Source of the DNA: Candidatus Foliamicus sp. | GTDB lineage: Bacteria; Pseudomonadota; Gammaproteobacteria; Steroidobacterales; Foliamicaceae | Length of the DNA stretch: 64,000 nt | Direction of reading: 5' to 3' | Assembly (NCBI GenBank): GCA_965238055.1 | Contig: OZ250178.1 | Span: 3,209,394-3,273,393 of the forward strand | Part shown: piece by piece, positions 1 through 64,000 of the stretch | Numbering within the stretch: position 1 is the stretch's first letter | How the letters are laid out: every line of letters starts with the position of its first letter | Notes under the pieces: model-generated | What the model saw: the letters and a program-made list of their open reading frames with translations, nothing else | Database searches by the model: none | What the model was told of the DNA's origin: nothing | Made by a program: the position numbers and the translations under genes

Positions 1-332
1 CCCCGCAGATGGTCCCAGGCCGGCAGCAAGTTTCGGGCGGCCAGAAGCATCCCGGCCAGGACCACTTCCTTGACCGCATTTGCGTTGGCGCCCGGCGCGT
101 TCAGCACCGGCACGCCGCGCAAGGCCAGGACATCAATCGGAATGTTGTTCACGCCGGCGCCGGCACGCGCCACGACCTGCACGCTGTCGGGAATCTCCAT
201 CGAATGCAGATCCTGAGAACGCAACAGAATGGCGTCGGGCGCGTCGTGGTCCGACGGCGCGGCGTAGCGATCCGAAGGAAGGCGCGCCAGTCCTTCGTTG
301 GCGATATTGTTGTAGATGCGAATATTGAACAT
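1..332 (-). CDS. serA: D-3-phosphoglycerate dehydrogenase-like 2-hydroxyacid dehydrogenase, N-terminal part (gene runs off the left edge)
   Basis: Hand translation of the minus strand from the ATG at 332-330 gives MFNIRIYNNIANEGLARLPSDRYAAPSDHDAPDAILLRSQDLHSMEIPDSVQVVARAGAGVNNIPIDVLALRGVPVLNAPGANANAVKEVVLAGMLL. This is a typical SerA-type N-terminus. It is absent from the ORF track because the window edge truncates it. It lies 28 nt downstream of serC. Confidence 0.7.
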   Translation of the reverse strand, partial: MFNIRIYNNIANEGLARLPSDRYAAPSDHDAPDAILLRSQDLHSMEIPDSVQVVARAGAGVNNIPIDVLALRGVPVLNAPGANANAVKEVVLAGMLLAARNLLPAWDHLR

Positions 333-360
333 CAGCTCCAACTCCAGGCTCGCAGCGGCC

Positions 361-1440
361 TCATGCCCGGCGTTCGAATTCCTTCATGAAGCTGACCAGC
401 GCCTGAACGCCCTGTTCGGGCATTGCGTTGTAAATCGAAGCGCGCATCCCTCCTACCGCGCGATGCCCCTTCAGGCCGTAGAGCCCCTGCTCTTCGGCAG
501 TCTTGAGAAACCGGGCATCCAATGCGGAATCGGCCAGGGTAAAGGGCACATTCATCCAGGAGCGCCACTCGGGATCGACATGATTGGTAAAAAAGGCCGA
601 ACTATCGATGTAGTCATACAAGAACGCGGACTTGCGGCGGTTGCGCTCAGCCATGCCGGCAATCCCACCCTGGTCCGCCACCCAGCGAAACACCAAAGAG
701 GCCACGTACCAGGGGAAAGTTGCGGGCGTGTTCAACAAGGAACCCGCCGCTGCGATCCTGCGATAGTTGAGCGCCAGCGGCGTGTCTTCAGGCACGCGTT
801 CCAGCAGGTCCGGCCGCAGGATGACTACGGTCACCCCGGCTGGCCCGATGTTTTTTTGCGCGCAGGCATAAATCAGTCCGAATCGCTCCACGGGTATCGG
901 ACGCGAAAGCAATGTGGACGACATGTCGCAAACCAGGGGCGCATAGTCCACGTCGGGGGGCGGGTCGATCTCCAATCCATGCAGGGTCTCGTTGGCGGTG
1001 TAGTGCAGATAAGCGGCATCCTCTCCGGCTTTCCAACTCTCCTGTGCCGGAATCGACCGATAGCCGAGTTCTTCGCCGTCGGCAATCACCCGCACGGGTC
1101 GCAACCTGGCAGCCTCGGCAGCTGCCTTGCGGGCCCAGTGCCCGGTAATCAGGTAGTCGACACCCTGCCCCTCCCGCGCCAGAGTCATGGGAATCGTGGC
1201 GAACTGCAGCGTCGCGCCTCCCTGCATGAAAAGCACGGCGTATTCTTCAGGTATCGATAGCAGGGTCCTCAAGTCGCGTTCGGATTGCTCGGCCAACTCA
1301 ACGAACGGGCGGCCGCGGTGACTGTCTTCCATGACGGACAAGCCACGACCCTGCCAGCTCAGCAGTTCATCGCGGGCCTGCTCAAGGACGGGGAGCGGCA
1401 GGCCAGCCGGGCCTGCGCTGAAATTAAAAATCCGAGACAT
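361..1440 (-). CDS. serC: Phosphoserine aminotransferase
   Basis: 359-aa ORF starting MSRIFNFSAGPAGLPLPVLEQA and containing FMQGGATLQF. Full-length class-V aminotransferase SerC pattern, with the conserved gyrA-serC synteny. Confidence 0.95.
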   Translation of the reverse strand: MSRIFNFSAGPAGLPLPVLEQARDELLSWQGRGLSVMEDSHRGRPFVELAEQSERDLRTLLSIPEEYAVLFMQGGATLQFATIPMTLAREGQGVDYLITGHWARKAAAEAARLRPVRVIADGEELGYRSIPAQESWKAGEDAAYLHYTANETLHGLEIDPPPDVDYAPLVCDMSSTLLSRPIPVERFGLIYACAQKNIGPAGVTVVILRPDLLERVPEDTPLALNYRRIAAAGSLLNTPATFPWYVASLVFRWVADQGGIAGMAERNRRKSAFLYDYIDSSAFFTNHVDPEWRSWMNVPFTLADSALDARFLKTAEEQGLYGLKGHRAVGGMRASIYNAMPEQGVQALVSFMKEFERRA

Positions 1441-1453
1441 GCCTACTTCTCAC

Positions 1454-1552
1454 CTGGGAACGAGGGCGTTCCCGCTGGGAACGAGGGCGTCCCGCCCTCG
1501 ATAAGGGCCCACTGCTTTTTGCCGAGGGCGGGACGCCCTCGTTCCCGGGGGG
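1454..1552. repeat. REP-like palindromic element cluster (3 units, mixed orientation) between gyrA and serC
   Basis: TGGGAACGAGGGCGTTCCC and TGGGAACGAGGGCGTCCCGCCCTCG, followed by the inverted CGAGGGCGGGACGCCCTCGTTCCCGGGG. The same element recurs at 10 or more other loci in the window. Confidence 0.85.
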
Positions 1553-1554
1553 AG

Positions 1555-4143
1555 CTAAGCGTCATGCCCAACCGCCGAACCATCCTGTTCGGCGGCGTCG
1601 TCTTCGATCTCCCCCTTCTCGCCGGCAAGCGTGCAGAAGACAGCGACATGGTCTCCCTTGTCGGGGCGCATCACACGCACACCGTGGGAATAGCGGCCCT
1701 GCACCGAAACATCGTCCACCGCCGTTCGAATCAGGGTGCCGCCCGCAGTCATCAGCATTGCCTCGTCGCCATCGCGTACCAGGGCGGCGCCGATCAATTC
1801 TCCGTTGCGCCCTTCCGTGCGAATCGAAATAACGCCTTGCGCCGCTCTGCCTTTGCGCGGAAATTCGGTTACCAGGGTCCGCTTTCCAAAGCCCTTGGTT
1901 GTCGCCTGCAGGATCCAGGCGTCTTCGTGCGCAGTGTCCTCGGCATTCACGATCAGCGCGGCGACTACCTCGTGCTTTTTCTTCTTGAGACGCTGACCGA
2001 TGACGCCTGCGGCCGTGCGGCCCATGGGACGCACCACCGCCTCCGAGAAGCGGGCTGCCCGCCCGCTGCTGGCAAGCAGGATCACGTCGCTGTCGCCGTC
2101 GGTAATCGCCGCTTCCACCAGCCGGTCGCCCTCCTTCAGGCTCAATGCGTAAATCCCGGTGCGGCGGATCTTCGCGAACGCGTCCAGGTGGGTCTTCTTG
2201 ACCCTGCCCCGGCGGGTGGCCATGAACACGAACCGCCCATGGTCAAACGAATCCACGGGCAGGACCGAATTGATCCGCTCGCCTTCTTCCAGGCCCGGCA
2301 GCAGGTTGGCGATGGGCAGGCCACGGGTCTCGCGGCGCTGCGTGGGAATCTCGAAAGGCCTGAGCTGATAGACCCGTGCCTGATCGGTAAAGCAAAGGAG
2401 AGTTGAGTGAGAATTGGTTACGAATATCTGGTCGATGAAGTCCTCTTCACCCACTGAAGCCCCGCGTTTGCCCCGTCCCCCGCGGCCTTGCGTGCGAAAG
2501 GTCTCCAGCTCTTGCGTCTTGACGTAGCCGCGCCAGGACAGTGTTACCAGCACTTCACGCCGTGGTATCAGGTCCTCGTCCGCGGTGCGGCTGTAATCGG
2601 CAATGATCTCCGTGCGGCGTTCGTCGCCGTACTCGTCCCGCAGCTCGATCAGCTCATTCCGAACTACATCAAGGAGCCGATCAGGATCCCGCAGGATTTT
2701 CGTCAACTCCTGCATCTTCTTCAGCAGTTCACCGTATTCCTTGAGGATGGCGTCCTGTTCCAGACCGGTCAGGCGCTGCAGGCGCAGTTCCAGGATCGCC
2801 CGAGCCTGCCGCTCCGTAAGGCGGTAACCGCGATCACTCAGGTTCGGAAGTTCGGTCGGACCGGTCTCGGCGCGTTCGAGCAGTCCCCGCACCGCATCCG
2901 GAGGCCAGATACGAGCCGTCAGCGCCTCGCGCGCCTCCGGGGCGTTGCGCGAGGCCTTGATCAGGGCCACGACTTCATCGATGTTGGCCAGCGCCACGGT
3001 GAGTCCTTCGAGCACATGCCCACGCGCCTTGGCCTGGCGAAGATCATGAACGCTGCGCCGTGTAACGACGTCACGCCGATGATCCAGGAAATGTTCCAGC
3101 ATCTGCTTGAGGTTCAACAGCTGCGGCCGCCCACCGCACAGCGCCACCATGTTGATACCGAAACTCGATTCCAGCGGCGTGCGGCGATACAGGTTGTTGA
3201 GCACGATGTCCGCGCTGGCATCGCGGCGCAACTCCACCACCATCCGCAATCCGTCCTTGTCGGATTCGTCCCGTACCTCGTGGATCCCCAGAATCTCCTT
3301 CTTGCGAGCCAGCATGGCGATCTTTTCAACGCAGCGGGCCTTGTTGACCCGGTAGGGCAACTCGGTGATCACAATCGAGTTGCGCGCATCCCCCTCCTCG
3401 ACGTCCGCCAGCGCTCTCAACAGAATTGATCCGCGGCCGGTGTGGTAGGCCTCGGTCATGCCGGTATCGCCCACGATCTGCGCAGCCGTCGGAAAATCCG
3501 GGCCGGGCACGTACTCCATCAACTCCGCAATCTCGATATCCGGGTTGTAGCTCAAGGCCAGCGACGCGTCTATCACCTCGCGCAAATTGTGAGGCGGAAT
3601 ATTGGTGGCCATCCCCACCGCAATGCCGGAAGCGCCATTGACCAGCAGATTGGGAAGGCGCGCCGGCAGGACCGTGGGTTCTTTCTCGGCGCCGTCGTAG
3701 TTGTCGACAAAATCGACAGTCGAGCGCTCGATGTCGGTCAGCATCAAAGCGGCTATGGGCGCCATCCGGATTTCCGTGTAGCGCATGGCCGCGGGGGCAT
3801 CCCCGTCCATCGAACCAAAGTTTCCCTGTCCATCCACCAACGGATAGCGCAACGAGAAATCCTGAGCCATGCGAACGATCGCGTCGTACACGGCCGTATC
3901 GCCATGCGGATGATATCGGCCTATGACATCACCAACGATCCGCGCCGATTTCTTGTACGGCCGGTCATGCAGGTTGCCCAGTTCCCGCATGGCGTGAAGG
4001 ATGCGGCGATGAACCGGCTTGAGGCCGTCGCGAACGTCGGGGAGAGCCCGGCCCACGATGACGGACATCGCGTAGTCCAGATAGGACCGGCGCATCTCTT
4101 CTTCGAGCTTTACCGGTACGATTTCGGGGGCTGTCCCGGCCAT
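1555..4143 (-). CDS. gyrA: DNA gyrase subunit A
   Basis: 862-aa ORF with the canonical N-terminus ([49 protein letters not shown]) and a C-terminal beta-pinwheel region. Confidence 0.98.
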
Positions 4144-4183
4144 TCAAAAAATGCGCCGCGACTAAGGCGGCGCATAACGGTTT
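4048..4183. repeat. Direct repeat copy A (gyrA codons 1-32 plus 40 bp upstream)
   Basis: CCGGCCCACGATGACGGACATCGCGTAGTCCAGATAGG...CATAACGGTTT recurs at 8306-8440 with only a few mismatches. Confidence 0.9.
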
Positions 4184-4213
4184 CAACGGTGCTGATTCTA
4201 TCATTGCGCGCGC

Positions 4214-4257
4214 AATTTTCTGCGGCCGTTCCCACAATTTCCTGCGGCCGTTCCCAC
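4214..4257. repeat. 22-bp tandem direct repeat x2 just upstream of gyrA
   Basis: AATTTTCTGCGGCCGTTCCCAC followed immediately by AATTTCCTGCGGCCGTTCCCAC. Confidence 0.8.
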
Positions 4258-4275
4258 TAAGGGCGCCCGAACCAG

Positions 4276-4686
4276 TCAGGTTCCCGATCCGCCCGGCAAG
4301 CGGCCTTCCTCGTCAATCAAACTTACGCGGCTTGGCCGGGCAGAGCCCCATTTCCAGAGCACAAGATTGCTATCCCCGCGCCCCGTCCCCGCAGCGAAGC
4401 TCCTGACCAGCATCCCTGCATAGCCCGCCGCGATCAGCCGCTCAGCCAGAGCCTGTGACGAAGGGATTCCCCCGTTAAGCATTTCTGCTTCCCAAGTGGG
4501 ACAGGCAAGTTCCGAGTGACTGACGCCCAGCGCCTTGCGCTGTTCAGAGAACTGTAAACCGTTCAGGAATCTGAAGGGCGAAGCCGCCCGATATACTTTC
4601 GGACTGTGGATTCTCGTTCCATACTGAACATTGCTCCAGCCAATGAGCCGGCCGTCCGTGATACTGTAGCGGCGCTGCGGCAACAC
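4276..4686 (-). CDS. RES-domain protein (putative NAD-targeting toxin) with no adjacent antitoxin; possibly degenerate
   Basis: The C-terminal SSQALAERLIAAGYAGMLVRSFAAGTGRGDSNLVLWKW matches the RES-domain Ser region and the NLVLF-type end. The upstream GTRIHSPKVYRAAS resembles the GRxN..Y.A Arg region. GTG start. No DUF2384/Xre partner lies upstream. Confidence 0.5.
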   Translation of the reverse strand: MLPQRRYSITDGRLIGWSNVQYGTRIHSPKVYRAASPFRFLNGLQFSEQRKALGVSHSELACPTWEAEMLNGGIPSSQALAERLIAAGYAGMLVRSFAAGTGRGDSNLVLWKWGSARPSRVSLIDEEGRLPGGSGT

Positions 4687-5139
4687 CCTGGCCTGTGGGA
4701 ACAGCTATGCCGCGCATCGTTGTGGCAAACCCCCACTTTTGCCGGACGCCCGGTTCACAATGAAACAAGTGCCTTGTGCGCAATTGTCAACCATTTGGGG
4801 TCTTGGGAGACCGGCTGTCACGAACTCGCAGACCGGTTTCTTGCGGCTGTCGGAAAGAAGCGCATTCAAGCGCTCATTGAGAGCATCGGCGTAAGCGCGC
4901 TCGATCAAGAGCCGTGGCGATACTGGATGCGGGTCACGGAAGGGGACCTGAACAGCCCGCCGGCGCCTGAGAAGTTCGCTGACGGATGGGGGTTGCGCAA
5001 CTACAGGCGCAACAATGTTGGGTTCGGCAATGAACACCAGGAATTTGACCCGAAGGAAATCCTGCCGACCGGCGAAGACGAGAAGGTCTTATGGTGCTGG
5101 GATGATGTAAACGGGCAGGTCTATCCACTCGTTTACTGA
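4606..5139 (+). CDS. Hypothetical protein (true start probably downstream of 4686)
   Basis: 177-aa ORF with protein-like composition and GC-rich third codon positions (...EPWRYWMRVTEGDLNSPPAPEKFADGWGLRNYRRNNVGFGNEHQEFDPKEILPTGEDEKVLWCWDDVNGQVYPLVY). Its 5' end overlaps the RES ORF, so the start is uncertain. No family recognised. Confidence 0.35.
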   Translation: MDSRSILNIAPANEPAVRDTVAALRQHPGLWEQLCRASLWQTPTFAGRPVHNETSALCAIVNHLGSWETGCHELADRFLAAVGKKRIQALIESIGVSALDQEPWRYWMRVTEGDLNSPPAPEKFADGWGLRNYRRNNVGFGNEHQEFDPKEILPTGEDEKVLWCWDDVNGQVYPLVY

Positions 5140-5712
5140 CCCCATGGAACAGGAACATCCTGAATGCCTGGGGCCGAAAATCCAGTATGTCTGGAAACAC
5201 CTGGGCCGGCTTGACCCGCGCTATGACTGATCGGAGGGACGGCTATCGCCTATCAGCCTGGCCATCGCCAATCCGATTTTTTGGACTCCAAGACAAACAA
5301 ACCGCTTGAACACCCGGGTGCTTTGCGGGCCCGTCTGGCGGAAGTCACGGCCGGCAAGCACAAATGGGTGCGGAGGCAGCCCGATCATTACATCAAGTTC
5401 TTCGAGACCGAGCTTTCGCCCAAGATGGATTTTCATTGAGGGCGCGCTCCAGGCTTTAGCCGCCCCGGCGCCGCTGGGGCTGGATCTCGGCGAACTCTCA
5501 ACACTGTGTGAAAAACTCAAGCAGCCTGCCCGTGCCGGCTGGCCGGACCACCCGTCCCTGCTTCAGCTAGAACAGCAGATCGCCCAACTGCCCTCCGCCC
5601 AGACGTCCCACTAATTCTTCCTCTTGACCCGCCCTGCGCCCACACGCTATAAAGGCTCTTGGAAGGACGAGCTCGCCAGGCTCGTCCACGGAATTCGTCA
5701 AGGAGTACGAAA

Positions 5713-6267
5713 ATGGCGCAGGCATCATTTGACGCAATCTCGGCAACGCGCCGGCTACAGAAAACCGGTTTTCGAGCCGAGCAGGCAGAGGCAGTGGTTC
5801 AGACCGTGATTCAGGCAAACAGTCTCACCATGCAGATGGTTCAGGATTTTGCCGATCTGAAAGCGCACGTGACCGAGAACATGGTCACCAAAGCCTATCT
5901 GGCCGAAACCCTGGGCCAATACGACCTCAAGAACATGGTCACCAAGGCTGACATCCGCGACATGGCCACCAAGTCCGACCTCAAGGACATGGTGACGCGG
6001 GCGCACTTTGACGAGACCGTAGCAACGTTGGCCACCAAGTCCGATCTCAAGGACATGGTGACGCGGGCGCGCTTTGACGAGACCGTAGCAACGTTGGCCA
6101 CCAAGTCCGACATCCGCGACATGGCCACCAAGGAGCATCTAAGGGACCAATTGGATGCAGCCTTTGCCGCAATGCATGCTGACATGCATCACGCCCTGTG
6201 GATCCAGGGCGGGGTGCTTGGCGCCCTCATCCTCGGGCTTGCCGGGCTGATTCTGGTACAGGCTTGA
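5713..6267 (+). CDS. DUF1640 (CCDC90-like) coiled-coil protein with C-terminal TM anchor
   Basis: MAQASFDAISATRRLQKTGFRAEQAEAVVQTV..., repeated ATKSD(L/I)(K/R)DM motifs, and a terminal hydrophobic helix WIQGGVLGALILGLAGLILVQA. The ATG at 5713 is preferred over the ORF-track start at 5659. Confidence 0.75.
   Translation: MAQASFDAISATRRLQKTGFRAEQAEAVVQTVIQANSLTMQMVQDFADLKAHVTENMVTKAYLAETLGQYDLKNMVTKADIRDMATKSDLKDMVTRAHFDETVATLATKSDLKDMVTRARFDETVATLATKSDIRDMATKEHLRDQLDAAFAAMHADMHHALWIQGGVLGALILGLAGLILVQA
5965..6096 (+). repeat. 66-bp in-frame tandem duplication inside the DUF1640 gene
   Basis: GCCACCAAGTCCGA(C/T)CTCAAGGACATGGTGACGCGGGCGC(A/G)CTTTGACGAGACCGTAGCAACGTTG occurs twice, encoding ATKSDLKDMVTRA(H/R)FDETVATL twice. 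Confidence 0.9.
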
Positions 6268-6305
6268 TACGGCGGGTTTGACATTGGCTCATGTGAGATG
6301 TTACT

Positions 6306-6755
6306 TTGCCTCATATGAGCATTGCAGCCGAACAAATCGCAGACGTATTGGGCGGGCCACAAGTTCTCGGACGCCGTGTAAAAAGCATGTGGGAGCTTGA
6401 CAACATCGTGCGAGAGGGCATGCCCAAGCCCGCGCTGGACACCTTTATCGCGACGCTAAAGGCCACCCAACCCGGTGAGCTGGCGGTCCAGCTCCGCAAC
6501 AAGATCGTCCCGCGCGCTACCTACAACCGCGTTGATCGCTTCAACACGCAAGTAAGCGAGACTACCGAACGGCTGGCGCGCTTGTATGCGCTCGCCTTGT
6601 CGGTATTTGAGGATCCTGCTGCCGCTACGCGATTTATGGCCGGCGCGCATCCGGAACTCCACAGTCGCACCCCATTCGACGTGGCTCTTACGGAAATTGG
6701 CGGACGCCAGGTCGAGGAAATCATCGAACGCGGACTTCATGGGCTCCCCGCCTAA
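6306..6755 (+). CDS. Xre/MbcA/ParS-type antitoxin (DUF2384 family) of a RES toxin
   Basis: 149-aa ORF ending in the DUF2384-like AAATRFMAGAHPELHSRTPFDVALTEIGGRQVEEIIERGLHG. It overlaps the downstream RES gene by 17 nt. Confidence 0.85.
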   Translation: MPHMSIAAEQIADVLGGPQVLGRRVKSMWELDNIVREGMPKPALDTFIATLKATQPGELAVQLRNKIVPRATYNRVDRFNTQVSETTERLARLYALALSVFEDPAAATRFMAGAHPELHSRTPFDVALTEIGGRQVEEIIERGLHGLPA

Positions 6756-7221
6756 GAACCATTCTCGCGCCTACAGAATCGTAAGTCCCGAATATCCTTC
6801 ATTCGACGGCTCCGGCACATATCGTTGGGGCAGTCGCTGGATCAGTCCGGGACGCTGGGTAGTGCATGCAGCCGAATCGTTTGCGCTCGCCATGCTTGAG
6901 AGCCTTGTGCATTGGCAAAGCAGCGCACTGCCACCGGCTCTTCTATGCGTGGTAGTGGACATTCCGGATAGCATCAATCAGGAGAGGCTTGACCGGACGC
7001 GCCTGCCACCTCCCAAAGCGCGCGGCTATTCGCAATATCGCGCCATTGGGAACGACTGGTACGATCGCGGCGAATCGGTTGTTCTATGGGCGCCGTCGGT
7101 GGTTTCGCCACACGAATCCAATCTATTGTTCAATCAGATGCACGCCGATTTCTCCAGGATCATTATTCACGGCGGTGTGCCGGCGCGCGTAGACCCAAGA
7201 TTATTCGGTAACAAGCCATAG
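6739..7221 (+). CDS. RES-domain toxin (NAD+ phosphorylase/glycohydrolase family)
   Basis: From the ATG at 6739: MGSPPKNHSRAYRIVSPEYPSFDGSGTYRWGSRWISPGRWVVHAAESFALAMLESLVH...VVLWAPSVVSPHESNLLFN. The canonical RES motifs (R in GSRW, E in MLE, S in PSVV) are in order. Confidence 0.85.
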   Translation: MGSPPKNHSRAYRIVSPEYPSFDGSGTYRWGSRWISPGRWVVHAAESFALAMLESLVHWQSSALPPALLCVVVDIPDSINQERLDRTRLPPPKARGYSQYRAIGNDWYDRGESVVLWAPSVVSPHESNLLFNQMHADFSRIIIHGGVPARVDPRLFGNKP

Positions 7222-7485
7222 AGGCAGGCGGAGGCAGTGGTTCAGACCGTGATTCAGGCAAACAGTCTCACCATGCAGATGGTTCAGGATTTTGCCGATC
7301 TGAAAGCGCATGTGACCGAGAACATGGTCACCAAGTCCGACATCCGCGACATGGCCACCAAGTACCAATTGGATGCGGCCATCACCGCTTTGCGCGCTGA
7401 TATGTATCACGCCGTGTGGATCCAGGGCGGGGTGCTCGGCGCCCTCATCCTCGGGCTTGCCGGGTTGATTCTCGTACAGGCCTGA
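7222..7485 (+). pseudogene. 5'-truncated duplicate of the DUF1640 gene (3' part only)
   Basis: GGCGGAGGCAGTGGTTCAGACCGTGATTCAGGCAAACAGTCTCACCATGCAGATGGTTCAGGATTTTGCCGATCTGAAAGCGCA is nearly identical to 5785-5870. Homology starts directly after the RES stop codon. The first ~25 codons of the full gene are missing. Confidence 0.65.
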
Positions 7486-7547
7486 TGCCGCGGGCGCGAT
7501 CAGCTATACCGAACAATGCGGTTCAATCACTTCTGAGCGGGAACTAA

Positions 7548-7998
7548 GGAAGGTCTGAACAACCCTGATTTTTGCGATGTCCGGCGCCGTTGCATATAGT
7601 TTCGACGCGAAAGGTCCTGCCGGAGTGGCGAACCAACGGCTCACATGCCCCGAAAAACGCTCAAATGGCGGCCTGGCAAGCGAATCCGCCGCCTTTCGGC
7701 GGTTTTCGGGTGCACTGACCCGCCAGTCAAGCCGGCGCATAGCGCCCGGCGATGAGCAGATTGGTGAAACCGAGCAGCAAAGCGATGCGCTGGGTGTTCT
7801 TCGAAAGCCCCCGGTAGCGCACCTTGCCATACCCGAACGGAATCAGCCGGTCCATCTTCTCAAGAAACAGTTCCCGACGCGTCCGGCGCTTCTTTACCTC
7901 ATGCTCCAGTTCCGCAAATGTCGCTTGTTCCATGACCCGTCCTTACACTCCGCCAACCTACCGCAAATTATGACAGAATGGACTTGTTCAGAACTTCG
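7548..7998. mobile_element. Internally deleted IS5-family element (MITE-like, ~450 bp)
   Basis: Terminal inverted repeats GGAAGGTCTGAACAAC (7548-) and, on the reverse complement at 7981-7998, CGAAGTTCTGAACAAGTC (IS5-type GGAAGGT..GAACAA ends). It encloses a 68-codon transposase remnant. Flanks are CTAA and TTAG, so no clean direct target duplication. Confidence 0.65.
7727..7933 (-). pseudogene. IS5-family transposase remnant: N-terminal ~30 aa fused in frame to C-terminal ~35 aa
   Basis: MEQATFAELEHEVKKRRTRRELFLEKMDRLIP (typical IS5 transposase N-terminus) is joined to FGYGKVRYRGLSKNTQRIALLLGFTNLLIAGRY (typical IS5 transposase C-terminus). The whole DDE core is absent. Confidence 0.7.
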
Positions 7999-8319
7999 TT
8001 AGTCAGCAGAGACACTACGGCGGAGCTGATCCGGGTTCTGTCCTATTCCAGGTTTCGCTTGGCAGCCAGTGAACGCGAGGACTTGCTTGGCGACTATCTG
8101 CCGTGGTGCGAAACCGTCACGGCGCCAACGCGGACCAAGGTTCCTCACTGCCGCGAGCCTCACGACCGCCCCTTTCTGGAACTGGCCCTGGCCGCCAAGG
8201 CAGACGCCCTGGTTACTTGTGACAAGGATTTGCTCGCTCTCGCGAAGACATTCTCCGTACCGATTATTGCGCCCCGCGCTTTTCGAAAACACCTGCGCGC
8301 CTCTGCCGGCCCACGATGA
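7999..8319 (+). pseudogene. PIN-domain toxin (TIGR00305-like), N-terminally truncated at the IS5 remnant
   Basis: HDRPFLELALAAKADALVTCDKDLLALAKTFSVPIIAPRAF matches the C-terminal half of PIN-family toxins. The N-terminal acidic-residue region is missing. The ORF's ATG (7978) lies inside the IS inverted repeat, and its 3' end runs into repeat copy B. Confidence 0.6.
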
Positions 8320-8401
8320 CGGACATCGCGTAGTCCAGATAGGGCCGGCGCATCTCTTCTTCGAGCTTTCCCGGTACGATTTCAGGGGCTGTCCCGGCCA
8401 T
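8264..8401 (-). pseudogene. gyrA 5' fragment (32 gyrA codons followed by 13 unrelated codons and a stop)
   Basis: Hand translation from the ATG at 8401 gives [32 protein letters not shown], compared with gyr[33 protein letters not shown]. It then continues as QRRAGVFEKRGAQ and stops. Confidence 0.85.
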
Positions 8402-8440
8402 TCAAAAATGGGCCGCGACTAAGGCCGCGCATAACGGTTT
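8306..8440. repeat. Direct repeat copy B (duplicate of the gyrA 5' end plus leader)
   Basis: See 4048-4183. The copies align end to end from CCGGCCCACGATG to CATAACGGTTT. Confidence 0.9.
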
Positions 8441-8483
8441 GTATGTCGTCAAAAGTACCACTTGACGTGCGCCGCTCCGATTA

Positions 8484-8630
8484 GATATAGGGCTCCATGG
8501 AAGGACGAACCCGCCGGGCTCATCCCGGGAGTTGGTCAAGAAGTACGAGAATAGCCTAGGCATTATTGGACGCAGTCTTGGCAACCCGGCGTCTACAGAA
8601 AACGGGTTTCCGAGCTGACTAGGCGGAGGC
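8484..8630 (+). pseudogene. Degenerate copy of the DUF1640 gene leader and first ~25 codons
   Basis: GGAAGGACGAACCCGCCGGGCTCATCCCGGGAGTTGGTCAAGAAGTACGAGAATAGCCTAGGCATTATTGGACGCAGTCTTGGCAAC...CTACAGAAAACGGGTTTCCGAGC aligns with 5661-5780. The start codon is changed (ATG to ATA at 8551-8553) and an in-frame TAG is present. Confidence 0.55.
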
Positions 8631-8770
8631 CGGTATTGTCAGGGAAATAGCAGCGTAATTCGTCCTTTCGAGATCAAATTAGTCTGCGTCTCAGTCCATT
8701 CCAATGTGCAACCGGTCAAGTAGCGCTATCGCTCCTGTGCTTCCGCAGCCGAAGACGCGCTCACAACAAT

Positions 8771-8799
8771 GGGGCCGAGGACGGAATGTCCTCGGCCCC
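8771..8799 (-). terminator. Hairpin immediately downstream of the giant autotransporter gene
   Basis: GGGGCCGAGGAC-GGAAT-GTCCTCGGCCCC: a perfect 12-bp stem 8 nt from the stop codon. The T-tract on the minus strand is weak (ATTGTTGTG). Confidence 0.5.
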
Positions 8800-8806
8800 A
8801 TTCTGG

Positions 8807-10310
8807 TTACCAGCGCATTGCGGCTCTTAGCAGTATTCCATGTTCGGCGGGGGCGTCGTTCCGTGCAGTTTGACGGCGCATGGCTTCGATATTCAAGTTG
8901 CCTTTGGGACCTGCCGCCAGCCGCCAGCCCACTCGTAGCGTTCGGCTTCCGGCATCGCCCAGCGACAGCGCTGCGTAGGGCGTTTGCATACCCAGGCCCT
9001 TAGGCCCGTCGAGCGCATAGCCGATCTCGGCATTCAGGCCTTCCGATGGCGCAAAGTCACGGCCCGCCGTAAGGTTCTGCACATCGCGCTGCGACCACAG
9101 CCGTTGCGTGCCGCTTAACGGCGCGCCCCAGGTTGGCGTCAGCGTGAGCATCAGCCCGCGGCCGGAGGCGCCGGGGTTCAGGCGCAATGCCGCGCTCGCG
9201 CCCCATTCGCGGTACTCGGCGTCCTGATGCGCAATCAAACCGCGCGCCTTGACCTCCACAGTCAGCCCCAAGGTGGGATCAGTCAATCTCAGTCCGCCAC
9301 CGATCTCCACGCCGGTTCCGGTCTCGGCATCCCCGGCATCGTGCCTTAGCCCCAGTTCCATACTCGGCGTCAGCGTGCGGGTTCCGATCGATACGGTGCG
9401 CGAGCCCTCCAGGATCAAGCGCACACGGCGGGCTTCGCCCTCGGACGCCGCCAAGCGCCCGGCATCATTCTCGGAGGCCGCCGAGCCTGTCGAGGCCCAC
9501 AGTACATCGCTGCGTAGCGCCAACTCGAACCCGCCGGTAAGCGCCGCGGGTTTGAGCACCCCTCGGACGCCAGCCGCGGCCATCTGCATCGACGTGGGCG
9601 TGTTCCAGGTTGCCGTTTCGCCCCGGTGGAGCGTCAGGTCGCCGCGCCCGTAGCCGAGCACGCCCCAGGCCGAGACGCGCTCACTGACGGTAAAGCGCAC
9701 ATACGGATGCACGCTGGTCAGCGAGCTTTCAAGCTCGCCTCGCTCGGATAGGCCCGCGCTCGAGGAGTCATAGCTCCCATCGCCACTGCTGTGCGCCAGC
9801 GCTACGCCGGCAAGCCACTTCTCCCAGGCGGTATCCGCACCGAACATATACGTTGCGACCTCGCCGTCTAACGCAAGAGTCTCCTCGCGGCTATCAAAGC
9901 GCGTCGCCATCCCCCGGCCCCACAATGTCCAGCTTCGGGCGTCCTGGTCCGCATCCTTGCGGCCCAAGTGGATCAAGAACGAACTGCCCAGCAGTAGATC
10001 GCGCGACCTCAGGCCCCGTGAAGAGCCGATCGGCGCATCCTGCAACCCACCCGGCGAGGACCGCCCATACGGCGCGTGTCCAAAGCGGGGATCCGGATCC
10101 CAGGACTGACGCCCGTAATTCGGATACCCCAGGCGTTGCGTGGGCTCCTGGCCCGCCACGGTGCCGTCGCCAAACGGAATCCGAAGGCCGGCAAAGGTGG
10201 CGTGCGGAGGAGGACTCTCCGATTGCGTAAGCCGTTCTTCCACGCCCTCGGCCACATGGCTGGCCACCGTGCGCCCAAAGCGCACCAGCCAGGCTTGCGG
10301 CAGCGGGCCC
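8807..10310 (-). other. Autotransporter linker helix plus beta-barrel translocator domain of the giant protein
   Basis: LPQAWLVRFGRTVA linker motif, then alternating beta-strand pattern with a C-terminal aromatic residue (MRW). Confidence 0.8.
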
Positions 10311-13300
10311 GTGTTCTCGATCGTGCCCGTGGCCACGCCACCGACAATTCGCGCGCCGATGGGATTGGACAGCGTCAGCGTAAACGTCTCGGCGCCTTCG
10401 TTCACTTCATCACTGAACACCGGCACCGAGATCGTCTTTTCGGTCTCCCCGTCGGTGAACGTCAGCGTGTCCTGGACCTTCGTATAGTCCCCGTTGGGCT
10501 GTAATTCATTGCGCGCCAGCGCCGTCCCGTCCGCTGTTACATGGTCCACCGTAACGGTCCCCTGCGCCGATCCTGTCAATGTCACGGTAAAAACAACCGG
10601 AGCACCGGCCGATTCCGCAATGCTTGCGTCCGCCACCGACAGCGTCGGCAGCGTCGGCAAGACGGCCTCCGCCGCCAGCACCACAAGCGCATCCGTGGGC
10701 TTGTCCAGCCGATAACCTGCGTGCGTGCCGGGAATCGGCGGCAACTCGCCGATCTGCACGTCTACGGCAGCCGTTTCGCCCTCCCCGCGGGATACGGCCA
10801 GCGTAGCGCTTCGCACCTCGCCTTTGCCGATCGTAAGGGTCTCCGCACCTTCATCAATCGAACCTGCACTGTTGGCGGAGACCGGTAGAATCACGTCAAA
10901 TGGCGCACCCGCCGGCAGAACCGCCTTGAACTCATTCGCGTCCACCTTCTCAAGCGTCACCGAGAGCGACAGCGTCCCACCGCCTGATTGATTCAGCAAT
11001 AGGCTATTGAGGTTTGATAAACCGGCAAAAGTACCATCCGGCACGCCAGTGAGACTGTTCAGCCTCAGATTCAGCGTCATCAAGGCGGTCAGGTCCGCAA
11101 ACACCTCGTCGGGCAGATTGCTCAATCTGTTGTCCCGCAAGTTCAACGTCCTAAGCTTTGCCAGCCCAGCGAACACGTTCGCCGGAAGCCCGGTCAGGTG
11201 ATTGCCTCGCAAGTTGAGGTCGGTCAGCTTCGTCAGGCCAGAGAAAATCTCCGCCGGCAGCCGGGTCATGCCCATCTGCTTCAACTCAAGTACCAAAAGC
11301 GCGTCCAGACCGGCAAACAGATCGCCCGGCAGTTCCACCACGCCCGCCACAGCCGTCAATGTATTGTTGTTCAAGTTGAGATCCGTAAGACCCGTAAGAC
11401 CGGCAAAGTCACCCGGCTTAAACGCCTCGATACCCTGGTTCGCCAAATCCAGTTCCTCAACGCCGTCCAAGTCCGTCGCTCCGACATCGGCGCAATCGCT
11501 GATTCCAAGCTCGGTGCGAATCGCCGCATGCACCTCCGGCGTGCGGCCACAAATCCCTTCGACGATCCGCACCACCACCGTGCCGAGCGCCTCGCTCCCA
11601 CGGTTCACGGCGATGTGGATCTTCTCCTTGTCCTCGGTCACCGAATCCTTGATCGCCTTAAACGTCGCGGTCACCGACGCCGAACCGATCGGCAGTGTTA
11701 GTTCGTAGGACTGCGGCGTGGATGTCGGACTCGCGCCGTGGACCGTATAGTCGGTCCCCGCGGTTGCCGTTCCGCTTAGGGTCAAAGTGATCGTTTGCGC
11801 TTCCTTGAAGGTCACCACCCCGCCGGTGCTCACCGTCAGCGTGGCAACGCCCCCGACTTCTCCGATCCGGATCGGGTCCGCCTCCACCGCCCACGCCGGC
11901 ACATCGTCGTCTGCCACGTCAATCGTTGCGCTTTCCTTACCGGCCACCGCCTCATAACCCGAACCGGCCTGCAGCGTGGCAGCGACGCGCCCGGCAAGCT
12001 GCGGAAAGCCGGACAAAGCCTCGTCGATGTCGTCGTCGTCGGTATCCACCGCCAGCGCATGGACGGACTCATCCACGGCAAACGTCACCGCGATGGGCGC
12101 CGCCTCATCATCGGAGTCTGCCAGCACCATGCCTTCCTGTCTGACGTTAACGAAGACCGTCAACTCCGACTGCGCGGAACCTTCCCGCGTCAGCGTGAAC
12201 GCCGCGGCGGTCCCTTCTGTCACCGGACTCGCCACCGCGGCAATCGAAACCGCCGCCGTGGCTTGGCGGGTCACCACGACCGTATAGGTCTGGCTGGTCA
12301 CCTCATCTACGGCCGTCACCTTTACCGCAATCGTGTTGCCGCCGGCCGTCAGATCCACCTGATGCCCATCCACAGTGGTGTCGGCGTCAACGATCTCCAT
12401 GTCGTCGGCGTCGAAGTAGTTCACCGTGGCGGATGCGTGACTCGTCTGTGGCGTCACAGTGATCCGCGAAACACTCGCGCCCACCGAGGCCGCATACTCC
12501 GTGGTGCCCGAAACAAACACCGGATCCAGGACCCCGGCGCTGAGCGAAAGAGCACTCAAGCTCGCATCGGCGGAAACAAGAATCGTGCGCGGCAAGGTGG
12601 CGTCCCGGGTCAGCACATAGCCTTCATGGCCCGCCAGCAGAACGGGCAGCCGGTCGATATTCACCGTTACCGCATCCGTCTCGCCTTCCACCCGCGCCAC
12701 CCCAAGCGGGGTGCTCTCCAGCGCCCCGGCGTCAATCGTGATCATCGTGGCATCGCCTTCAATGGTTCCCGCACGGCTGACCGACACCTCCAGCTCCAGC
12801 GAATACGGCGCGCCCACCGGCGCCACCGCCTTGAACTCCCCCGGACCGTCCTTCACCAGCGTGACCTCCAGCGGCAACGGATTCGCGGTGTTACCCTGCA
12901 GCCGGAGCGTCGTCAGAACCGACTTCCCATCGAAAAACCCCGCCGGCAGCTCGGTCAATGCGTTGTTCGCAAGGAACAGCCGCGTCAACTGCGTCAGCCC
13001 GGCAAAATCGCTCGCGCGCAGGCTACTCAACTGGTTGGAAGTGAGAAACAGCCCTCGCAGTTCCCCCAGGCCGTCAAAAATACCCGCCGGCAACTCGGTC
13101 AACTGGTTGGAAGACAGCGATAGCTGCCGCAACGCCGTCAGACCCGAGAAATCGCCCGCGCTCAAACGGCTGAGATCATTGGACGTCAGATACAGCTCCT
13201 GCAATCCGCTCAACTCAGCAAAAACACGCGCCGGAAGAATAGTCAAGCCATTGTCTTGCAGCTTGAGCTTGGTCAGCGCACCCAGCCGATCAAAAATACC

Positions 13301-16300
13301 CCCCGGCAAGCTGCTTAACGCGTTGTCCGCCAAGGACAACTCGGTGAGCCGGGTCAGCTGATCAAACACCCCGGCCGTCAAACCCGCCAGCGCGTTGTCC
13401 GCCAAGTTGAGCTTGGTCAGTTCCGTGAGCCCATCGAAGATGCCCCCCGGCAGCGCCGTAAGCCCGCTGCCGTCCAAGAGCAACTCCTCAAGCCCACTCA
13501 AGCCCGCGAAATCGCCCGCCTGCAGTGTCGTCAAGTCCAGATCGTGCACCGCAAGTTCGGTGATGCCCGCCAGATGCGTTGCAGTCACGTTCGCGCAAAC
13601 TTGCACATCCGGCACCGCCGCCACGATCGCATCCCGAACCAGCTCGGTCCTGCCACAAACCCCCGCCGCGATCTCCTCAATCGTCACCGTTACCGGCATG
13701 CCGATTTGCGTGCCGTTGCGGCTGGCCGTAATGATCACCGTCTCATCCGGATCGGCCACCGTGTCCGCCAAGGCGACAAGCGCCGTCTCAACCGAAGAGT
13801 CACCGACCGCAAGCGTCACAGGGCTTGCCAGCGTGTAGTCGCTATCCAACGTCGCTGTGCCGCTGACCTCAAGATCGAAGGATTGAATGCCTGGGAACGT
13901 CACATCGCCCGCGCTGACCGTCAGCGTCACCTCGCCGCCGGCCTCCTCAATCGTGGCCGAACTCGCCGTCAGGCTCCATACCGGCACATCGTCGTTGCTA
14001 ATCGTGACTGCCGCCGCCGTCACATCCAGACCGGCCGCCGTACCGTCCACCAGGACAGTCTCGTCATCCTCCACGACCTTATCGTTCACCGGCATTAGCG
14101 TAATCTCCGCCTCGCCACTCATCTGCCTCGCCAAAACCGTCAGCGTTACCGAAGCCGGCTCAAAATCCGCGGCGCTCACCGTGCCATCATCGCTCAACGC
14201 CACCATAACCTGCGTATCCTGGATAGCCGCCTGATCCAGCGTCCCGGTCACCGTCAACAGCGTCGCACCTGAGTCCTCCGCAACGGTCGTGGGATTAACG
14301 GAAAGCGTCACCGATGTCGGTGGCGGCAGGTCATCATCCGCAATCGTCACTTCCATCCCGTCTTCGTCGCCTTCCACTTGCACGGAAAAATGGCCCCCGC
14401 TCCTGTCTACCAGCCGCGTAATGTCAAAATGAAAGGTCTCGTCCTCCTCGACCGCCGTGTCCTCCAGCGTGCGCAACTCAAAAATCCGTTTATACAGGTA
14501 ACTGCCGTCGGGCTCGGCCTTAAACTCGGCGCGCGGAGCCTCCTCAAATCCCGGCACTACCGGCGTGTAATCCACCAGCCGTTCCGCCGTCCCGTCCTGC
14601 GTGAACACCCGATAACCAACGGCTTCCACCGGCAGCAGCGATGCTACGATCTTAAGCGTCACTTCGCCTGTCTCCCCTTCGTCAACCGACAACGCCGCCG
14701 GATCGAAACTGACCGTCAGCGCCATCACATCGTCGTCAATCACGGTGACCTCAACCGACTCGGCGGTCACCGAGTCGTAGTCGCCGCCTGAGACCGCGTG
14801 TGTCAGCGTCGCCGCATCATCCACGTAATCGTCATCGTGACTCGCGGTGACCTTCACGGTCTGTGCGGTATACCAGTCATTGGCCGTAAACGTCAAACTC
14901 ACAGGCGAAACTTCTACCTCCGTGTCCTGGGCATCTTCTATCGTCACCGCCACCGTCACTACGGCCGACCCACCCGGCGCCGTCGCAACCGGCTGACTGT
15001 TAAGAACTACCTCATAGACGTCTCCCACCGTATCGCCCTCGTCCACCGAAAGCGAAACCGGCGTTACCATCACGCCACGCTCGTCGTTATCTTCAATCGT
15101 CACCGTAGACGACGCCGTGGCGCCCGGCATCGCGTTGACCGGATTGCTCAACCGCAGCGTGAAGGACTCGTTGTCCTCGTCCACGGAATCCTCCGTGATC
15201 GGCACCAAGACGGTCTGCTCCAACTGGCCCGACGTAAAGGTCAGCGTGCCCGATGTGGACGTGTAGTCCTCCCCCGCTTTCGCCGTACCGTCGGCCGTCG
15301 CATAATCGACCGTCTCTGTGCCGCCCGCCGCCGCGCTCAACCGCACCGTCACGACGACGGAGGAACCTGCCTCCGAAACCGTATGGGTCGCCGACGACAA
15401 CCCAACCGTTATCGACGGATCGTCCTCTTCAATCGTCAGCGTGACGTCTGCCGGGTTCCCCGCCAAGCCCTGCGTGTTGGAAACCGTGGCCGATACTGTC
15501 ACCGTCTTATCCGGCGCATATACGTCATTGTCCACCGCCGTAAGGGTCACCGTACCGGTGCTGGTTAGAGACCCCGCCACAATCGTCAGCGCAGCGCCGC
15601 TCTGCTCAAAGTCACCCGCAACCGCCGGCGAAACCGCCGTCCCCGACACCGTCAAAGTCGTATCCTGACTCGAGGCATGACTCAAACTCGCCGTGACCGT
15701 GCTTACACCGCCGTTCTCACTGACCGAAGCTGATGACAGCGCCAGCGTTACTGTTGGCGATGGCTCATCATCTTGTATCGTCAGCGAGACATCATCCGGA
15801 TTCCCCGCCAGACCCTCCGTGTTGGAAGCCGTGGCCGATACCGTCACTGTCTTGTCCGGCGCATCGACGCTGTTGTCATTCGCTGTGATGGTCACCGTAC
15901 CGGTGCTGGACGTGGCGCCCGCGGCAATCGTCAGCAGGGCGCCGCTTTGCGTAAAGTCACCCGCAACCGCCGGCAAAACCGGCGCTGCACTCACTCTCAC
16001 CTCCGTCGCCTCACTCGACGCATGATCCAAACTCGCCGTGACCGTGCTCACACCCCCGTTCTCATTGATCAAAGCCGGCGACACCCACAGCGTCACCTCG
16101 GGATCCGGATCGTTGTCAATCAACGCCACGCTCGCGGTGCTGTGGTCGCCGGCCGACACGCCGTCCGGCAATGTCCCCAGACTCAAATCCACACGCTCGC
16201 CATCGTCATCCACTTGGTCATCGATGGCCAGGACGCTGAAGGTCTGAACCGTTACTCCAGGGGCAAACATCACTTTCGCCGGAACGCCGGAGTAGTCCGC

Positions 16301-19300
16301 GCCCGGTTCTCCCTGGGCAGTGGCGCCTTTCTGGGGCGTTGCTTGTACCGTAATCGGTACATCACGCTGCGGATCGGAACTGAGCGTTACCTTTACGACC
16401 ACTGAAGCTTCACCTTCCTCCGCCTCAAAGTCCGCCGCATCAAATGACACCGTCACTTGCGGCAGCGGCGTGTTGTTCGTCACCGCCTCACCGGTAAAAT
16501 TGACCGCACGATTGCCGGCGACATCCTTAACCGGGTGGGAGCCCGCAGACGATGCGTCATACGAAACCGTTACCGTCTCACCGTATTCAACAGCCGGCGA
16601 CAACGTCAAGGTCACGGTCCTGCCGCTGATCGAAACGGCGCTGACCTCAGGGCTCGACCGGCTGGCCGTGACCGTGTAAGCGCCAGTCAGCGGGTTGGCC
16701 TCATCATCCGGCAAAGTCGAATTTAAATCCTCGTCATACCACATCCTCAGCGAAGATCCGGCCACCGAAGACTCCCAATACATCGGCGGGGTCGGGTCCA
16801 GCGGCGACTCATCCTCCACAATCCTCAGCGTCGTGTCCGTCACCGAAACATCGCCCGCGCTGCCGCTCACCGCAACTGTCCGGTCGCCCTCATACAGGTT
16901 GTCGTTCGCCGGCGTATAGCGAACGTCCACCGTGCCGCGGGCGTTCGAATCATTGGCCTCAATGGCCGCCGCTCCCGTAGCGCCACCGATCGAAACCGTC
17001 AGCGTTTCTGCAGAAGCCAGACAGCCGCTCATGCTCCAACCCACCGACACCGTCCGCTGACCGGCGTCTTCATCCAGCGAAGCCGGCGAAACCGAGGTCA
17101 AAGAAATCGCCGGCGCCGGATCGGTGTCCACAATCGTCAGATACGCGCCGGTCACGGGAATGTCACTGCCCGCATCGCCGCTGACCGGAAGTGTCCGGTC
17201 GCCGCTGTAACAAGCGCTGTCCACCGGCGTGAGCGACAAAGAAACTGTGCCACTCACACTCGTGAGATCGGGCGGGAGGTTCGCCGTTCCCGATGTACCG
17301 CCCACTGATACCGTCAGCGTCCGCTCCTCCTTCAGCGCCGTGCCGCTCATGCGCCAGCCCACCGACACCGCCGTCCGGCCAGCGTCCTCGTCCAGCGAAG
17401 ACGGCGATACCGAAGTCAGAGTCACCGTAGGCGGCGGCTCATCCTCCACAATCGTCAGCGTCGTGTCCGTCACCGAAACATCGCCCGCGCTGCCGCTCAC
17501 CGCAACTGTCCGGTCGCCCTCATACAGGTTGTCGTTCACCGGCGTATAGGCTACGTCCACCGTGCCGCTGGCGCTCGAATCATTGGCCTCAATGGCCGCC
17601 GCTCCCGTAGCGCCACCGATCGAAACCGTCAGCGTTTCTGCAGAAGCCAGACAGCCGCTCATGCTCCAACCCACCGATACGGTCCGCTGGCCGGCGTCCT
17701 CATCCAGCGAAGGCGGCGAAACCGAAGTCAAAGAAATCACCGGCGCCGGATCGGTGTCCACAATCGTCAGATACGTGCCGGTCACGGGAATGTCACTCCC
17801 CGCATCGCCGCTGACCGAAACCGTCCAGTTGCCGCTATAACAAGCGCGATCCACCGGCGTGTAGCTCACATCCACCGTGCCGTTCACACTGGCGCCCATA
17901 TGACGCGCCGGGAGCATCACGTCCTCGCTGGCGCTGCCCACTGATACCGTCAGCATCCGCTGCTCCTTCAGCGCCGTGCCGCTCATGCGCCAGCCCACCG
18001 ACACCGCCGTCCGGCCAGCGTCCTCGTCCAGCGAAGACGGCGATACCGAAGTCAGAGTCACCGTAGGCGGCGACTCATCCTCCACAATCGTCAGCGTCGT
18101 GCCCGTCACCGAAACATCGCCCGCGCTGCCGCTCACCGCAACTGTCCGGTCGCCCTCATACAGGTTGTCGTTCACCGGCGTATAGGCTACGTCCACCGTG
18201 CCGCTGGCGCTCGAATCATTGGCCTCAATGGCCGCCGCTCCCGTAGCGCCACCGATCGAAACCGTCAGCGTTTCTGCAGAAGCCAGACAGCCGCTCATGC
18301 TCCAACCCACCGATACGGTCCGCTGGCCGGCGTCCTCATCCAGCGAAGGCGGCGAAACCGAAGTCAAAGAAATCACCGGCGCCGGATCGGTGTCCACAAT
18401 CGTCAGATACGTGCCGGTCACGGGAATGTCACTCCCCGCATCGCCGCTGACCGAAACCGTCCAGTTGCCGCTATAACAAGCGCGATCCACCGGCGTGTAG
18501 CTCACATCCACCGTGCCGTTCACACTGGCGCCCATATGACGCGCCGGGAGCATCACGTCCTCGCTGGCGCTGCCCACTGATACCGTCAGCATCCGCTGCT
18601 CCTTCAGCGCCGTGCCGCTCATGCGCCAGCCCACCGACACCGCCGTCCGGCCAGCGTCCTCGTCCAGCGAAGACGGCGATACCGAAGTCAGAGTCACCGT
18701 AGGCGGCGGCTCATCCTCCACAATCGTCAGCGTCGTGCCCGTCACCGAAACATCGCCCGCGCTGCCGCTCACCGCAACTGTCCGGTCGCCCTCATACAGG
18801 TTGTCGTTCACCGGCGTATAGGCTACGTCCACCGTGCCGCTGGCGCTCGAATCATTGGCCTCAATGGCCGCCGTTCCCGTAGCGCCACCGATCGAAACCG
18901 TCAGCGTTTCTGCAGAAGCCAGACAGCCGCTCATGCTCCAACCCACCGATACGGTCCGCTGGCCGGCGTCCTCATCCAGCGAAGGCGGCGAAACCGAAGT
19001 CAAAGAAATCACCGGCGCCGGATCGGTGTCCACAATCGTCAGATACGTGCCGGTCACGGGAATGTCACTCCCCGCATCGCCGCTGACCGAAACCGTCCAG
19101 TTGCCGCTATAACAAGCGCGATCCACCGGCGTGTAGCTCACATCCACCGTGCCGTTCACACTGGCGCCCATATGACGCGCCGGGAGCATCACGTCCTCGC
19201 TGGCGCTGCCCACTGATACCGTCAGCATCCGCTGCTCCTTCAGCGCCGTGCCGCTCATGCGCCAGCCCACCGACACCGCCGTCCGGCCAGCGTCCTCGTC

Positions 19301-22300
19301 CAGCGAAGACGGCGATACCGAAGTCAGAGTCACCGTAGGCGGCGGCTCGTCCTCCACAATCGTCAGCGTCGTGCCCGTCACCGAAACATCGCCCGCGCTG
19401 CCGCTCACCGCAACTGTCCGGTCGCCCTCATACAGGTTGTCGTTCACCGGCGTATAGGCTACGTCCACCGTGCCGCTGGCGCTCGAATCATTGGCCTCAA
19501 TGGCCGCCGTTCCCGTAGCGCCACCGATCGAAACCGTCAGCGTTTCTGCAGAAGCCAGACAGCCGCTCATGCTCCAACCCACCGATACGGTCCGCTGGCC
19601 GGCGTCCTCATCCAGCGAAGGCGGCGAAACCGAGGTCAAAGAAATCACCGGCGCCGGATCGGTGTCCACAATCGTCAGATACGCGCCGGTCACGGGAATG
19701 TCACTGCCCGCATCGCCGCTGACCGAAACCGTCCAGTTGCCGCTATAACAAGCGCTGTCCACCGGCGTGTAGCTCACATCCACCGTGCCGTTCACACTGG
19801 CGCCCATATGACGCGCCGGGAGCATCACGTCCTCGCTGGCGCTGCCCACTGATACCGTCAGCATCCGCTGCTCCTTCAGCGCCGTGCCGCTCATGCGCCA
19901 GCCCACCGACACCGCCGTCCGGCCAGCGTCCTCGTCCAGCGAAGACGGCGATACCGAAGTCAGAGTCACCGTAGGCGGCGGCTCATCCTCCACAATCGTC
20001 AGCGTCGTGTCCGTCACCGAAACATCGCCCGCGCTGCCGCTCACCGCAACTGTCCGGTCGCCCTCATACAGGTTGTCGTTCACCGGCGTATAGGCTACGT
20101 CCACCGTGCCGCTGGCGCTCGAATCATTGGCCTCAATGGCCGCCGTTCCCGTAGCGCCACCGATCGAAACCGTCAGCGTTTCTGCAGAAGCCAGACAGCC
20201 GCTCATGCTCCAACCCACCGATACGGTCCGCTGGCCGGCGTCCTCATCCAGCGAAGGCGGCGAAACCGAGGTCAAAGAAATCACCGGCGCCGGATCGGTG
20301 TCCACAATCGTCAGATACGCGCCGGTCACGGGAATGTCACTGCCCGCATCGCCGCTGACCGAAACCGTCCAGTTGCCGCTATAACAAGCGCTGTCCACCG
20401 GCGTGTAGCTCACATCCACCGTGCCGTTCACACTGGCGCCCATATGACGCGCCGGGAGCATCACGTCCTCGCTGGCGCTGCCCACTGATACCGTCAGCAT
20501 CCGCTGCTCCTTCAGCGCCGTGCCGCTCATGCGCCAGCCCACCGACACCGCCGTCCGGCCAGCGTCCTCGTCCAGCGAAGACGGCGATACCGAAGTCAGA
20601 GTCACCGTAGGCGGCGGCTCATCCTCCACAATCGTCAGCGTCGTGTCCGTCACCGAAACATCGCCCGCGCTGCCGCTCACCGCAACTGTCCGGTCGCCCT
20701 CATACAGGTTGTCGTTCACCGGCGTATAGGCTACGTCCACCGTGCCGCTGGCGCTCGAATCATTGGCCTCAATGGCCGCCGCTCCCGTAGCGCCACCGAT
20801 CGAAACCGTCAGCGTTTCTGCAGAAGCCAGACAGCCGCTCATGCTCCAACCCACCGATACGGTCCGCTGGCCGGCGTCCTCATCCAGCGAAGGCGGCGAA
20901 ACCGAGGTCAAAGAAATCACCGGCGCCGGATCGGTGTCCACAATCGTCAGATACGCGCCGGTCACGGGAATGTCACTGCCCGCATCGCCGCTGACCGAAA
21001 CCGTCCAGTTGCCGCTATAACAAGCGCTGTCCACCGGCGTGTAGCTCACATCCACCGTGCCGTTCACACTGGCGCCCATATGACGCGCCGGGAGCATCAC
21101 GTCCTCGCTGGCGCTGCCCACTGATACCGTCAGCATCCGCTGCTCCTTCAGCGCCGTGCCGCTCATGCGCCAGCCCACCGACACCGCCGTCCGGCCAGCG
21201 TCCTCGTCCAGCGAAGACGGCGATACCGAAGTCAGAGTCACCGTAGGCGGCGGCTCATCCTCCACAATCGTCAGCGTCGTGTCCGTCACCGAAACATCGC
21301 CCGCGCTGCCGCTCACCGCAACTGTCCGGTCGCCCTCATACAGGTTGTCGTTCACCGGCGTATAGGCTACGTCCACCGTGCCGCTGGCGCTCGAATCATT
21401 GGCCTCAATGGCCGCCGCTCCCGTAGCGCCACCGATCGAAACCGTCAGCGTTTCTGCAGAAGCCAGACAGCCGCTCATGCTCCAACCCACCGACACCGTC
21501 CGCTGACCGGCGTCTTCATCCAGCGAAGCCGGCGAAACCGAGGTCAAAGAAATCGCCGGCGCCGGATCGGTGTCCACAATCGTCAGATACGCGCCGGTCA
21601 CGGGAATGTCACTGCCCGCATCGCCGCTGACCGAAACCGTCCGGTTGCCGCTGTAACAAGCGCTGTCCACCGGCGTGTAGCTCACATCCACCGTGCCGTT
21701 CACACTGGCGCCCGTATGACGCGCCGGGAGCATCACGTCCTCGCTGGCGCTGCCCACTGATACCGTCAGCGTCCGCTCCTCCTTCAGCGCCGTGCCGCTC
21801 ATGCGCCAGCCCACCGACACCGCCGTCCGGCCAGCGTCCTCGTCCAGCGAAGACGGCGATACCGAAGTCAGAGTCACCGTAGGCGGCGACTCATCCTCCA
21901 CAATCGTCAGCGTCGTGCCCGTCACCGAAACATCGCCCGCGCTGCCGCTCACCGCAACTGTCCGGTCGCCCTCATACAGGTTGTCGTTCACCGGCGTATA
22001 GGCTACGTCCACCGTGCCGCTGGCGCTCGAATCATTGGCCTCAATGGCCGCCGTTCCCGTAGCGCCACCGATCGAAACCGTCAGCGTTTCTGCAGAAGCC
22101 AGACAGCCGCTCATGCTCCAACCCACCGATACGGTCCGCTGGCCGGCGTCCTCATCCAGCGAAGGCGGCGAAACCGAAGTCAAAGAAATCACCGGCGCCG
22201 GATCGGTGTCCACAATCGTCAGATACGTGCCGGTCACGGGAATGTCACTCCCCGCATCGCCGCTGACCGAAACCGTCCAGTTGCCGCTATAACAAGCGCG

Positions 22301-25300
22301 ATCCACCGGCGTGTAGCTCACATCCACCGTGCCGTTCACACTGGCGCCCATATGACGCGCCGGGAGCATCACGTCCTCGCTGGCGCTGCCCACTGATACC
22401 GTCAGCATCCGCTGCTCCTTCAGCGCCGTGCCGCTCATGCGCCAGCCCACCGACACCGCCGTCCGGCCAGCGTCCTCGTCCAGCGAAGACGGCGATACCG
22501 AAGTCAGAGTCACCGTAGGCGGCGACTCATCCTCCACAATCGTCAGCGTCGTGCCCGTCACCGAAACATCGCCCGCGCTGCCGCTCACCGCAACTGTCCG
22601 GTCGCCCTCATACAGGTTGTCGTTCACCGGCGTATAGGCTACGTCCACCGTGCCGCTGGCGCTCGAATCATTGGCCTCAATGGCCGCCGCTCCCGTAGCG
22701 CCACCGATCGAAACCGTCAGCGTTTCTGCAGAAGCCAGACAGCCGCTCATGCTCCAACCCACCGATACGGTCCGCTGGCCGGCGTCCTCATCCAGCGAAG
22801 GCGGCGAAACCGAGGTCAAAGAAATCACCGGCGCCGGATCGGTGTCCACAATCGTCAGATACGCGCCGGTCACGGGAATGTCACTGCCCGCATCGCCGCT
22901 GACCGAAACCGTCCAGTTGCCGCTATAACAAGCGCGATCCACCGGCGTGTAGCTCACATCCACCGTGCCGTTCACACTGGCGCCCATATGACGCGCCGGG
23001 AGCATCACGTCCTCGCTGGCGCTGCCCACTGATACCGTCAGCATCCGCTGCTCCTTCAGCGCCGTGCCGCTCATGCGCCAGCCCACCGACACCGCCGTCC
23101 GGCCAGCGTCCTCGTCCAGCGAAGACGGCGATACCGAAGTCAGAGTCACCGTAGGCGGCGGCTCATCCTCCACAATCGTCAGCGTCGTGTCCGTCACCGA
23201 AACATCGCCCGCGCTGCCGCTCACCGCAACTGTCCGGTCGCCCTCATACAGGTTGTCGTTCACCGGCGTATAGGCTACGTCCACCGTGCCGCTGGCGCTC
23301 GAATCATTGGCCTCAATGGCCGCCGTTCCCGTAGCGCCACCGATCGAAACCGTCAGCGTTTCTGCAGAAGCCAGACAGCCGCTCATGCTCCAACCCACCG
23401 ATACGGTCCGCTGGCCGGCGTCCTCATCCAGCGAAGGCGGCGAAACCGAAGTCAAAGAAATCACCGGCGCCGGATCGGTGTCCACAATCGTCAGATACGC
23501 GCCGGTCACGGGAATGTCACTCCCCGCATCGCCGCTGACCGAAACCGTCCGGTTGCCGCTGTAACAAGCGCTGTCCACCGGCGTGTAGCTCACATCCACC
23601 GTGCCGTTCACACTGGCGCCCGTATGACGCGCCGGGAGCATCAAGTCCTTGCTGGCGCTGCCCACCGAAACCGTCAGCGTCCGCCGCTCCTTCAGCGCCG
23701 TGCCGCTCATGCGCCAGCCCACCGACACCGCCGTCCGGCCAGCGTCCTCGTCCAGCGAAGACGGCGATACCGAAGTCAGAGTCACCGTAGGCGGCGACTC
23801 ATCCTCCACAATCGTCAGCGTCGTGCCCGTCACCGAAACATCGCCCGCGCTGCCGCTCACCGCAACTGTCCGGTCGCCCTCATACAGGTTGTCGTTCACC
23901 GGCGTATAGGCTACGTCCACCGTGCCGCTGGCGCTCGAATCATTGGCCTCAATGGCCGCCGTTCCCGTAGCGCCACCGATCGAAACCGTCAGCGTTTCTG
24001 CAGAAGCCAGACAGCCGCTCATGCTCCAACCCACCGATACGGTCCGCTGGCCGGCGTCCTCATCCAGCGAAGGCGGCGAAACCGAAGTCAAAGAAATCGC
24101 CGGCGCCGGATCGGTGTCCACAATCGTCAGTGAGGCGCCGGTCACGGGAATGTCACTGCCCGCATCGCCGCTGACCGAAACCGTCCGGTTGCCGCTGTAA
24201 CAAGCGCTGTCCACCGGCGTGTAGCTCACATCCACCGTGCCGTTCACACTGGCGCCCGTATGACGCGCCGGGAGCATCAAGTCCTTGCTGGCGCTGCCCA
24301 CCGAAACCGTCAGCGTCCGCTGCTCCTTCAGCGCCGTGCCGCTCATGCGCCAGCCCACCGACACCGCCGTCCGGCCAGCGTCCTCGTCCAGCGAAGACGG
24401 CGATACCGAAGTCAGAGTCACCGTAGGCGGCGACTCATCCTCCACAATCCTCAGCGTCGTGCCCGTCACCGAAACATCGCCCGCGCTGCCGCTCACCGCA
24501 ACTGTCCGGTCGCCCTCATACAGGTTGTCGTTCACCGGCGTATAGCGAACGTCCACCGTGCCGCTGGCGCTCGAATCATTGGCCGGCAGCGTCGCCGTTC
24601 CCGAAACATCGCCCACCGAAACCGTCAGCGTTCTTGACCACCCCAGCGCCGTACCACTCATCGTCCAGTCTACCCTCACGGTGGTCGCACCCGCGTCCTC
24701 CCTAACTGCGGACGGCAATGCCGATATGGCAACGGTAGGAAGCGGATCATCATCGGTGATAGTGACACAACCACATGCCGGTTCCATACCTCCTGCGTTG
24801 AGCGTGAAATTAACGTTAGAATTGGTACCGCCGATAAAGACCACGAACCCTATGGTCTCGCCGGGATCCGCCACTGAGTCATCAACGCTCGTTATTGTGG
24901 CGCTGGGGAAGTAGTTGCCCCCTGGAACCACAAGATAACCGATAACACTGTTATCAGACCCCAAGACTTGATGCACATCACTATCATTGCTGCTAACGAC
25001 AAAATCCGCGACGCCTGCCGCGGTGCCGTCGCCAATTCCCAAGGTTACCTGTTGATTGCCAATATTCCCAAGAATTTGAACGGCCACATCGGCCGTCCCG
25101 CCCGCTTCCGCTAAAGTGGACGCGGTAACGTGGAGTGTTCCCAAATCTTGACCAAAAGCTGGTACCGGTACCGCCAGCACCGAGGCAAAGACTAGAAACA
25201 GCCCCGCAGTCGCGCAGCGCCCCCGCGCGGCCACGGAGGTGGCGAGGCGTCCCCAAAGCCAAAGAACGCTCTTCTGGCCCATGGCATGTGGCGCCTGCAA

Positions 25301-25453
25301 TGACTGACAATCAGCAGTGAGAGCGGAACCTGTACGGTGCACCGGATGGCGCGCCGCAGTCGCTGTAGGTTGTGCGTTTCGGATGCTGTCATTTTCTTGG
25401 TAGAGATAGCTCATACAAGAATTACCTTGAGCTTTTTGTTGCTCGATGAACAA
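8807..25453 (-). CDS. Giant autotransporter-type adhesin (5,548 codons) with a tandem Calx-beta-like repeat array, Calx-beta domains, two LRR modules, a cadherin-like domain and a C-terminal beta-barrel
   Basis: Single uninterrupted ORF. Signal-like segment MGQKSVLWLWGRLATSVAARGRCATAGLFLVFASVLAVPVPAFGQ; an alternative start at 25282 would remove a 57-aa extension. Canonical Calx-beta segments (TVDYATADGTAKAGEDYTSTSGTLTFTSGQLEQTVLVPITEDSVDEDNESFTLRLSNP). Autotransporter linker GPLPQAWLVRFGRTVASHVAEGVEERL and terminal ...HGILLRAAMRW. Confidence 0.9.
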   Translation of the reverse strand: MFIEQQKAQGNSCMSYLYQENDSIRNAQPTATAARHPVHRTGSALTADCQSLQAPHAMGQKSVLWLWGRLATSVAARGRCATAGLFLVFASVLAVPVPAFGQDLGTLHVTASTLAEAGGTADVAVQILGNIGNQQVTLGIGDGTAAGVADFVVSSNDSDVHQVLGSDNSVIGYLVVPGGNYFPSATITSVDDSVADPGETIGFVVFIGGTNSNVNFTLNAGGMEPACGCVTITDDDPLPTVAISALPSAVREDAGATTVRVDWTMSGTALGWSRTLTVSVGDVSGTATLPANDSSASGTVDVRYTPVNDNLYEGDRTVAVSGSAGDVSVTGTTLRIVEDESPPTVTLTSVSPSSLDEDAGRTAVSVGWRMSGTALKEQRTLTVSVGSASKDLMLPARHTGASVNGTVDVSYTPVDSACYSGNRTVSVSGDAGSDIPVTGASLTIVDTDPAPAISLTSVSPPSLDEDAGQRTVSVGWSMSGCLASAETLTVSIGGATGTAAIEANDSSASGTVDVAYTPVNDNLYEGDRTVAVSGSAGDVSVTGTTLTIVEDESPPTVTLTSVSPSSLDEDAGRTAVSVGWRMSGTALKERRTLTVSVGSASKDLMLPARHTGASVNGTVDVSYTPVDSACYSGNRTVSVSGDAGSDIPVTGAYLTIVDTDPAPVISLTSVSPPSLDEDAGQRTVSVGWSMSGCLASAETLTVSIGGATGTAAIEANDSSASGTVDVAYTPVNDNLYEGDRTVAVSGSAGDVSVTDTTLTIVEDEPPPTVTLTSVSPSSLDEDAGRTAVSVGWRMSGTALKEQRMLTVSVGSASEDVMLPARHMGASVNGTVDVSYTPVDRACYSGNWTVSVSGDAGSDIPVTGAYLTIVDTDPAPVISLTSVSPPSLDEDAGQRTVSVGWSMSGCLASAETLTVSIGGATGAAAIEANDSSASGTVDVAYTPVNDNLYEGDRTVAVSGSAGDVSVTGTTLTIVEDESPPTVTLTSVSPSSLDEDAGRTAVSVGWRMSGTALKEQRMLTVSVGSASEDVMLPARHMGASVNGTVDVSYTPVDRACYSGNWTVSVSGDAGSDIPVTGTYLTIVDTDPAPVISLTSVSPPSLDEDAGQRTVSVGWSMSGCLASAETLTVSIGGATGTAAIEANDSSASGTVDVAYTPVNDNLYEGDRTVAVSGSAGDVSVTGTTLTIVEDESPPTVTLTSVSPSSLDEDAGRTAVSVGWRMSGTALKEERTLTVSVGSASEDVMLPARHTGASVNGTVDVSYTPVDSACYSGNRTVSVSGDAGSDIPVTGAYLTIVDTDPAPAISLTSVSPASLDEDAGQRTVSVGWSMSGCLASAETLTVSIGGATGAAAIEANDSSASGTVDVAYTPVNDNLYEGDRTVAVSGSAGDVSVTDTTLTIVEDEPPPTVTLTSVSPSSLDEDAGRTAVSVGWRMSGTALKEQRMLTVSVGSASEDVMLPARHMGASVNGTVDVSYTPVDSACYSGNWTVSVSGDAGSDIPVTGAYLTIVDTDPAPVISLTSVSPPSLDEDAGQRTVSVGWSMSGCLASAETLTVSIGGATGAAAIEANDSSASGTVDVAYTPVNDNLYEGDRTVAVSGSAGDVSVTDTTLTIVEDEPPPTVTLTSVSPSSLDEDAGRTAVSVGWRMSGTALKEQRMLTVSVGSASEDVMLPARHMGASVNGTVDVSYTPVDSACYSGNWTVSVSGDAGSDIPVTGAYLTIVDTDPAPVISLTSVSPPSLDEDAGQRTVSVGWSMSGCLASAETLTVSIGGATGTAAIEANDSSASGTVDVAYTPVNDNLYEGDRTVAVSGSAGDVSVTDTTLTIVEDEPPPTVTLTSVSPSSLDEDAGRTAVSVGWRMSGTALKEQRMLTVSVGSASEDVMLPARHMGASVNGTVDVSYTPVDSACYSGNWTVSVSGDAGSDIPVTGAYLTIVDTDPAPVISLTSVSPPSLDEDAGQRTVSVGWSMSGCLASAETLTVSIGGATGTAAIEANDSSASGTVDVAYTPVNDNLYEGDRTVAVSGSAGDVSVTGTTLTIVEDEPPPTVTLTSVSPSSLDEDAGRTAVSVGWRMSGTALKEQRMLTVSVGSASEDVMLPARHMGASVNGTVDVSYTPVDRACYSGNWTVSVSGDAGSDIPVTGTYLTIVDTDPAPVISLTSVSPPSLDEDAGQRTVSVGWSMSGCLASAETLTVSIGGATGTAAIEANDSSASGTVDVAYTPVNDNLYEGDRTVAVSGSAGDVSVTGTTLTIVEDEPPPTVTLTSVSPSSLDEDAGRTAVSVGWRMSGTALKEQRMLTVSVGSASEDVMLPARHMGASVNGTVDVSYTPVDRACYSGNWTVSVSGDAGSDIPVTGTYLTIVDTDPAPVISLTSVSPPSLDEDAGQRTVSVGWSMSGCLASAETLTVSIGGATGAAAIEANDSSASGTVDVAYTPVNDNLYEGDRTVAVSGSAGDVSVTGTTLTIVEDESPPTVTLTSVSPSSLDEDAGRTAVSVGWRMSGTALKEQRMLTVSVGSASEDVMLPARHMGASVNGTVDVSYTPVDRACYSGNWTVSVSGDAGSDIPVTGTYLTIVDTDPAPVISLTSVSPPSLDEDAGQRTVSVGWSMSGCLASAETLTVSIGGATGAAAIEANDSSASGTVDVAYTPVNDNLYEGDRTVAVSGSAGDVSVTDTTLTIVEDEPPPTVTLTSVSPSSLDEDAGRTAVSVGWRMSGTALKEERTLTVSVGGTSGTANLPPDLTSVSGTVSLSLTPVDSACYSGDRTLPVSGDAGSDIPVTGAYLTIVDTDPAPAISLTSVSPASLDEDAGQRTVSVGWSMSGCLASAETLTVSIGGATGAAAIEANDSNARGTVDVRYTPANDNLYEGDRTVAVSGSAGDVSVTDTTLRIVEDESPLDPTPPMYWESSVAGSSLRMWYDEDLNSTLPDDEANPLTGAYTVTASRSSPEVSAVSISGRTVTLTLSPAVEYGETVTVSYDASSAGSHPVKDVAGNRAVNFTGEAVTNNTPLPQVTVSFDAADFEAEEGEASVVVKVTLSSDPQRDVPITVQATPQKGATAQGEPGADYSGVPAKVMFAPGVTVQTFSVLAIDDQVDDDGERVDLSLGTLPDGVSAGDHSTASVALIDNDPDPEVTLWVSPALINENGGVSTVTASLDHASSEATEVRVSAAPVLPAVAGDFTQSGALLTIAAGATSSTGTVTITANDNSVDAPDKTVTVSATASNTEGLAGNPDDVSLTIQDDEPSPTVTLALSSASVSENGGVSTVTASLSHASSQDTTLTVSGTAVSPAVAGDFEQSGAALTIVAGSLTSTGTVTLTAVDNDVYAPDKTVTVSATVSNTQGLAGNPADVTLTIEEDDPSITVGLSSATHTVSEAGSSVVVTVRLSAAAGGTETVDYATADGTAKAGEDYTSTSGTLTFTSGQLEQTVLVPITEDSVDEDNESFTLRLSNPVNAMPGATASSTVTIEDNDERGVMVTPVSLSVDEGDTVGDVYEVVLNSQPVATAPGGSAVVTVAVTIEDAQDTEVEVSPVSLTFTANDWYTAQTVKVTASHDDDYVDDAATLTHAVSGGDYDSVTAESVEVTVIDDDVMALTVSFDPAALSVDEGETGEVTLKIVASLLPVEAVGYRVFTQDGTAERLVDYTPVVPGFEEAPRAEFKAEPDGSYLYKRIFELRTLEDTAVEEDETFHFDITRLVDRSGGHFSVQVEGDEDGMEVTIADDDLPPPTSVTLSVNPTTVAEDSGATLLTVTGTLDQAAIQDTQVMVALSDDGTVSAADFEPASVTLTVLARQMSGEAEITLMPVNDKVVEDDETVLVDGTAAGLDVTAAAVTISNDDVPVWSLTASSATIEEAGGEVTLTVSAGDVTFPGIQSFDLEVSGTATLDSDYTLASPVTLAVGDSSVETALVALADTVADPDETVIITASRNGTQIGMPVTVTIEEIAAGVCGRTELVRDAIVAAVPDVQVCANVTATHLAGITELAVHDLDLTTLQAGDFAGLSGLEELLLDGSGLTALPGGIFDGLTELTKLNLADNALAGLTAGVFDQLTRLTELSLADNALSSLPGGIFDRLGALTKLKLQDNGLTILPARVFAELSGLQELYLTSNDLSRLSAGDFSGLTALRQLSLSSNQLTELPAGIFDGLGELRGLFLTSNQLSSLRASDFAGLTQLTRLFLANNALTELPAGFFDGKSVLTTLRLQGNTANPLPLEVTLVKDGPGEFKAVAPVGAPYSLELEVSVSRAGTIEGDATMITIDAGALESTPLGVARVEGETDAVTVNIDRLPVLLAGHEGYVLTRDATLPRTILVSADASLSALSLSAGVLDPVFVSGTTEYAASVGASVSRITVTPQTSHASATVNYFDADDMEIVDADTTVDGHQVDLTAGGNTIAVKVTAVDEVTSQTYTVVVTRQATAAVSIAAVASPVTEGTAAAFTLTREGSAQSELTVFVNVRQEGMVLADSDDEAAPIAVTFAVDESVHALAVDTDDDDIDEALSGFPQLAGRVAATLQAGSGYEAVAGKESATIDVADDDVPAWAVEADPIRIGEVGGVATLTVSTGGVVTFKEAQTITLTLSGTATAGTDYTVHGASPTSTPQSYELTLPIGSASVTATFKAIKDSVTEDKEKIHIAVNRGSEALGTVVVRIVEGICGRTPEVHAAIRTELGISDCADVGATDLDGVEELDLANQGIEAFKPGDFAGLTGLTDLNLNNNTLTAVAGVVELPGDLFAGLDALLVLELKQMGMTRLPAEIFSGLTKLTDLNLRGNHLTGLPANVFAGLAKLRTLNLRDNRLSNLPDEVFADLTALMTLNLRLNSLTGVPDGTFAGLSNLNSLLLNQSGGGTLSLSVTLEKVDANEFKAVLPAGAPFDVILPVSANSAGSIDEGAETLTIGKGEVRSATLAVSRGEGETAAVDVQIGELPPIPGTHAGYRLDKPTDALVVLAAEAVLPTLPTLSVADASIAESAGAPVVFTVTLTGSAQGTVTVDHVTADGTALARNELQPNGDYTKVQDTLTFTDGETEKTISVPVFSDEVNEGAETFTLTLSNPIGARIVGGVATGTIENTGPLPQAWLVRFGRTVASHVAEGVEERLTQSESPPPHATFAGLRIPFGDGTVAGQEPTQRLGYPNYGRQSWDPDPRFGHAPYGRSSPGGLQDAPIGSSRGLRSRDLLLGSSFLIHLGRKDADQDARSWTLWGRGMATRFDSREETLALDGEVATYMFGADTAWEKWLAGVALAHSSGDGSYDSSSAGLSERGELESSLTSVHPYVRFTVSERVSAWGVLGYGRGDLTLHRGETATWNTPTSMQMAAAGVRGVLKPAALTGGFELALRSDVLWASTGSAASENDAGRLAASEGEARRVRLILEGSRTVSIGTRTLTPSMELGLRHDAGDAETGTGVEIGGGLRLTDPTLGLTVEVKARGLIAHQDAEYREWGASAALRLNPGASGRGLMLTLTPTWGAPLSGTQRLWSQRDVQNLTAGRDFAPSEGLNAEIGYALDGPKGLGMQTPYAALSLGDAGSRTLRVGWRLAAGPKGNLNIEAMRRQTARNDAPAEHGILLRAAMRW
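10985..11565 (-). other. Leucine-rich-repeat module 2 of the giant protein
   Basis: Cys-containing cap GICGRTPEVHAAIRTELGISDCADV, then 24-residue repeats such as LTDLNLRGNHLTGLPANVFAGLAK, LRTLNLRDNRLSNLPDEVFADLTA and LMTLNLRLNSLTGVPDGTFAGLSN. Confidence 0.8.
12885..13670 (-). other. Leucine-rich-repeat module 1 of the giant protein
   Basis: Cap GVCGRTELVRDAIVAAVPDVQVCANV, then about 10 repeats of LxxLxLxxNxLxxLPxGxFdxLxx (for example LTELSLADNALSSLPGGIFDRLGA, LTKLKLQDNGLTILPARVFAELSG). Confidence 0.85.
16808..24433 (-). repeat. Tandem array of 12 near-identical 636-bp (212-aa) units, each made of two ~106-aa Calx-beta-like sub-repeats; a half unit precedes it at 24434-24750
   Basis: 636-nt periodicity is visible in the antisense ORF track (17562, 18198, 18834 ... 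24558). Translated units begin (S/P)PPTVTLTSVSPSSLDEDAGRTAVSVGWRMSGTALKE and PAP(V/A)ISLTSVSPPSLDEDAGQRTVSVGWSMSGCLASAETLTVSIGG. Only about 10 variable residues per unit. Confidence 0.95.
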
Positions 25454-25678
25454 GTTGGGGACGAAAATAGTAGGTGGATGAGTTGTTGAAGGTACGCGGA
25501 AGCACTGCTGTTATAGAGGGCCGGTTCTTTCAAAGCAGAACGCACGGTACCATCCGAAACGCGGGAGTCAAGGGCAAGTGCCAGATCGCGCGGGCAAGAA
25601 ACACTCGGCAGCTACTTGATGCTGCTGGAGTATCCGCGGGATACTTAACCGCGCGGTTCGATCGTTCTTGGGCGGGAA

Positions 25679-27670
25679 CTAGAGGTCTGGGTGATCGATG
25701 GTGTGAAGCTGGCCGGCAGCCACGTTGGTCAAGGTGGTGGTCTTTTCCTCTTTGCCCGGCCATTCCACGGTTAGATCGGCCTGCGTGTTGCTGCCGAGGC
25801 CGAACACCTGGGTCAAAGGATTCTGCGACGTAAAGTTGCTGCCGATCATGATTTCGCGCATCTGGTCTTCACCGTTTACCGTAATCGTGATTCGCGCCCC
25901 GGCCGCCGCTGTGTTGGGCTTAAGGCCGTTGAGCTTCACCCGCAAGTGATTGTTCACCGCCGTGTCGTTACGCCAGAATGTGCCCGCGTTGTTCTCGTTT
26001 CGGTGCATCTGGAAGATGTCCACGTCACCGTCGTTGTCAAAGTCGCCGCACACGATACCGTGACCGCGCTCGGTGTCGTAAAGCCCTGCTTCCTGCGCCT
26101 GTTCCGAGAAAGTGCCGTCGCCGTCGGACATGAACAAGCGGCTGACGTCTACATTAAAATTACTCGGTTCAAAGGGAACCACCCAGCCATTAGTGTGGTA
26201 AAGATCAAGGTTGCCATCGTTGTCGAAGTCCGCAAAGCACGAACCCCAGCCCCAACCGCCGTCGTGCACGCCTGCGGCCATTGTTACATCCGAGAACGTG
26301 CCGCCGTCATTGTGATACAGCCGGTTACCTACGGTGAATTTCTGAACGTTGTCCGCGTCGGGGGTGCTCCAGATTGAGCTCACAAACCAGTCCAGATCAC
26401 CATCGCCGTCATAGTCGCCCAGCGCCGAACCCATGCCGTTACGGTCAATAATCACATCCGAATCCGTGGAGTTGCTGAACGTGCCGTCAGTGTTATTGAC
26501 GTAGTACCGGGAGGTACGAAAATCGGCTGCGATGACGATGTCGGGATAGCGATCGTCGGTAATGCGCGCGAAGGTGGGACTGAAGGTGTAGTCATGGTCT
26601 TGGTCTTCGTCCGCGAACGACTCTTGCGGGTCGCCGTCGATAATGCTTGGTGCAATGCCTGCCACAAGGCTTACGTCCACAAAACGAATCACATTGCCCA
26701 CCGTGTCGTTACGCCACAGATTCTCGGTATTGACCTGGGCGCCAACTTCGCGTGGCGTCCCCCAGTGGGCCAGAAACATATCCAGATCACCATCAAGGTC
26801 ATAGTCGCCGAACGCCGTAGAAATTGTGTAGCGGGCATTCATGGTGTCGATGCCCGACCCGGCCGTCGCGTCGCTGAATGTTCCATTACCGTTGTTCTTG
26901 AAGATCATTGCTGGCGCGCCTTCAAGCCCGCCTATGAACAAATCCACGTCACCGTCGCCGTCCATATCCGCAAAACCCGGCCCGCTGTGGCGGTGGTTCT
27001 CGCTGGCTGACTTGGTGTAGGCCAAGCCGGCCTCGGCAGCGACTTCCGTAAAAATGTTGTTGCCCTCATTCCGGTAAAGGAGGTTGGGACCTATGTCGCC
27101 CCGCACAATGAACATGTCAACCAAACCGTCGTTGTCATAGTCGCCGGCGGCTACGCCACCCCCGAACTCGCGGGTGTCCGCATCCTGTTTGAAATCGGGG
27201 TGAACCGGGGTCTCAACGTTACCGCGCATGAAGGTGATGCCGGATTCGACCGTGGCGTTCGCGAACCTTACGATAGGCCCCAAGTCATTGATGGAGATCG
27301 TTACCGTTGCCGTCGTGGAATCATCCCCGTCGTTGGCGGTGATCGTGACCGTCACCGAAGTCTCAGCCTCATAATCCAGCGATATACCTTCCTTGAGTCT
27401 GAGGTTACCGTTACTGACCTCGAACCGGTCATTATCAACAGTTACGGTGACCGTATCACCGTCGGCATCACTGGTCTCAACCGAAGTAATCACAGCCCCG
27501 GCCACGTTCTCATCAACCGAAGCCGTCGAACTTACCGTGATGGTGGGCGCCCTGTTCGACGGTGGCGGTGGCGGATCGCCGGAACCCGACCCCCCGCAAC
27601 TGGCCAGCAGCACACACGCGGCGATCACCACCCCACAGCTCGCCACTCGACTTGTTCTGGCCATTTGCAC
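25679..27670 (-). CDS. CRTAC1-like lipoprotein: cadherin-like domain plus FG-GAP/VCBS repeats plus ASPIC/UnbV-like C-terminus
   Basis: Lipobox VLLASCGG. Cadherin-like NRAPTITVSSTASVDEN...TATVTISINDL. Repeated GDYDNDGxxD / DMDGDGDVDLF / GDYDLDGDLDMF / GDYDGDGDLDWF / DFDNDGNLDLY / GDFDNDGDVDIF motifs. C-terminal NHLRVKLNG...GARITITVNG. Confidence 0.85.
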   Translation of the reverse strand: MQMARTSRVASCGVVIAACVLLASCGGSGSGDPPPPPSNRAPTITVSSTASVDENVAGAVITSVETSDADGDTVTVTVDNDRFEVSNGNLRLKEGISLDYEAETSVTVTITANDGDDSTTATVTISINDLGPIVRFANATVESGITFMRGNVETPVHPDFKQDADTREFGGGVAAGDYDNDGLVDMFIVRGDIGPNLLYRNEGNNIFTEVAAEAGLAYTKSASENHRHSGPGFADMDGDGDVDLFIGGLEGAPAMIFKNNGNGTFSDATAGSGIDTMNARYTISTAFGDYDLDGDLDMFLAHWGTPREVGAQVNTENLWRNDTVGNVIRFVDVSLVAGIAPSIIDGDPQESFADEDQDHDYTFSPTFARITDDRYPDIVIAADFRTSRYYVNNTDGTFSNSTDSDVIIDRNGMGSALGDYDGDGDLDWFVSSIWSTPDADNVQKFTVGNRLYHNDGGTFSDVTMAAGVHDGGWGWGSCFADFDNDGNLDLYHTNGWVVPFEPSNFNVDVSRLFMSDGDGTFSEQAQEAGLYDTERGHGIVCGDFDNDGDVDIFQMHRNENNAGTFWRNDTAVNNHLRVKLNGLKPNTAAAGARITITVNGEDQMREIMIGSNFTSQNPLTQVFGLGSNTQADLTVEWPGKEEKTTTLTNVAAGQLHTIDHPDL

Positions 27671-27843
27671 CCTCCACCCTCGGCCTCAGCGCCGCTGGAT
27701 ACGCTCTTACGGAAATGCCCAACCCTATCACACACTACGACTTGTTATGATCCACGGCAGCGGATGCCGTTGTGCTTTCGCGCAGAGTCCACGCGCGTAA
27801 GGTTAACGTGCCCTGCCTCATGGCCCAAAGCTTGGGATTAATC

Positions 27844-29871
27844 GAGGCAGTTGCGCTGTGGGGTTTTTCGGGAGCATTTTTCTGATCTGCGGGCTTTCTG
27901 CCGTGTGATTAAGACGGACTGCGCCTGGTTGGGCGCATTTTCAAGGTCTCGTCCGGCTCCGGGTGAGGAAAAACGGGCGGTTCAGAGGCGGATTGGGGGT
28001 CGGGCCAATCCGTAAGGGAAGCGCCGCCCTCAGCCCACTCCGGGCCGATGCGAGGCCGCCGGCGGCCGAGCCTCGGAGACGGCTATCCGCTGTCCTGGAA
28101 GGGAACCGGGCGAACCAGCGAGCGCATCCGTTGGGGACGGCCTTCTTGCACCGAGCCCAGCGCCAGCGCCATCATCACGCACAAGGCCAAGCCCACCTGC
28201 GCCTTCATCTTCGCTTGTCCGCGGATGAAGTGATGCTCAAAGCCGAAGCTTCCGTCCACCCGGCTGTTGATCCGCTCCAGGGCGGTCCGCCGCTTATAGC
28301 CCCGCCGCCATGACGGACTCCCCCAGGGCGTGGGCGTGAAAATGCGCCGGTCGTGATCCTCAAGGCCAATCCGAACGATACGCCCGTAATCCCCGGCTTT
28401 CACCCCCGCCCCGCGGTAGCACTGCGCCTGGCCTTTGCATTCAAAGCCATAGGCCGCCGCCGGACAGCGATACTTCAAAGCATTGCGGTCCGACTCAAAC
28501 CCCTGGAACGCCATGGGACGCTGTTCCTTCGTCGCTGGATCGCGGCACAGCACCTCGCCCTTCTCGCTATACAGGATCGTGTCCGCCCGGTCCGAATACA
28601 GCGCCCGCAGAATCGGCTGGGACGGATCGTAGCCCGGCATCTCCTTCTCCTCCCGCCACATCGCCCGCGTGTCAATCAGCGGGCGCACCCCATACTCATC
28701 CCAAAGCTTCGCCTTCAGCGGACCGCTGTCCAGACCTTTATCGGCGCTGAAATCCGCGCAGCGCTCCGCCAACTCCGGCGCTTGGGCAAACAACTCGTCC
28801 ACCGCACCCGACAGCCGCTTGACCTCCGAGGCTGAAGCCTTCGTTACGTCATACCACACCGGAATCTCATATTCGCTGTCGGCAATCAGATGCAACTCGT
28901 AGCCAAACCAATTCTTGACCTTCTTCCACGCCTTGCCGGTGCGCTTGTCTACGCCGTGGGTCTCATGACAGCCCCAGTCCGCGTCCACATCCGAAGTCTT
29001 CCCCTTGCGGGCATCCACCCGCCCCGTGGAGTGGCTGTCGATGGCCTTGCCGTCATAGCCCAAATGCCGCCCAAAATCCGGCAACGCCTCCATGAGTTGC
29101 GCGCGCAAGGTATCCATCATCGCGCCGATGACGCCCTGCTCGGCCTCCAGCTCAACCACGTTGCGCAGAAAACGCGAGAAGTTGGAAGCGTCCGGGACGT
29201 TGTCCCAACGGGAACCGGGAAACTCCACCACCGCCGACCGCCCACTTACCGCATCCTCTTGCAGCCTCCGCTTCGGCGCGCCTTGCCGAGGCAAAGGATC
29301 AAAACCGCACACCCCCAACAGCGCCGGGTTGCGCCGCAACTCCCGCAGCAGCAAGGCGATGGAGGCATGCTGACTGCTACGCAGCTTGACCACAGGTCAA
29401 GCAACACCAGCCCCGCGATCAGCGCCCGCCACATCGCCTGAACCGGATAGTCGGCGCGGCCCCGGCCCCGCCGCGCCTTCAAAGCGTCAATCACCGGCTG
29501 ATCGGGAAGATGCTCAAGCACCCAGTCAAGCCGCTTCAAGTCCCCCAGCGGTCCCCCAGCGGTTCGACATCATCCCACGAAAAGAGCATACTGTTGGTGG
29601 CCGTCATGGTGTCTCCTTTAGCCGGGAGCGGCGGGTGTCTTTGGTAGAACCATTTTGCCCTATGACGGCCCCTTTTGTCTATCATCCTGTTGATTTACAA
29701 GAGAAATACCCGTTTGCGTCAGAAACCCTCAGGCGTTGGGGTGAAAATCTCCATTTCCGCGCACCCGCACCCCGGAAACGCCCGAAACTCGGTGAAGTCT
29801 TGGGGTAAAGAAATAATCGCCCGCCCGCAAACCCTTGGTATCAGCGGACTTCAGAACAGCGCAAGTGCCTC
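27844..29871 (-). mobile_element. IS element (IS4/IS5-superfamily DDE transposase, 2,028 bp) with intact ends but an inactivated transposase
   Basis: Terminal inverted repeats GAGGCAGTTGCGCTGT (27844-27859) and the reverse complement of 29856-29871, GAGGCACTTGCGCTGT (15/16 match). Flanking 5-bp direct repeat TAATC at 27839-27843 and 29872-29876. Confidence 0.8.
28083..29607 (-). pseudogene. DDE transposase (DDE_Tnp_1 type) disrupted at two points
   Basis: The ATG at 29607 gives MTATNSMLFSWDDVEPLGD. An 11-bp tandem duplication (TCCCCCAGCGG x2, 29541-29562) then shifts the frame; removing one copy restores ...EPLGDLKRLDWVLEHLPDQ. A second frame break lies near 29384-29402, between ...AMWRALIAGLV and QHASIALLLRELRRNPALLGVCGF. 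The remaining 436-aa ORF has DDE-type motifs (GYELHLIAD, YKRRTALERINSRV). Confidence 0.75.
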
Positions 29872-30010
29872 TAATCCTCTTATGGGGGTTGTGTAGAGCG
29901 CGTTAGATCTCAAAACATCCTCCACAAAAATCGCTTGTTGGAGTGTATACTCAGCGGTTATCAGGCGTACCCAAATCAAGGTTCGCTGTGAGACCAAAAA
30001 GGGGACACAC

Positions 30011-33000
30011 ATGACAGATTTTAAAACACCTTATCTTGGTACTCGGCCCAAGTCACGCTTTGCCATTTCTGGGCTGCTGACGATGCTGGCCGGATTGGCG
30101 CTAAGCATAAACTTCGCCACGGCTCAGGAGGACGCTGACGCCGATGAAGACGAAGAATCCTTGGAGTTGCAGGAAGTAAAGGTCACGGGCAGTCGCTTGG
30201 GCCGTCCCGCTTCGGAACTGTCCGGCAACCTGATCGTGCTTGATCGTGACGATATCCGCGCATCCGGTGAACTGACCTTGGCCCGGGTACTCCGCCAACT
30301 GCCGCAGAACGTCAACGCTACAAACGAAACTTACGGATCAAGGCTCAACGGAGCGCAGAACAGAACCGGCAGCGCAACAGTCAACCTGCGCGGTCTGGGA
30401 AGCGAATCCACGCTGATTCTTGTGGATGGCCGGCGCATAGGCTACAGCGGCCTTTTTGGCGGTGTCACAGACATATCCACCATTCCGCTTTCCATGGTGG
30501 ATCGCATTGAGATCCTGCTGGACGGGGCATCTGCCGTGTATGGATCCGATGCTGTCGGCGGCGTGGTGAACATCATCACCCGCAAGGACTACTCCGGCGT
30601 CGAGATGGACCTGAACTACGGTCGCCCGCACAAGAGCGGCTACGACGAGAGCCGCGCGAACATCTCCGCCGGGTGGGCCTGGAGCGGAGGCCGCGCGAAC
30701 GTAGGTTACGAGAATTTCTACGATTCCGGCCTGGATGCGTCACTGCGCGACACAATCGCCTCGGAGGCGCGGAGGAATGTCGGCGGCAATAATTGGAATC
30801 AGCCATACGGTCCGCAGATTCGAGTTTCAAACAACAATTACAACGACAACTGTTTTCCCACTAATGCGGTCGTATATGTATTGGGGGGTAACATCATCAC
30901 CCGCGCGGAATATAACGCGCTCGATCCCGCCAGTCAGGAAATGGCCACCTGCCGTGTTGACGTCACGCTTCCCTTAGGCTTCCAGCACACAGACGACCTC
31001 AACAGCATCGACCTCTTTGGCCTGCAGGATTGGGGGCCTGCAGCTGAACTGGGTATTAGCTTGAGGCCGAAACAACTTCACCATGTGGTCAGCGCAGGCG
31101 TAGATCAGAAAGTCACACCTGGGCTCACGGTCCGCGCCAATGTCCGCTGGGGGAAGAAGGGCATCACTTCAAACGACGGCCAAAATTGGGTAAACGGAAG
31201 GCTTCACGCTGGTAATCCCTTCAACCCATTTGGGGTGGCCGTTGATCTCTACGGCCTGTCGCTGGATACCCCGCCTAAGTCATATGAGTCGGATCAGGAC
31301 GAGCTTTTTGCCCAGCTGGGCGCCGGAGGATCACTCGGCAGCTGGACTTGGGATGCCGAATTCAGCCGCTCGCAGCAAGAAGTGTTTAGCACGCGCGTAA
31401 ACTCTCTGGATCCCTTATTCAGCCAAGGGATCAGATCCGACGGCGTGACTCCCGCGCGTATCGCAAGTTTCTCCCGCATAGACGAAGCGGCTTGCCAAGC
31501 AAAACAGGCGGAGATTGGCGGCATTAGCTACACGTGGTCGGCGGGCGGCTTCTTTGGCTCATCCTGCCAGATTTTTGGTCCGCCGGCCGAAGTGGTCAAC
31601 CCGTTCGGCGACCTCAACCCGTTCATCATTCCAGATCGTAATTTCGGGTCAAAGAACGAACAGACTCAGTTTGAGGCGCTGGCGCGTGGCGAGTTATTCA
31701 ACGCCCCAGGCGGCGCGGTAGCAGTGGTTGTGGGCTACGATTTCCGCCAGGATGTGCTGGATTCATTCACCGAGGGCGGCTTTGGCGTTCTGACTGGCGA
31801 GTCCCCGGTAAGAGACTCTATCTTCACAGTGTTCAACACGAAAATCAGCCGCGATAATCAAGCCGCGTTTGTGGAAGGGCTGGTCCCCCTGGTGGGATCA
31901 AACAACGCCATGGCCGGTGTTCAGCGCCTGAGCCTGACGTTCTCAGGACGCTACGACTCATACTCCAATGTGGACATAGACTATCGGGAAACCGGAACCA
32001 GCGAAGCCGGCACCGTTGAGGCAGCCGACCCGGGCAGCGAGTTTACCTGGAGCGCCGGGCTGGTGTACCGCCCCTCCGACAGCATGCTATTCAAGGCAAA
32101 CCTGTCAACCGCTTTCGTCGCCCCTCAGTTGAACCAGTTGTTGACCAGGGTGACAGGGTTGGTTCCAGGTTGCTTTGGTTTCTTCATAGATGAATCCCTA
32201 GTAGGTGCAAGTCAGAAGTGCGACAACGTATTGGTGTATAACGCCGGCGGCAATGACAGCCTGACGCCCGAGACCGCAGAATCACTCAGCTTGACGGGGG
32301 AGTTTTCGCCGCCGTTCTTGCCCGGAGTCTTCTTGAAGGTGAGCTGGAACGACACAGAATACAAAGATCGCATCGCTAAATTGAACACCCCGACCGTCGA
32401 TCTCAATAACCTTCCCTCAACCGTAACCTATTTTCCAGAAGACGACATCTACGTCAAAGATGACAGGTACATCAATGTCAAGACAGTAGACCGATCAGGC
32501 TTCGACTACGAATTGCGTTACGAGTGGCAAACAGGCTTGAACGACTACGCCATCTTAGTGAGACGTTCGTATACCAACAAGTATGATGTCCAAAGGGAGC
32601 TGTCGGTGGGTGCTGTGCATGACCTGGTCACAACCAAGGTTGTGTCGGACAATGACAACCCTCTTCTGCCGCCTGTTCCAAAACATCAGACCAGCGCGCA
32701 GTTCACTTGGACGCGCGGCGGTGTGTTCGTAAGCTTTGATGTGCAGGGCGCAGATAAGACAGAAACGCTTAATGACCGATCCTTCGCAACTTGGAAATAC
32801 GTCACCGAACCCGCCACCAACTATGACCTGGTGTTGGGTTACGAATTTGGCGACAATACGCTGTTTGACGCCCCGGCATGGATGGACGGCATGAGCGCCA
32901 CTTTAACCGTTAACAATCTGACCAATGTGTTTGCGAACAATTATGAAGAAGATGTGGATACCGGCGAAATCGAGGATTATGAGATTTCTACGTTCTACGA

Positions 33001-33049
33001 GTGGACGCAGGGACGGTCGTATCGCCTGGCGATTCACAAGTCGTTCTAA
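30011..33049 (+). CDS. TonB-dependent receptor (paralog 1)
   Basis: Signal peptide, acidic linker, plug region LQEVKVTGSRLGRPASELSGNLIVLDRDDIRASG...VNLRGLGSESTLILVDGRR...GASAVYGSDAVGGVVNIITR, and a C-terminal barrel ending YRLAIHKSF. Confidence 0.9.
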   Translation: MTDFKTPYLGTRPKSRFAISGLLTMLAGLALSINFATAQEDADADEDEESLELQEVKVTGSRLGRPASELSGNLIVLDRDDIRASGELTLARVLRQLPQNVNATNETYGSRLNGAQNRTGSATVNLRGLGSESTLILVDGRRIGYSGLFGGVTDISTIPLSMVDRIEILLDGASAVYGSDAVGGVVNIITRKDYSGVEMDLNYGRPHKSGYDESRANISAGWAWSGGRANVGYENFYDSGLDASLRDTIASEARRNVGGNNWNQPYGPQIRVSNNNYNDNCFPTNAVVYVLGGNIITRAEYNALDPASQEMATCRVDVTLPLGFQHTDDLNSIDLFGLQDWGPAAELGISLRPKQLHHVVSAGVDQKVTPGLTVRANVRWGKKGITSNDGQNWVNGRLHAGNPFNPFGVAVDLYGLSLDTPPKSYESDQDELFAQLGAGGSLGSWTWDAEFSRSQQEVFSTRVNSLDPLFSQGIRSDGVTPARIASFSRIDEAACQAKQAEIGGISYTWSAGGFFGSSCQIFGPPAEVVNPFGDLNPFIIPDRNFGSKNEQTQFEALARGELFNAPGGAVAVVVGYDFRQDVLDSFTEGGFGVLTGESPVRDSIFTVFNTKISRDNQAAFVEGLVPLVGSNNAMAGVQRLSLTFSGRYDSYSNVDIDYRETGTSEAGTVEAADPGSEFTWSAGLVYRPSDSMLFKANLSTAFVAPQLNQLLTRVTGLVPGCFGFFIDESLVGASQKCDNVLVYNAGGNDSLTPETAESLSLTGEFSPPFLPGVFLKVSWNDTEYKDRIAKLNTPTVDLNNLPSTVTYFPEDDIYVKDDRYINVKTVDRSGFDYELRYEWQTGLNDYAILVRRSYTNKYDVQRELSVGAVHDLVTTKVVSDNDNPLLPPVPKHQTSAQFTWTRGGVFVSFDVQGADKTETLNDRSFATWKYVTEPATNYDLVLGYEFGDNTLFDAPAWMDGMSATLTVNNLTNVFANNYEEDVDTGEIEDYEISTFYEWTQGRSYRLAIHKSF

Positions 33050-33170
33050 TTGCGGAAGTGACTTAACCGCTTGAGGCTGCGAAGCCCTCAAGCAAAGCTG
33101 CGCCCGGCACTGCCCTTGTGGCGGTGCCGGGCGCAGTCATAAAGAACAACCCTCCGGCTGGAGAACGCAA

Positions 33171-34445
33171 ATGAAACTCAATCAAGCTCAACATTTCGTA
33201 TCAAGCAGGTTGCTGCCTTTGACCCTGCTACTTGCTTCCAGCGCGCTGACAATAGCGGGTTGCGGTGATTCGCAGGTCTCCGTGGAGACCGGAGATCAGA
33301 CACCGCAATACACCATTTCCGGCGATGTGGCGGATCTGCTGGAAGAGGGCGACGTTGTCCTCAGCCGGAGTACTTCGGTTCTGGGCGGGACAGAGGAATT
33401 CGCAAGGACAACGCTGACCGGCGGCGAGTTTGAATTGCAAGGAGAGTTCAGTCACGGTGGAGCGATCTATTTGGCAATCGTGGACCCCGCAGACGAGCGA
33501 AAGGGCTCCTTGCAATTGATCCTGGAGCCGGGCGAAATTCTGGTTGAGTACACCGGCGAGGTGACAGGCCTGCGGGCTCGCGGCGGACCATATCAACAGC
33601 AGGTCGTCACAAGCTGGCAGGAAAGCGAGGCTTACACCCAGGCGCTGGCCGCCTACCGCGACGTCATGCAACGGCGCAAGGGGATGGAGGAAGGCGATGA
33701 AGGCTTTGAGGAGTTCCGGCAGGAATCCTGGGACCGCTATAACGAGCAAAACAAGGTTCGCCGCGATGCCTTGCGCGCGATCGCGGAATCGGATGAGGAC
33801 CCGCTGGCAAGCCTGTATGCGATTCAACTCGGCGGCATGGGCGGCGACGAGGCCCTTTCGCGTCTGGACGTCCTGCAGGCTGACCTGGGCAAGCACCCTG
33901 CTTTAATCGCCATGCGGAGCCGCATTGACAAAGGAAAGGAATTGCGGGCTGCAGCCCAGGCTATGAAAGAAGGGAGTCAGGTGGAAGATTTCTCCAGCAT
34001 TGGCCTGGACGACCTCGACTATCACTTGCAGGACGCGCGCATAGCCAACCAGTACACGCTGGTGGAATTCTGGGCCTCGTGGTGCGGACCCTGCCGCGCA
34101 GAGAACCCCAACCTGATCGCCAGCTACCAAAACTTCGGGCCGAAAGGTTTTGAGGTATTTGCCTACTCACTGGACGATGATCGCGACGACTGGGCCGATG
34201 CCAGCGAAGAAGACGGCATCCCGTGGATCAATACCAGCGACTTGCTTGCTTATGACAGCCCGATTCCGGGGCAGTTCGGCGTAACGGCAATTCCGATGAA
34301 CTTTCTGCTCGATTCCGACGGAGTGATCGTGGCCAGGAACCTGCGCGGTGAAAAGCTCGACGTGAAACTCGCGGAACTGATCGACGGCATCGCGCCTCCT
34401 GCTGAAGAGGAAGTCGACGAAACAGCCTCAACCGCAGGTCTATAA
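33171..34445 (+). CDS. TlpA-like thiol:disulfide oxidoreductase lipoprotein (thioredoxin fold, DUF4369-like N-domain)
   Basis: Lipobox LTIAGCGD. Redox motif LVEFWASWCGPCRAENP, and C-terminal GVTAIPMNFLLDSDGVIVARNLRG. Confidence 0.85.
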   Translation: MKLNQAQHFVSSRLLPLTLLLASSALTIAGCGDSQVSVETGDQTPQYTISGDVADLLEEGDVVLSRSTSVLGGTEEFARTTLTGGEFELQGEFSHGGAIYLAIVDPADERKGSLQLILEPGEILVEYTGEVTGLRARGGPYQQQVVTSWQESEAYTQALAAYRDVMQRRKGMEEGDEGFEEFRQESWDRYNEQNKVRRDALRAIAESDEDPLASLYAIQLGGMGGDEALSRLDVLQADLGKHPALIAMRSRIDKGKELRAAAQAMKEGSQVEDFSSIGLDDLDYHLQDARIANQYTLVEFWASWCGPCRAENPNLIASYQNFGPKGFEVFAYSLDDDRDDWADASEEDGIPWINTSDLLAYDSPIPGQFGVTAIPMNFLLDSDGVIVARNLRGEKLDVKLAELIDGIAPPAEEEVDETASTAGL

Positions 34446-34457
34446 GCTGTCGAATCT

Positions 34458-34512
34458 GAGGCGAGGACGTCCCGTCCTCGTCGAGGGCGAGACGCCCTCG
34501 TTCCCAGGGGGG
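34458..34512. repeat. REP-like element pair
   Basis: GAGGCGAGGACGTCCCGTCCTCG followed by TCGAGGGCGAGACGCCCTCGTTCCCAGGGGGG. Confidence 0.8.
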
Positions 34513-34581
34513 TTACCTTAGCGAATTCGCAAAAATATGTGTGCGTGCTATAGTCCCTCGGACTCAAATCGGGGACTTCAA

Positions 34582-36984
34582 ATGGCGCACACACATCAAC
34601 TGAAGCTCCTCATGCGGCGCAATTTGCACCTGCTCTTCATTTGGATTCCAATTTTTCTTGCTGCCTTGGCACTCAGTTCCAGCCTTGCATTCGCGCAGGA
34701 CGAAACGGACGAGCAGGACGAAGAGGCCCTGGAACTGGCAGACGTCCGGGTAACGGGCAGCCGGCTCAGCCGACAGCCTTCGGAGATTTCCAGCAACGTC
34801 ATCGTATTGGATCGCGAGGACATAAAGGCCTCAGGTGAACTCACCCTGGCGCGCGTCCTTCGCCAGTTGCCCCAGAACATAAACTCCACCCACGAAGACA
34901 TCTGGTCCACGTTCAATACCGCGGGAAACAGGACTGGCGCATCCACCGTGAATCTGCGCGGCCTGGGCAGCGAATCCACGCTAATCCTGGTGGATGGACG
35001 CCGGGTTGGCTACAGCGGCATCCTGGGAGGGGTTACCGATATTTCCACTATTCCGTTATCCATGGTGGAGCGCATTCAAATCCTGCTGGACGGCGCCTCC
35101 GCCGTGTATGGTTCGGACGCGGTGGGCGGCGTCGTGAACATCATCACGCGGCAGGACTATTCCGGGGTGGAACTGGACGTCAACTATGGCCGCCCGCACG
35201 ACGGCGGCTATGACGAAACCCGTGTAAGCGTTGCTACCGGCTTTTCCTGGGCCTCAGGCGGTGGAGGGCGAGCCAAGCTCAGTTATGAGTACTTCCAGGA
35301 CTCCGGCCTGGATGGCTCGCAGCGGGATGCGATTATTCATCCTTCACGCACCGATCTGAACTTTGGCCCCACCACAGTCAAGAACACAGCGCCCGGGCCG
35401 CAGTTTCGCGTTTACTCCCATCGCACTGATGATTCCTGTCCGCCGCCGCGGTCCTCCGGGAATCCTCGTGGCCGGCCTTTCCTGTGGGAGCTCGCCAATG
35501 GAAATAAGGTCACGGACGCTGAATACCTGGCGCTGGACGATGCAGCTAAGGCCGGCGCCACCTGCCGCGCAGACGTAACGCTACCGGCGGGATTCCAGTA
35601 CACGGACGATCTCAATAACATCGAATTGTTCGGCGAGCAGGACTGGCGCGATGAAGCCGACGTGGGCTTCAGCCTGCGGCCGGAACAGAGCTACAACGTG
35701 GTAAACCTGGGCCTGGATCAGAAACTTGCGGATACGTTAACTCTGCACGCCAGTCTTCGCCTTGGCAGGAAGGATTCCAATTCCATGAACGGGCAGAACT
35801 CACTGGGCCTCGCAGGAGGTACTCTGCACGCCAATAACCCCTTCAACCCCTTCGGCGTGCAGGTGACCGTGCACGGCCTGCTTCTGGACCAACCCGCCAA
35901 ATCCTTCGAGTCCGAGAGGGACGAGAAGTTTGGAAGGCTCGGTCTTGAGGGTTCGCTGGGGAGTTGGACCTGGCAGGCCGAATACAGTTCATCGCGGAAG
36001 GAAGCGGACACGGTCTGGCACAACCGAACCGACCCGGCCTTTCTCAGTGGGTTGAATAGCGATGGCGTAACAGGAGCGCGGATCGGATTCGCATTTCGTG
36101 TTACCGAGGCACAATGCGAAGCCAGGATGGTGGAATTGGGCGGCTGGAGCTACACCTACGTCCCCAACCCCTTCTTCATCGGCATCTGCAACATTTTTGG
36201 CCAGCCGCCTGACCCGACCAATCCTTTTGGCGACACCAGCGAATATGTCCGCGAGAACGAGTATGCCGGCTCCAAGAATGAGCAGACCCAGTTTGAGGCG
36301 CTGGCGCGCGGTAACCTGTTCAATGCTCCGGGTGGCCCCGTGGCGCTGGTGGTGGGATTCGACTACCGCCAGGACGTGCTGGATTCCTTCAAAGAGTTCC
36401 TGGCCGGTGATTACCTTAGCTTCAACACCCCAACAGGTACCGCCAATTTCAATACGCGCATCAGCCGCGACAATAGCGCCGGCTTCGTGGAAGGATTGAT
36501 CCCACTGATCGGTTCGGACAACGCCATGGCGGGGGTGCAGCGGCTGAGCCTGACCTTTTCAGGGCGCTACGATTCGTACTCCGACGTGGAAGTGGAATAT
36601 CGGGACACGGACACGGGGGATTCCAGTGCACTGGATGCTGCGGACCCCGGAGGTGAGTTCACCTGGAGCGGTGGGTTGGTGTACCAGCCCAATGACCAGG
36701 TGCTTTTCAGAGGCAACGTCGGTACTTCATTTAGGGCGCCACAACTAAACCAGTTACTCTCGGAGGTGCAGCGGAGCGATTTCGCACTGTTTGTTTATCT
36801 GGATGCGGACGGCGACCCTGTCATTGCGCGCAACGTCATAAGCTACAGTGGCGGTAACGACTCTTTGACTCCCGAAACCGCCGATAACCTGAGCCTGTCG
36901 GGCGAGTTCACACCCTCCTTCCTGCCGGGCCTTTTCTTCAAGGTAGGCTGGAGCGACACGGAATTCTCAGATCGCATTGTCAAA
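34582..36984 (+). pseudogene. TonB-dependent receptor (paralog 2), 5' portion, interrupted by an IS insertion
   Basis: MAHTHQLKLLMRRNLHLLFIWIPIFLAALALSSSLAFAQDE, then plug and barrel collinear with paralog 1 up to ...WSDTEFSDRIVK. The reading frame then enters the IS inverted repeat and stops at 37023. Confidence 0.85.
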
Positions 36985-38899
36985 CCCGAGTTTGACACTT
37001 CCTCATACATATTGGGGCGTTGAGGGTAATGCGGGCGTAGGAAAATCAACCACTTACGGCCTTTGGGACTGGATATTCGGCTCTAAACACATAGATACAT
37101 GTATTTGCGGTTGAAGTATTGTGATGGTTCGACATATCTGGCATCATTGGATACATGTACCTGCGCCAGTCCACGCAAAAGCGCGCCGACGGCTCGACCC
37201 TCCGCCACCTGCAGATCGCCGAGAACGTCTGGGACCCGGTCAAGAAGCGCTCCCGGGTGCGCATCCTGTACAACTGCGGGCGCGCCGACGACCCCAAGGC
37301 GGCCGAACGGCTGCGGCGCCTGGCGCGCAGCATCCTAAAGCGTTGCTCGCCTGAAGAACTCGTGGCCGCCGGTCCGGCGCTTACGATCGCCGACGCTTGG
37401 CCGTACGGGGATGTATACGCGCTACAGCGGCTGTGGGAGCGGGCCGGGCTGCCGGAGTTGATCGCCGAACAGGCGGATCCGGGCAAGTTCGAGTTCTCCG
37501 TCGAGCGGGCGCTGTTCGCGATGGTCGCCAACCGGGCTTTGGCGCCGTCGTCGAAGCTGCATTGTCATCAACAGTGGCTGGCCGAGGACGTCCGCATCGA
37601 GGGCTGCGGGGAGTTGGAGTTGCATCATCTGTACCGGGCGATGGACTTTCTACACGAGCGCAAGACGGTCCTGGAGGAAGGCTTGTATTACCGGGTGGCG
37701 GACCTGCTCAACCTGGACGTGGAGTTGGTGTTCTACGACACCACCTCGCTGCATTTTGAGATCGCGGACGAAGATGGCGGGGATCCCGAGGCGGGCAGGG
37801 TGCCGCTGCGCAAGCGGGGGCATTCGAAGAACGGCCGGGGCGACGCGCCGCAGGTGCTGGTGGGTCTGGCGGTCACGCGCGAGGGCTTTCCGGTGCGCCA
37901 CTGGGTGTTTCCGGGCAACACGGTGGACGTAAGCACGGTGGCGCGGGTCAAGCGGGATCTCAAGGGCTGGCGGCTGAACCGCTGCGTGTTCGTGGGCGAC
38001 GCCGGGATGGTCTCGGCGGAGAACCTGAAGGCGTTGGCGCGCGGCGGCGGGCGCTATATCGTTTGCATGCCGGTTCGCCGCGGCGGGGAGGCGGACCAGG
38101 TGATTGGTCGCCGGGGGCGCTACCGCGAAGTGGCGAAGAACCTGCAGGTCAAGGAGGTTGTGGTCGGCAAGGGCGAGCGGCGGCGGCGGTACGCGGTGTG
38201 CTTCAACCCCCGCGAGGCCGAGCGCCAGCGCCGCCATCGGGCGAAGGTGCTGGCGGAGTTGGAAGCCGAACTGGCTTCGCTACGCCCGAGCGATGGCGGC
38301 CACCGCAAGCGGGTGTGCGAACTGCGCGCCAGCGGGCGCTATGGGCGCTACCTCCGGCTGACGAAGACCGGGCTTGCGCGGATCAGCCGGGCCCAGGTCA
38401 AGGCGGCCGAACGCTTGGACGGCAAGTTCGTGGTGCACAGCAACGACGACACGCTCGGCGCCGAGGACCTGGCCCTGGGCTACAAGCAACTGCAGCGCGT
38501 CGAGCAGGCCTGGCGGCGCCTCAAGAGCGGGCTTGGGCTGCGCCCGGTGCATCACCACGCCGAGCGCCGCATCCGCGCCCATGTCGCGCTGAGTGTGATC
38601 GCCTTGCTGCTGGAACGCATGGCCGAGCACGCCTGCGGGGATACCTGGCGCAACATCCGCGACGATCTCAAGCAAATAAAACTGGTTCAATTGTCGGGGC
38701 CCAACGGCGCCTTGTGGCAGCTGACCGAACCCCGCCCGGACGCGTCCAAGCGTCTGAAATCCTTACGCATTCCCCCTCCGCCCACGATCTTGAAACTGGG
38801 CTGAACCCCTAGTGACATGGCCTTTTGCGCCAACGTGCGCAACCGATTGATTTGCCTGCGCAAATTAGAAATACGTATCTATGAAGTGTCAAACTCGGG
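36985..38899 (+). mobile_element. IS1634-family insertion sequence (1,915 bp), apparently intact
   Basis: Perfect 17-bp terminal inverted repeats CCCGAGTTTGACACTTC (36985-37001 and the reverse complement of 38883-38899). 5-bp target duplication TCAAA (36980-36984 and 38900-38904). Single 549-aa transposase ORF. Confidence 0.9.
37155..38804 (+). CDS. IS1634-family (IS4-like) transposase
   Basis: MYLRQSTQKRADGSTLRHLQIAENVWDPVKKRSRVRILYNCGR is a typical IS1634-family N-terminus. DDE-type core (VFYDTTSLHFE ... VFVGDAGMVSAENL ... GYKQLQRVEQAWRRLKSGL). Confidence 0.85.
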   Translation: MYLRQSTQKRADGSTLRHLQIAENVWDPVKKRSRVRILYNCGRADDPKAAERLRRLARSILKRCSPEELVAAGPALTIADAWPYGDVYALQRLWERAGLPELIAEQADPGKFEFSVERALFAMVANRALAPSSKLHCHQQWLAEDVRIEGCGELELHHLYRAMDFLHERKTVLEEGLYYRVADLLNLDVELVFYDTTSLHFEIADEDGGDPEAGRVPLRKRGHSKNGRGDAPQVLVGLAVTREGFPVRHWVFPGNTVDVSTVARVKRDLKGWRLNRCVFVGDAGMVSAENLKALARGGGRYIVCMPVRRGGEADQVIGRRGRYREVAKNLQVKEVVVGKGERRRRYAVCFNPREAERQRRHRAKVLAELEAELASLRPSDGGHRKRVCELRASGRYGRYLRLTKTGLARISRAQVKAAERLDGKFVVHSNDDTLGAEDLALGYKQLQRVEQAWRRLKSGLGLRPVHHHAERRIRAHVALSVIALLLERMAEHACGDTWRNIRDDLKQIKLVQLSGPNGALWQLTEPRPDASKRLKSLRIPPPPTILKLG

Positions 38900-39573
38900 T
38901 CAAACTGAGAACGGGCATTGTTGAGGATCTGAATGACTTGCCTCCTACCCTTGCCTACCTGCCGGATGAGGACCTGTACGTGCTTGATAACCGCTGGATT
39001 AACAGCTATGCCGTCAATCGTACCGGCACGGACCTGGAGTTGCGCTACGAATGGGAACGCGGAGCCAATGAGTTTGGCTTTACGCTGCTGCGCTCCTATA
39101 ACCACCGCTATGACGTCCAGCAATCGGTCATCTCAACGGTCGCGCATGACCTCGTTGGGGGGCGCGACGATACCGGCCAGGAAGAAACAACGATCCTGCC
39201 GGTTCCCACGCACAAGACCAGCATGCAGTTCACCTGGACACACGGCGGCCTGTTTCTGGCCCTTGACATGCAGGCCGCGGACGATACGACTATCTTGTAC
39301 CTGGACACGCAGCACCGCATTACCAAGCCGGCCACCAAGTACGACCTGGTGCTGAGTTATGAATTCGGCGACGACACGCTGTTGGACGCGCCGGCGTGGA
39401 TGGATGGCTTAAGCACAACCCTGACGGTCAACAACCTGACACATGCATTCACGGAAACAACCGCGATAAACCCGGAAACCGGCGAAGTTCGGCCAGCCAG
39501 GTCTAACCTGAATCCCGCCTACGAGCTTTCACAAGGCCGCGCCTATCTCCTCACAATCCACAAGTCCTTCTAA
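38900..39573 (+). pseudogene. TonB-dependent receptor (paralog 2), 3' portion
   Basis: ...LRTGIVEDLNDLPPTLAYLPDEDLYVLDNRWINSYAVNRTGTDLELRYEWERG... is collinear with paralog 1 (LNNLPSTVTYFPEDDIYVKDDRYINVKTVDRSGFDYELRYEWQTG) and ends YLLTIHKSF. Confidence 0.85.
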
Positions 39574-39577
39574 CCAC

Positions 39578-39672
39578 CCTGGGAAAGAGGGCGTCCCTGG
39601 GAAAGAGGGTGTCCCCGCCCTCGCGCAGGAGCAGCTGCCCTCCCCCCTGGGAACGAGGGCGTCTCGCCCTCG
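39578..39672. repeat. REP-like element cluster
   Basis: CCTGGGAAAGAGGGCGTCCCTGGGAAAGAGGGTGTCCCCGCCCTCG ... CCTGGGAACGAGGGCGTCTCGCCCTCG. Confidence 0.8.
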
Positions 39673-39757
39673 ACACAATTGGCACGTCCCGGCGTGCTTG
39701 CCGGACTTTCCGTTTCTGGACGTCTTGCCCTTCGCCTAATGCTGCTGGAAGGCCCGC

Positions 39758-40063
39758 CTAACTTGGCTGCGCTCTTAACGTACGCGCCTCACCCGCAGCC
39801 GACGCACGTTGCGCAATCTCCAGATCATAGGTACGTTGAAGGTGGATCCAGAATCTGGATCCATTACCGAACAGTTTGCCGAACTGAACCGCAATCTCCG
39901 GGGTAACAGACCGCTTTTCACTAAGGATCTCACGTAGCGTCTTACGGGATATGTTCAGGGCGTTGGCCAAATCAATCTCGCTCATGGCAAGCTCAGGCAG
40001 GATATCCTCCCGCACGATTTCTCCAGGATGCATCGGGTCTATGGAGGGGTGTTTGGCAATCAT
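39758..40063 (-). CDS. higA: HigA-family antitoxin (XRE-type HTH)
   Basis: MIAKHPSIDPMHPGEIVREDILPELAMSEIDLANALNISRKTLREILSEKRSVTPEIAVQFGKLFGNGSRFWIHLQRTYDLE is the canonical HigA pattern. Confidence 0.85.
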   Translation of the reverse strand: MIAKHPSIDPMHPGEIVREDILPELAMSEIDLANALNISRKTLREILSEKRSVTPEIAVQFGKLFGNGSRFWIHLQRTYDLEIAQRASAAGEARTLRAQPS

Positions 40064-40128
40064 CAGTGATAGTCCTCTATGTCTACGCTGACAGCGTCAA
40101 GGCCATCCCACTCGAAGGTTACATGAAC
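40063..40128 (-). pseudogene. higB: HigB (RelE-superfamily killer) remnant: last 21 codons only
   Basis: Hand translation gives VHVTFEWDGLDAVSVDIEDYH then stop, with TGA overlapping the higA ATG (ATGA). It matches the HigB C-terminus (..RICFRWedGna.dVeivDYH). Upstream is only a half REP (GGACGCCCTCTCTCCCGGG, 40129-40147) and then the stop codon of the next gene. Confidence 0.65.
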
Positions 40129-40147
40129 GGACGCCCTCTCTCCCGGG

Positions 40148-41296
40148 TTAGTACGAGCGGGGCATGCCGAGTACGTGCTGGCCGATGTAGCTGAGGATCA
40201 TGTTGGTGGAAACGGGCGCGACCTGGTAGAGGCGCGTCTCGCGGAACTTGCGCTCTACGTCGTATTCCTCGGCAAAGCCGAACCCGCCGAATGTCTGAAC
40301 GCACGCTTCAGCCGCTTCCCAGGCGGCTTCCGAAGCCAGCAGCTTGGCCATGTTGGCCTCCTTGCCGGTGGATAAGCCTTCATCGAACTTCCGGGCCGCG
40401 TCCGACACCATGAGCGCCGCTGCTTCAACGGAGGCATAGGCCCTTGCGATCGGAAACTGCACGCCCTGGTTGCGTCCGATCGGACGGTCGAAGACCTCCC
40501 GTTCGCCCGCGTAAGCCGCCGCCTTGTCGATGAACCATCGCCCGTCGCCGATGCACTCGCCGGCAATCAACGTACGCTCGGCGTTCATCCCGTCGAGTAT
40601 GTAGCGAAAGCCCTGCCCTTCCTCGCCGATCAGGTTCTCTACAGGCACGCGAACATCGTCCATGAACACCTGCGTGGTGGCGTGATTCATCATTGTGCGG
40701 ATCGGCGTGATGCTCAAGCCCGGCGCATCGCGCATGTCCACCATTAGCACAGACAACCCTTCGGTGCGGCGTGCTACCTCCTCTCTGGACGTGGTGCGCG
40801 CCAGCAGAATCATGAGGTCCGAGTGTTCAGCGCGCGAAGTCCAGATTTTCTGGCCGTTGACGATGTACTGCCCGTCCTCCAGATGGGCTGTTGTGCGTAG
40901 AGCCAGCGTGTCCGTGCCGCTGCCGGGTTCGGTCACTCCGAAAGCCTGCAGGCGCAATTCGCCGGAAGCAATACCCGGAAGCCAGCGCTGCTTTTGTTCT
41001 TCGCTCCCGTGGCGCAGCACCGTGCCCATGGTGTACATCTGGGCATGGCAAGAGCCCGCGTTACAACCACAGCGGTGTATCTCCTCGAGTATCACCGTTG
41101 CAGCCACCAGTCCCAACCCGCTGCCGCCGTATTCCTCCGGAATCAGGGCGCCGAGAAAACCGCTCTCCGTCATGGCGCGCGTGAACTCGGTCGGATAGGC
41201 CCGTTCCCGGTCCAGGCCGCGCCAGTATTCGCCGGGGAAATCGGCGCAAACGGCGCGCACGGCTTCGCGTATTTCTTCGAGTTGCTCTTTATCCAT
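40148..41296 (-). CDS. Acyl-CoA dehydrogenase
   Basis: From MDKEQLEEIREAVRAVCADFPGEYW...; 382 aa with ACAD motifs (TEPGSGTD, NGQKIWTS, FGGFGFAEEYDVERKFRETRLYQVAP). The ORF-track start at 41461 would translate a REP element and overlap the upstream gene, so 41296 is preferred. Confidence 0.9.
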   Translation of the reverse strand: MDKEQLEEIREAVRAVCADFPGEYWRGLDRERAYPTEFTRAMTESGFLGALIPEEYGGSGLGLVAATVILEEIHRCGCNAGSCHAQMYTMGTVLRHGSEEQKQRWLPGIASGELRLQAFGVTEPGSGTDTLALRTTAHLEDGQYIVNGQKIWTSRAEHSDLMILLARTTSREEVARRTEGLSVLMVDMRDAPGLSITPIRTMMNHATTQVFMDDVRVPVENLIGEEGQGFRYILDGMNAERTLIAGECIGDGRWFIDKAAAYAGEREVFDRPIGRNQGVQFPIARAYASVEAAALMVSDAARKFDEGLSTGKEANMAKLLASEAAWEAAEACVQTFGGFGFAEEYDVERKFRETRLYQVAPVSTNMILSYIGQHVLGMPRSY

Positions 41297-41315
41297 GGGT
41301 GTTATGGGGTTAGCG

Positions 41316-41371
41316 CGGTCGAGGGTGTCTTGACCTTTTCGAGGGCGGGGACGCCCTCGTTCCCAGGGGGG
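41316..41371. repeat. REP-like element
   Basis: TTCGAGGGCGGGGACGCCCTCGTTCCCAGGGGGG preceded by a degenerate half unit. Confidence 0.8.
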
Positions 41372-41384
41372 ACTGGCGGCAGGC

Positions 41385-42176
41385 TCACAGGATTGCTCGT
41401 GAAGCACCGCCGTCGGCGGTAATGGAACGCCCGGTGACGTGGGGTGCGGCGTCCCCGGCAAGAAAAGCGACCAGGCGCCCGATCTCCGCAGCTTCCGCCA
41501 GCCGGCCCTGCGGGATTGCGCTCAGGAACTGCTGTTCCTCCTCTTCAGGCGTCCTGCCACTGCGGGATGCGAACGATTCCATCATTCCCTCCCAGCGGCC
41601 GGTCATCGTAGGCCCGGGATTCACGGCGTTGATCACTACTCCGAATTTTGCTACTTCACGCGCCAAACCCGCGGTTACGGCGAGTAGTCCGGCATTCGCG
41701 GCCGCGCCCGGCAACATGCGGGGATCCGGTTCGCGTCCCGAATTACCGGCCAGCGTCACTATCCGTCCATAGCGCCTTTCGATCATTCCCGGCAGGACCG
41801 CGCGGATCATGCGGACGGTCGCCATGAACTTGAGCGACATGCTTTCTTCCCAGGCGGAATCGGGAATATCCCAGAACAAACCGCCGGCCGATGCACCAGC
41901 ACTGTTGACCAGCACGTCTACCCTGCCGAAGGCCGCGGTCGCTGCTGTGACCACTTCCCTAGCGGAGCCGGGCGAAGTCAGATCGGCTGCTTTCCACTTG
42001 ACGTCCCGCCCACTTACTTTCTTCAGAGTCCCGGCCAGTCCCGCCAGGGCGCCTTCCGTACGGGCCGTAATAAAAAGCGCAGCGCCCTCTCGGGCCAACT
42101 CGCGCGCACAAGCCGCGCCGAGACCACCCGTGGCCCCGCTGATCAGCGCTACCTTTCCATCCAGTTGCAGGTTCAA
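41385..42176 (-). CDS. SDR-family oxidoreductase (FabG-like)
   Basis: GKVALISGATGGLGAACARELAREGA (TGxxxGxG motif), NSAG, and an SDR-length 263-aa ORF. Confidence 0.9.
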   Translation of the reverse strand: MNLQLDGKVALISGATGGLGAACARELAREGAALFITARTEGALAGLAGTLKKVSGRDVKWKAADLTSPGSAREVVTAATAAFGRVDVLVNSAGASAGGLFWDIPDSAWEESMSLKFMATVRMIRAVLPGMIERRYGRIVTLAGNSGREPDPRMLPGAAANAGLLAVTAGLAREVAKFGVVINAVNPGPTMTGRWEGMMESFASRSGRTPEEEEQQFLSAIPQGRLAEAAEIGRLVAFLAGDAAPHVTGRSITADGGASRAIL

Positions 42177-42242
42177 GTGTCCGTCCTCATCAAGCAGGCA
42201 TTATCGCAGCACACGAGACCAAGGCGCGTTGCTGGTAGACGG

Positions 42243-42563
42243 CTAACGGCTCAAACGGGCGCTTACAAGACGATTCAGGCTAATTCCCTCCTCGGCAGCC
42301 TTGAGAGCCAGGTCGCGATGAGTTTCCGGCGGTAAGCGCACGACAAACTTGCCACTAAATACACGGTCTGCAAGGGGCTCGGGAGGCGCTTCGCCCGCCC
42401 CCCGCAAGTCGGCCAGCACTTCACCTACCACCTTCCGAATGCCAGCCAGCGCTTCACCCGGAGTGGCAGCAAGCCAACTCAGCGAAGGAAACTCTGCACA
42501 AAGGCCCACGTGCTCTCGGTCTTCGGCAGACCAGGTAACTCGGTAGGTGTAGTGGTCAGACAC
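42243..42563 (-). CDS. hicB: HicB-family antitoxin with RHH-type C-terminus
   Basis: From GTG: VSDHYTYRVTWSAEDREHVGLCAEFPSLSWLAATPGEALAGIRKVVGEVLADL...FSGKFVVRLPPETHRDLALKAAEEGISLNRLVSARLS. The GTG start overlaps the hicA stop (GTGTCTGA). Confidence 0.8.
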   Translation of the reverse strand: MSDHYTYRVTWSAEDREHVGLCAEFPSLSWLAATPGEALAGIRKVVGEVLADLRGAGEAPPEPLADRVFSGKFVVRLPPETHRDLALKAAEEGISLNRLVSARLSR

Positions 42564-42793
42564 TGCGTTTCTCCAACTCTTCAATTGCTTTAAGTACCTG
42601 CCGAACCTGATACGCCTTCGCCATTCCACGCTTGTTTTGAATGTTCACTCTCGGATTCCCTGGCCAGGGGGGTACGGTAAATCCTGTGACTTGATCCTGT
42701 CTGCCGAGGCTCTCCGAAATACTCATCGCATAATTTGCACAGATCACGAAAGCGAATTCCATTCGGGTTCCGTCGTAGCGTATCCAGATCCAT
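42556..42793 (-). pseudogene. hicA: HicA-like toxin with a +1 frameshift in a C6 (plus-strand G6) homopolymer
   Basis: MDLDTLRRNPNGIRFRDLCKLCDEYFGEPRQTGSSHRIYRTP in one frame. WPGNPRVNIQNKRGMAKAYQVRQVLKAIEELEKRSV in the next. The two join if one G of GGGGGG at 42667-42672 is removed. Confidence 0.7.
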
Positions 42794-43160
42794 GGGCGTC
42801 TCCCTACGCCCTTTTATGATACCACTATTGATACTAGTGTGATATCCTGCAATTAACTTTGATTGAACTGCGACGTGTTTCTCCTTCCCGGCAAGGCTAG
42901 ACAACGCAGTGTGGCAGGCTCCACGTAAGGAGGAGCAACGCCGCCGGAGACGAAAAAGTACGGCAGATAAGTGGAGGTATTTGAGGGACATCACTTGGCA
43001 TGAGTTTTCGCCGTACAGTAACGAGCATAGGTATATTCGGCTCATTATTAGGCCAGTTAATCACCATTTATGAGCCGAATAGGACTTTGTTGACTGATCG
43101 GCATCCAGCGAGCAAATGCGCTGTGCAAAGACGCGGCGCCTATCGTTTGGCTTCGTTGTC

Positions 43161-43196
43161 CGCCTTCGCCGAGGGCGGGACGCCCTCACTCCCAGG
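43161..43196. repeat. REP-like element
   Basis: CGCCTTCGCCGAGGGCGGGACGCCCTCACTCCCAGG. Confidence 0.75.
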
Positions 43197-43312
43197 ACTG
43201 GGATCCGAAAGTATCTGTTTGACAGCACACCAGGTTAGCGCCTGGTATCCACCAATTCGCGGCCCTTCCTCCCACACTACCTGCAAAATCAAGAAACCTT
43301 CCCAAATTCCCG

Positions 43313-44419
43313 TCACGGCCAGTCGCGGGATACGCTCACAAAAGAACCACGCGATCGGGAAGACAGCATCCAGTAGAAGCCGGTCGCCTCCGGGTCACCG
43401 TCCATCGGATAGAAGATCACGTTGATCGGAATACGCGGTGGCAGGTCACGCACCGCCCGGTCAAAGTGGCGCACTCTCGCTCGGGAATCCACCCAGCCCA
43501 CACGCGAAGGCGGGCTGGCGCCCTGGGTGGGGAGTCCGTCAGTCAGCAGGAATACGTTGTCCGGCAACGGTTCCATGGCTCGAATCGCGCGTACGGCCGC
43601 GTGCATGCTGGTGCCGCCTTTGGGCGCATAGATCCGCAATGCTTCGACAGCTTCGGCTACGCGACTTCCGTCAGCCACGCTCAGCCACGCGCCATCGGTG
43701 TCTTCCAGGATGCTGCCATGCTCCTCGCCGTAGACATAGATCTGAAACTGCTGCTGCGGGTTCAGGCGCGTCGTGATCCATTCCACGGATTCGACCGCCT
43801 GCCGCCATTTGGGCGCACGCGGCTTCAGTTCCTCATCCATCAGGCGAAACCGCAACACGTCGATATAGGTGCGCCCCAGCATGCTGGCGGAAGCGTCCAG
43901 CAGGATCAGCACCCGATCGCCACCCATCTTCATCCCCGTCAGGTATTGCCGGGTCCCCTGCCCTTCAAAACTCCCGATGCGGCGTCCCGTGCCCTCCTCC
44001 GTTGCGGCGATCTGCGCCTCCAACCCCTCCTGCATTTCCTTGAGCCGGTCGACGTCGGCCCGAAGTTTCTCAATGGACTCCTGGCTTTGGGCGCCCAGCC
44101 GCTCATATTGCGCCAGTTCCGTCAGCAGAGCCGCCAATCGCTCCTTCAGCTTGCGTAGTTCCTCGATAGCAGCCGCACGCTGGTCTTCCAGTGTGTCCCG
44201 TTCCCCGCGCATTTGCAGCAGGTCCTTGCGACCATCAAGGACTTCCTCTTCCAGGCGCGTGGACTCGCTGAGCAGGTCGATCCGCTGCGCGTCGGCCCGC
44301 AGCCGCACCTGCGCGTTGATGATTACAAAGAACAGAACTACCGCGCCGAACCCGCAGGAAATGATGTCCAGAAACGACATGCTGAAGACGTGAAACGGCC
44401 TACGAGCCATCGCCCACAA
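43313..44419 (-). CDS. ExbD/MotB-like single-pass membrane protein fused to a coiled coil and a vWA domain
   Basis: N-terminal TM helix with an acidic residue (MSFLDIISCGFGAVVLFFVII). About 110 aa of heptad-rich sequence (LEEEVLDGRKDLLQMRGERDTLEDQRAAAIEELRKLKERLAALLTELAQYERL...). vWA with MIDAS residues (VLILLDASASM, KGGTSM, FLLTDGLP). Overlaps the upstream gene by 20 nt. Confidence 0.75.
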   Translation of the reverse strand: MWAMARRPFHVFSMSFLDIISCGFGAVVLFFVIINAQVRLRADAQRIDLLSESTRLEEEVLDGRKDLLQMRGERDTLEDQRAAAIEELRKLKERLAALLTELAQYERLGAQSQESIEKLRADVDRLKEMQEGLEAQIAATEEGTGRRIGSFEGQGTRQYLTGMKMGGDRVLILLDASASMLGRTYIDVLRFRLMDEELKPRAPKWRQAVESVEWITTRLNPQQQFQIYVYGEEHGSILEDTDGAWLSVADGSRVAEAVEALRIYAPKGGTSMHAAVRAIRAMEPLPDNVFLLTDGLPTQGASPPSRVGWVDSRARVRHFDRAVRDLPPRIPINVIFYPMDGDPEATGFYWMLSSRSRGSFVSVSRDWP

Positions 44420-45818
44420 CCTCGCGTATCACCAGAAAATCCACCGGCCCCACGCCAACCACATCGCCTCCCCGCAAAGGAGCGGATTCCGCAACCGGCG
44501 CACCATTCAGCCTGGTGCCGTAGCGGCTGTGATCGTGCAGAACAGCCTGTCCGTTTTCCATTACCACAGTGCAGTGGTTGCGGGAGATTCCTGCCTCCGG
44601 CGACAGCACGATCGCCGACCCTCCGGGCTGTGGGGAGGAACCCAGCCACAAGCCGATCTCATTGATTCGCCAGGCTCTTCCTCCCTGAACCAGGTGGGTC
44701 GGTGCTTGCGCCGCCCGCTGGCGATTAACCGTCGCGAACGATTCCGCTGCACCGGTATCGGACTCAATGAACCGCGAGATCGCCGGTTCGCTCAGCCCGT
44801 CACTTGCAGGCAGAGAGCGCAACAGCACGTAATGGTCTTTCGTCTGCCTGCGAAGCCCGAAGCGTGCAAGGGCGCCCAAGGCCGCCGCGCCCGGCTGCAG
44901 CACATGCACCTCCGCGGAAAGCAAGCGAGCAAGCACCGCGGCGCAACCGGGAGCAGCGGCCAGCGTTCCCGACACCCTGATCTCCGCCGATTGCGCACCG
45001 GTGCACACCGAGCGCAGTTGATTGCCCAATGGCGCCAATTGCTTTTCCAGCGCGGAAATGAAATCACTTCGGAGCAGGACTGCCGAAGCCGGAATAGATG
45101 CGCCACTGAGTTCGACTTCCAGCTCGCCCGACGACATCACGGCCTCCAGCCATGGCTGGAGCTGATTGGCAAGTTGTTGCTCGGTGGCAGGCAGATCCAG
45201 CGGATCAAAGCGCGAGGCAGCGATAAAGCGCCCGGCTACGAAGGTGGTCATTGCAGCGCGTAAATGACGCAGCCCGGGACGCCCGTTGAACAGGACTTCC
45301 GCCGAGTTGATCCTTTCACCATCGCTTTCAAGCCGCGTGACAACGATGCGCTCGGCTGTGGTCTCGACGTGCACGCAGGCGCCGTTTCCACGAATACCGC
45401 GCACAGCGGCGACCCCGCTCTCCACCAGGCCAGCGATGGGAACTTTTGCTTCTTCGGCTATACCGAGAAGCAGCGCCAGCCGGTTGTCTCCCGCACTCGC
45501 AGGAACCACCAGGATTACGCCGTCAATGGAATCAACCGCTTTTCGGAATCGGTCCCACAGCTCCTCAAGCTGACCATGCGCCAGATCGGCGTAGCTGCGA
45601 AAACCCCGTACGGGCCGAGGCAGCGGCTCGTCCGACAGCAGTTCCCAGTAGTTGTCGTAACTCTGACCGGGATTCAGCCTGGACTGCTCGGCCGCCTCGT
45701 GGCCAAAACGAACCCGGCGCTTCTCCACCAGCGCGATACCCGGCTCATTGAACAGCACGCCCTGCGCAGAGGCGCCCACCAGCGCCGCACCGTTAACCTC
45801 AAGGGCGACCTGCGCCAT
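44400..45818 (-). CDS. Hsp70/actin-like (degenerate) protein with C-terminal FHA domain
   Basis: GVILVVPASAGDNRLALLLGIAEEAKVPIAGLVESGVAAV resembles the Hsp70 VITVPAYF...AGL.V.R.INEPTAAA segment, but the N-terminal phosphate-1 motif is ALEVNGA. The C-terminal GLWLGSSPQPGGSAIVLSPEAGISRNHCTVVMENGQAVLHDHSRYGTRLNGAPV is a canonical FHA domain. Confidence 0.7.
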   Translation of the reverse strand: MAQVALEVNGAALVGASAQGVLFNEPGIALVEKRRVRFGHEAAEQSRLNPGQSYDNYWELLSDEPLPRPVRGFRSYADLAHGQLEELWDRFRKAVDSIDGVILVVPASAGDNRLALLLGIAEEAKVPIAGLVESGVAAVRGIRGNGACVHVETTAERIVVTRLESDGERINSAEVLFNGRPGLRHLRAAMTTFVAGRFIAASRFDPLDLPATEQQLANQLQPWLEAVMSSGELEVELSGASIPASAVLLRSDFISALEKQLAPLGNQLRSVCTGAQSAEIRVSGTLAAAPGCAAVLARLLSAEVHVLQPGAAALGALARFGLRRQTKDHYVLLRSLPASDGLSEPAISRFIESDTGAAESFATVNRQRAAQAPTHLVQGGRAWRINEIGLWLGSSPQPGGSAIVLSPEAGISRNHCTVVMENGQAVLHDHSRYGTRLNGAPVAESAPLRGGDVVGVGPVDFLVIREVVGDGS

Positions 45819-45833
45819 GCCGGAGCGCGGTCG

Positions 45834-46631
45834 TTAGTCGCCCTGCAGGCGCCGAATCAGCCGGTCGTCGCAGTAGTCGGAGGTCTCGAACACCAGGCGC
45901 TCCTGCAGCAATTGCAGTTGATGAACCAGGAACATGATGAATATGCTTACGAGCAACGCAAAGAACGTGGAATTGAAGGCGATGCCCAGGCTCTCGGTCA
46001 CCCCGCTGATATCGCCTTCCACGGCTCGATAGGCAAGCGTCAGCGCCTGACCGATTCCACGCACCGTTCCAATGAAGCCTATCGAGGGTATGGCCCAGGC
46101 GATATACCGAATCATGGACAACTCGGACTCGAGACGCTCGGCCTCGGCATTCACGAGTGTCTGGGTAGCCGAGGACACATCCTGCACGCTTCCCGTAGCG
46201 CCGAACCTCTGCAAAGCGCTCAACAGCACCCGCGGCAAGAGCAGCCGCTGCTGAGACTCAGGCAGCGCCCGCAACTGGCGCGCGTGCTCGCGCGTGTCCT
46301 CCGGAAGAATCCGCACCCCTTCCGCAAGAGGCAGAAGATCACGCTGCAACAGCGAGCGTTCCCGCAAAGCCCCGCGCGTCTTATAGCCCATGATCGCCAG
46401 CGCCCAAAGCGCCAGGATCAGGCAGGCTTCCTGCTCAAAATCGCGCACGATCACGTACAGGGACCGCTCCGGCACGTAGTCCGCTTCCTGCTCCAGTCGA
46501 ATCTGCTGCTCTTCCATGACCGCATTGGCCTGCGGACGTATCCAGGCCACGTACATCGCGTGCACCAGGATCACCGACAGGAACAGCGAGAACAGCTGAA
46601 ACACAAATTCGACCGGTAATTGTCTTCTCAT
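45834..46631 (-). CDS. MotA/TolQ/ExbB proton-channel family protein
   Basis: Three TM segments. C-terminal signature MIRYIAWAIPSIGFIGTVRGIGQALTLAY...LGIAFNSTFFALLVSIFIMFLVHQL. Confidence 0.8.
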   Translation of the reverse strand: MRRQLPVEFVFQLFSLFLSVILVHAMYVAWIRPQANAVMEEQQIRLEQEADYVPERSLYVIVRDFEQEACLILALWALAIMGYKTRGALRERSLLQRDLLPLAEGVRILPEDTREHARQLRALPESQQRLLLPRVLLSALQRFGATGSVQDVSSATQTLVNAEAERLESELSMIRYIAWAIPSIGFIGTVRGIGQALTLAYRAVEGDISGVTESLGIAFNSTFFALLVSIFIMFLVHQLQLLQERLVFETSDYCDDRLIRRLQGD

Positions 46632-46668
46632 CGGCTTTCGTCCATTTCTGATTCAAGCACGGCCTTGG

Positions 46669-47097
46669 TCACGCGGCTCTGTCTCTTATAACCAAGCCAC
46701 GTCCCACAGCGCGCAATGCCTTCTCGATCTGGCCGATATGAGAGCGATGCGCCGGATTCAGCAGTTTGCGAACCGCGCTTTCGCTGAGTCCCAAACGGCG
46801 CGCCAAAGCAACTCGGCTTAGTCCCTTCCGGCTCATGGCCGTATAGAGCGCTGATTTGGCGGCAATGACCGGCGGAACGGCAACAAGAGTCTGTCCTTCA
46901 GCTGCCGGACTCGGAATGGGGATGTGTTCCCTGCTACTCATATATACGCCCAAAACCGCCACCAGAGCGTCTTCCGCCATTGCCAATGCATGTGCCCGAT
47001 CATTGCCGCAGGTTATCGCTTCCCGAAAATCCGGGAAGCTGACGGAATAGCCGCCATCTCTTTCGGGCGCCAATTCGCAAGGATAGGCGTACTGCAT
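46669..47097 (-). CDS. hicB: HicB-family antitoxin with C-terminal XRE-type HTH
   Basis: MQYAYPCELAPERDGGYSVSFPDFREAITCGNDRAHALAMAEDALVAVL...SRKGLSRVALARRLGLSESAVRKLLNPAH. The ORF is open a further 33 codons upstream (see next feature). Confidence 0.8.
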   Translation of the reverse strand: MQYAYPCELAPERDGGYSVSFPDFREAITCGNDRAHALAMAEDALVAVLGVYMSSREHIPIPSPAAEGQTLVAVPPVIAAKSALYTAMSRKGLSRVALARRLGLSESAVRKLLNPAHRSHIGQIEKALRAVGRGLVIRDRAA

Positions 47098-47196
47098 CAG
47101 AAATCCTCCTTTCCCTCGTCGCGGATCAAAATGAAAGGTCTTGCCGACTCTCCTGGCGTGCCTCCTGGCCCGTCTGACGAATTCCCTTCCGTCCAT
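47098..47196 (-). pseudogene. hicA: HicA-like toxin N-terminal remnant fused in frame to hicB
   Basis: MDGREFVRRARRHARRVGKTFHFDPRRGKG resembles the first ~30 aa of HicA toxins up to the KG of the KGSH motif. It then reads GFL and runs straight into the hicB Met. The catalytic His region and the C-terminal half are absent. Confidence 0.55.
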
Positions 47197-47240
47197 GTGG
47201 CCATTTTCGCACCTTTAGGTACGACCAGGCAAGGCGATTG

Positions 47241-47753
47241 TCAACGTGGTGCGCGAGGGGTAAGAACTCGGCGAAGGTAAGCGCTGCCTGCCGCCCAGTC
47301 CGTAGTTCTCGGAGACTTGGAGAACTCGAGTTCCGCTACCGCGCAGGTAGGAAACTTGCCGTGCAAGATCGCGAAAGCATCTTCTTCACCATCGCCGGCA
47401 AGGTAGAGGGCCAGCTCCTGCAATGCCGGGTTGTGCCCCACGACCATGATGTCACCCGGATCTTCACGCAGTTCGCGCAGGCACTGCAGGACGGCGCCAG
47501 GGCTGAAGGTATACAGACGGTGCAACACGTGCACGCTGAGGTCCGCGGGGAGCCAGGGCAAGACCCCGCACATCGTTTCCACGGCTCGCCGGCCTGCAGA
47601 GCACAGCACCCTTGTCGGCTCGCAGCCGATGGACGCGAGTTTCTCGCCCATGGCCGGCGCGTTTCGCCGGCCGCGTGGAGCGAGCTCCCGGCCGAAGTCG
47701 TCCGAGGAATAGGGTCCGGCCTTGGCGTGACGAAGCAACCACAGTCGCGTCAT
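47241..47753 (-). CDS. sixA: Phosphohistidine phosphatase SixA (histidine phosphatase superfamily)
   Basis: MTRLWLLRHAKAG (RHA motif), RRAVET and MVVGHNPALQEL. 170 aa. Confidence 0.85.
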   Translation of the reverse strand: MTRLWLLRHAKAGPYSSDDFGRELAPRGRRNAPAMGEKLASIGCEPTRVLCSAGRRAVETMCGVLPWLPADLSVHVLHRLYTFSPGAVLQCLRELREDPGDIMVVGHNPALQELALYLAGDGEEDAFAILHGKFPTCAVAELEFSKSPRTTDWAAGSAYLRRVLTPRAPR

Positions 47754-47760
47754 GACTATG

Positions 47761-47955
47761 GGTGGGAGGGCGTCACGCCTTCCACAAGAAAAATTCTTGC
47801 TGCATTTCGAGGGCGGGGACGCCCTCGTTCCCAGGCGTTTCGAGGGCGGGGACGCCCTCGTTCCCAGGCGTTTCGAGGGCGGGGACGCCCTCGTTCCCAG
47901 GCGTTTCGAGGACGGGGACGCCCTCGTTCCCAGCGGGGGACGCCCACGTTCGCAG
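47761..47955. repeat. Tandem array of REP-like units (4 x 33 bp plus degenerate flanking units) in the sixA/ppk divergent intergenic region
   Basis: TTTCGAGGGCGGGGACGCCCTCGTTCCCAGGCG repeats head-to-tail starting at 47805, 47838, 47871 and 47904 (the fourth is slightly diverged). Degenerate units lie at 47761-47785 and 47937-47955. Confidence 0.9.
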
Positions 47956-48034
47956 CTTTCGTTGACTACTCATGGGTCCTGTATGCTACTCCGATCATGG
48001 AGCACATTCCACGCTGCCTGGGAGCCCTCGTCTG

Positions 48035-50239
48035 ATGCCGCCGCAAAGTCAACCGCGAGCGCTCAGCGAGGCGGAACGCGCCGGGGGCCGGCTGATCAAC
48101 CGGGAGTTGTCCTGGCTGGAATTCAACACCCGGGTGCTGGAGGAAGCCGGCAACGAGAACCATCCGCCCCTGGAACGGGTGCGGTTTCTGTCCATATCGG
48201 CCAGCAACCTGGACGAGTTCTACATGGTGCGTGCCGCAGGCCTCATGGCCCAGGTGGCTGCTGGCGTCACCAAAACCAGCGACGACGGACTGACGCCCGG
48301 CGAACAGCTTCAAGCAATACGCGAACAGGTCAAGAAGCTCCTCAATGCCCAATCGAAGCGCAGCGTGCAGTTGCTGGCGGACTGCCGGGAAGCCGGCGTT
48401 TCGGTGGTAACGCCCGAGGAATTAGGCAACCGGGCTCGAGAGTGGCTGTCCGGATGGTTCGAGAAGCAGTTGTTCCCGATCCTTACCCCGCAAGCGGTCG
48501 ATCCAGCGCACCCCTTTCCGTTCATTCAGACCGGCTGTCTCGTGCACGTGCTACGGCTCATGCGGCCATCGGGCAAGAATGAGATCAATGGCCTGGTTCT
48601 GGTTCCACCGCAGATTGAGCGTTTCGTGCGGATACCCGGCAAGGCTCTGCGTTTCGTGGCCGTCGAGGAAATTATCGCGCGCAACTTCAGGCACCTGTTC
48701 CCGGGCATGGAAATCCTGGGCCACGGAATATTCCGCATCAGCCGTGACAGTGACCTGGAGATCGACGAGGAAGCCGAAGACCTGGTGCGAACGTTTGAAA
48801 CCGCCCTGCTGCGCAGGCGCAGAGGTAACGTCATCCGAGTGGAAGTGGCGGCAGGTATGCCGAAGAACTTCCGCAGATTCGTACTCAAGGCCTTCAACGC
48901 CTCACATGCGCATGTCTTCAACATTGACGGCTTGCTGGGCCTGGCCGACATCAAGCAGATCATCACCGATCAGCGCCGCGACCTGCAGCACGAGCCGCTG
49001 AACGCGCGCTACCCGGAGCGGGTGCGCGAATATGGCGGCGACATCCTGGCGGCCATCCGCGCCAAGGACTTCGTGGTGCAGCATCCATACGAGAGTTTCG
49101 ACGTGGTGGTGCAATTCCTGCGCCGCGCCACCGACGATCCGGCAGTCGTCGCAATCAAGCAGACCTTTTACCGCACCTCGGAGGACTCACCGATCGTAGA
49201 GGCGCTGATCGCAGCCGCCGAATCCGGAAAGCTGGTCACCGCCATGGTTGAACTCCGGGCGCGTTTCGATGAAGCGGCAAACATCCGCTGGGCCCGCGAG
49301 ATGGAGCGGGCGGGCGTCCAGGTGGTGTACGGCTTTGTGGAAATCAAGACCCATGCCAAAGTTTCGCTGGTGGTTCGGCGCGAGGCCGGAGAGTTACGCA
49401 CCTATACCCACTTCGGCACCGGTAACTACCATCCCGTCAACGCACGCGTTTATTCCGACTTGAGTTTCTTCACCTGTGATGCGGCCCTCGGACGGGACAC
49501 CGCGCGCCTTTTCAATTACATGACCGGCTACGCAACGCCCGAGGTCATGGAAAAGCTGGTTTACGCACCCGCTCAACTGAAAAACACCCTGGTAGAACTG
49601 ATCGAGGACGAAATCGCCCATGCGCGGTCCGGCCGTCCTGCGGAGATCTGGGCCAAGCTGAATTCGCTTGTCGATCCCGAGATCATCGACGGTCTCTATC
49701 TGGCAAGCCAGGCCGGCGTGCGAATCGAACTTTACGTGCGCGGTATCTGCTGCCTGCGTCCCGGCGTGCCCGGCATGTCAGAGAATATCCAGGTGCGCAG
49801 CATGATCGGGAGGTTTTTGGAGCACTCGCGCATCATGTGTTTCGGCGCCGGCCACAAGTTGCCGTCTACCCAGAGCAAGGTTTTTATCTCTTCCGCGGAC
49901 TGGATGCCCCGCAACCTGCACCATCGCGTCGAGACGCTGGTGCCGGTCGAAAACGAAACGGTCAAGCGGCAGCTTGTCGAACAGGTCATGATGGCCAATC
50001 GCTTCGATGTCATGCAAAGCTGGCAGCTGGGTCCGGATGGCGCCTATCAACGCCTTCCCCATGAGCCCGGCGATTTCAGCGCCCATACCTGGTTCATGAC
50101 CAACCCAAGCCTTTCCGGCCGTGGCAGCGCCCTGAGCGAATCGCGCCCCGCCATGCCGGGCGAGTTGTTTTCCGGAGCAGGAGAAACCACCGCCACGGAA
50201 GGCAAACCCCGACCCACCCTGGTCAAAACCGCCGTCTAA
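48035..50239 (+). CDS. ppk: Polyphosphate kinase 1
   Basis: From MPPQSQPRALSEAERAGGRLINRELSWLEFNTRVLEEA... Full-length PPK1 with both PLD-like HKD-type regions (HAKVSLVVRRE, FLEHSRIMCF). The ATG at 48035 is preferred because the track start at 47972 abuts the REP array. Confidence 0.93.
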   Translation: MPPQSQPRALSEAERAGGRLINRELSWLEFNTRVLEEAGNENHPPLERVRFLSISASNLDEFYMVRAAGLMAQVAAGVTKTSDDGLTPGEQLQAIREQVKKLLNAQSKRSVQLLADCREAGVSVVTPEELGNRAREWLSGWFEKQLFPILTPQAVDPAHPFPFIQTGCLVHVLRLMRPSGKNEINGLVLVPPQIERFVRIPGKALRFVAVEEIIARNFRHLFPGMEILGHGIFRISRDSDLEIDEEAEDLVRTFETALLRRRRGNVIRVEVAAGMPKNFRRFVLKAFNASHAHVFNIDGLLGLADIKQIITDQRRDLQHEPLNARYPERVREYGGDILAAIRAKDFVVQHPYESFDVVVQFLRRATDDPAVVAIKQTFYRTSEDSPIVEALIAAAESGKLVTAMVELRARFDEAANIRWAREMERAGVQVVYGFVEIKTHAKVSLVVRREAGELRTYTHFGTGNYHPVNARVYSDLSFFTCDAALGRDTARLFNYMTGYATPEVMEKLVYAPAQLKNTLVELIEDEIAHARSGRPAEIWAKLNSLVDPEIIDGLYLASQAGVRIELYVRGICCLRPGVPGMSENIQVRSMIGRFLEHSRIMCFGAGHKLPSTQSKVFISSADWMPRNLHHRVETLVPVENETVKRQLVEQVMMANRFDVMQSWQLGPDGAYQRLPHEPGDFSAHTWFMTNPSLSGRGSALSESRPAMPGELFSGAGETTATEGKPRPTLVKTAV

Positions 50240-50265
50240 CTGATTATTTTCAGGACACGACACTA

Positions 50266-51759
50266 GTGCCGGGCGTACTGCGAACCAGCCCCGCCACCCC
50301 AAGCGAGGCGCCGGTAGCTGTGATCGACGTGGGCTCGAACTCGGTTCGGCTTGTTGTGTACGAGAATGGCGGGCGGGCGCCGCTGCCGATCTTCAACGAG
50401 AAGGTCTTGTGTGGATTGGGCCGTGGGCTCGACCGCACTGGCAGGCTGCCCGAACGGGGCATTCGCAAGGCCCTCGAAAGTCTGCATCGTTTTGCGCTGC
50501 TATGCCCGCGAATGGGCGTTCGTGAAGTGCAGGCAGTAGCCACCGCTGCGGTTCGCGAAGCGAGTAACGGCCCGGAATTCCTGAAGATGATTCACAAGGA
50601 ATGCGGCCTCGACGTGCGCTTGCTTACAGGCGATCAGGAAGCGCAACTGTCCGCCGGCGGCGTGTCAAGCGCTATTCCGCTGGCAAGCGGCCTGGCCGCC
50701 GACCTTGGCGGCGCCAGCCTGGAATTGACGCGGTTAAACGCGGGGCAATTGACGGAACGCCAGTCCCTGCCGCTTGGAACAGTTCGCAGGAACGGAGACC
50801 AATCGCTTGCGGAAAGCAGGCAGACCGTCAAGGATCGACTCCGCAAGATGAACTGGCTGCAACAGGCGCGCGGGCAGTCACTCTATCTGATCGGCGGTTC
50901 CTGGCGGGCGCTGGCGCGCATTCACATGGACGAGACTGACTACCCGCTGCATGTCATACACCACTACGCGCTGGACTCGCGAAGCGCCTCTGAATTCTGC
51001 GCAAGACTAGCCGGCTGGTCGCATGAACAACTGAAGTCCGCAGAGGGCTTGCGTGCCGACCGGCTCGAAACGCTGCCGTACGCGGCTATCGTTCTGGACT
51101 GTCTCCTGGAGATGTCCGGAGCCGGCGAGGTGGTGTTTTCCGCGAATGGCTTGCGCGAGGGGTGCTTGTTTGAAGCTCTGACACCACTCGAGCGCGGAAT
51201 TGACCCGCTCCTTGCTCTTTGTGGGAATGCTGCCCGGCGCATGGGCCGGGGCGTCTCCGATGGTGAATTCCTGTCCGACTGGATCGTACCGGCAGTAGAC
51301 GGAGTTGTACCGGGAAAGCTGCTACTGGCCGCCTGCCACCTGTCGGACATCGGCTGGTCCGAGCACCCGGATTACCGCGCCGAGCAGGTCTTCCTGCGCA
51401 TATTGCGGATGCCGTTGACCGGCGCCGATCATCGTGAGCGGATCATGCTGAGCCTGGCCGTCGCTTCCCGCCACTCCGCGATGCAACCAACGCTCAAGCG
51501 TCTCCGCCTTGACAAACTGCTGAGCAAGGAACAAAAGCGGCAGGCTGCCAGCGTCGGCCTGGCGATGCGTCTCGCCTACACAATCTCAGGCGGCGCCGTA
51601 AGCATTCTTAAGCAATTCCACCTCAAGCGAGAACGTGAGAGACTGCTATTGGTGGGGCCGGAGGGCGCGCACATCCTGGTCGGCAATACGGTCCAGCGCC
51701 GCCTGCGCGTCCTGGCCGAAAATCTGGACCTGGATCACGAAATACTGCTTCGCGCGTAA
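50266..51759 (+). CDS. ppx: Exopolyphosphatase (Ppx/GppA family)
   Basis: AVIDVGSNSVRLVVYE, AVATAAVREASNG and DLGGASLEL motifs. GTG start 27 nt after ppk. Confidence 0.9.
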   Translation: MPGVLRTSPATPSEAPVAVIDVGSNSVRLVVYENGGRAPLPIFNEKVLCGLGRGLDRTGRLPERGIRKALESLHRFALLCPRMGVREVQAVATAAVREASNGPEFLKMIHKECGLDVRLLTGDQEAQLSAGGVSSAIPLASGLAADLGGASLELTRLNAGQLTERQSLPLGTVRRNGDQSLAESRQTVKDRLRKMNWLQQARGQSLYLIGGSWRALARIHMDETDYPLHVIHHYALDSRSASEFCARLAGWSHEQLKSAEGLRADRLETLPYAAIVLDCLLEMSGAGEVVFSANGLREGCLFEALTPLERGIDPLLALCGNAARRMGRGVSDGEFLSDWIVPAVDGVVPGKLLLAACHLSDIGWSEHPDYRAEQVFLRILRMPLTGADHRERIMLSLAVASRHSAMQPTLKRLRLDKLLSKEQKRQAASVGLAMRLAYTISGGAVSILKQFHLKRERERLLLVGPEGAHILVGNTVQRRLRVLAENLDLDHEILLRA

Positions 51760-51882
51760 CCGTTTCCGTAAGGTTCCCTCAAGCCAAAGCTGATAGATTC
51801 GGCCCATAAGAGCGGATGGGGATTGTTGCTGCAAAGTTGGCAACCCTTGAATCCATCAATCTATCAAGTACTTGGGAGACTC

Positions 51883-54837
51883 ATGATTATGCGAAAAAGA
51901 TTTCAGAATCGCTGGATAGCAATCTTACTGCTGGCGCTCGCAGCTCCGGCATTGGTCCTTGCACAAGACATAGACGAAGAGGCCGAGGAGGAAGATCAAG
52001 CGGCGACCGCGGTGGAAGACGAAGCGCTGGAACTGCGCGGCCAAACGGTCACCGGCTCGCGGCTGGTCGGGGGCGATCCGTCCGCGCGGGTATATAGCCT
52101 TTCGGCGGAGGACATCGCCACGCGTGGCGTATCAAATCTGGAGGAATTGTTTCGCACCCTGCCTTGGGCATATTCTTCCCTGACCTCACAGACGAACGGC
52201 TCCTTCACCTTCGCCGCTGCAGACACCGACGTAAGCCTGGGCGCCTTGGGATTGGGCACTTCCACGGTCAATCTGCGCGCTTTGGGGTCCGCCAACACGC
52301 TTGTGCTGCTGAACGGCCGGCGAATTGCAGGGGCGGCCGGACGCGAGGACGACTTTGCCAATCTCCTGAACATTCCCCTATCCGCAATCGAACGGGTCGA
52401 TATTCAGCTTGACGGCGCGTCGGCAGTCTACGGCGCCGACGCCATCGGCGGCGTTGTGAACTTCATCACGAAGAAGGACTATAGGGGATTTGCCGCCACC
52501 CTTCGCCAGGAATTAAGCGCGACGGACGCAGATCGCAGAAATATCAGTTTGCTGGGTGGATATGCCTGGCTCAGCGGGAACATAACCGCAACTGCATCGC
52601 AAGACCGATCAGAGCCAATCAATAATCGCAAAATTTGGACGAGCAGCGACTTCCGTGATCTATATGGTCCGGAATTCGACAACCGATCGACCTCCATCAC
52701 TCAACCCGGCACCGTATGTGACTGGAACTACGGGAGCACCCAATACGGAGCCAACTGCGCTTTCCGTGCTCCCAAACTGCAGTTGCCCACCACGCACAAC
52801 GGGGTAGGCGCAACTGAGGCGGATTTCACCACTGATATTACCCCCGCGGACTATGTAGCGCCGCAAAACGGAGAGGACTCCACGGTCACCTCGTTCTCCG
52901 TGCGGATTGAACAGTATCTTACGGACTCACTGAGGGTTTACGCGGACGTGCTGATTTCCGATGCGGAGTCGTATCAGGAATTCCCTACTCGACTCATTAA
53001 CTACCTGATTCCCGCCAGCAACGCCTACAACCCCTTTGGGCGTCATGTCGTGGTCAATTATTACCCGATTCATGAGATCGAGAACGGCATCATTCCTTCA
53101 AGCTACACGGATAGCGAGAACAAGCAGCGAAATTACAATGCCGGGATTTTGTGGGAATTCGGAGACGGCCACCAGTTTCAGTTCAACCTGACCCGGTCCG
53201 AGTCCGAACGCGCCGCCAAGCAGGTTCGCACGGATTGGCGCCGTAGCCGATTCGATCCAGGCCAGGAGGCCTTCTACGCAGCTCTGGCAAGTTCTGATCC
53301 GAATGTTGCGCTGAATCTGTTTGGCGACGGAACAGTCCAAGGGTCGGCATTTGCGGAACTCTTTACGAATGCAGTAGGTCCAAGCCTTGGTTTTACGGAG
53401 GTCACATCCTACGATGCCCTGGTGCGCGGCGAAGTGTTTGAGATTTGGGGCGGACGCGTCAGCTACGCGCTCGGCGCCGAATACCGCGAAACGGCGATAT
53501 GGAGTCACTCATTGGGGTATGGGGAAGGCGGAACCCAGGAAGCAAGGCTCGGACGGGAGGATTTTATCGGCGTCAACAAACCTACGCGGGACTCAAACGC
53601 CTATTTCGCTGAGTTCGCACTTCCGCTGGTTGGCGATAGGAACGCAAGGCCTGGACTGCAATCCCTGGTGTTGAGTTTGCAAGCGCGGCGCGACACACAC
53701 AAAGCTATAGGCGCTCTGGGCGGGGAAAGCCGGGAATTTCGGTTCGATCTTACATCCACATATTGGGACTACCGGCCTGATGAAGGATGGGTTGAGCGCA
53801 CAAGATCCGGTCAGAATGTCTATTCAGGCGACCCGGAACTGGGCGAAATTACAAGAAGCGCCACAAGCCCGCGCGTTGGCCTGCAATACAAGCCGGTTGA
53901 GAGCTTTACCGTTCGGTCCGCGTGGTCGCGCTCTTTTACACCGCCTGTTTTTAGCGATTTGTTCGATGTAGGCGATCCGAGTTCTCGCACTCAAATGTAC
54001 GTTGATCCCTACCACCCGGAAGGTGTTACGGATCAAATTCCGATTCCGTATTTCTTCGGCGGGCCCAGCCCGGAAATCAAGAACGAGTATTCCGACAATT
54101 TTTCGCTGGGCTTTGACTGGAATTCCGAATCCATCCCGGGCTTGGCCTGGACGGTTGATTGGGTGCGCGTTGACTTCACCAACAAGATCGACTCTGCATT
54201 CGCACTTCTAACCAACTATCCTGAGATAGCCTTCAATCTGCCTGGCATAGTCAAGCGGGACGAGAACGGGTACGCCGCTCAGATCATAGCAAACCAGGTC
54301 AATGTAGCGGAGAAAATCAATGAAACGCTGGACACCTCTATCCAGTACACCTTTAACACGTCACTGGGGGTGTTCACCCCGCGACTCAGCTACCATCGAG
54401 TTCTCAATGAGTTTTATCGCATCAGCCCCGAGACTGAACCTCAAGCGCGTGTTGGAACCGCCTTGGGAAGCGACAGATACAAGCTGACGGGCTACCTCAG
54501 CTGGACTTTCGGGCGCATCGCCGCGGATCTATTCGTGCGCTATACGCCGAGTTACACGAATGACCGTACGGGTATGTGTCCATACGGACGGGTAGTAGGA
54601 CGCTGTGACGATCCTTTTGATTTTCGTGCGACAAAGCCATCCATTGAAATGGATCCCATGACTACGGTAGACCTGACAGTGACCTACAGCATGGACAACG
54701 GCCTGCGAATCCGAGCGGGTGGGCGGAACATCTTCGACGCGGACAATCCTACCGTCTGGGAAAGGCTTCCCTACGATCCGACCCGTTGGGATGCGCGTGG
54801 GCGGGTGCTGTATCTGGAATTGAAGTACGAGAGGTAA
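51883..54837 (+). CDS. TonB-dependent receptor
   Basis: MIMRKRFQNRWIAILLLALAAPALVLAQD signal, plug (LELRGQTVTGSRL...VNLRALGSANTLVLLNGRR...GASAVYGADAIGGVVNFITKK), and a barrel ending GRVLYLELKYER. GGAG lies 4 nt upstream of the ATG at 51883. Confidence 0.9.
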   Translation: MIMRKRFQNRWIAILLLALAAPALVLAQDIDEEAEEEDQAATAVEDEALELRGQTVTGSRLVGGDPSARVYSLSAEDIATRGVSNLEELFRTLPWAYSSLTSQTNGSFTFAAADTDVSLGALGLGTSTVNLRALGSANTLVLLNGRRIAGAAGREDDFANLLNIPLSAIERVDIQLDGASAVYGADAIGGVVNFITKKDYRGFAATLRQELSATDADRRNISLLGGYAWLSGNITATASQDRSEPINNRKIWTSSDFRDLYGPEFDNRSTSITQPGTVCDWNYGSTQYGANCAFRAPKLQLPTTHNGVGATEADFTTDITPADYVAPQNGEDSTVTSFSVRIEQYLTDSLRVYADVLISDAESYQEFPTRLINYLIPASNAYNPFGRHVVVNYYPIHEIENGIIPSSYTDSENKQRNYNAGILWEFGDGHQFQFNLTRSESERAAKQVRTDWRRSRFDPGQEAFYAALASSDPNVALNLFGDGTVQGSAFAELFTNAVGPSLGFTEVTSYDALVRGEVFEIWGGRVSYALGAEYRETAIWSHSLGYGEGGTQEARLGREDFIGVNKPTRDSNAYFAEFALPLVGDRNARPGLQSLVLSLQARRDTHKAIGALGGESREFRFDLTSTYWDYRPDEGWVERTRSGQNVYSGDPELGEITRSATSPRVGLQYKPVESFTVRSAWSRSFTPPVFSDLFDVGDPSSRTQMYVDPYHPEGVTDQIPIPYFFGGPSPEIKNEYSDNFSLGFDWNSESIPGLAWTVDWVRVDFTNKIDSAFALLTNYPEIAFNLPGIVKRDENGYAAQIIANQVNVAEKINETLDTSIQYTFNTSLGVFTPRLSYHRVLNEFYRISPETEPQARVGTALGSDRYKLTGYLSWTFGRIAADLFVRYTPSYTNDRTGMCPYGRVVGRCDDPFDFRATKPSIEMDPMTTVDLTVTYSMDNGLRIRAGGRNIFDADNPTVWERLPYDPTRWDARGRVLYLELKYER

Positions 54838-54893
54838 CACTCCCAAGCAGTTCTTGAGTCACCCTTGGAGCTAGCCAGTCATTGCACCAAATT

Positions 54894-54928
54894 GGGGGCG
54901 TCGCTCCATCGCGACGCCCCCTGATTTT
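54894..54928 (+). terminator. Rho-independent terminator after the TonB-dependent receptor gene
   Basis: GGGGGCGTCGC-TCCATC-GCGACGCCCCC followed by TGATTTT. Confidence 0.8.
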
Positions 54929-55103
54929 GTAGCAAGCGATGTCGATGCCGGCATCCGATGTGAATGAAGCTGCTTGTTCGCGACTCCTGGACGAACGGCA
55001 GCCCGGACGAGAAAAGGCGCTGACCGCAGCTCAAGTGCCGTTACGGGACGCTCTTGCTGCCACAGAGTAATTCCGGCTTACCTTATGCTGAGCCATGCAA
55101 GGC

Positions 55104-55490
55104 TCAGATGTCGGTGGGAAAGAGGATGGGGTTGTCTGCCGACAGGGGTTCCGAAGGGGTGAACTCTTCCAGGACTTCGTCGCTCTGAAGGGCTTCCTCG
55201 ATTCGGGCCAGGTCTTCTTCGATTGAGATGACTTCGGCGGAGAGTTCCGGCGGTGGGGGCGACTCGCCTTCGGTTTCTGGTTCCGTGTTCGAGGGCGAGA
55301 CGCCCTCGTTCCCAGGGGAGGTGGACTCATTCCCGGCCGAGGGCGAGACGCCCTCGTTCCCAGGGGATTGCTCTTCGGCACGTGCTGATTCTTGTTGCGA
55401 GAAGCCCAGCCAGCCGCCTAGCTGATCGGCAGCCCAGGTCAGGCCGACGGCCAGTCCGATTATGGCAATAACTCCGAATACCTTCTTCAT
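55104..55490 (-). CDS. Small acidic membrane-anchored or secreted protein whose coding frame contains REP units
   Basis: N-terminal MKKVFGVIAIIGLAVGLTWAA hydrophobic segment. The ATG overlaps the stop of the upstream gene (ATGA at 55487-55490). The middle part, SPGNEGVSPSAGNESTSPGNEGVSPS, is the translation of REP units. Confidence 0.5.
   Translation of the reverse strand: MKKVFGVIAIIGLAVGLTWAADQLGGWLGFSQQESARAEEQSPGNEGVSPSAGNESTSPGNEGVSPSNTEPETEGESPPPPELSAEVISIEEDLARIEEALQSDEVLEEFTPSEPLSADNPILFPTDI
55289..55366. repeat. Two REP-like units lying inside the 55104-55490 ORF
   Basis: TCGAGGGCGAGACGCCCTCGTTCCCAGGGG (55289-) and CGAGGGCGAGACGCCCTCGTTCCCAGGGG (55338-). Confidence 0.85.
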
Positions 55491-57907
55491 TCCCGTTCCT
55501 GCAGTTCGGCGTAGCGCGCTAACCTGAATCCTACATCGAGCCGCTCCTCCTCGCCAAAATCGCGGAACGTCCAGCGCAGCTCACGCAACGTGCCGTGCAG
55601 CCATCCGGAGCCGCGGATCAGGTGAAAGCGGCCTTCGGCAGGCCCGCGCGGGTCCACTTCGAAATTGGGGTAAAGCGTGTCGGTGCCGTAGAAATCGCCT
55701 ACCCACTCTGCCACGTTGCCGCCGAGGTCGTAGAAGCCCATCCGGTTGGGCGCAAACCGGCCGACCGGCGCGGTAAAGGGAAAGTTGTCGTTGTACGCGG
55801 TCAGCACGTTGGTCACCAGGCTGGCTGCGGACTGATCGGCGAAGTTTCCCGAGCGCGGCGCAGGCGGCATGCGCTCACCCCAGGGATAGCGCGAATCCCC
55901 TGATCCGCCGCCGTACCGCGCAGCCCACACCCATTCCGCTTCGGTCGGCAGCCGGTAGCCCGCTCCTGGCTCGTCAACCGGATGCAGGCGGCCAGCGCGA
56001 CTGACATATTGCAATGGCAGGTTCTCCTGTGAACTGAGCCAGTTGCAAAAGGCCGCGGCGTCCTGCCAGTCGACATTGACCGCAGGACTGCCGTCTGAAG
56101 CCAGCGAGCGAAAGCGTTCCGCTCCGGAGGTATGGGAGGAAAACAAAGCCCTGAAGTCGCGGTTTGTGACCTCTGTTGCGCCCAGGTAGTAGCGTTTCGT
56201 GATGCGGACCTTGCGACGCACCTCGTTGTTGCGCCAACCTTGCGAGCCGCGTTGCGAGCCCATTTCGAACTCGCCGGGAAACACCAGAATCATCTTCGAT
56301 CCCAGCGAAGTCTCGATTTCAAGGGGCTGGGCCGCCAGCCGGGCCTCAAGCGGCGTCAGCAGCTCTACGGCAATTTCCTGCGGATAGGCCGGCTGGGGGA
56401 TGATTTCCTGGGTATGGACTACGTAGCCTTCCAGGGTTAATTCGAGCTGATGCTCTGCGGATGGAAGCTCCAGCTCCACCGGCGTTGTTCCGGCGTTGCG
56501 GCCGTTAACCCGAACCAAAGCCCCGGCCGGCCGGCTCATCACCCGAACTTTGCCCAGGCGAGGCTTGAGCTGCACGTTGATTGACTGTTCTTGCCCCCTC
56601 CCCAGGCTGATCGTGCGTTCCTGCGACTCATAGCCCGCGCGCGCCATCACCACGCGATGGGCACGGTCAGGGCTGACCTCCACCGTGCCTGGCGAACTGC
56701 CCCGGAAGTTACCGTCCACCGTGATGCTTGCGCCGGGTGGTTCGGTCTGCACACGCAGCACGCTGGACGCGGGTTGCAGGCGGATAGACGGCAGTTCCTG
56801 CGGTGTGCCGGCAACTACGGTCAGTTCTTCCCGGTGGGTTGCATATCCTGGCCTGGAGAAGGACAGCACGCGCTCACCTGATAGCAACTCCACGGTAGCG
56901 GAGGTAGTTCCCAATACTTCGCCTTCCGAGGACAGTTCCGCACCGGCTGGGTCGCTGCTGGCCGTGATTTCCGCCCAATCCGGCTCCAGTTCCGCCAGAA
57001 AAAGTTCCACGTCGCCGCCGCCGTCCACGACCAATGCAACATTCAAGTCCTTGTAGCGCGGAGCGCCGACGGTGATCGGGTACGTGCCCGGCTCCAGTGA
57101 GATTTCTTCTCCGGGACGAAACTCCCCCACCAACCCTTCGATGCGAATTAAAGCATCGGCGACCGCATCGACCACCACGCGCCCTGGCAGGAGCTTCATG
57201 GCGAACCGGAACTCCTCTCCACCTGCGCCAAGCACTTCGATTGATTCGTCCAGCGGGTAATACCTCTCAAGCTCCGCACGCACGCGGTATTCGCCCGACC
57301 ACAGAAGATAGCGAGACCCTACATGCGGCGTCGGCCGGAAGGCCTCGACCCGGAATTCCGCTTCCGCGGGCTCCACCTCAATCAGCACGCCGTCCGCGGT
57401 AAAGACGAAAACGGCGCAGGCGCCCATGACTGCCAATATCAGGCCGACGAGCGCACGCAACCACAGCCGGGCTCTCCCGGGGCGGACGGAACGGGCCTCC
57501 GCAGTAGCGCGGCGAAGCGGAATTGCTCCCTCGGCTTCCTTGTCCTCGACCAATTCCGGAGGACGGGTATCCCAGGCTCGCGCAAGGTAAGTCACGCGCA
57601 GGGACAGGGTCTCGGCGCTGATCGTTTTGACCGCCACTTCCACCCCGGCAATGGACAGGCGGTCGCCTTGCGCTAGCCATTGGGCGCCGGAAATGGGTTC
57701 TCCATTCAGTTCAAGGCCGGAGATCCCGGCGAAACACTGCACCAGCGCCCGCTGTTCGATAAGGTTGATGCTGGCAGCGGGCGGCGCGGTGGCCGGTCCG
57801 GGAAGGCGTATGTGCGCGCCCGATCCGCTACCCAGCAGGACCGGGAGCTTCTCGGCGGTCAGCGTCTGCTCCCCGTCAGGGAGCGCAATCGTTACTCTAA
57901 CGGCCAT
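55487..57907 (-). CDS. FHA-like / TM / PEGA-repeat / FGE-sulfatase (SUMF1-type) domain protein
   Basis: N-terminal divergent FHA-like domain (LPVLLGSGSGAHIRLPG...NGEPISGAQWLAQGDRLSIAGVEVAV). TM helix LWLRALVGLILAVMGACAVFVF. PEGA-type modules (for example TEPPGASITVDGNFRGSSPGTVEVSPDRAHRVVMARAGY, SRPAGALVRVNGRNAGTTPVELELPSAEHQLELTLEGY). C-terminal FGE domain (YRLPTEAEWVWAARYGGG, GFYDLGGNVAEWVGDFY, IRGSGW, GFRLARY). Confidence 0.8.
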   Translation of the reverse strand: MAVRVTIALPDGEQTLTAEKLPVLLGSGSGAHIRLPGPATAPPAASINLIEQRALVQCFAGISGLELNGEPISGAQWLAQGDRLSIAGVEVAVKTISAETLSLRVTYLARAWDTRPPELVEDKEAEGAIPLRRATAEARSVRPGRARLWLRALVGLILAVMGACAVFVFTADGVLIEVEPAEAEFRVEAFRPTPHVGSRYLLWSGEYRVRAELERYYPLDESIEVLGAGGEEFRFAMKLLPGRVVVDAVADALIRIEGLVGEFRPGEEISLEPGTYPITVGAPRYKDLNVALVVDGGGDVELFLAELEPDWAEITASSDPAGAELSSEGEVLGTTSATVELLSGERVLSFSRPGYATHREELTVVAGTPQELPSIRLQPASSVLRVQTEPPGASITVDGNFRGSSPGTVEVSPDRAHRVVMARAGYESQERTISLGRGQEQSINVQLKPRLGKVRVMSRPAGALVRVNGRNAGTTPVELELPSAEHQLELTLEGYVVHTQEIIPQPAYPQEIAVELLTPLEARLAAQPLEIETSLGSKMILVFPGEFEMGSQRGSQGWRNNEVRRKVRITKRYYLGATEVTNRDFRALFSSHTSGAERFRSLASDGSPAVNVDWQDAAAFCNWLSSQENLPLQYVSRAGRLHPVDEPGAGYRLPTEAEWVWAARYGGGSGDSRYPWGERMPPAPRSGNFADQSAASLVTNVLTAYNDNFPFTAPVGRFAPNRMGFYDLGGNVAEWVGDFYGTDTLYPNFEVDPRGPAEGRFHLIRGSGWLHGTLRELRWTFRDFGEEERLDVGFRLARYAELQERE

Positions 57908-57944
57908 GTCTCAATCGCCAGTCAACAAGGACGCGTGTGTCTTC

Positions 57945-58030
57945 CCTGGGAACGAGGGCGTCCCGCCTTCCCTTGGAACGAGGGCGTCTCGCCCTCGGCG
58001 AAGGCGGGGACGCCTTCGGTCCCAGCGGGG
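57945..58030. repeat. REP-like element cluster between the kinase and the FHA-FGE gene
   Basis: CCTGGGAACGAGGGCGTCCCGCCTTCC, CTTGGAACGAGGGCGTCTCGCCCTCG and GCGAAGGCGGGGACGCCTTCGGTCCCAGCGGGG. Confidence 0.85.
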
Positions 58031-58052
58031 CTATCCGGCACATTGCTCGGCA

Positions 58053-60365
58053 TCAAATGGGTTCGGTGCAAATGAGAACCAACGGGTCGGCCAGGCCTTC
58101 CGGCGCGACGATGAATTCGCGGCGAACGTCGCGGAAACCCTCACGAGTACCGACCGCCGTATAGGCGCCGGGCCTGAGCTCAAGTCTGCGTTCGCCAAAG
58201 CTCCCCAGGCGGCCCACGTAATATATGGTCACTTCCGTAAGCCCATCCGAACGCAACCTTACGGGCGCCGGTGTTGCAGCTATGGTCAAGACCTGCTCAA
58301 GTCGCGAGACTTGCTCGCTGAGCCGCGGCCCCGGACCCGCAACGGAAACCGCCTCGTCCAGCAGGGCCTTGCCGCGCTGCCACGCATCGTCCCGGTTCAG
58401 CTGCTGTGCATTGGCTATGGTGTTCTCAAGCGCGTCATCCAGACGCACGCGACGTTCCGCAGCCGCCAGGCCCTGCTGTGCGGAAACGATATTTTCGTCA
58501 ATTTCCAGCATCCCGCGGAAGTTGGACGCGGCTTTCCGCCAATCCTCGCGAAACTTGCCGGCCATTGCAGCGGCCTGCAGTTCCGCAAGACGCTGCCCGC
58601 GTTCTTCGAGCTCCAGGGCCGCCAGGGCTTCGGCCGGCTCCGATGCATTGGGCCGTTGTTTCCTTGCCGCCTCGAACGCAGCGCGCGCAGTAGCGAGGTC
58701 CCCTTCACTCAATGCGGCGTGCCCTCGCGACATGCGCGAGCCGAACAATGCCTGATCGAGACCCGCGTTGACCTCCGCCAGCGCCTTACGCGCCGATTGC
58801 CGATCCAGGTCAATCTTCAGCACTGCCTGCCACGCCACCCGTTGTTCTTCGAGACTGCCGTCCCGGCGTGCGGCACGCGCGTTCGCGACCGCTTGCATGA
58901 CTTCCGGGAGGTTCCTTGCGCGTCGCTCGGCCAATTGGACATCCGGATCGGCTTCTCCGAGGAGAATACCGGCCTTCTCAAGCGCCGCGATAGCTTCCGC
59001 CTGGTCGCCGGACTCAATAGCCTCAAGTGCTTCTTCCAGCGACTTGCGGCCGATCTCGGGCGCCTGCTCACGCAGTCCCTGCAGCATCTCCCCAGCCCTG
59101 CGGTATGCGTTCTGGGAGTCAGGGTATTCGCGCCGGCGGTAGAAATCATCACCCTCCCGCTCCGCAGCGACGGCCTGTTCCCACCCACCCCCCGACCATA
59201 GATTCGGCTGCAAGGCGGCGAGGTAGTTACGGTCCTGAAGCATGTCGCCCATGGCTTCATCCGCGGCATCGCGCTGTATTCTCAGCAGTTGCCGGTCCTC
59301 TGCAGGCGCTCTGGTCTCCTCAATCACTCGTGTGGGTGGCGGCCGGTCCGCTGCGCGCTGTTCGGCAAACCGCGGCAGCGCGAAGTAAAGGAACGCGGCA
59401 ACGGCCAGCAATACCCCGCCAAGTGCATAAGTCAGCCAGACAGGCACGCCAGGGCGCCCTCGCAGTGCCGGCGTTTCCGCGCCGTCAACAGGACGGGTCC
59501 GGGCGCGTGCAACGATTGCAGCGGACTCGGTTGCATGTTCTGCGGAAGGCGAGTCCACGAGAATCTCCTCAAGGGCGGCGCGAACCGCCTGCATGGTTAC
59601 CGGCCGCCGGGCTTGGTCCCCGGCCAGCATCGCAAGGACCAGTTCGGCCAAAGCCTTCGGAAGCTCCGGCAAACCATCAGGGGCCGCAGGAGCGGCAAGC
59701 TGTCCGCTGCGAGTGCGCTCCTCGCTGGAGTCCGGCGCATTGGGAGGAAATCCGCAGAATAGTTCGTACGCAACGCAACCCAGCGCATAAACGTCGTCGC
59801 TGATTTCCGGGGGACGGCCGTCCTGCAGCTGCGGGCTCATATACGCGTGGGTACCTCCAGCGCGGCGGATGCGCGTGTCGGGGGCCGCGTCAATCAGGCG
59901 AGCAGCCCCGAAATCAGTCAAAAGGGGGGCGCCGGATTCGTCAAGAAGGATGTTCTGCGGCTTTAGATCTCCATGCACTACACCTTTGCAGTGGGCATAG
60001 GCAAGCGCGTCGCAGAGTGGAAGAAGCAGCCTGGCGGCATCGCTCCATGGCGCAGACGAAGATTCTCCGATGTGTCCGCCAGGCAGGAGCGGCATCGTGA
60101 AGAAATGACTGTCACCCTCGGCGAGGAATGCCTCCGGACGCACGATTGCCGGATGAACCAGCGATTGAGAAACGGCAAACTCTCGCTTGAAGTGATCTAC
60201 CCGTGCGGCAACTCGTGAGAACTCGCCGGCCAGCAGCTTAAGGGCCACTTCCTTTCCGTCCTGGGTATCCTGCACAAGCCAGACTTCGCCCAGGCCGCCC
60301 GTACCCAGCGGGCGAACCAGTCGATACCGGGATGCGAGCACCTCGCCTTTTCTTCGTTCGGTCAT
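58053..60365 (-). CDS. Hanks-type Ser/Thr protein kinase with TM helix and large helical-repeat extracytoplasmic region
   Basis: LGTGGLGEVW (Gly loop), VALKLL, HGDLKPQNILL (non-RD catalytic loop), DFGAA and YMSPQ. TM helix VPVWLTYALGGVLLAVAAFLYFAL. About 400 aa of TPR-like helical repeats and a small beta-rich C-terminal domain. Confidence 0.85.
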   Translation of the reverse strand: MTERRKGEVLASRYRLVRPLGTGGLGEVWLVQDTQDGKEVALKLLAGEFSRVAARVDHFKREFAVSQSLVHPAIVRPEAFLAEGDSHFFTMPLLPGGHIGESSSAPWSDAARLLLPLCDALAYAHCKGVVHGDLKPQNILLDESGAPLLTDFGAARLIDAAPDTRIRRAGGTHAYMSPQLQDGRPPEISDDVYALGCVAYELFCGFPPNAPDSSEERTRSGQLAAPAAPDGLPELPKALAELVLAMLAGDQARRPVTMQAVRAALEEILVDSPSAEHATESAAIVARARTRPVDGAETPALRGRPGVPVWLTYALGGVLLAVAAFLYFALPRFAEQRAADRPPPTRVIEETRAPAEDRQLLRIQRDAADEAMGDMLQDRNYLAALQPNLWSGGGWEQAVAAEREGDDFYRRREYPDSQNAYRRAGEMLQGLREQAPEIGRKSLEEALEAIESGDQAEAIAALEKAGILLGEADPDVQLAERRARNLPEVMQAVANARAARRDGSLEEQRVAWQAVLKIDLDRQSARKALAEVNAGLDQALFGSRMSRGHAALSEGDLATARAAFEAARKQRPNASEPAEALAALELEERGQRLAELQAAAMAGKFREDWRKAASNFRGMLEIDENIVSAQQGLAAAERRVRLDDALENTIANAQQLNRDDAWQRGKALLDEAVSVAGPGPRLSEQVSRLEQVLTIAATPAPVRLRSDGLTEVTIYYVGRLGSFGERRLELRPGAYTAVGTREGFRDVRREFIVAPEGLADPLVLICTEPI

Positions 60366-60465
60366 TGAGTCGTTCGCGCCGCTAGCGCACGTCCTTCACC
60401 GGAAGGTGAATGATACGGGCGACAGCAAGTCCGTTGCTTGCGAGGATGGAGATATTTGTTTTTAT

Positions 60466-60538
60466 CGAGGGCGGGGACGCCCTCCCTGGGAGCGAAGGCG
60501 TCTCGCCTTCGTCGAGGGCGGGACGCCCTCGATCCCGG
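60466..60538. repeat. REP-like element cluster
   Basis: CGAGGGCGGGGACGCCCTCCCTGGGAGCGAAGGCGTCTCGCCTTCGTCGAGGGCGGGACGCCCTCGATCCCGG. Confidence 0.85.
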
Positions 60539-60562
60539 AGGCCGCGCTTCCTGCCGGCAGGG

Positions 60563-61792
60563 TCAGGGACGCGGCAGCGAAGTTTCCTGGGCGCTTTCCG
60601 CGCCCGGCATCTCAAGGTCACCAGTCTCACGAGCGTAGATCTCTCGCAGAAGGCGGCGCCATTCGCGGAACCGTTCTTCCGCGGATCCGGTCAGCCGCCG
60701 GGTTTGGCCCTCCAGTTCCACCACCATGGGCTCGGCCTCGGCATCGAAGGACTCCCCTACTTCGCGTAAGGCCTCAGCGTGCATCTTCGCTTCCTCTCGC
60801 CGGGTCAATCCCGACTGTATGCCCATGAAACCACCCTGAATCATGGTCCCTGTAACACCCACGTTGTCGCCGCCGCTGCCCTCATAGGCGATCGCGCCCA
60901 GGATTCCGAGCACGCCGAGCAGCATTCGAGTGTTGGCCGACCTGCGCATCTCCTCGTAACTCAAGCGCCCTTCGCGCGCCATGCGCCGCCAATCGGTGTA
61001 TGGCCGGTCCAGGCCGTAGTAGAGGTTGGCGTAGTGCTCATTGACCGCATCGATCAGCGCATATTCGCGTTCGCGGACCTGTCGCATGCGGCCCACCATG
61101 GGTTCATCCGCGGCCGGCAGCCGCTTGACCTGGTACTCGCCGTCCTCCGTCTGCTCCAGGTAGCCGCCAAACGCCTTGGGCGCCAGGGTGAGGCCATAGC
61201 GCAAATCGGCGACATCCTTGATCCGCTGCAATTCCCGGTTGCTTAACTGCGCCCGCGCATCAAGCAGGTCATTGGCAATCTGATTGTAGAGATTCTGATA
61301 GGGGTCCTGGCCGGGGCCTGTATTGCGGACATAGGCCTGTTCCGCTACCAGCATTTCATAGGGCTTGTTGAACCATTCCCGCTTGGACGCATCCCAGGCG
61401 GCAACGCGCAATTTCGCGCTATAGCCGTCCGACTGTTCGATCCGCCCCGAGATCACGATGTCCGCCACCGGACTGAACTCGGGCAGGACGCTGACGGCGC
61501 CCCAATACCCCGTGGCTTCCAGCGTGTTCTTAAGGTGATATGGCATAAAACGCGCTTCGGCGCGACGAATTTCAGGGAAAATCAGCTTGTCGTTGAGTTC
61601 CTGATCACTCACGTCCTCGGGCAGACCGGAATTGAACACCAGGATGCCGACATTCAGTAACGCCTCTTGTGGTATTTCGGTTTCCGCCCGTTGCAAACCG
61701 ACCTGCGTGTACTGAATCTCGCGCGCTGACGTGCAGGCCCCCACCAGGACCGCACAAGCTGCGATGCTGACTACTTTTACCGTTCTTTTCAC
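60563..61792 (-). CDS. Hypothetical lipoprotein (409 aa)
   Basis: Lipobox AVLVGACTS. No family recognised by eye. Its start overlaps the stop of the upstream lipoprotein gene by 4 nt. Confidence 0.7.
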   Translation of the reverse strand: MKRTVKVVSIAACAVLVGACTSAREIQYTQVGLQRAETEIPQEALLNVGILVFNSGLPEDVSDQELNDKLIFPEIRRAEARFMPYHLKNTLEATGYWGAVSVLPEFSPVADIVISGRIEQSDGYSAKLRVAAWDASKREWFNKPYEMLVAEQAYVRNTGPGQDPYQNLYNQIANDLLDARAQLSNRELQRIKDVADLRYGLTLAPKAFGGYLEQTEDGEYQVKRLPAADEPMVGRMRQVREREYALIDAVNEHYANLYYGLDRPYTDWRRMAREGRLSYEEMRRSANTRMLLGVLGILGAIAYEGSGGDNVGVTGTMIQGGFMGIQSGLTRREEAKMHAEALREVGESFDAEAEPMVVELEGQTRRLTGSAEERFREWRRLLREIYARETGDLEMPGAESAQETSLPRP

Positions 61793-62802
61793 TTGGTCTT
61801 CAATCCCATGTGTTTGCGATATTCATCCCACAAGGCCTCGCGGATGCGCTTGTCCTCTTCCTGCTCGGCCGCTTCGCGTATCTGCCGGGCTACCTGGTCT
61901 TCCTTGCCGGTCACCGCGGCAACGTCCTGGGGAATCTCGACCTTTGACTCGGGCTGTTCGCCGGCATCACCGGCCTCGCCTTCGTTAGCTGGCCCGCCTT
62001 CGCCGCCGCCGCCAGGTCCGCCGCCGCCAGGCGCTGCGCCGCCCATTGCGCCAGCCGGTTCGCCACCGCCTGCTGGACCCGCTCCCGCCGAGCCGCGGGA
62101 CATGTTCGGAATTGTCACCATGGCGCCGTCGCCAGTGCCGGGTTCCCCAACCATGCCACCCGTTCCACCGGAACCGCCGGAGGAGCCTTGTCCGGCAGCC
62201 GCCATTTCGGCACGCTCACGAGCTATTTCGCGATCGTAGCCCTCTATGGACTCACGCAACTCGCCTTCCGGATCTCCGGAGCCGCCTGCGCCGCCTGAGC
62301 CACCTGCGCCGCTACGCTGACCGCCACCGATGCCGCCACCGGTTCCAATCGAGCCGCCGGAGGAGCCTTGGGGACCACCCGTCGAGCCCGTCGAACCGCT
62401 GGAGGAGCCTTGCGAACCGCCCATCGAGCCTATCGAGCCGCCGGAGGAACCTTGCGAACCGCCCATCGAGCCTATCGAGCCGCCGGAGGAGCCTTGCGAA
62501 CCGCCCATCGAGCCTATCGAGCCGCCGGAGGAGCCTCGCGAACCACCCATCGAGCCTATCGAGCCGCCGGAGGAGCCTTGCGAACCGCCCATCGAGCCTA
62601 TCGAGCCGCCGGAGGAGCCCATCGAACCACCGGAGGACCCCATCGAGCCACCGGATGAACCGGAGCTGCCACTGGGTGACGGCATGGCGACGGGAGGTCC
62701 TCCCGACGGAGAAGAGGCCCCGCCTACGGTCTGACAAGCCGCCAGGACCAACGCCGAAGACAGTGCTATAGAAACACTCAATACGCGAACTGTTGATGCC
62801 AT
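61789..62802 (-). CDS. Gly/Ser-rich repeat lipoprotein with conserved charged C-terminal helix
   Basis: Lipobox ALVLAACQT. About 130 aa of (GSSGGSIGSMGGSQ)n. C-terminal EDQVARQIREAAEQEEDKRIREALWDEYRKHMG. Confidence 0.7.
   Translation of the reverse strand: MASTVRVLSVSIALSSALVLAACQTVGGASSPSGGPPVAMPSPSGSSGSSGGSMGSSGGSMGSSGGSIGSMGGSQGSSGGSIGSMGGSRGSSGGSIGSMGGSQGSSGGSIGSMGGSQGSSGGSIGSMGGSQGSSSGSTGSTGGPQGSSGGSIGTGGGIGGGQRSGAGGSGGAGGSGDPEGELRESIEGYDREIARERAEMAAAGQGSSGGSGGTGGMVGEPGTGDGAMVTIPNMSRGSAGAGPAGGGEPAGAMGGAAPGGGGPGGGGEGGPANEGEAGDAGEQPESKVEIPQDVAAVTGKEDQVARQIREAAEQEEDKRIREALWDEYRKHMGLKTK
62345..62665 (-). repeat. 42-bp in-frame tandem repeat (about 5 full units plus degenerate flanks) in the Gly/Ser-rich lipoprotein gene
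   Basis: Plus-strand unit CCTTGCGAACCGCCCATCGAGCCTATCGAGCCGCCGGAGGAG at 62408, 62450, 62492, 62534 and 62576. Confidence 0.9.
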
Positions 62803-62880
62803 TTTCTTCTACCTACACTTGCCCCGAAAGCATACCACCGCCATTGGATGGCAAGGCCCTTTATGCCTTTGATGCGCGAA

Positions 62881-63075
62881 TCAGCTCTCGCGTCGCTTCT
62901 TGTAGTCCTCGTAATTGAGACGCCCGTAACGCACCGCCAGCGCGTAGTGCCCATACCGTTCCTGCTCGCGCTTCTGCCGGGCCCGTCTCGCGAGCCAGAC
63001 AGCGAGGTTGAATGCAACCAGGACAACCGCGAGAAGGGCGCCTATGTTTTCAAGAATAAGATTGAACCAATCCAA
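62881..63075 (-). CDS. Small single-TM protein (64 aa), hypothetical
   Basis: MDWFNLILENIGALLAVVLVAFNLAVWLARRARQKREQERYG... has a hydrophobic helix followed by a basic tail. It lies 79 nt upstream of the lipoprotein gene on the same strand. Confidence 0.4.
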   Translation of the reverse strand: MDWFNLILENIGALLAVVLVAFNLAVWLARRARQKREQERYGHYALAVRYGRLNYEDYKKRRES

Positions 63076-63183
63076 GTAATTCCGCCTCGCCAGCGCGATA
63101 ACACGTACTAAGCAGCCCTTATTTTACGCAGAGCGGGGTAGTACCATCGAGGTCCTGTCCGCCATCGTGAGAAATCCGTAGCC

Positions 63184-63702
63184 ATGCGCGCACGCTACAG
63201 AAATCTGATTGTCGCCGTGTTTCTTGTCGGCCTGCTGGTGCTCGTTTTGCGCCTCCAGGGAAGCGAAGCCACAACCACGGTCCTGCTGTTGACGTCCGCG
63301 GAACGGCAAGCAGGAGATTCCGCATCACTCAGCGCAACCGGACGGGCACGCGCGGAAGCTTTGAGCCGCCTGGCCGGCAACCTGGCGAGCACGGAACTGC
63401 TCGCAGGTGTTTTCAGTGCCGGAGGCGAGCCCGAAAGAGAAACCGTTCGCCCGCTGGCGGACGGGCTGCAATCGCCCATTGCGGACGTGCTGATTGAGGA
63501 CCCGCCTGGCTTTGCGCGAGGGCTTGTCAGGCAATATCGCGGCAAGATCGTAGTTATCGTTGCCACCGGCAGCCTGGCCTCCGCACTGCTGGCGGAATGG
63601 GATCCGACTGCGCTGAACGAGGCGGATTTCGGCCCCGGACGCCTGCATGTGATCAGCCTGCCCAGCTTTGGGCAGCCACGTACGCTGGTGCTCAATTACT
63701 GA
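63184..63702 (+). CDS. Membrane-anchored histidine-phosphatase-fold protein with substituted catalytic residues (putative pseudo-phosphatase)
   Basis: TM helix LIVAVFLVGLLVLVL, then VLLLTSAERQ...LSATGRARAEAL...IVVIVATGSLASALL. This parallels SixA LWLLRHAKAG...LAPRGRRNAPAM...IMVVGHNPALQEL, with RH changed to TS and GH changed to TG. Confidence 0.45.
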   Translation: MRARYRNLIVAVFLVGLLVLVLRLQGSEATTTVLLLTSAERQAGDSASLSATGRARAEALSRLAGNLASTELLAGVFSAGGEPERETVRPLADGLQSPIADVLIEDPPGFARGLVRQYRGKIVVIVATGSLASALLAEWDPTALNEADFGPGRLHVISLPSFGQPRTLVLNY

Positions 63703-63708
63703 GGTGTA

Positions 63709-63755
63709 CGAGGGCGGGACGCCCTCGGTCCCAGGGACGCGCTCGTTCCCAGGGG
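63709..63755. repeat. REP-like element
   Basis: CGAGGGCGGGACGCCCTCGGTCCCAGGGACGCGCTCGTTCCCAGGGG. Confidence 0.8.
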
Positions 63756-63764
63756 CCGCGCTTC

Positions 63765-64000
63765 TCAGGAAAGGAGACGGCTGAAGGTCGCCAGGTCCAC
63801 GTTGGAGCCGCATAGGAGCACGCCCACTAGCTTGTCCTTGAGGCGCTCACGCAACGGCCCCAGTGCAGCCGCGGTGGCTGTCGCACATGCGGGCTCCACC
63901 ATCATCTTCAGTTCCCGCAAAATGAGCCGCATCGAGTCGCGGATTTCCTGGTCGGATACCTGCCCGAGATCATCCATGTGTTGACTGGCCAGCGCAAAGC
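63765..64000 (-). CDS. PLP-dependent serine/threonine dehydratase family protein, C-terminal part (gene continues beyond the right edge)
   Basis: ...VSDQEIRDSMRLILRELKMMVEPACATATAAALGPLRERLKDKLVGVLLCGSNVDLATFSRLL is the typical C-terminus of the threonine dehydratase / serine racemase fold. The reading frame is open to the window edge. Confidence 0.6.
   Translation of the reverse strand, partial: FALASQHMDDLGQVSDQEIRDSMRLILRELKMMVEPACATATAAALGPLRERLKDKLVGVLLCGSNVDLATFSRLLS

Follow-up and report, generated by a model that had tools for sequence, protein, structure and literature searches.

Motors of the MotAB type have uses other than motility, such as in ExbBD-TonB, TolQRA and GldLM/T9SS, and these systems counter the original prediction for this DNA, which named Zorya as the only described case known of a MotAB-type stator coupled to non-motility effectors. 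A further counterexample came in 2025, when a pairing of a TolQ-like protein with a "trans-pore-helix vWA" (TPH-vWA) protein was proposed computationally (Mol Biol Evol 2025, Fig. 4c-d; PMC12204202). The proposal started from a TPH-vWA seed of Idiomarina loihiensis and included AlphaFold3 models of a TolQ-like pentamer holding two TPH-vWA helices, with the Asp placed in the Thr ring; that work was purely computational (PMC12204202), and we found no experimental work on the pairing in the literature. The locus described here resembles these motors in having an inner-membrane-tethered vWA protein encoded beside a tolQ/motA-like gene, a helix with a conserved Asp, no tolR/exbD/motB gene, a vWA gene that is mostly one of a diverged pair (vWA1 and vWA2, in 56 of 63 relatives) and an occurrence in Proteobacteria (PMC12204202). 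Judged by the features and gene layout described in that study, it probably belongs to the TPH-vWA class (PMC12204202). It differs in that its motor and vWA genes are separated by a further gene, that the copy studied here has a single vWA gene, and that a kinase, an FHA domain, an Hsp70-like domain, a PEGA/FGE protein and a coiled-coil stalk are present, all of which are unmentioned in PMC12204202. The layer of kinase, FHA, Hsp70-like and PEGA-FGE components appears to be new, as we found no description of it in the literature.

The window, by which we mean the whole 64,000-nt stretch of DNA analysed, carries three minus-strand genes. Gene 1 (45834..46631, 265 aa) encodes a MotA/TolQ/ExbB-like channel subunit with about four TM segments, gene 2 (44400..45818, 472 aa) a cytoplasmic Hsp70-like/FHA adaptor, and gene 3 (43313..44410, 365 aa), here called vWA1, a protein composed of a TM helix, a stalk and a vWA domain. 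The ORF listing confirms the coordinates originally given for the three genes and the 15-nt gap between genes 1 and 2 (45819-45833). However, gene 3 had been quoted with a TTG or internal Met start, and the 20-nt overlap with gene 2 reported at 44400-44419 presupposed the TTG at 44419. Our alignment reveals that gene 3 homologues are 365 aa long with a conserved MARR start, which excludes both of these candidates and places the real start at ATG 44410. The overlap is therefore 11 nt (44400-44410), and an overlap of this length recurs in two other loci, L003 and L004. Hundreds of homologues at E<1e-100 and dN/dS values of 0.03-0.25 demonstrate that the three are real genes, not chance reading frames.

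The assignment of gene 1 to the MotA/TolQ/ExbB type is upheld by its match to Pfam MotA_ExbB (PF01618; E=2.7e-14, 53.5 bits, cut-off 22.9) and by two invariant pore-ring residues, T189 and T222, which align with TolQ T145 and T178. Its identity ranges from 55 to 98% over 85 loci, and it is the predicted pentameric ring of the motor. As in ExbBD-TonB and TolQR-TolA, a channel subunit of this family with two conserved ring Thr residues is combined with an N-in single TM helix carrying an Asp of the essential type (gene 3), and proton-motive energy is presumably transmitted across the periplasm. Unlike in those systems, there is no separate TonB or TolA transducer, the long stalk and its head belong to the B-type subunit itself, a vWA/MIDAS domain takes the place of the ExbD/TolR periplasmic domain as head with ExbD profiles unmatched, a kinase/FHA layer is present, and the NCBIfam TolQ profile, with a cut-off of 221 bits, is matched at only 27.

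Gene 3 starts with a cytoplasmic tail of twelve residues; a TM helix of the trans-pore type, bearing Asp15, leads on to about 105 helical residues in the periplasm, a linker and finally the vWA domain. Asp15 (SFLD) shows no variation among 60 homologues, and across 76 loci its conservation is 90% or higher; it lies three residues from the cytoplasmic end of the TM helix, in a hydrophobic-hydrophobic-Asp-hydrophobic pattern as at E. coli TolR D23. Also invariant are F13, L14, C19, G20 and G22 and the MIDAS residues D172, S174 and S176. Residues 21-138 are helical (21-104 and 110-138), and residues 166-360 are modelled with confidence as a vWA domain (AlphaFold2 pLDDT >90), for which Foldseek finds similarity to ITIH1, BatB, CLCA1 and TEM8 (E=2e-6). 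The acidic TM helix, the coiled coil and the vWA domain with an intact MIDAS, as first predicted, are thus all borne out, and the TM Asp on which that prediction hinged is conserved. The Pfam profile check gave a divided answer: MotA_ExbB and FHA matched above cut-off, while gene 3 of the window scored 24.4 bits for VWA_2, under the cut-off of 27, and no ExbD or MotB profile matched it. Since profile searches do not recognise the N-terminus as ExbD/TolR/MotB, the case for gene 3 as the axle comes from a short sequence motif, the topology and the linkage of the genes. As to linkage, vWA1 and MotA occur together in 63/63 loci with enough downstream sequence, and none of the examined clusters contains an ExbD/TolR/MotB gene. 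The proposed stator-type pairing of a MotA-like channel with a single-TM Asp partner consequently stands, and gene 3 is the predicted dimeric axle of this motor.

Gene 2 is composed of an Hsp70-NBD-like region (residues 1-340), a disordered linker (342-369) and an FHA domain (about 375-465; Pfam FHA E=9.1e-10, 39.3 bits, cut-off 20.7), with a mean pLDDT of 87 in its AlphaFold2 model. Residues 1-340 resemble the nucleotide-binding domains of Hsp70/DnaK in fold (Foldseek E=4e-15, target TM-score 0.64-0.73), and the profile of the gene 2 family also recovers Hsp70s with weak but significant similarity (E=3.8e-5 and 9e-5). In contrast to Hsp70/DnaK, identity is as low as 13-18%, the phosphate/ATP loops are degenerate (GIDLGTT becomes AxExNDAA and DLGGGT becomes DxxxH), and the C-terminus is an FHA domain in place of a substrate-binding domain. 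Because the glycine-rich phosphate loops are missing, this pseudo-ATPase domain is likelier to serve as a scaffold than to hydrolyse ATP. The FHA domain retains the phosphothreonine-binding S-R-x-H and N-G residues, with conservation of 90% or more at S412, R413 and H415. The Hsp70-like body, the degenerate phosphate motif and the canonical FHA domain of the original prediction are therefore supported by Foldseek, profile and Pfam evidence. Gene 2 defines a family of its own, with 1,236 representatives in at least 927 clusters, nearly all of 440-475 aa. It is present in 59/63 loci with enough downstream sequence and absent, with the motor kept, from the other 4 (five including L034), where MotA and vWA1 are directly adjacent; its loss from loci that keep the motor suggests an accessory regulator. 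An analogy may be drawn with PilM-PilN of the type IV pilus alignment complex, in which a cytoplasmic actin-superfamily protein is encoded before a bitopic coiled-coil protein. Likewise, gene 2, of the actin/Hsp70 superfamily, immediately precedes gene 3, whose product is bitopic with a short conserved N-tail, one TM helix, a periplasmic coiled coil and a globular domain. Nevertheless, Foldseek ranks Hsp70 nucleotide-binding domains, not PilM or FtsA, at the top for gene 2, and pilus genes are absent here.

Although described as a three-gene operon, the trio does not stand alone as a module: it makes up the 3' half of a conserved cluster of nine genes. The cluster encodes what looks like an envelope-spanning machine of marine Gammaproteobacteria, conserved in hundreds of them. 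Relatives of the MotA-like gene occur in at least 576 GTDB species genomes, and we examined the cluster itself in the 80 best-matching ones, from Woeseiaceae, Pseudomonadales, Steroidobacteraceae and Ca. Foliamicales. Among these 80 the gene order is rigidly conserved: two lipoproteins, a Hanks kinase with a TM helix and periplasmic TPR, an FHA-like/TM/PEGAx3/FGE-sulfatase protein, a small anchored protein, MotA, the Hsp70-like/FHA protein, vWA1 and vWA2. The cluster is contiguous in 40/48 loci with enough upstream sequence, and the expected co-occurrence of the three genes in other genomes is evident from the counts given above for MotA, vWA1 and gene 2. No phosphatase, PP2C included, is a conserved member of the cluster.

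In the window, the 5' half lies at 55104-62802 on the minus strand, 8.5 kb from the trio, and vWA2 is lost. The first gene of the cluster (61789..62802) encodes a 337-aa lipoprotein with a signal sequence, lipobox LAAC, a long linker of Gly/Ser-rich repeats and, at the C-terminus, a charged helix; a 42-nt tandem repeat of 6.5 copies lies in the gene, and weak HMM matches place a counterpart at the same position in 30 loci. The second lipoprotein (60563..61792, 409 aa) has a lipoprotein signal with lipobox VGAC, a Gly-rich segment at about 290-330 and no Pfam match; it is 39-42% identical by BLASTP to its counterparts in L001 and L002 and is found in 45/48 loci. The Hanks-type Ser/Thr kinase (58053..60365, 770 aa; Pkinase 7.4e-37) has its kinase domain in the cytoplasm (14-262), crosses the membrane by a TM helix (311-329) and continues into a periplasmic part of about 440 residues that contains TPR-like repeats (TPR_2 6.6e-5, 23.2 bits, under the Pfam cut-off of 27). 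Next comes a bitopic 806-aa protein (55487..57907; FGE-sulfatase 1.4e-43, PEGA 5.8e-41), found in 48/48 loci, with a degenerate cytoplasmic FHA-like domain at about 12-91 (hhalign to the FHA profile 96.9%, E=1.5e-10), a TM helix at 152-170, and periplasmic PEGA domains in three stretches followed by the C-type-lectin-like FGE-sulfatase domain. The small acidic protein (55104..55490, 128 aa), signal-anchored by an N-terminal hydrophobic segment, is poorly conserved; it was identified by BLASTP to its L004 and L003 counterparts, and its slot is directly upstream of MotA in contiguous clusters. Two REP-like copies lie inside its gene.

The two halves are separated by an inserted block (46669..54837) that is not part of the system, made up of a HicB-like gene (46669-47196, minus strand), a SixA-like phosphatase (47241-47753, minus), ppk (47972-50239, plus), ppx (50266-51759, plus) and a TonB-dependent receptor (51823-54837, plus), as identified by Pfam. 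The ppk-ppx block, also inserted in L004, has split the cluster in this lineage, and in the window genome (L005) the TonB-dependent receptor and the HicB-like gene lie additionally in the gap. One could read the 8.5-kb split, the missing vWA2, the HicB-like gene upstream of MotA and the REP-like copies within the small-protein gene as signs that the trio is here a decaying remnant cut off from its kinase half. We regard this as extremely improbable, since all eight reading frames of the cluster in the window are intact, the same split and vWA2-less layout is common to all seven GTDB Foliamicus-clade species-level loci (L006-L012), and purifying selection persists, with dN/dS of 0.03-0.05 (MotA), 0.08-0.12 (vWA1) and 0.17-0.25 (FHA protein).

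What does such a cluster do? We lean towards the trio being the core and cytoplasmic adaptor of a proton-motive-force-driven envelope motor of the 5:2 type, in the TolQ-like/TPH-vWA class and regulated by kinase and FHA. Five MotA-like subunits would form a ring whose pore receives the Asp-bearing N-terminal helices of two vWA copies, a vWA homodimer in the window genome and a vWA1/vWA2 heterodimer in most relatives. Proton flow at the Asp/Thr site would turn the ring relative to the vWA axle, and the stalk of about 105 residues would carry the MIDAS heads towards peptidoglycan or the outer membrane. There the heads could grip an acidic residue of a ligand, for which the two lipoproteins, the acidic small protein and the PEGA/FGE protein of the cluster are candidates, so that the motor would pull or turn it. 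The motor is probably not constitutive. We speculate that an envelope or periplasmic cue acts on the membrane kinase, with its periplasmic TPR, and on the PEGA/FGE protein to give a phosphothreonine, that the FHA domain of gene 2 binds it, and that the ATPase-dead Hsp70-like domain is thereby brought to the motor's cytoplasmic side, where it would work as a clutch, a brake or a scaffold for assembly. The original prediction proposed a phosphothreonine read-out with no mention of a kinase, and the near-constant Hanks kinase (47/48 loci), including the copy in the window, strengthens it; judging from the FHA residues, such a read-out may operate through gene 2. On the other side, no conserved phospho-acceptor Thr was identified: T113, the candidate in the PEDTRE loop of MotA, is only 70-90% conserved, and the juxtamembrane region of the kinase is not conserved. 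As the window copy has no vWA2 and lies apart from its kinase half, co-regulation is assumed here. The logic would be shared with the threonine-phosphorylation pathway of T6SS, in which the PpkA kinase, Fha1/TagH and TagQRST gate the assembly or activity of an envelope machine, and which likewise joins lipoproteins and an FHA scaffold to a membrane-bound Hanks kinase that has a periplasmic domain. Unlike in that pathway, here FHA and Hsp70-like domains are fused in one protein, neither T6SS genes nor a PP2C phosphatase are present, and NCBIfam TagH gives 25.7 bits against a cut-off of 120. Our best guess for the output is maintenance or remodelling of the outer membrane or cell surface, not defence.

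The same parts list would suit an envelope mechanosensor that signals inward by a Zorya-like logic, not necessarily in defence, where the vWA heads are anchored to an envelope ligand and perturbation of the envelope causes proton flux and ring rotation that are read out in the cytoplasm by the Hsp70-like/FHA protein and the kinase. An anchored B-subunit with a rotating A-ring is the established rule in MotAB and ZorAB (PMC12422006), and the cytoplasmic adaptor is encoded between both motor genes, MotA and vWA1. We nevertheless consider this rather unlikely: the cluster has no cytoplasmic effector or transcription factor, the motor persists in the five loci without the FHA protein, and the kinase and the FGE protein own large periplasmic sensor domains, which fits a signal reaching the kinase from outside, not from the motor. 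A surface engine of the Agl-Glt or GldLM/T9SS type, driving an adhesin or transport step in motility, adhesion or secretion, is less likely still. Gliding was raised as a possibility for TPH-vWA motors (PMC12204202), both gliding systems contain vWA proteins (CglB, PMC9946355; T9SS gliding, PMC12422006), and the lipoproteins and the PEGA/lectin-like surface module would suit such an engine. However, Glt, Gld, Spr and T9SS genes are neither in nor beside the clusters, and the vWA domain is anchored in the inner membrane through a helix of the same protein instead of being an outer-membrane lipoprotein. The hosts, moreover, include sponge symbionts and sediment bacteria, and we know of no evidence for gliding in such hosts.

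The suggestion of an accessory, possibly conflict-related role, with a Zorya-like stator that senses infection and signals via kinase and FHA, fares worse, and we hold it to be highly improbable. It draws on the recurrence of Ser/Thr kinases, FHA, vWA and FGE-sulfatase ("FGS") domains in predicted conflict systems (PMC7159879), on the resemblance of the kinase domain to PD-T4-6 kinases, and on the toxin-antitoxin genes and IS element that flank the trio in this genome. Zorya does share with this locus a MotAB-type stator used beyond flagellar rotation and a long coiled element. Its long tail, however, is cytoplasmic and on ZorA, while ZorB binds peptidoglycan (PMC12422006), whereas this locus has a short A subunit of 265 aa and a stalk that lies in the periplasm as part of the B-type subunit, and it lacks ZorC, ZorD and ZorE. 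The likeness to Zorya thus fails on its defining features. PADLOC gave no specific match: the ZorA score (E=0.018, 12 bits) does not rise above noise, other gene 3 matches are weak (E about 1e-3 and weaker) and lie within the coiled-coil stalk, and among the other components, none with a specific defence-family match, the kinase is matched just over its generic catalytic domain. Nuclease, NTPase and pore effectors are absent, only 1 match was found in 2.9 million viral contigs, and the rigid gene order in the 80 best-matching of at least 576 species genomes, the 55-69% identity of MotA between distant lineages and the purifying selection on the cluster also speak against conflict. Nothing supports a defence role. 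L004, the single close relative for which the flanking DNA was read, lacks these toxin-antitoxin genes, and the REP-like element is scattered over the whole window, so that both are better seen as context than as parts of the system.

Our analysis confirms and extends the observation of three tightly packed minus-strand ORFs, which encode a MotA-like channel (gene 1, 45834-46631, 265 aa), an Hsp70-like/FHA protein (gene 2, 44400-45818, 472 aa) and a vWA protein (gene 3, vWA1). The 15-nt gap that the original prediction placed between genes 1 and 2 is correct, and the start of gene 3 is revised. The first ORF call, 43313-44419, opens with a TTG at 44419 that is merely the first possible start and implies a 20-nt overlap with gene 2. 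Since the gene 3 homologues are almost all 364-366 aa long and open with a conserved M-A-R-R, we place the start at the ATG at 44410, which leaves an overlap of 11 nt. An identical 11-nt overlap is present in two relatives (loci L003 and L004), and its repetition suggests translational coupling between genes 2 and 3. A promoter/terminator scan of 42900-48000 gave a signal no better than chance. Instead of standing as a three-gene operon, as was originally proposed, the trio belongs to a larger conserved cluster with a kinase, a PEGA/FGE protein and lipoproteins. Distant homologues of genes 2 and 3 sit within a contiguous operon. It opens with two unknown proteins, the first of 355+ aa and the next of 421-480 aa, and continues with a Ser/Thr kinase, a PEGA/FGE-sulfatase protein (~800 aa) and a small protein (~100-120 aa); MotA comes next, then the FHA protein and the vWA protein, and last another protein, 330-350 aa long (vWA2). 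Genome scanning with the MotA alignment, using one genome per GTDB species, identified a relative of the MotA-like gene in at least 576 GTDB species genomes, and component HMMs were used to classify the best 80 of these loci. The expectation that the three genes keep company in other genomes is borne out, as the 63 loci with enough sequence downstream of MotA carry vWA1 in 63/63, the FHA protein in 59/63 and vWA2 in 56/63. Upstream, where 48 loci have enough sequence, the PEGA/FGE protein is present in all 48, the kinase in 47 and the 409-aa-type protein in 45. None of the clusters contains a tolR/exbD/motB B-type gene, and a TM-tethered vWA gene is tightly linked to the tolQ-like gene in 63/63 loci. 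The hosts are uncultured Woeseiaceae, Pseudomonadales, Chromatiales-type, Steroidobacteraceae and the sponge-associated order Ca. Foliamicales. In some clusters vWA2 is followed by an additional lipoprotein whose tail is Pro-rich (11439-12251 in locus L001 and 11630-12268 in locus L002); in about 12 Pseudomonadales-type loci it lies elsewhere, on the minus strand upstream of the cluster, and it is absent from the window.

The assignment of gene 1 and gene 3 to a stator, the central idea of the original prediction, is supported by a significant channel-family match, invariant ring Thr residues and a conserved Asp-bearing partner helix. Gene 1 matches Pfam MotA_ExbB (PF01618) with E=2.7e-14 and 53.5 bits against a curated cut-off of 22.9. 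For the system as a whole, NCBIfam gave nothing beyond matches to TolQ, ExbB and TagH that fell far below threshold. Profile alignment to E. coli TolQ (PDB 8odt) places the pore-lining T145/T178 of TolQ at T189/T222 of gene 1, and both residues are invariant across the MotA-like family alignment. Hydropathy suggests four membrane segments and a cytoplasmic loop of ~90 residues, and the protein ends ~25 residues past the last TM helix. A strongly conserved I-L-P-E-D-T-R-E motif lies in this loop at residues 108-115; it is invariant in five reference sequences, and over 86 sequences its Pro is at least 98% and T113 70-90% conserved, making it a candidate docking or phospho-site. A search of the MotA loop, of the juxtamembrane region of the kinase and of the cytoplasmic linker of the FGE protein turned up no invariant phospho-acceptor Thr. 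Gene 3 begins with a 12-residue basic tail followed by one strongly hydrophobic helix (residues 13-31), and its topology signal is that of a single N-in TM helix with basic residues ahead and a membrane-embedded Asp near the cytoplasmic end. The Asp that had been taken as the hallmark of the B-type partner proved highly conserved: the helix motif S-F-L-D-x-x-x-C-G-x-G shows no variation at F13, L14, D15, C19, G20 or G22 among 60 homologues, and D15 is at least 90% conserved over 76 loci, with its vWA2 counterpart at 98% or more. The helix pattern matches IVPLLD23VLLVLLLIF of E. coli TolR (LLD23VLL), and the SHLS motif of TonB/TolA is absent from its sequence. ExbD/TolR/MotB profiles did not match whole gene 3, nor did Pfam ExbD or MotB_plug/OmpA match the isolated N-termini of gene 3 and vWA2 at E values up to 10. 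Because no such profile detects gene 3, its likeness to TolR is counted as one of pattern, position and topology, and homology is not demonstrable from the sequences.

The periplasmic part of gene 3 consists of a helical stalk and a vWA domain, with no ExbD-type or OmpA-like peptidoglycan-binding domain. In the AlphaFold2 model (overall pLDDT 75) the N-terminal helix runs on to residue 104 and a second helix spans residues 110-138; beyond a linker modelled with low confidence comes an alpha/beta domain (residues 166-360) that is modelled confidently. Recognition of this domain required a fold search after sequence profiles fell short. The Pfam vWA score of the window protein is 24.4, just under the cut-off of 27, and a PDB profile search with the vWA1 alignment returned coiled-coil proteins as its only matches, indicating that the vWA domain is too divergent for detection by sequence. 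Foldseek matched it to the vWA domains of ITIH1, BatB, CLCA1, TEM8/CMG2 and LapA. The MIDAS motif (D-x-S-x-S...T...D) is preserved, with D172, S174 and S176 invariant and T290 and D291 at least 90% conserved. The second vWA protein, vWA2, is a diverged paralogue of vWA1 (24-32% identity) that shares both the SFLD helix and the DxSxS motif.

Gene 2 joins an Hsp70-like domain to a C-terminal FHA domain, which stands where an Hsp70 substrate-binding domain would be. Its FHA domain (PF00498, E=9.1e-10, 39.3 bits against a cut-off of 20.7) aligns with those of Rv0020c and GarA, and the pThr-binding residues S412, R413 and H415 (S-R-x-H) and N438 and G439 (N-G) are conserved to 90% or more. This conservation does not extend to the Arg of the usual G-R pair. 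With these residues kept and the kinase so regularly present in the cluster, the earlier suggestion of a phosphothreonine read-out gains support. The N-terminal 340 residues have no match in Pfam. In an AlphaFold2 model with a mean pLDDT of 87, this domain has the fold of Hsp70/DnaK nucleotide-binding domains, to which Foldseek aligns it with E=4e-15, a target TM-score of 0.64-0.73 and 13-18% identity, and the family profile also finds Hsp70 proteins from sequence (E=3.8e-5 to 9e-5). Alignment to a single DnaK sequence by hhalign was uninformative, and a HMMER alignment and Foldseek were used in its place. In comparison with E. coli DnaK, GIDLGTT is replaced by AxExNDAA and DLGGGT by DxxxH (VETTAE in the window protein), so the degenerate phosphate motif noticed originally was rightly described, and both glycine-rich ATP-binding loops, phosphate-1 and phosphate-2, are gone. 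Their loss suggests that the Hsp70-like domain is probably a non-catalytic scaffold. The domain forms a family of its own: a limit of E<=1e-3 gathers 1,236 cluster representatives, and one of E<=1e-10 gathers 927. With few exceptions the members are 440-475 aa long, a length that implies an attached FHA domain. We also considered whether gene 2 is a T6SS-associated TagH/Fha1 protein and rejected it, as NCBIfam TIGR03354 scores 25.7 bits against a threshold of 120.25 and T6SS genes were not found nearby. Five loci (L034, L048, L056, L061 and L085) are natural variants without the FHA protein, in which vWA1 and vWA2 come straight after MotA; in L061 vWA1 starts 12 nt after MotA. These loci keep the motor and both vWA genes, and wherever the contig extends far enough the kinase and PEGA/FGE protein are there too. 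We accordingly regard the FHA protein as a regulator outside the motor core, and the five loci could serve as natural controls for what this adaptor does.

The original prediction knew of no precedent apart from Zorya, yet the pairing of a TolQ-like protein with a TPH-vWA protein has already been proposed. A 2025 study described in silico "TPH-vWA" proteins encoded beside tolQ-like genes without tolR/exbD, with a conserved Asp in the helix and vWA genes that are predominantly heterologous pairs, and AlphaFold3 models of its Idiomarina loihiensis system put the Asp residues within the Thr ring (PMC12204202). The canonical form of our cluster has every feature published for these motors, the comparison being with the published description. 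Paired vWA genes occur in 56/63 relatives, whereas the window and the seven GTDB loci of its clade have a single vWA gene; as the study says "predominantly", pairing is not obligatory for the class (PMC12204202). That description took in only two of the approximately nine conserved genes and makes no mention of a kinase, FHA, Hsp70-like, PEGA/FGE or coiled-coil component, all of which are present here. Full-text literature on the domain combination and the host genus yielded no other description, and two reports of vWA/kinase conflict systems concern unrelated systems (PMC7159879 and PMC11090510). Identity with Zorya was rejected, since Zorya has a long cytoplasmic tail on ZorA, a peptidoglycan-binding ZorB and the effectors ZorC/D/E, whereas the 265-aa gene 1 has no such tail and none of the other components is found in any cluster. 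The PADLOC ZorA match is noise (E=0.018, 12 bits), and PADLOC on all components found no ZorC, ZorD or ZorE; the rest of its output was weak coiled-coil matches to the stalk of gene 3 and kinase-domain matches of a generic sort. With no specific defence family matched, we rejected a defence classification, and the accessory, possibly conflict-related role first imagined is not supported. No link to phages emerged either: a scan of 2.9 million viral contigs gave one uninformative match at a contig end.

Ion-driven 5:2 motors are few (MotAB, ExbBD, TolQR, GldLM and ZorAB), and every addition to the group has brought to light another way of spending the proton-motive force beyond the cytoplasm. 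Our results show the identity of the domains, conserved residues of a catalytic type, topology signals and a very close linkage of the genes. Their best-supported reading is that the trio represents the core and adaptor of a 5:2-type proton-driven motor, for which we infer stoichiometry, rotation, ligand, phospho-site and signalling direction. The MotA-like ring would enclose two Asp-bearing helices from the vWA protein or proteins, the periplasmic helical stalk and MIDAS head would link the motor to an envelope ligand, and the kinase-FHA-Hsp70-like layer would gate it. The main rival, itself plausible on sequence data, differs in the direction of signalling and holds that the motor is an inward-signalling mechanosensor. 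We also put forward, tentatively and with somewhat less than an even chance of being right, a hitherto unrecognised class of phosphorylation-gated 5:2 rotary motors, in which a coiled-coil axle with MIDAS-vWA grips, either rotating or staying anchored, would perform mechanical work on an outer-envelope ligand, and a Hanks kinase would engage the motor via an FHA-targeted, ATPase-dead Hsp70-like clutch. If that is true, control by Ser/Thr phosphorylation would be met here for the first time in the MotAB/ExbBD/TolQR superfamily, and the Hsp70 fold would be put to a new use. On the broader reading of a proton-driven motor with its adaptor, the system is a new form of a recently proposed kind of motor as yet untried at the bench, and its regulatory half seems to be recognised here for the first time. 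Unlike other 5:2 motors, it would carry both a force-transmitting stalk and a ligand-gripping head on the B-type subunit, and it is genetically wired to eukaryote-like Ser/Thr signalling via the FHA/Hsp70-like protein. The Gammaproteobacteria that conserve it are abundant and for the most part uncultured, living in marine sediment or with sponges, and its function therefore probably matters for host envelope biology. The system raises the questions of how a stator is switched on and off by phosphorylation and what a periplasmic vWA/MIDAS head pulls.

In the Foliamicales-like clade of the window the cluster is rearranged, and its 5' half lies on the same strand within the window. This half comprises two proteins with lipoprotein signals, U337 (61789-62802, minus strand) and U409 (60563-61792, minus), followed on the same strand by the Ser/Thr kinase (58053-60365), with a cytoplasmic catalytic domain, a TM segment at residues 311-329 and ~440 periplasmic residues with TPR-like repeats, the PEGA/FGE protein (55487-57907) and the small protein (55104-55490). 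The PEGA/FGE protein has an FHA-like N-terminus, one TM segment, three PEGA domains and a periplasmic FGE-sulfatase (C-type-lectin-like) domain. Its cytoplasmic FHA-like domain, at residues 12-91, was missed by Pfam and detected by hhalign (96.9%, E=1.5e-10), and it is without the S-R-x-H phosphothreonine-binding motif. Pfam assigned no family to U337, U409, the small protein or the lipoprotein that follows vWA2 elsewhere. The parts of the cluster span the cytoplasm, inner membrane and periplasm, and probably the outer membrane. An inserted ppk-ppx pair parts the 5' half from MotA, and in the window genome the gap also holds a TonB-dependent receptor and a HicB-like gene; vWA2 is missing from the window, and the clade's seven GTDB species-level loci all lack it too. 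All genes are under purifying selection within the clade, with dN/dS of 0.03-0.05 for MotA, 0.08-0.12 for vWA1 and 0.17-0.25 for the FHA protein, values that are approximate because dS is ~1-1.5. A SixA-like gene of the histidine-phosphatase superfamily (His_Phos_1) lies just upstream of MotA in the window (47241-47753, minus strand) and in 8/8 other clade loci checked (L004 and L006-L012); the copy in the close relative L004 (7268-7783) runs into the start of MotA. It had no match in the remaining loci examined, outside the Foliamicales clade. Because the conserved cluster is without a phosphatase, this gene could be a lineage-specific recruit, or it could be a mere hitch-hiker with ppk-ppx.

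Several minor features of the window were also recorded. Inserted between MotA and the SixA-like gene is a HicB-like/HTH antitoxin gene (46669-47196, minus strand). Downstream of gene 3 there is a HicB-family ORF (42243-42762, minus) with a small upstream ORF, and an IS4-family (DDE_Tnp_1) transposase is encoded at 37155-38804 (plus). All of these are absent from L004. A REP-like palindromic element with the core GGGAACGAGGGCGTCCC occurs at 22 sites between 1456 and 63750, against 0.07 expected by chance. With the toxin-antitoxin genes absent from the close relative and the REP-like element spread across the window, this surrounding context loses its value as the hint of conflict that it was first taken to be. 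Copies of the element form a tandem array at 47805-47956 (33 nt x 3.9) between the SixA-like gene and ppk, two lie within the small-protein coding sequence (55297-55361), where they encode GNEGVSPS repeats, and further copies lie between genes of the cluster and on the 3' side of gene 3. A separate 42-nt tandem repeat at 62348-62655, with 6.5 copies and 92% matches, codes for the Gly/Ser-rich linker in lipoprotein U337, and the length of this region probably varies. Outside the conserved cluster, a giant ORF of 5,548 aa (8807-25453, minus strand) matches LRR_8 in ten stretches (E=3.6e-85) and has three Calx-beta domains (6.8e-67) alongside a cadherin-like and an SWM_repeat domain; giant eukaryote-like surface proteins of this kind have often been reported from sponge symbionts.
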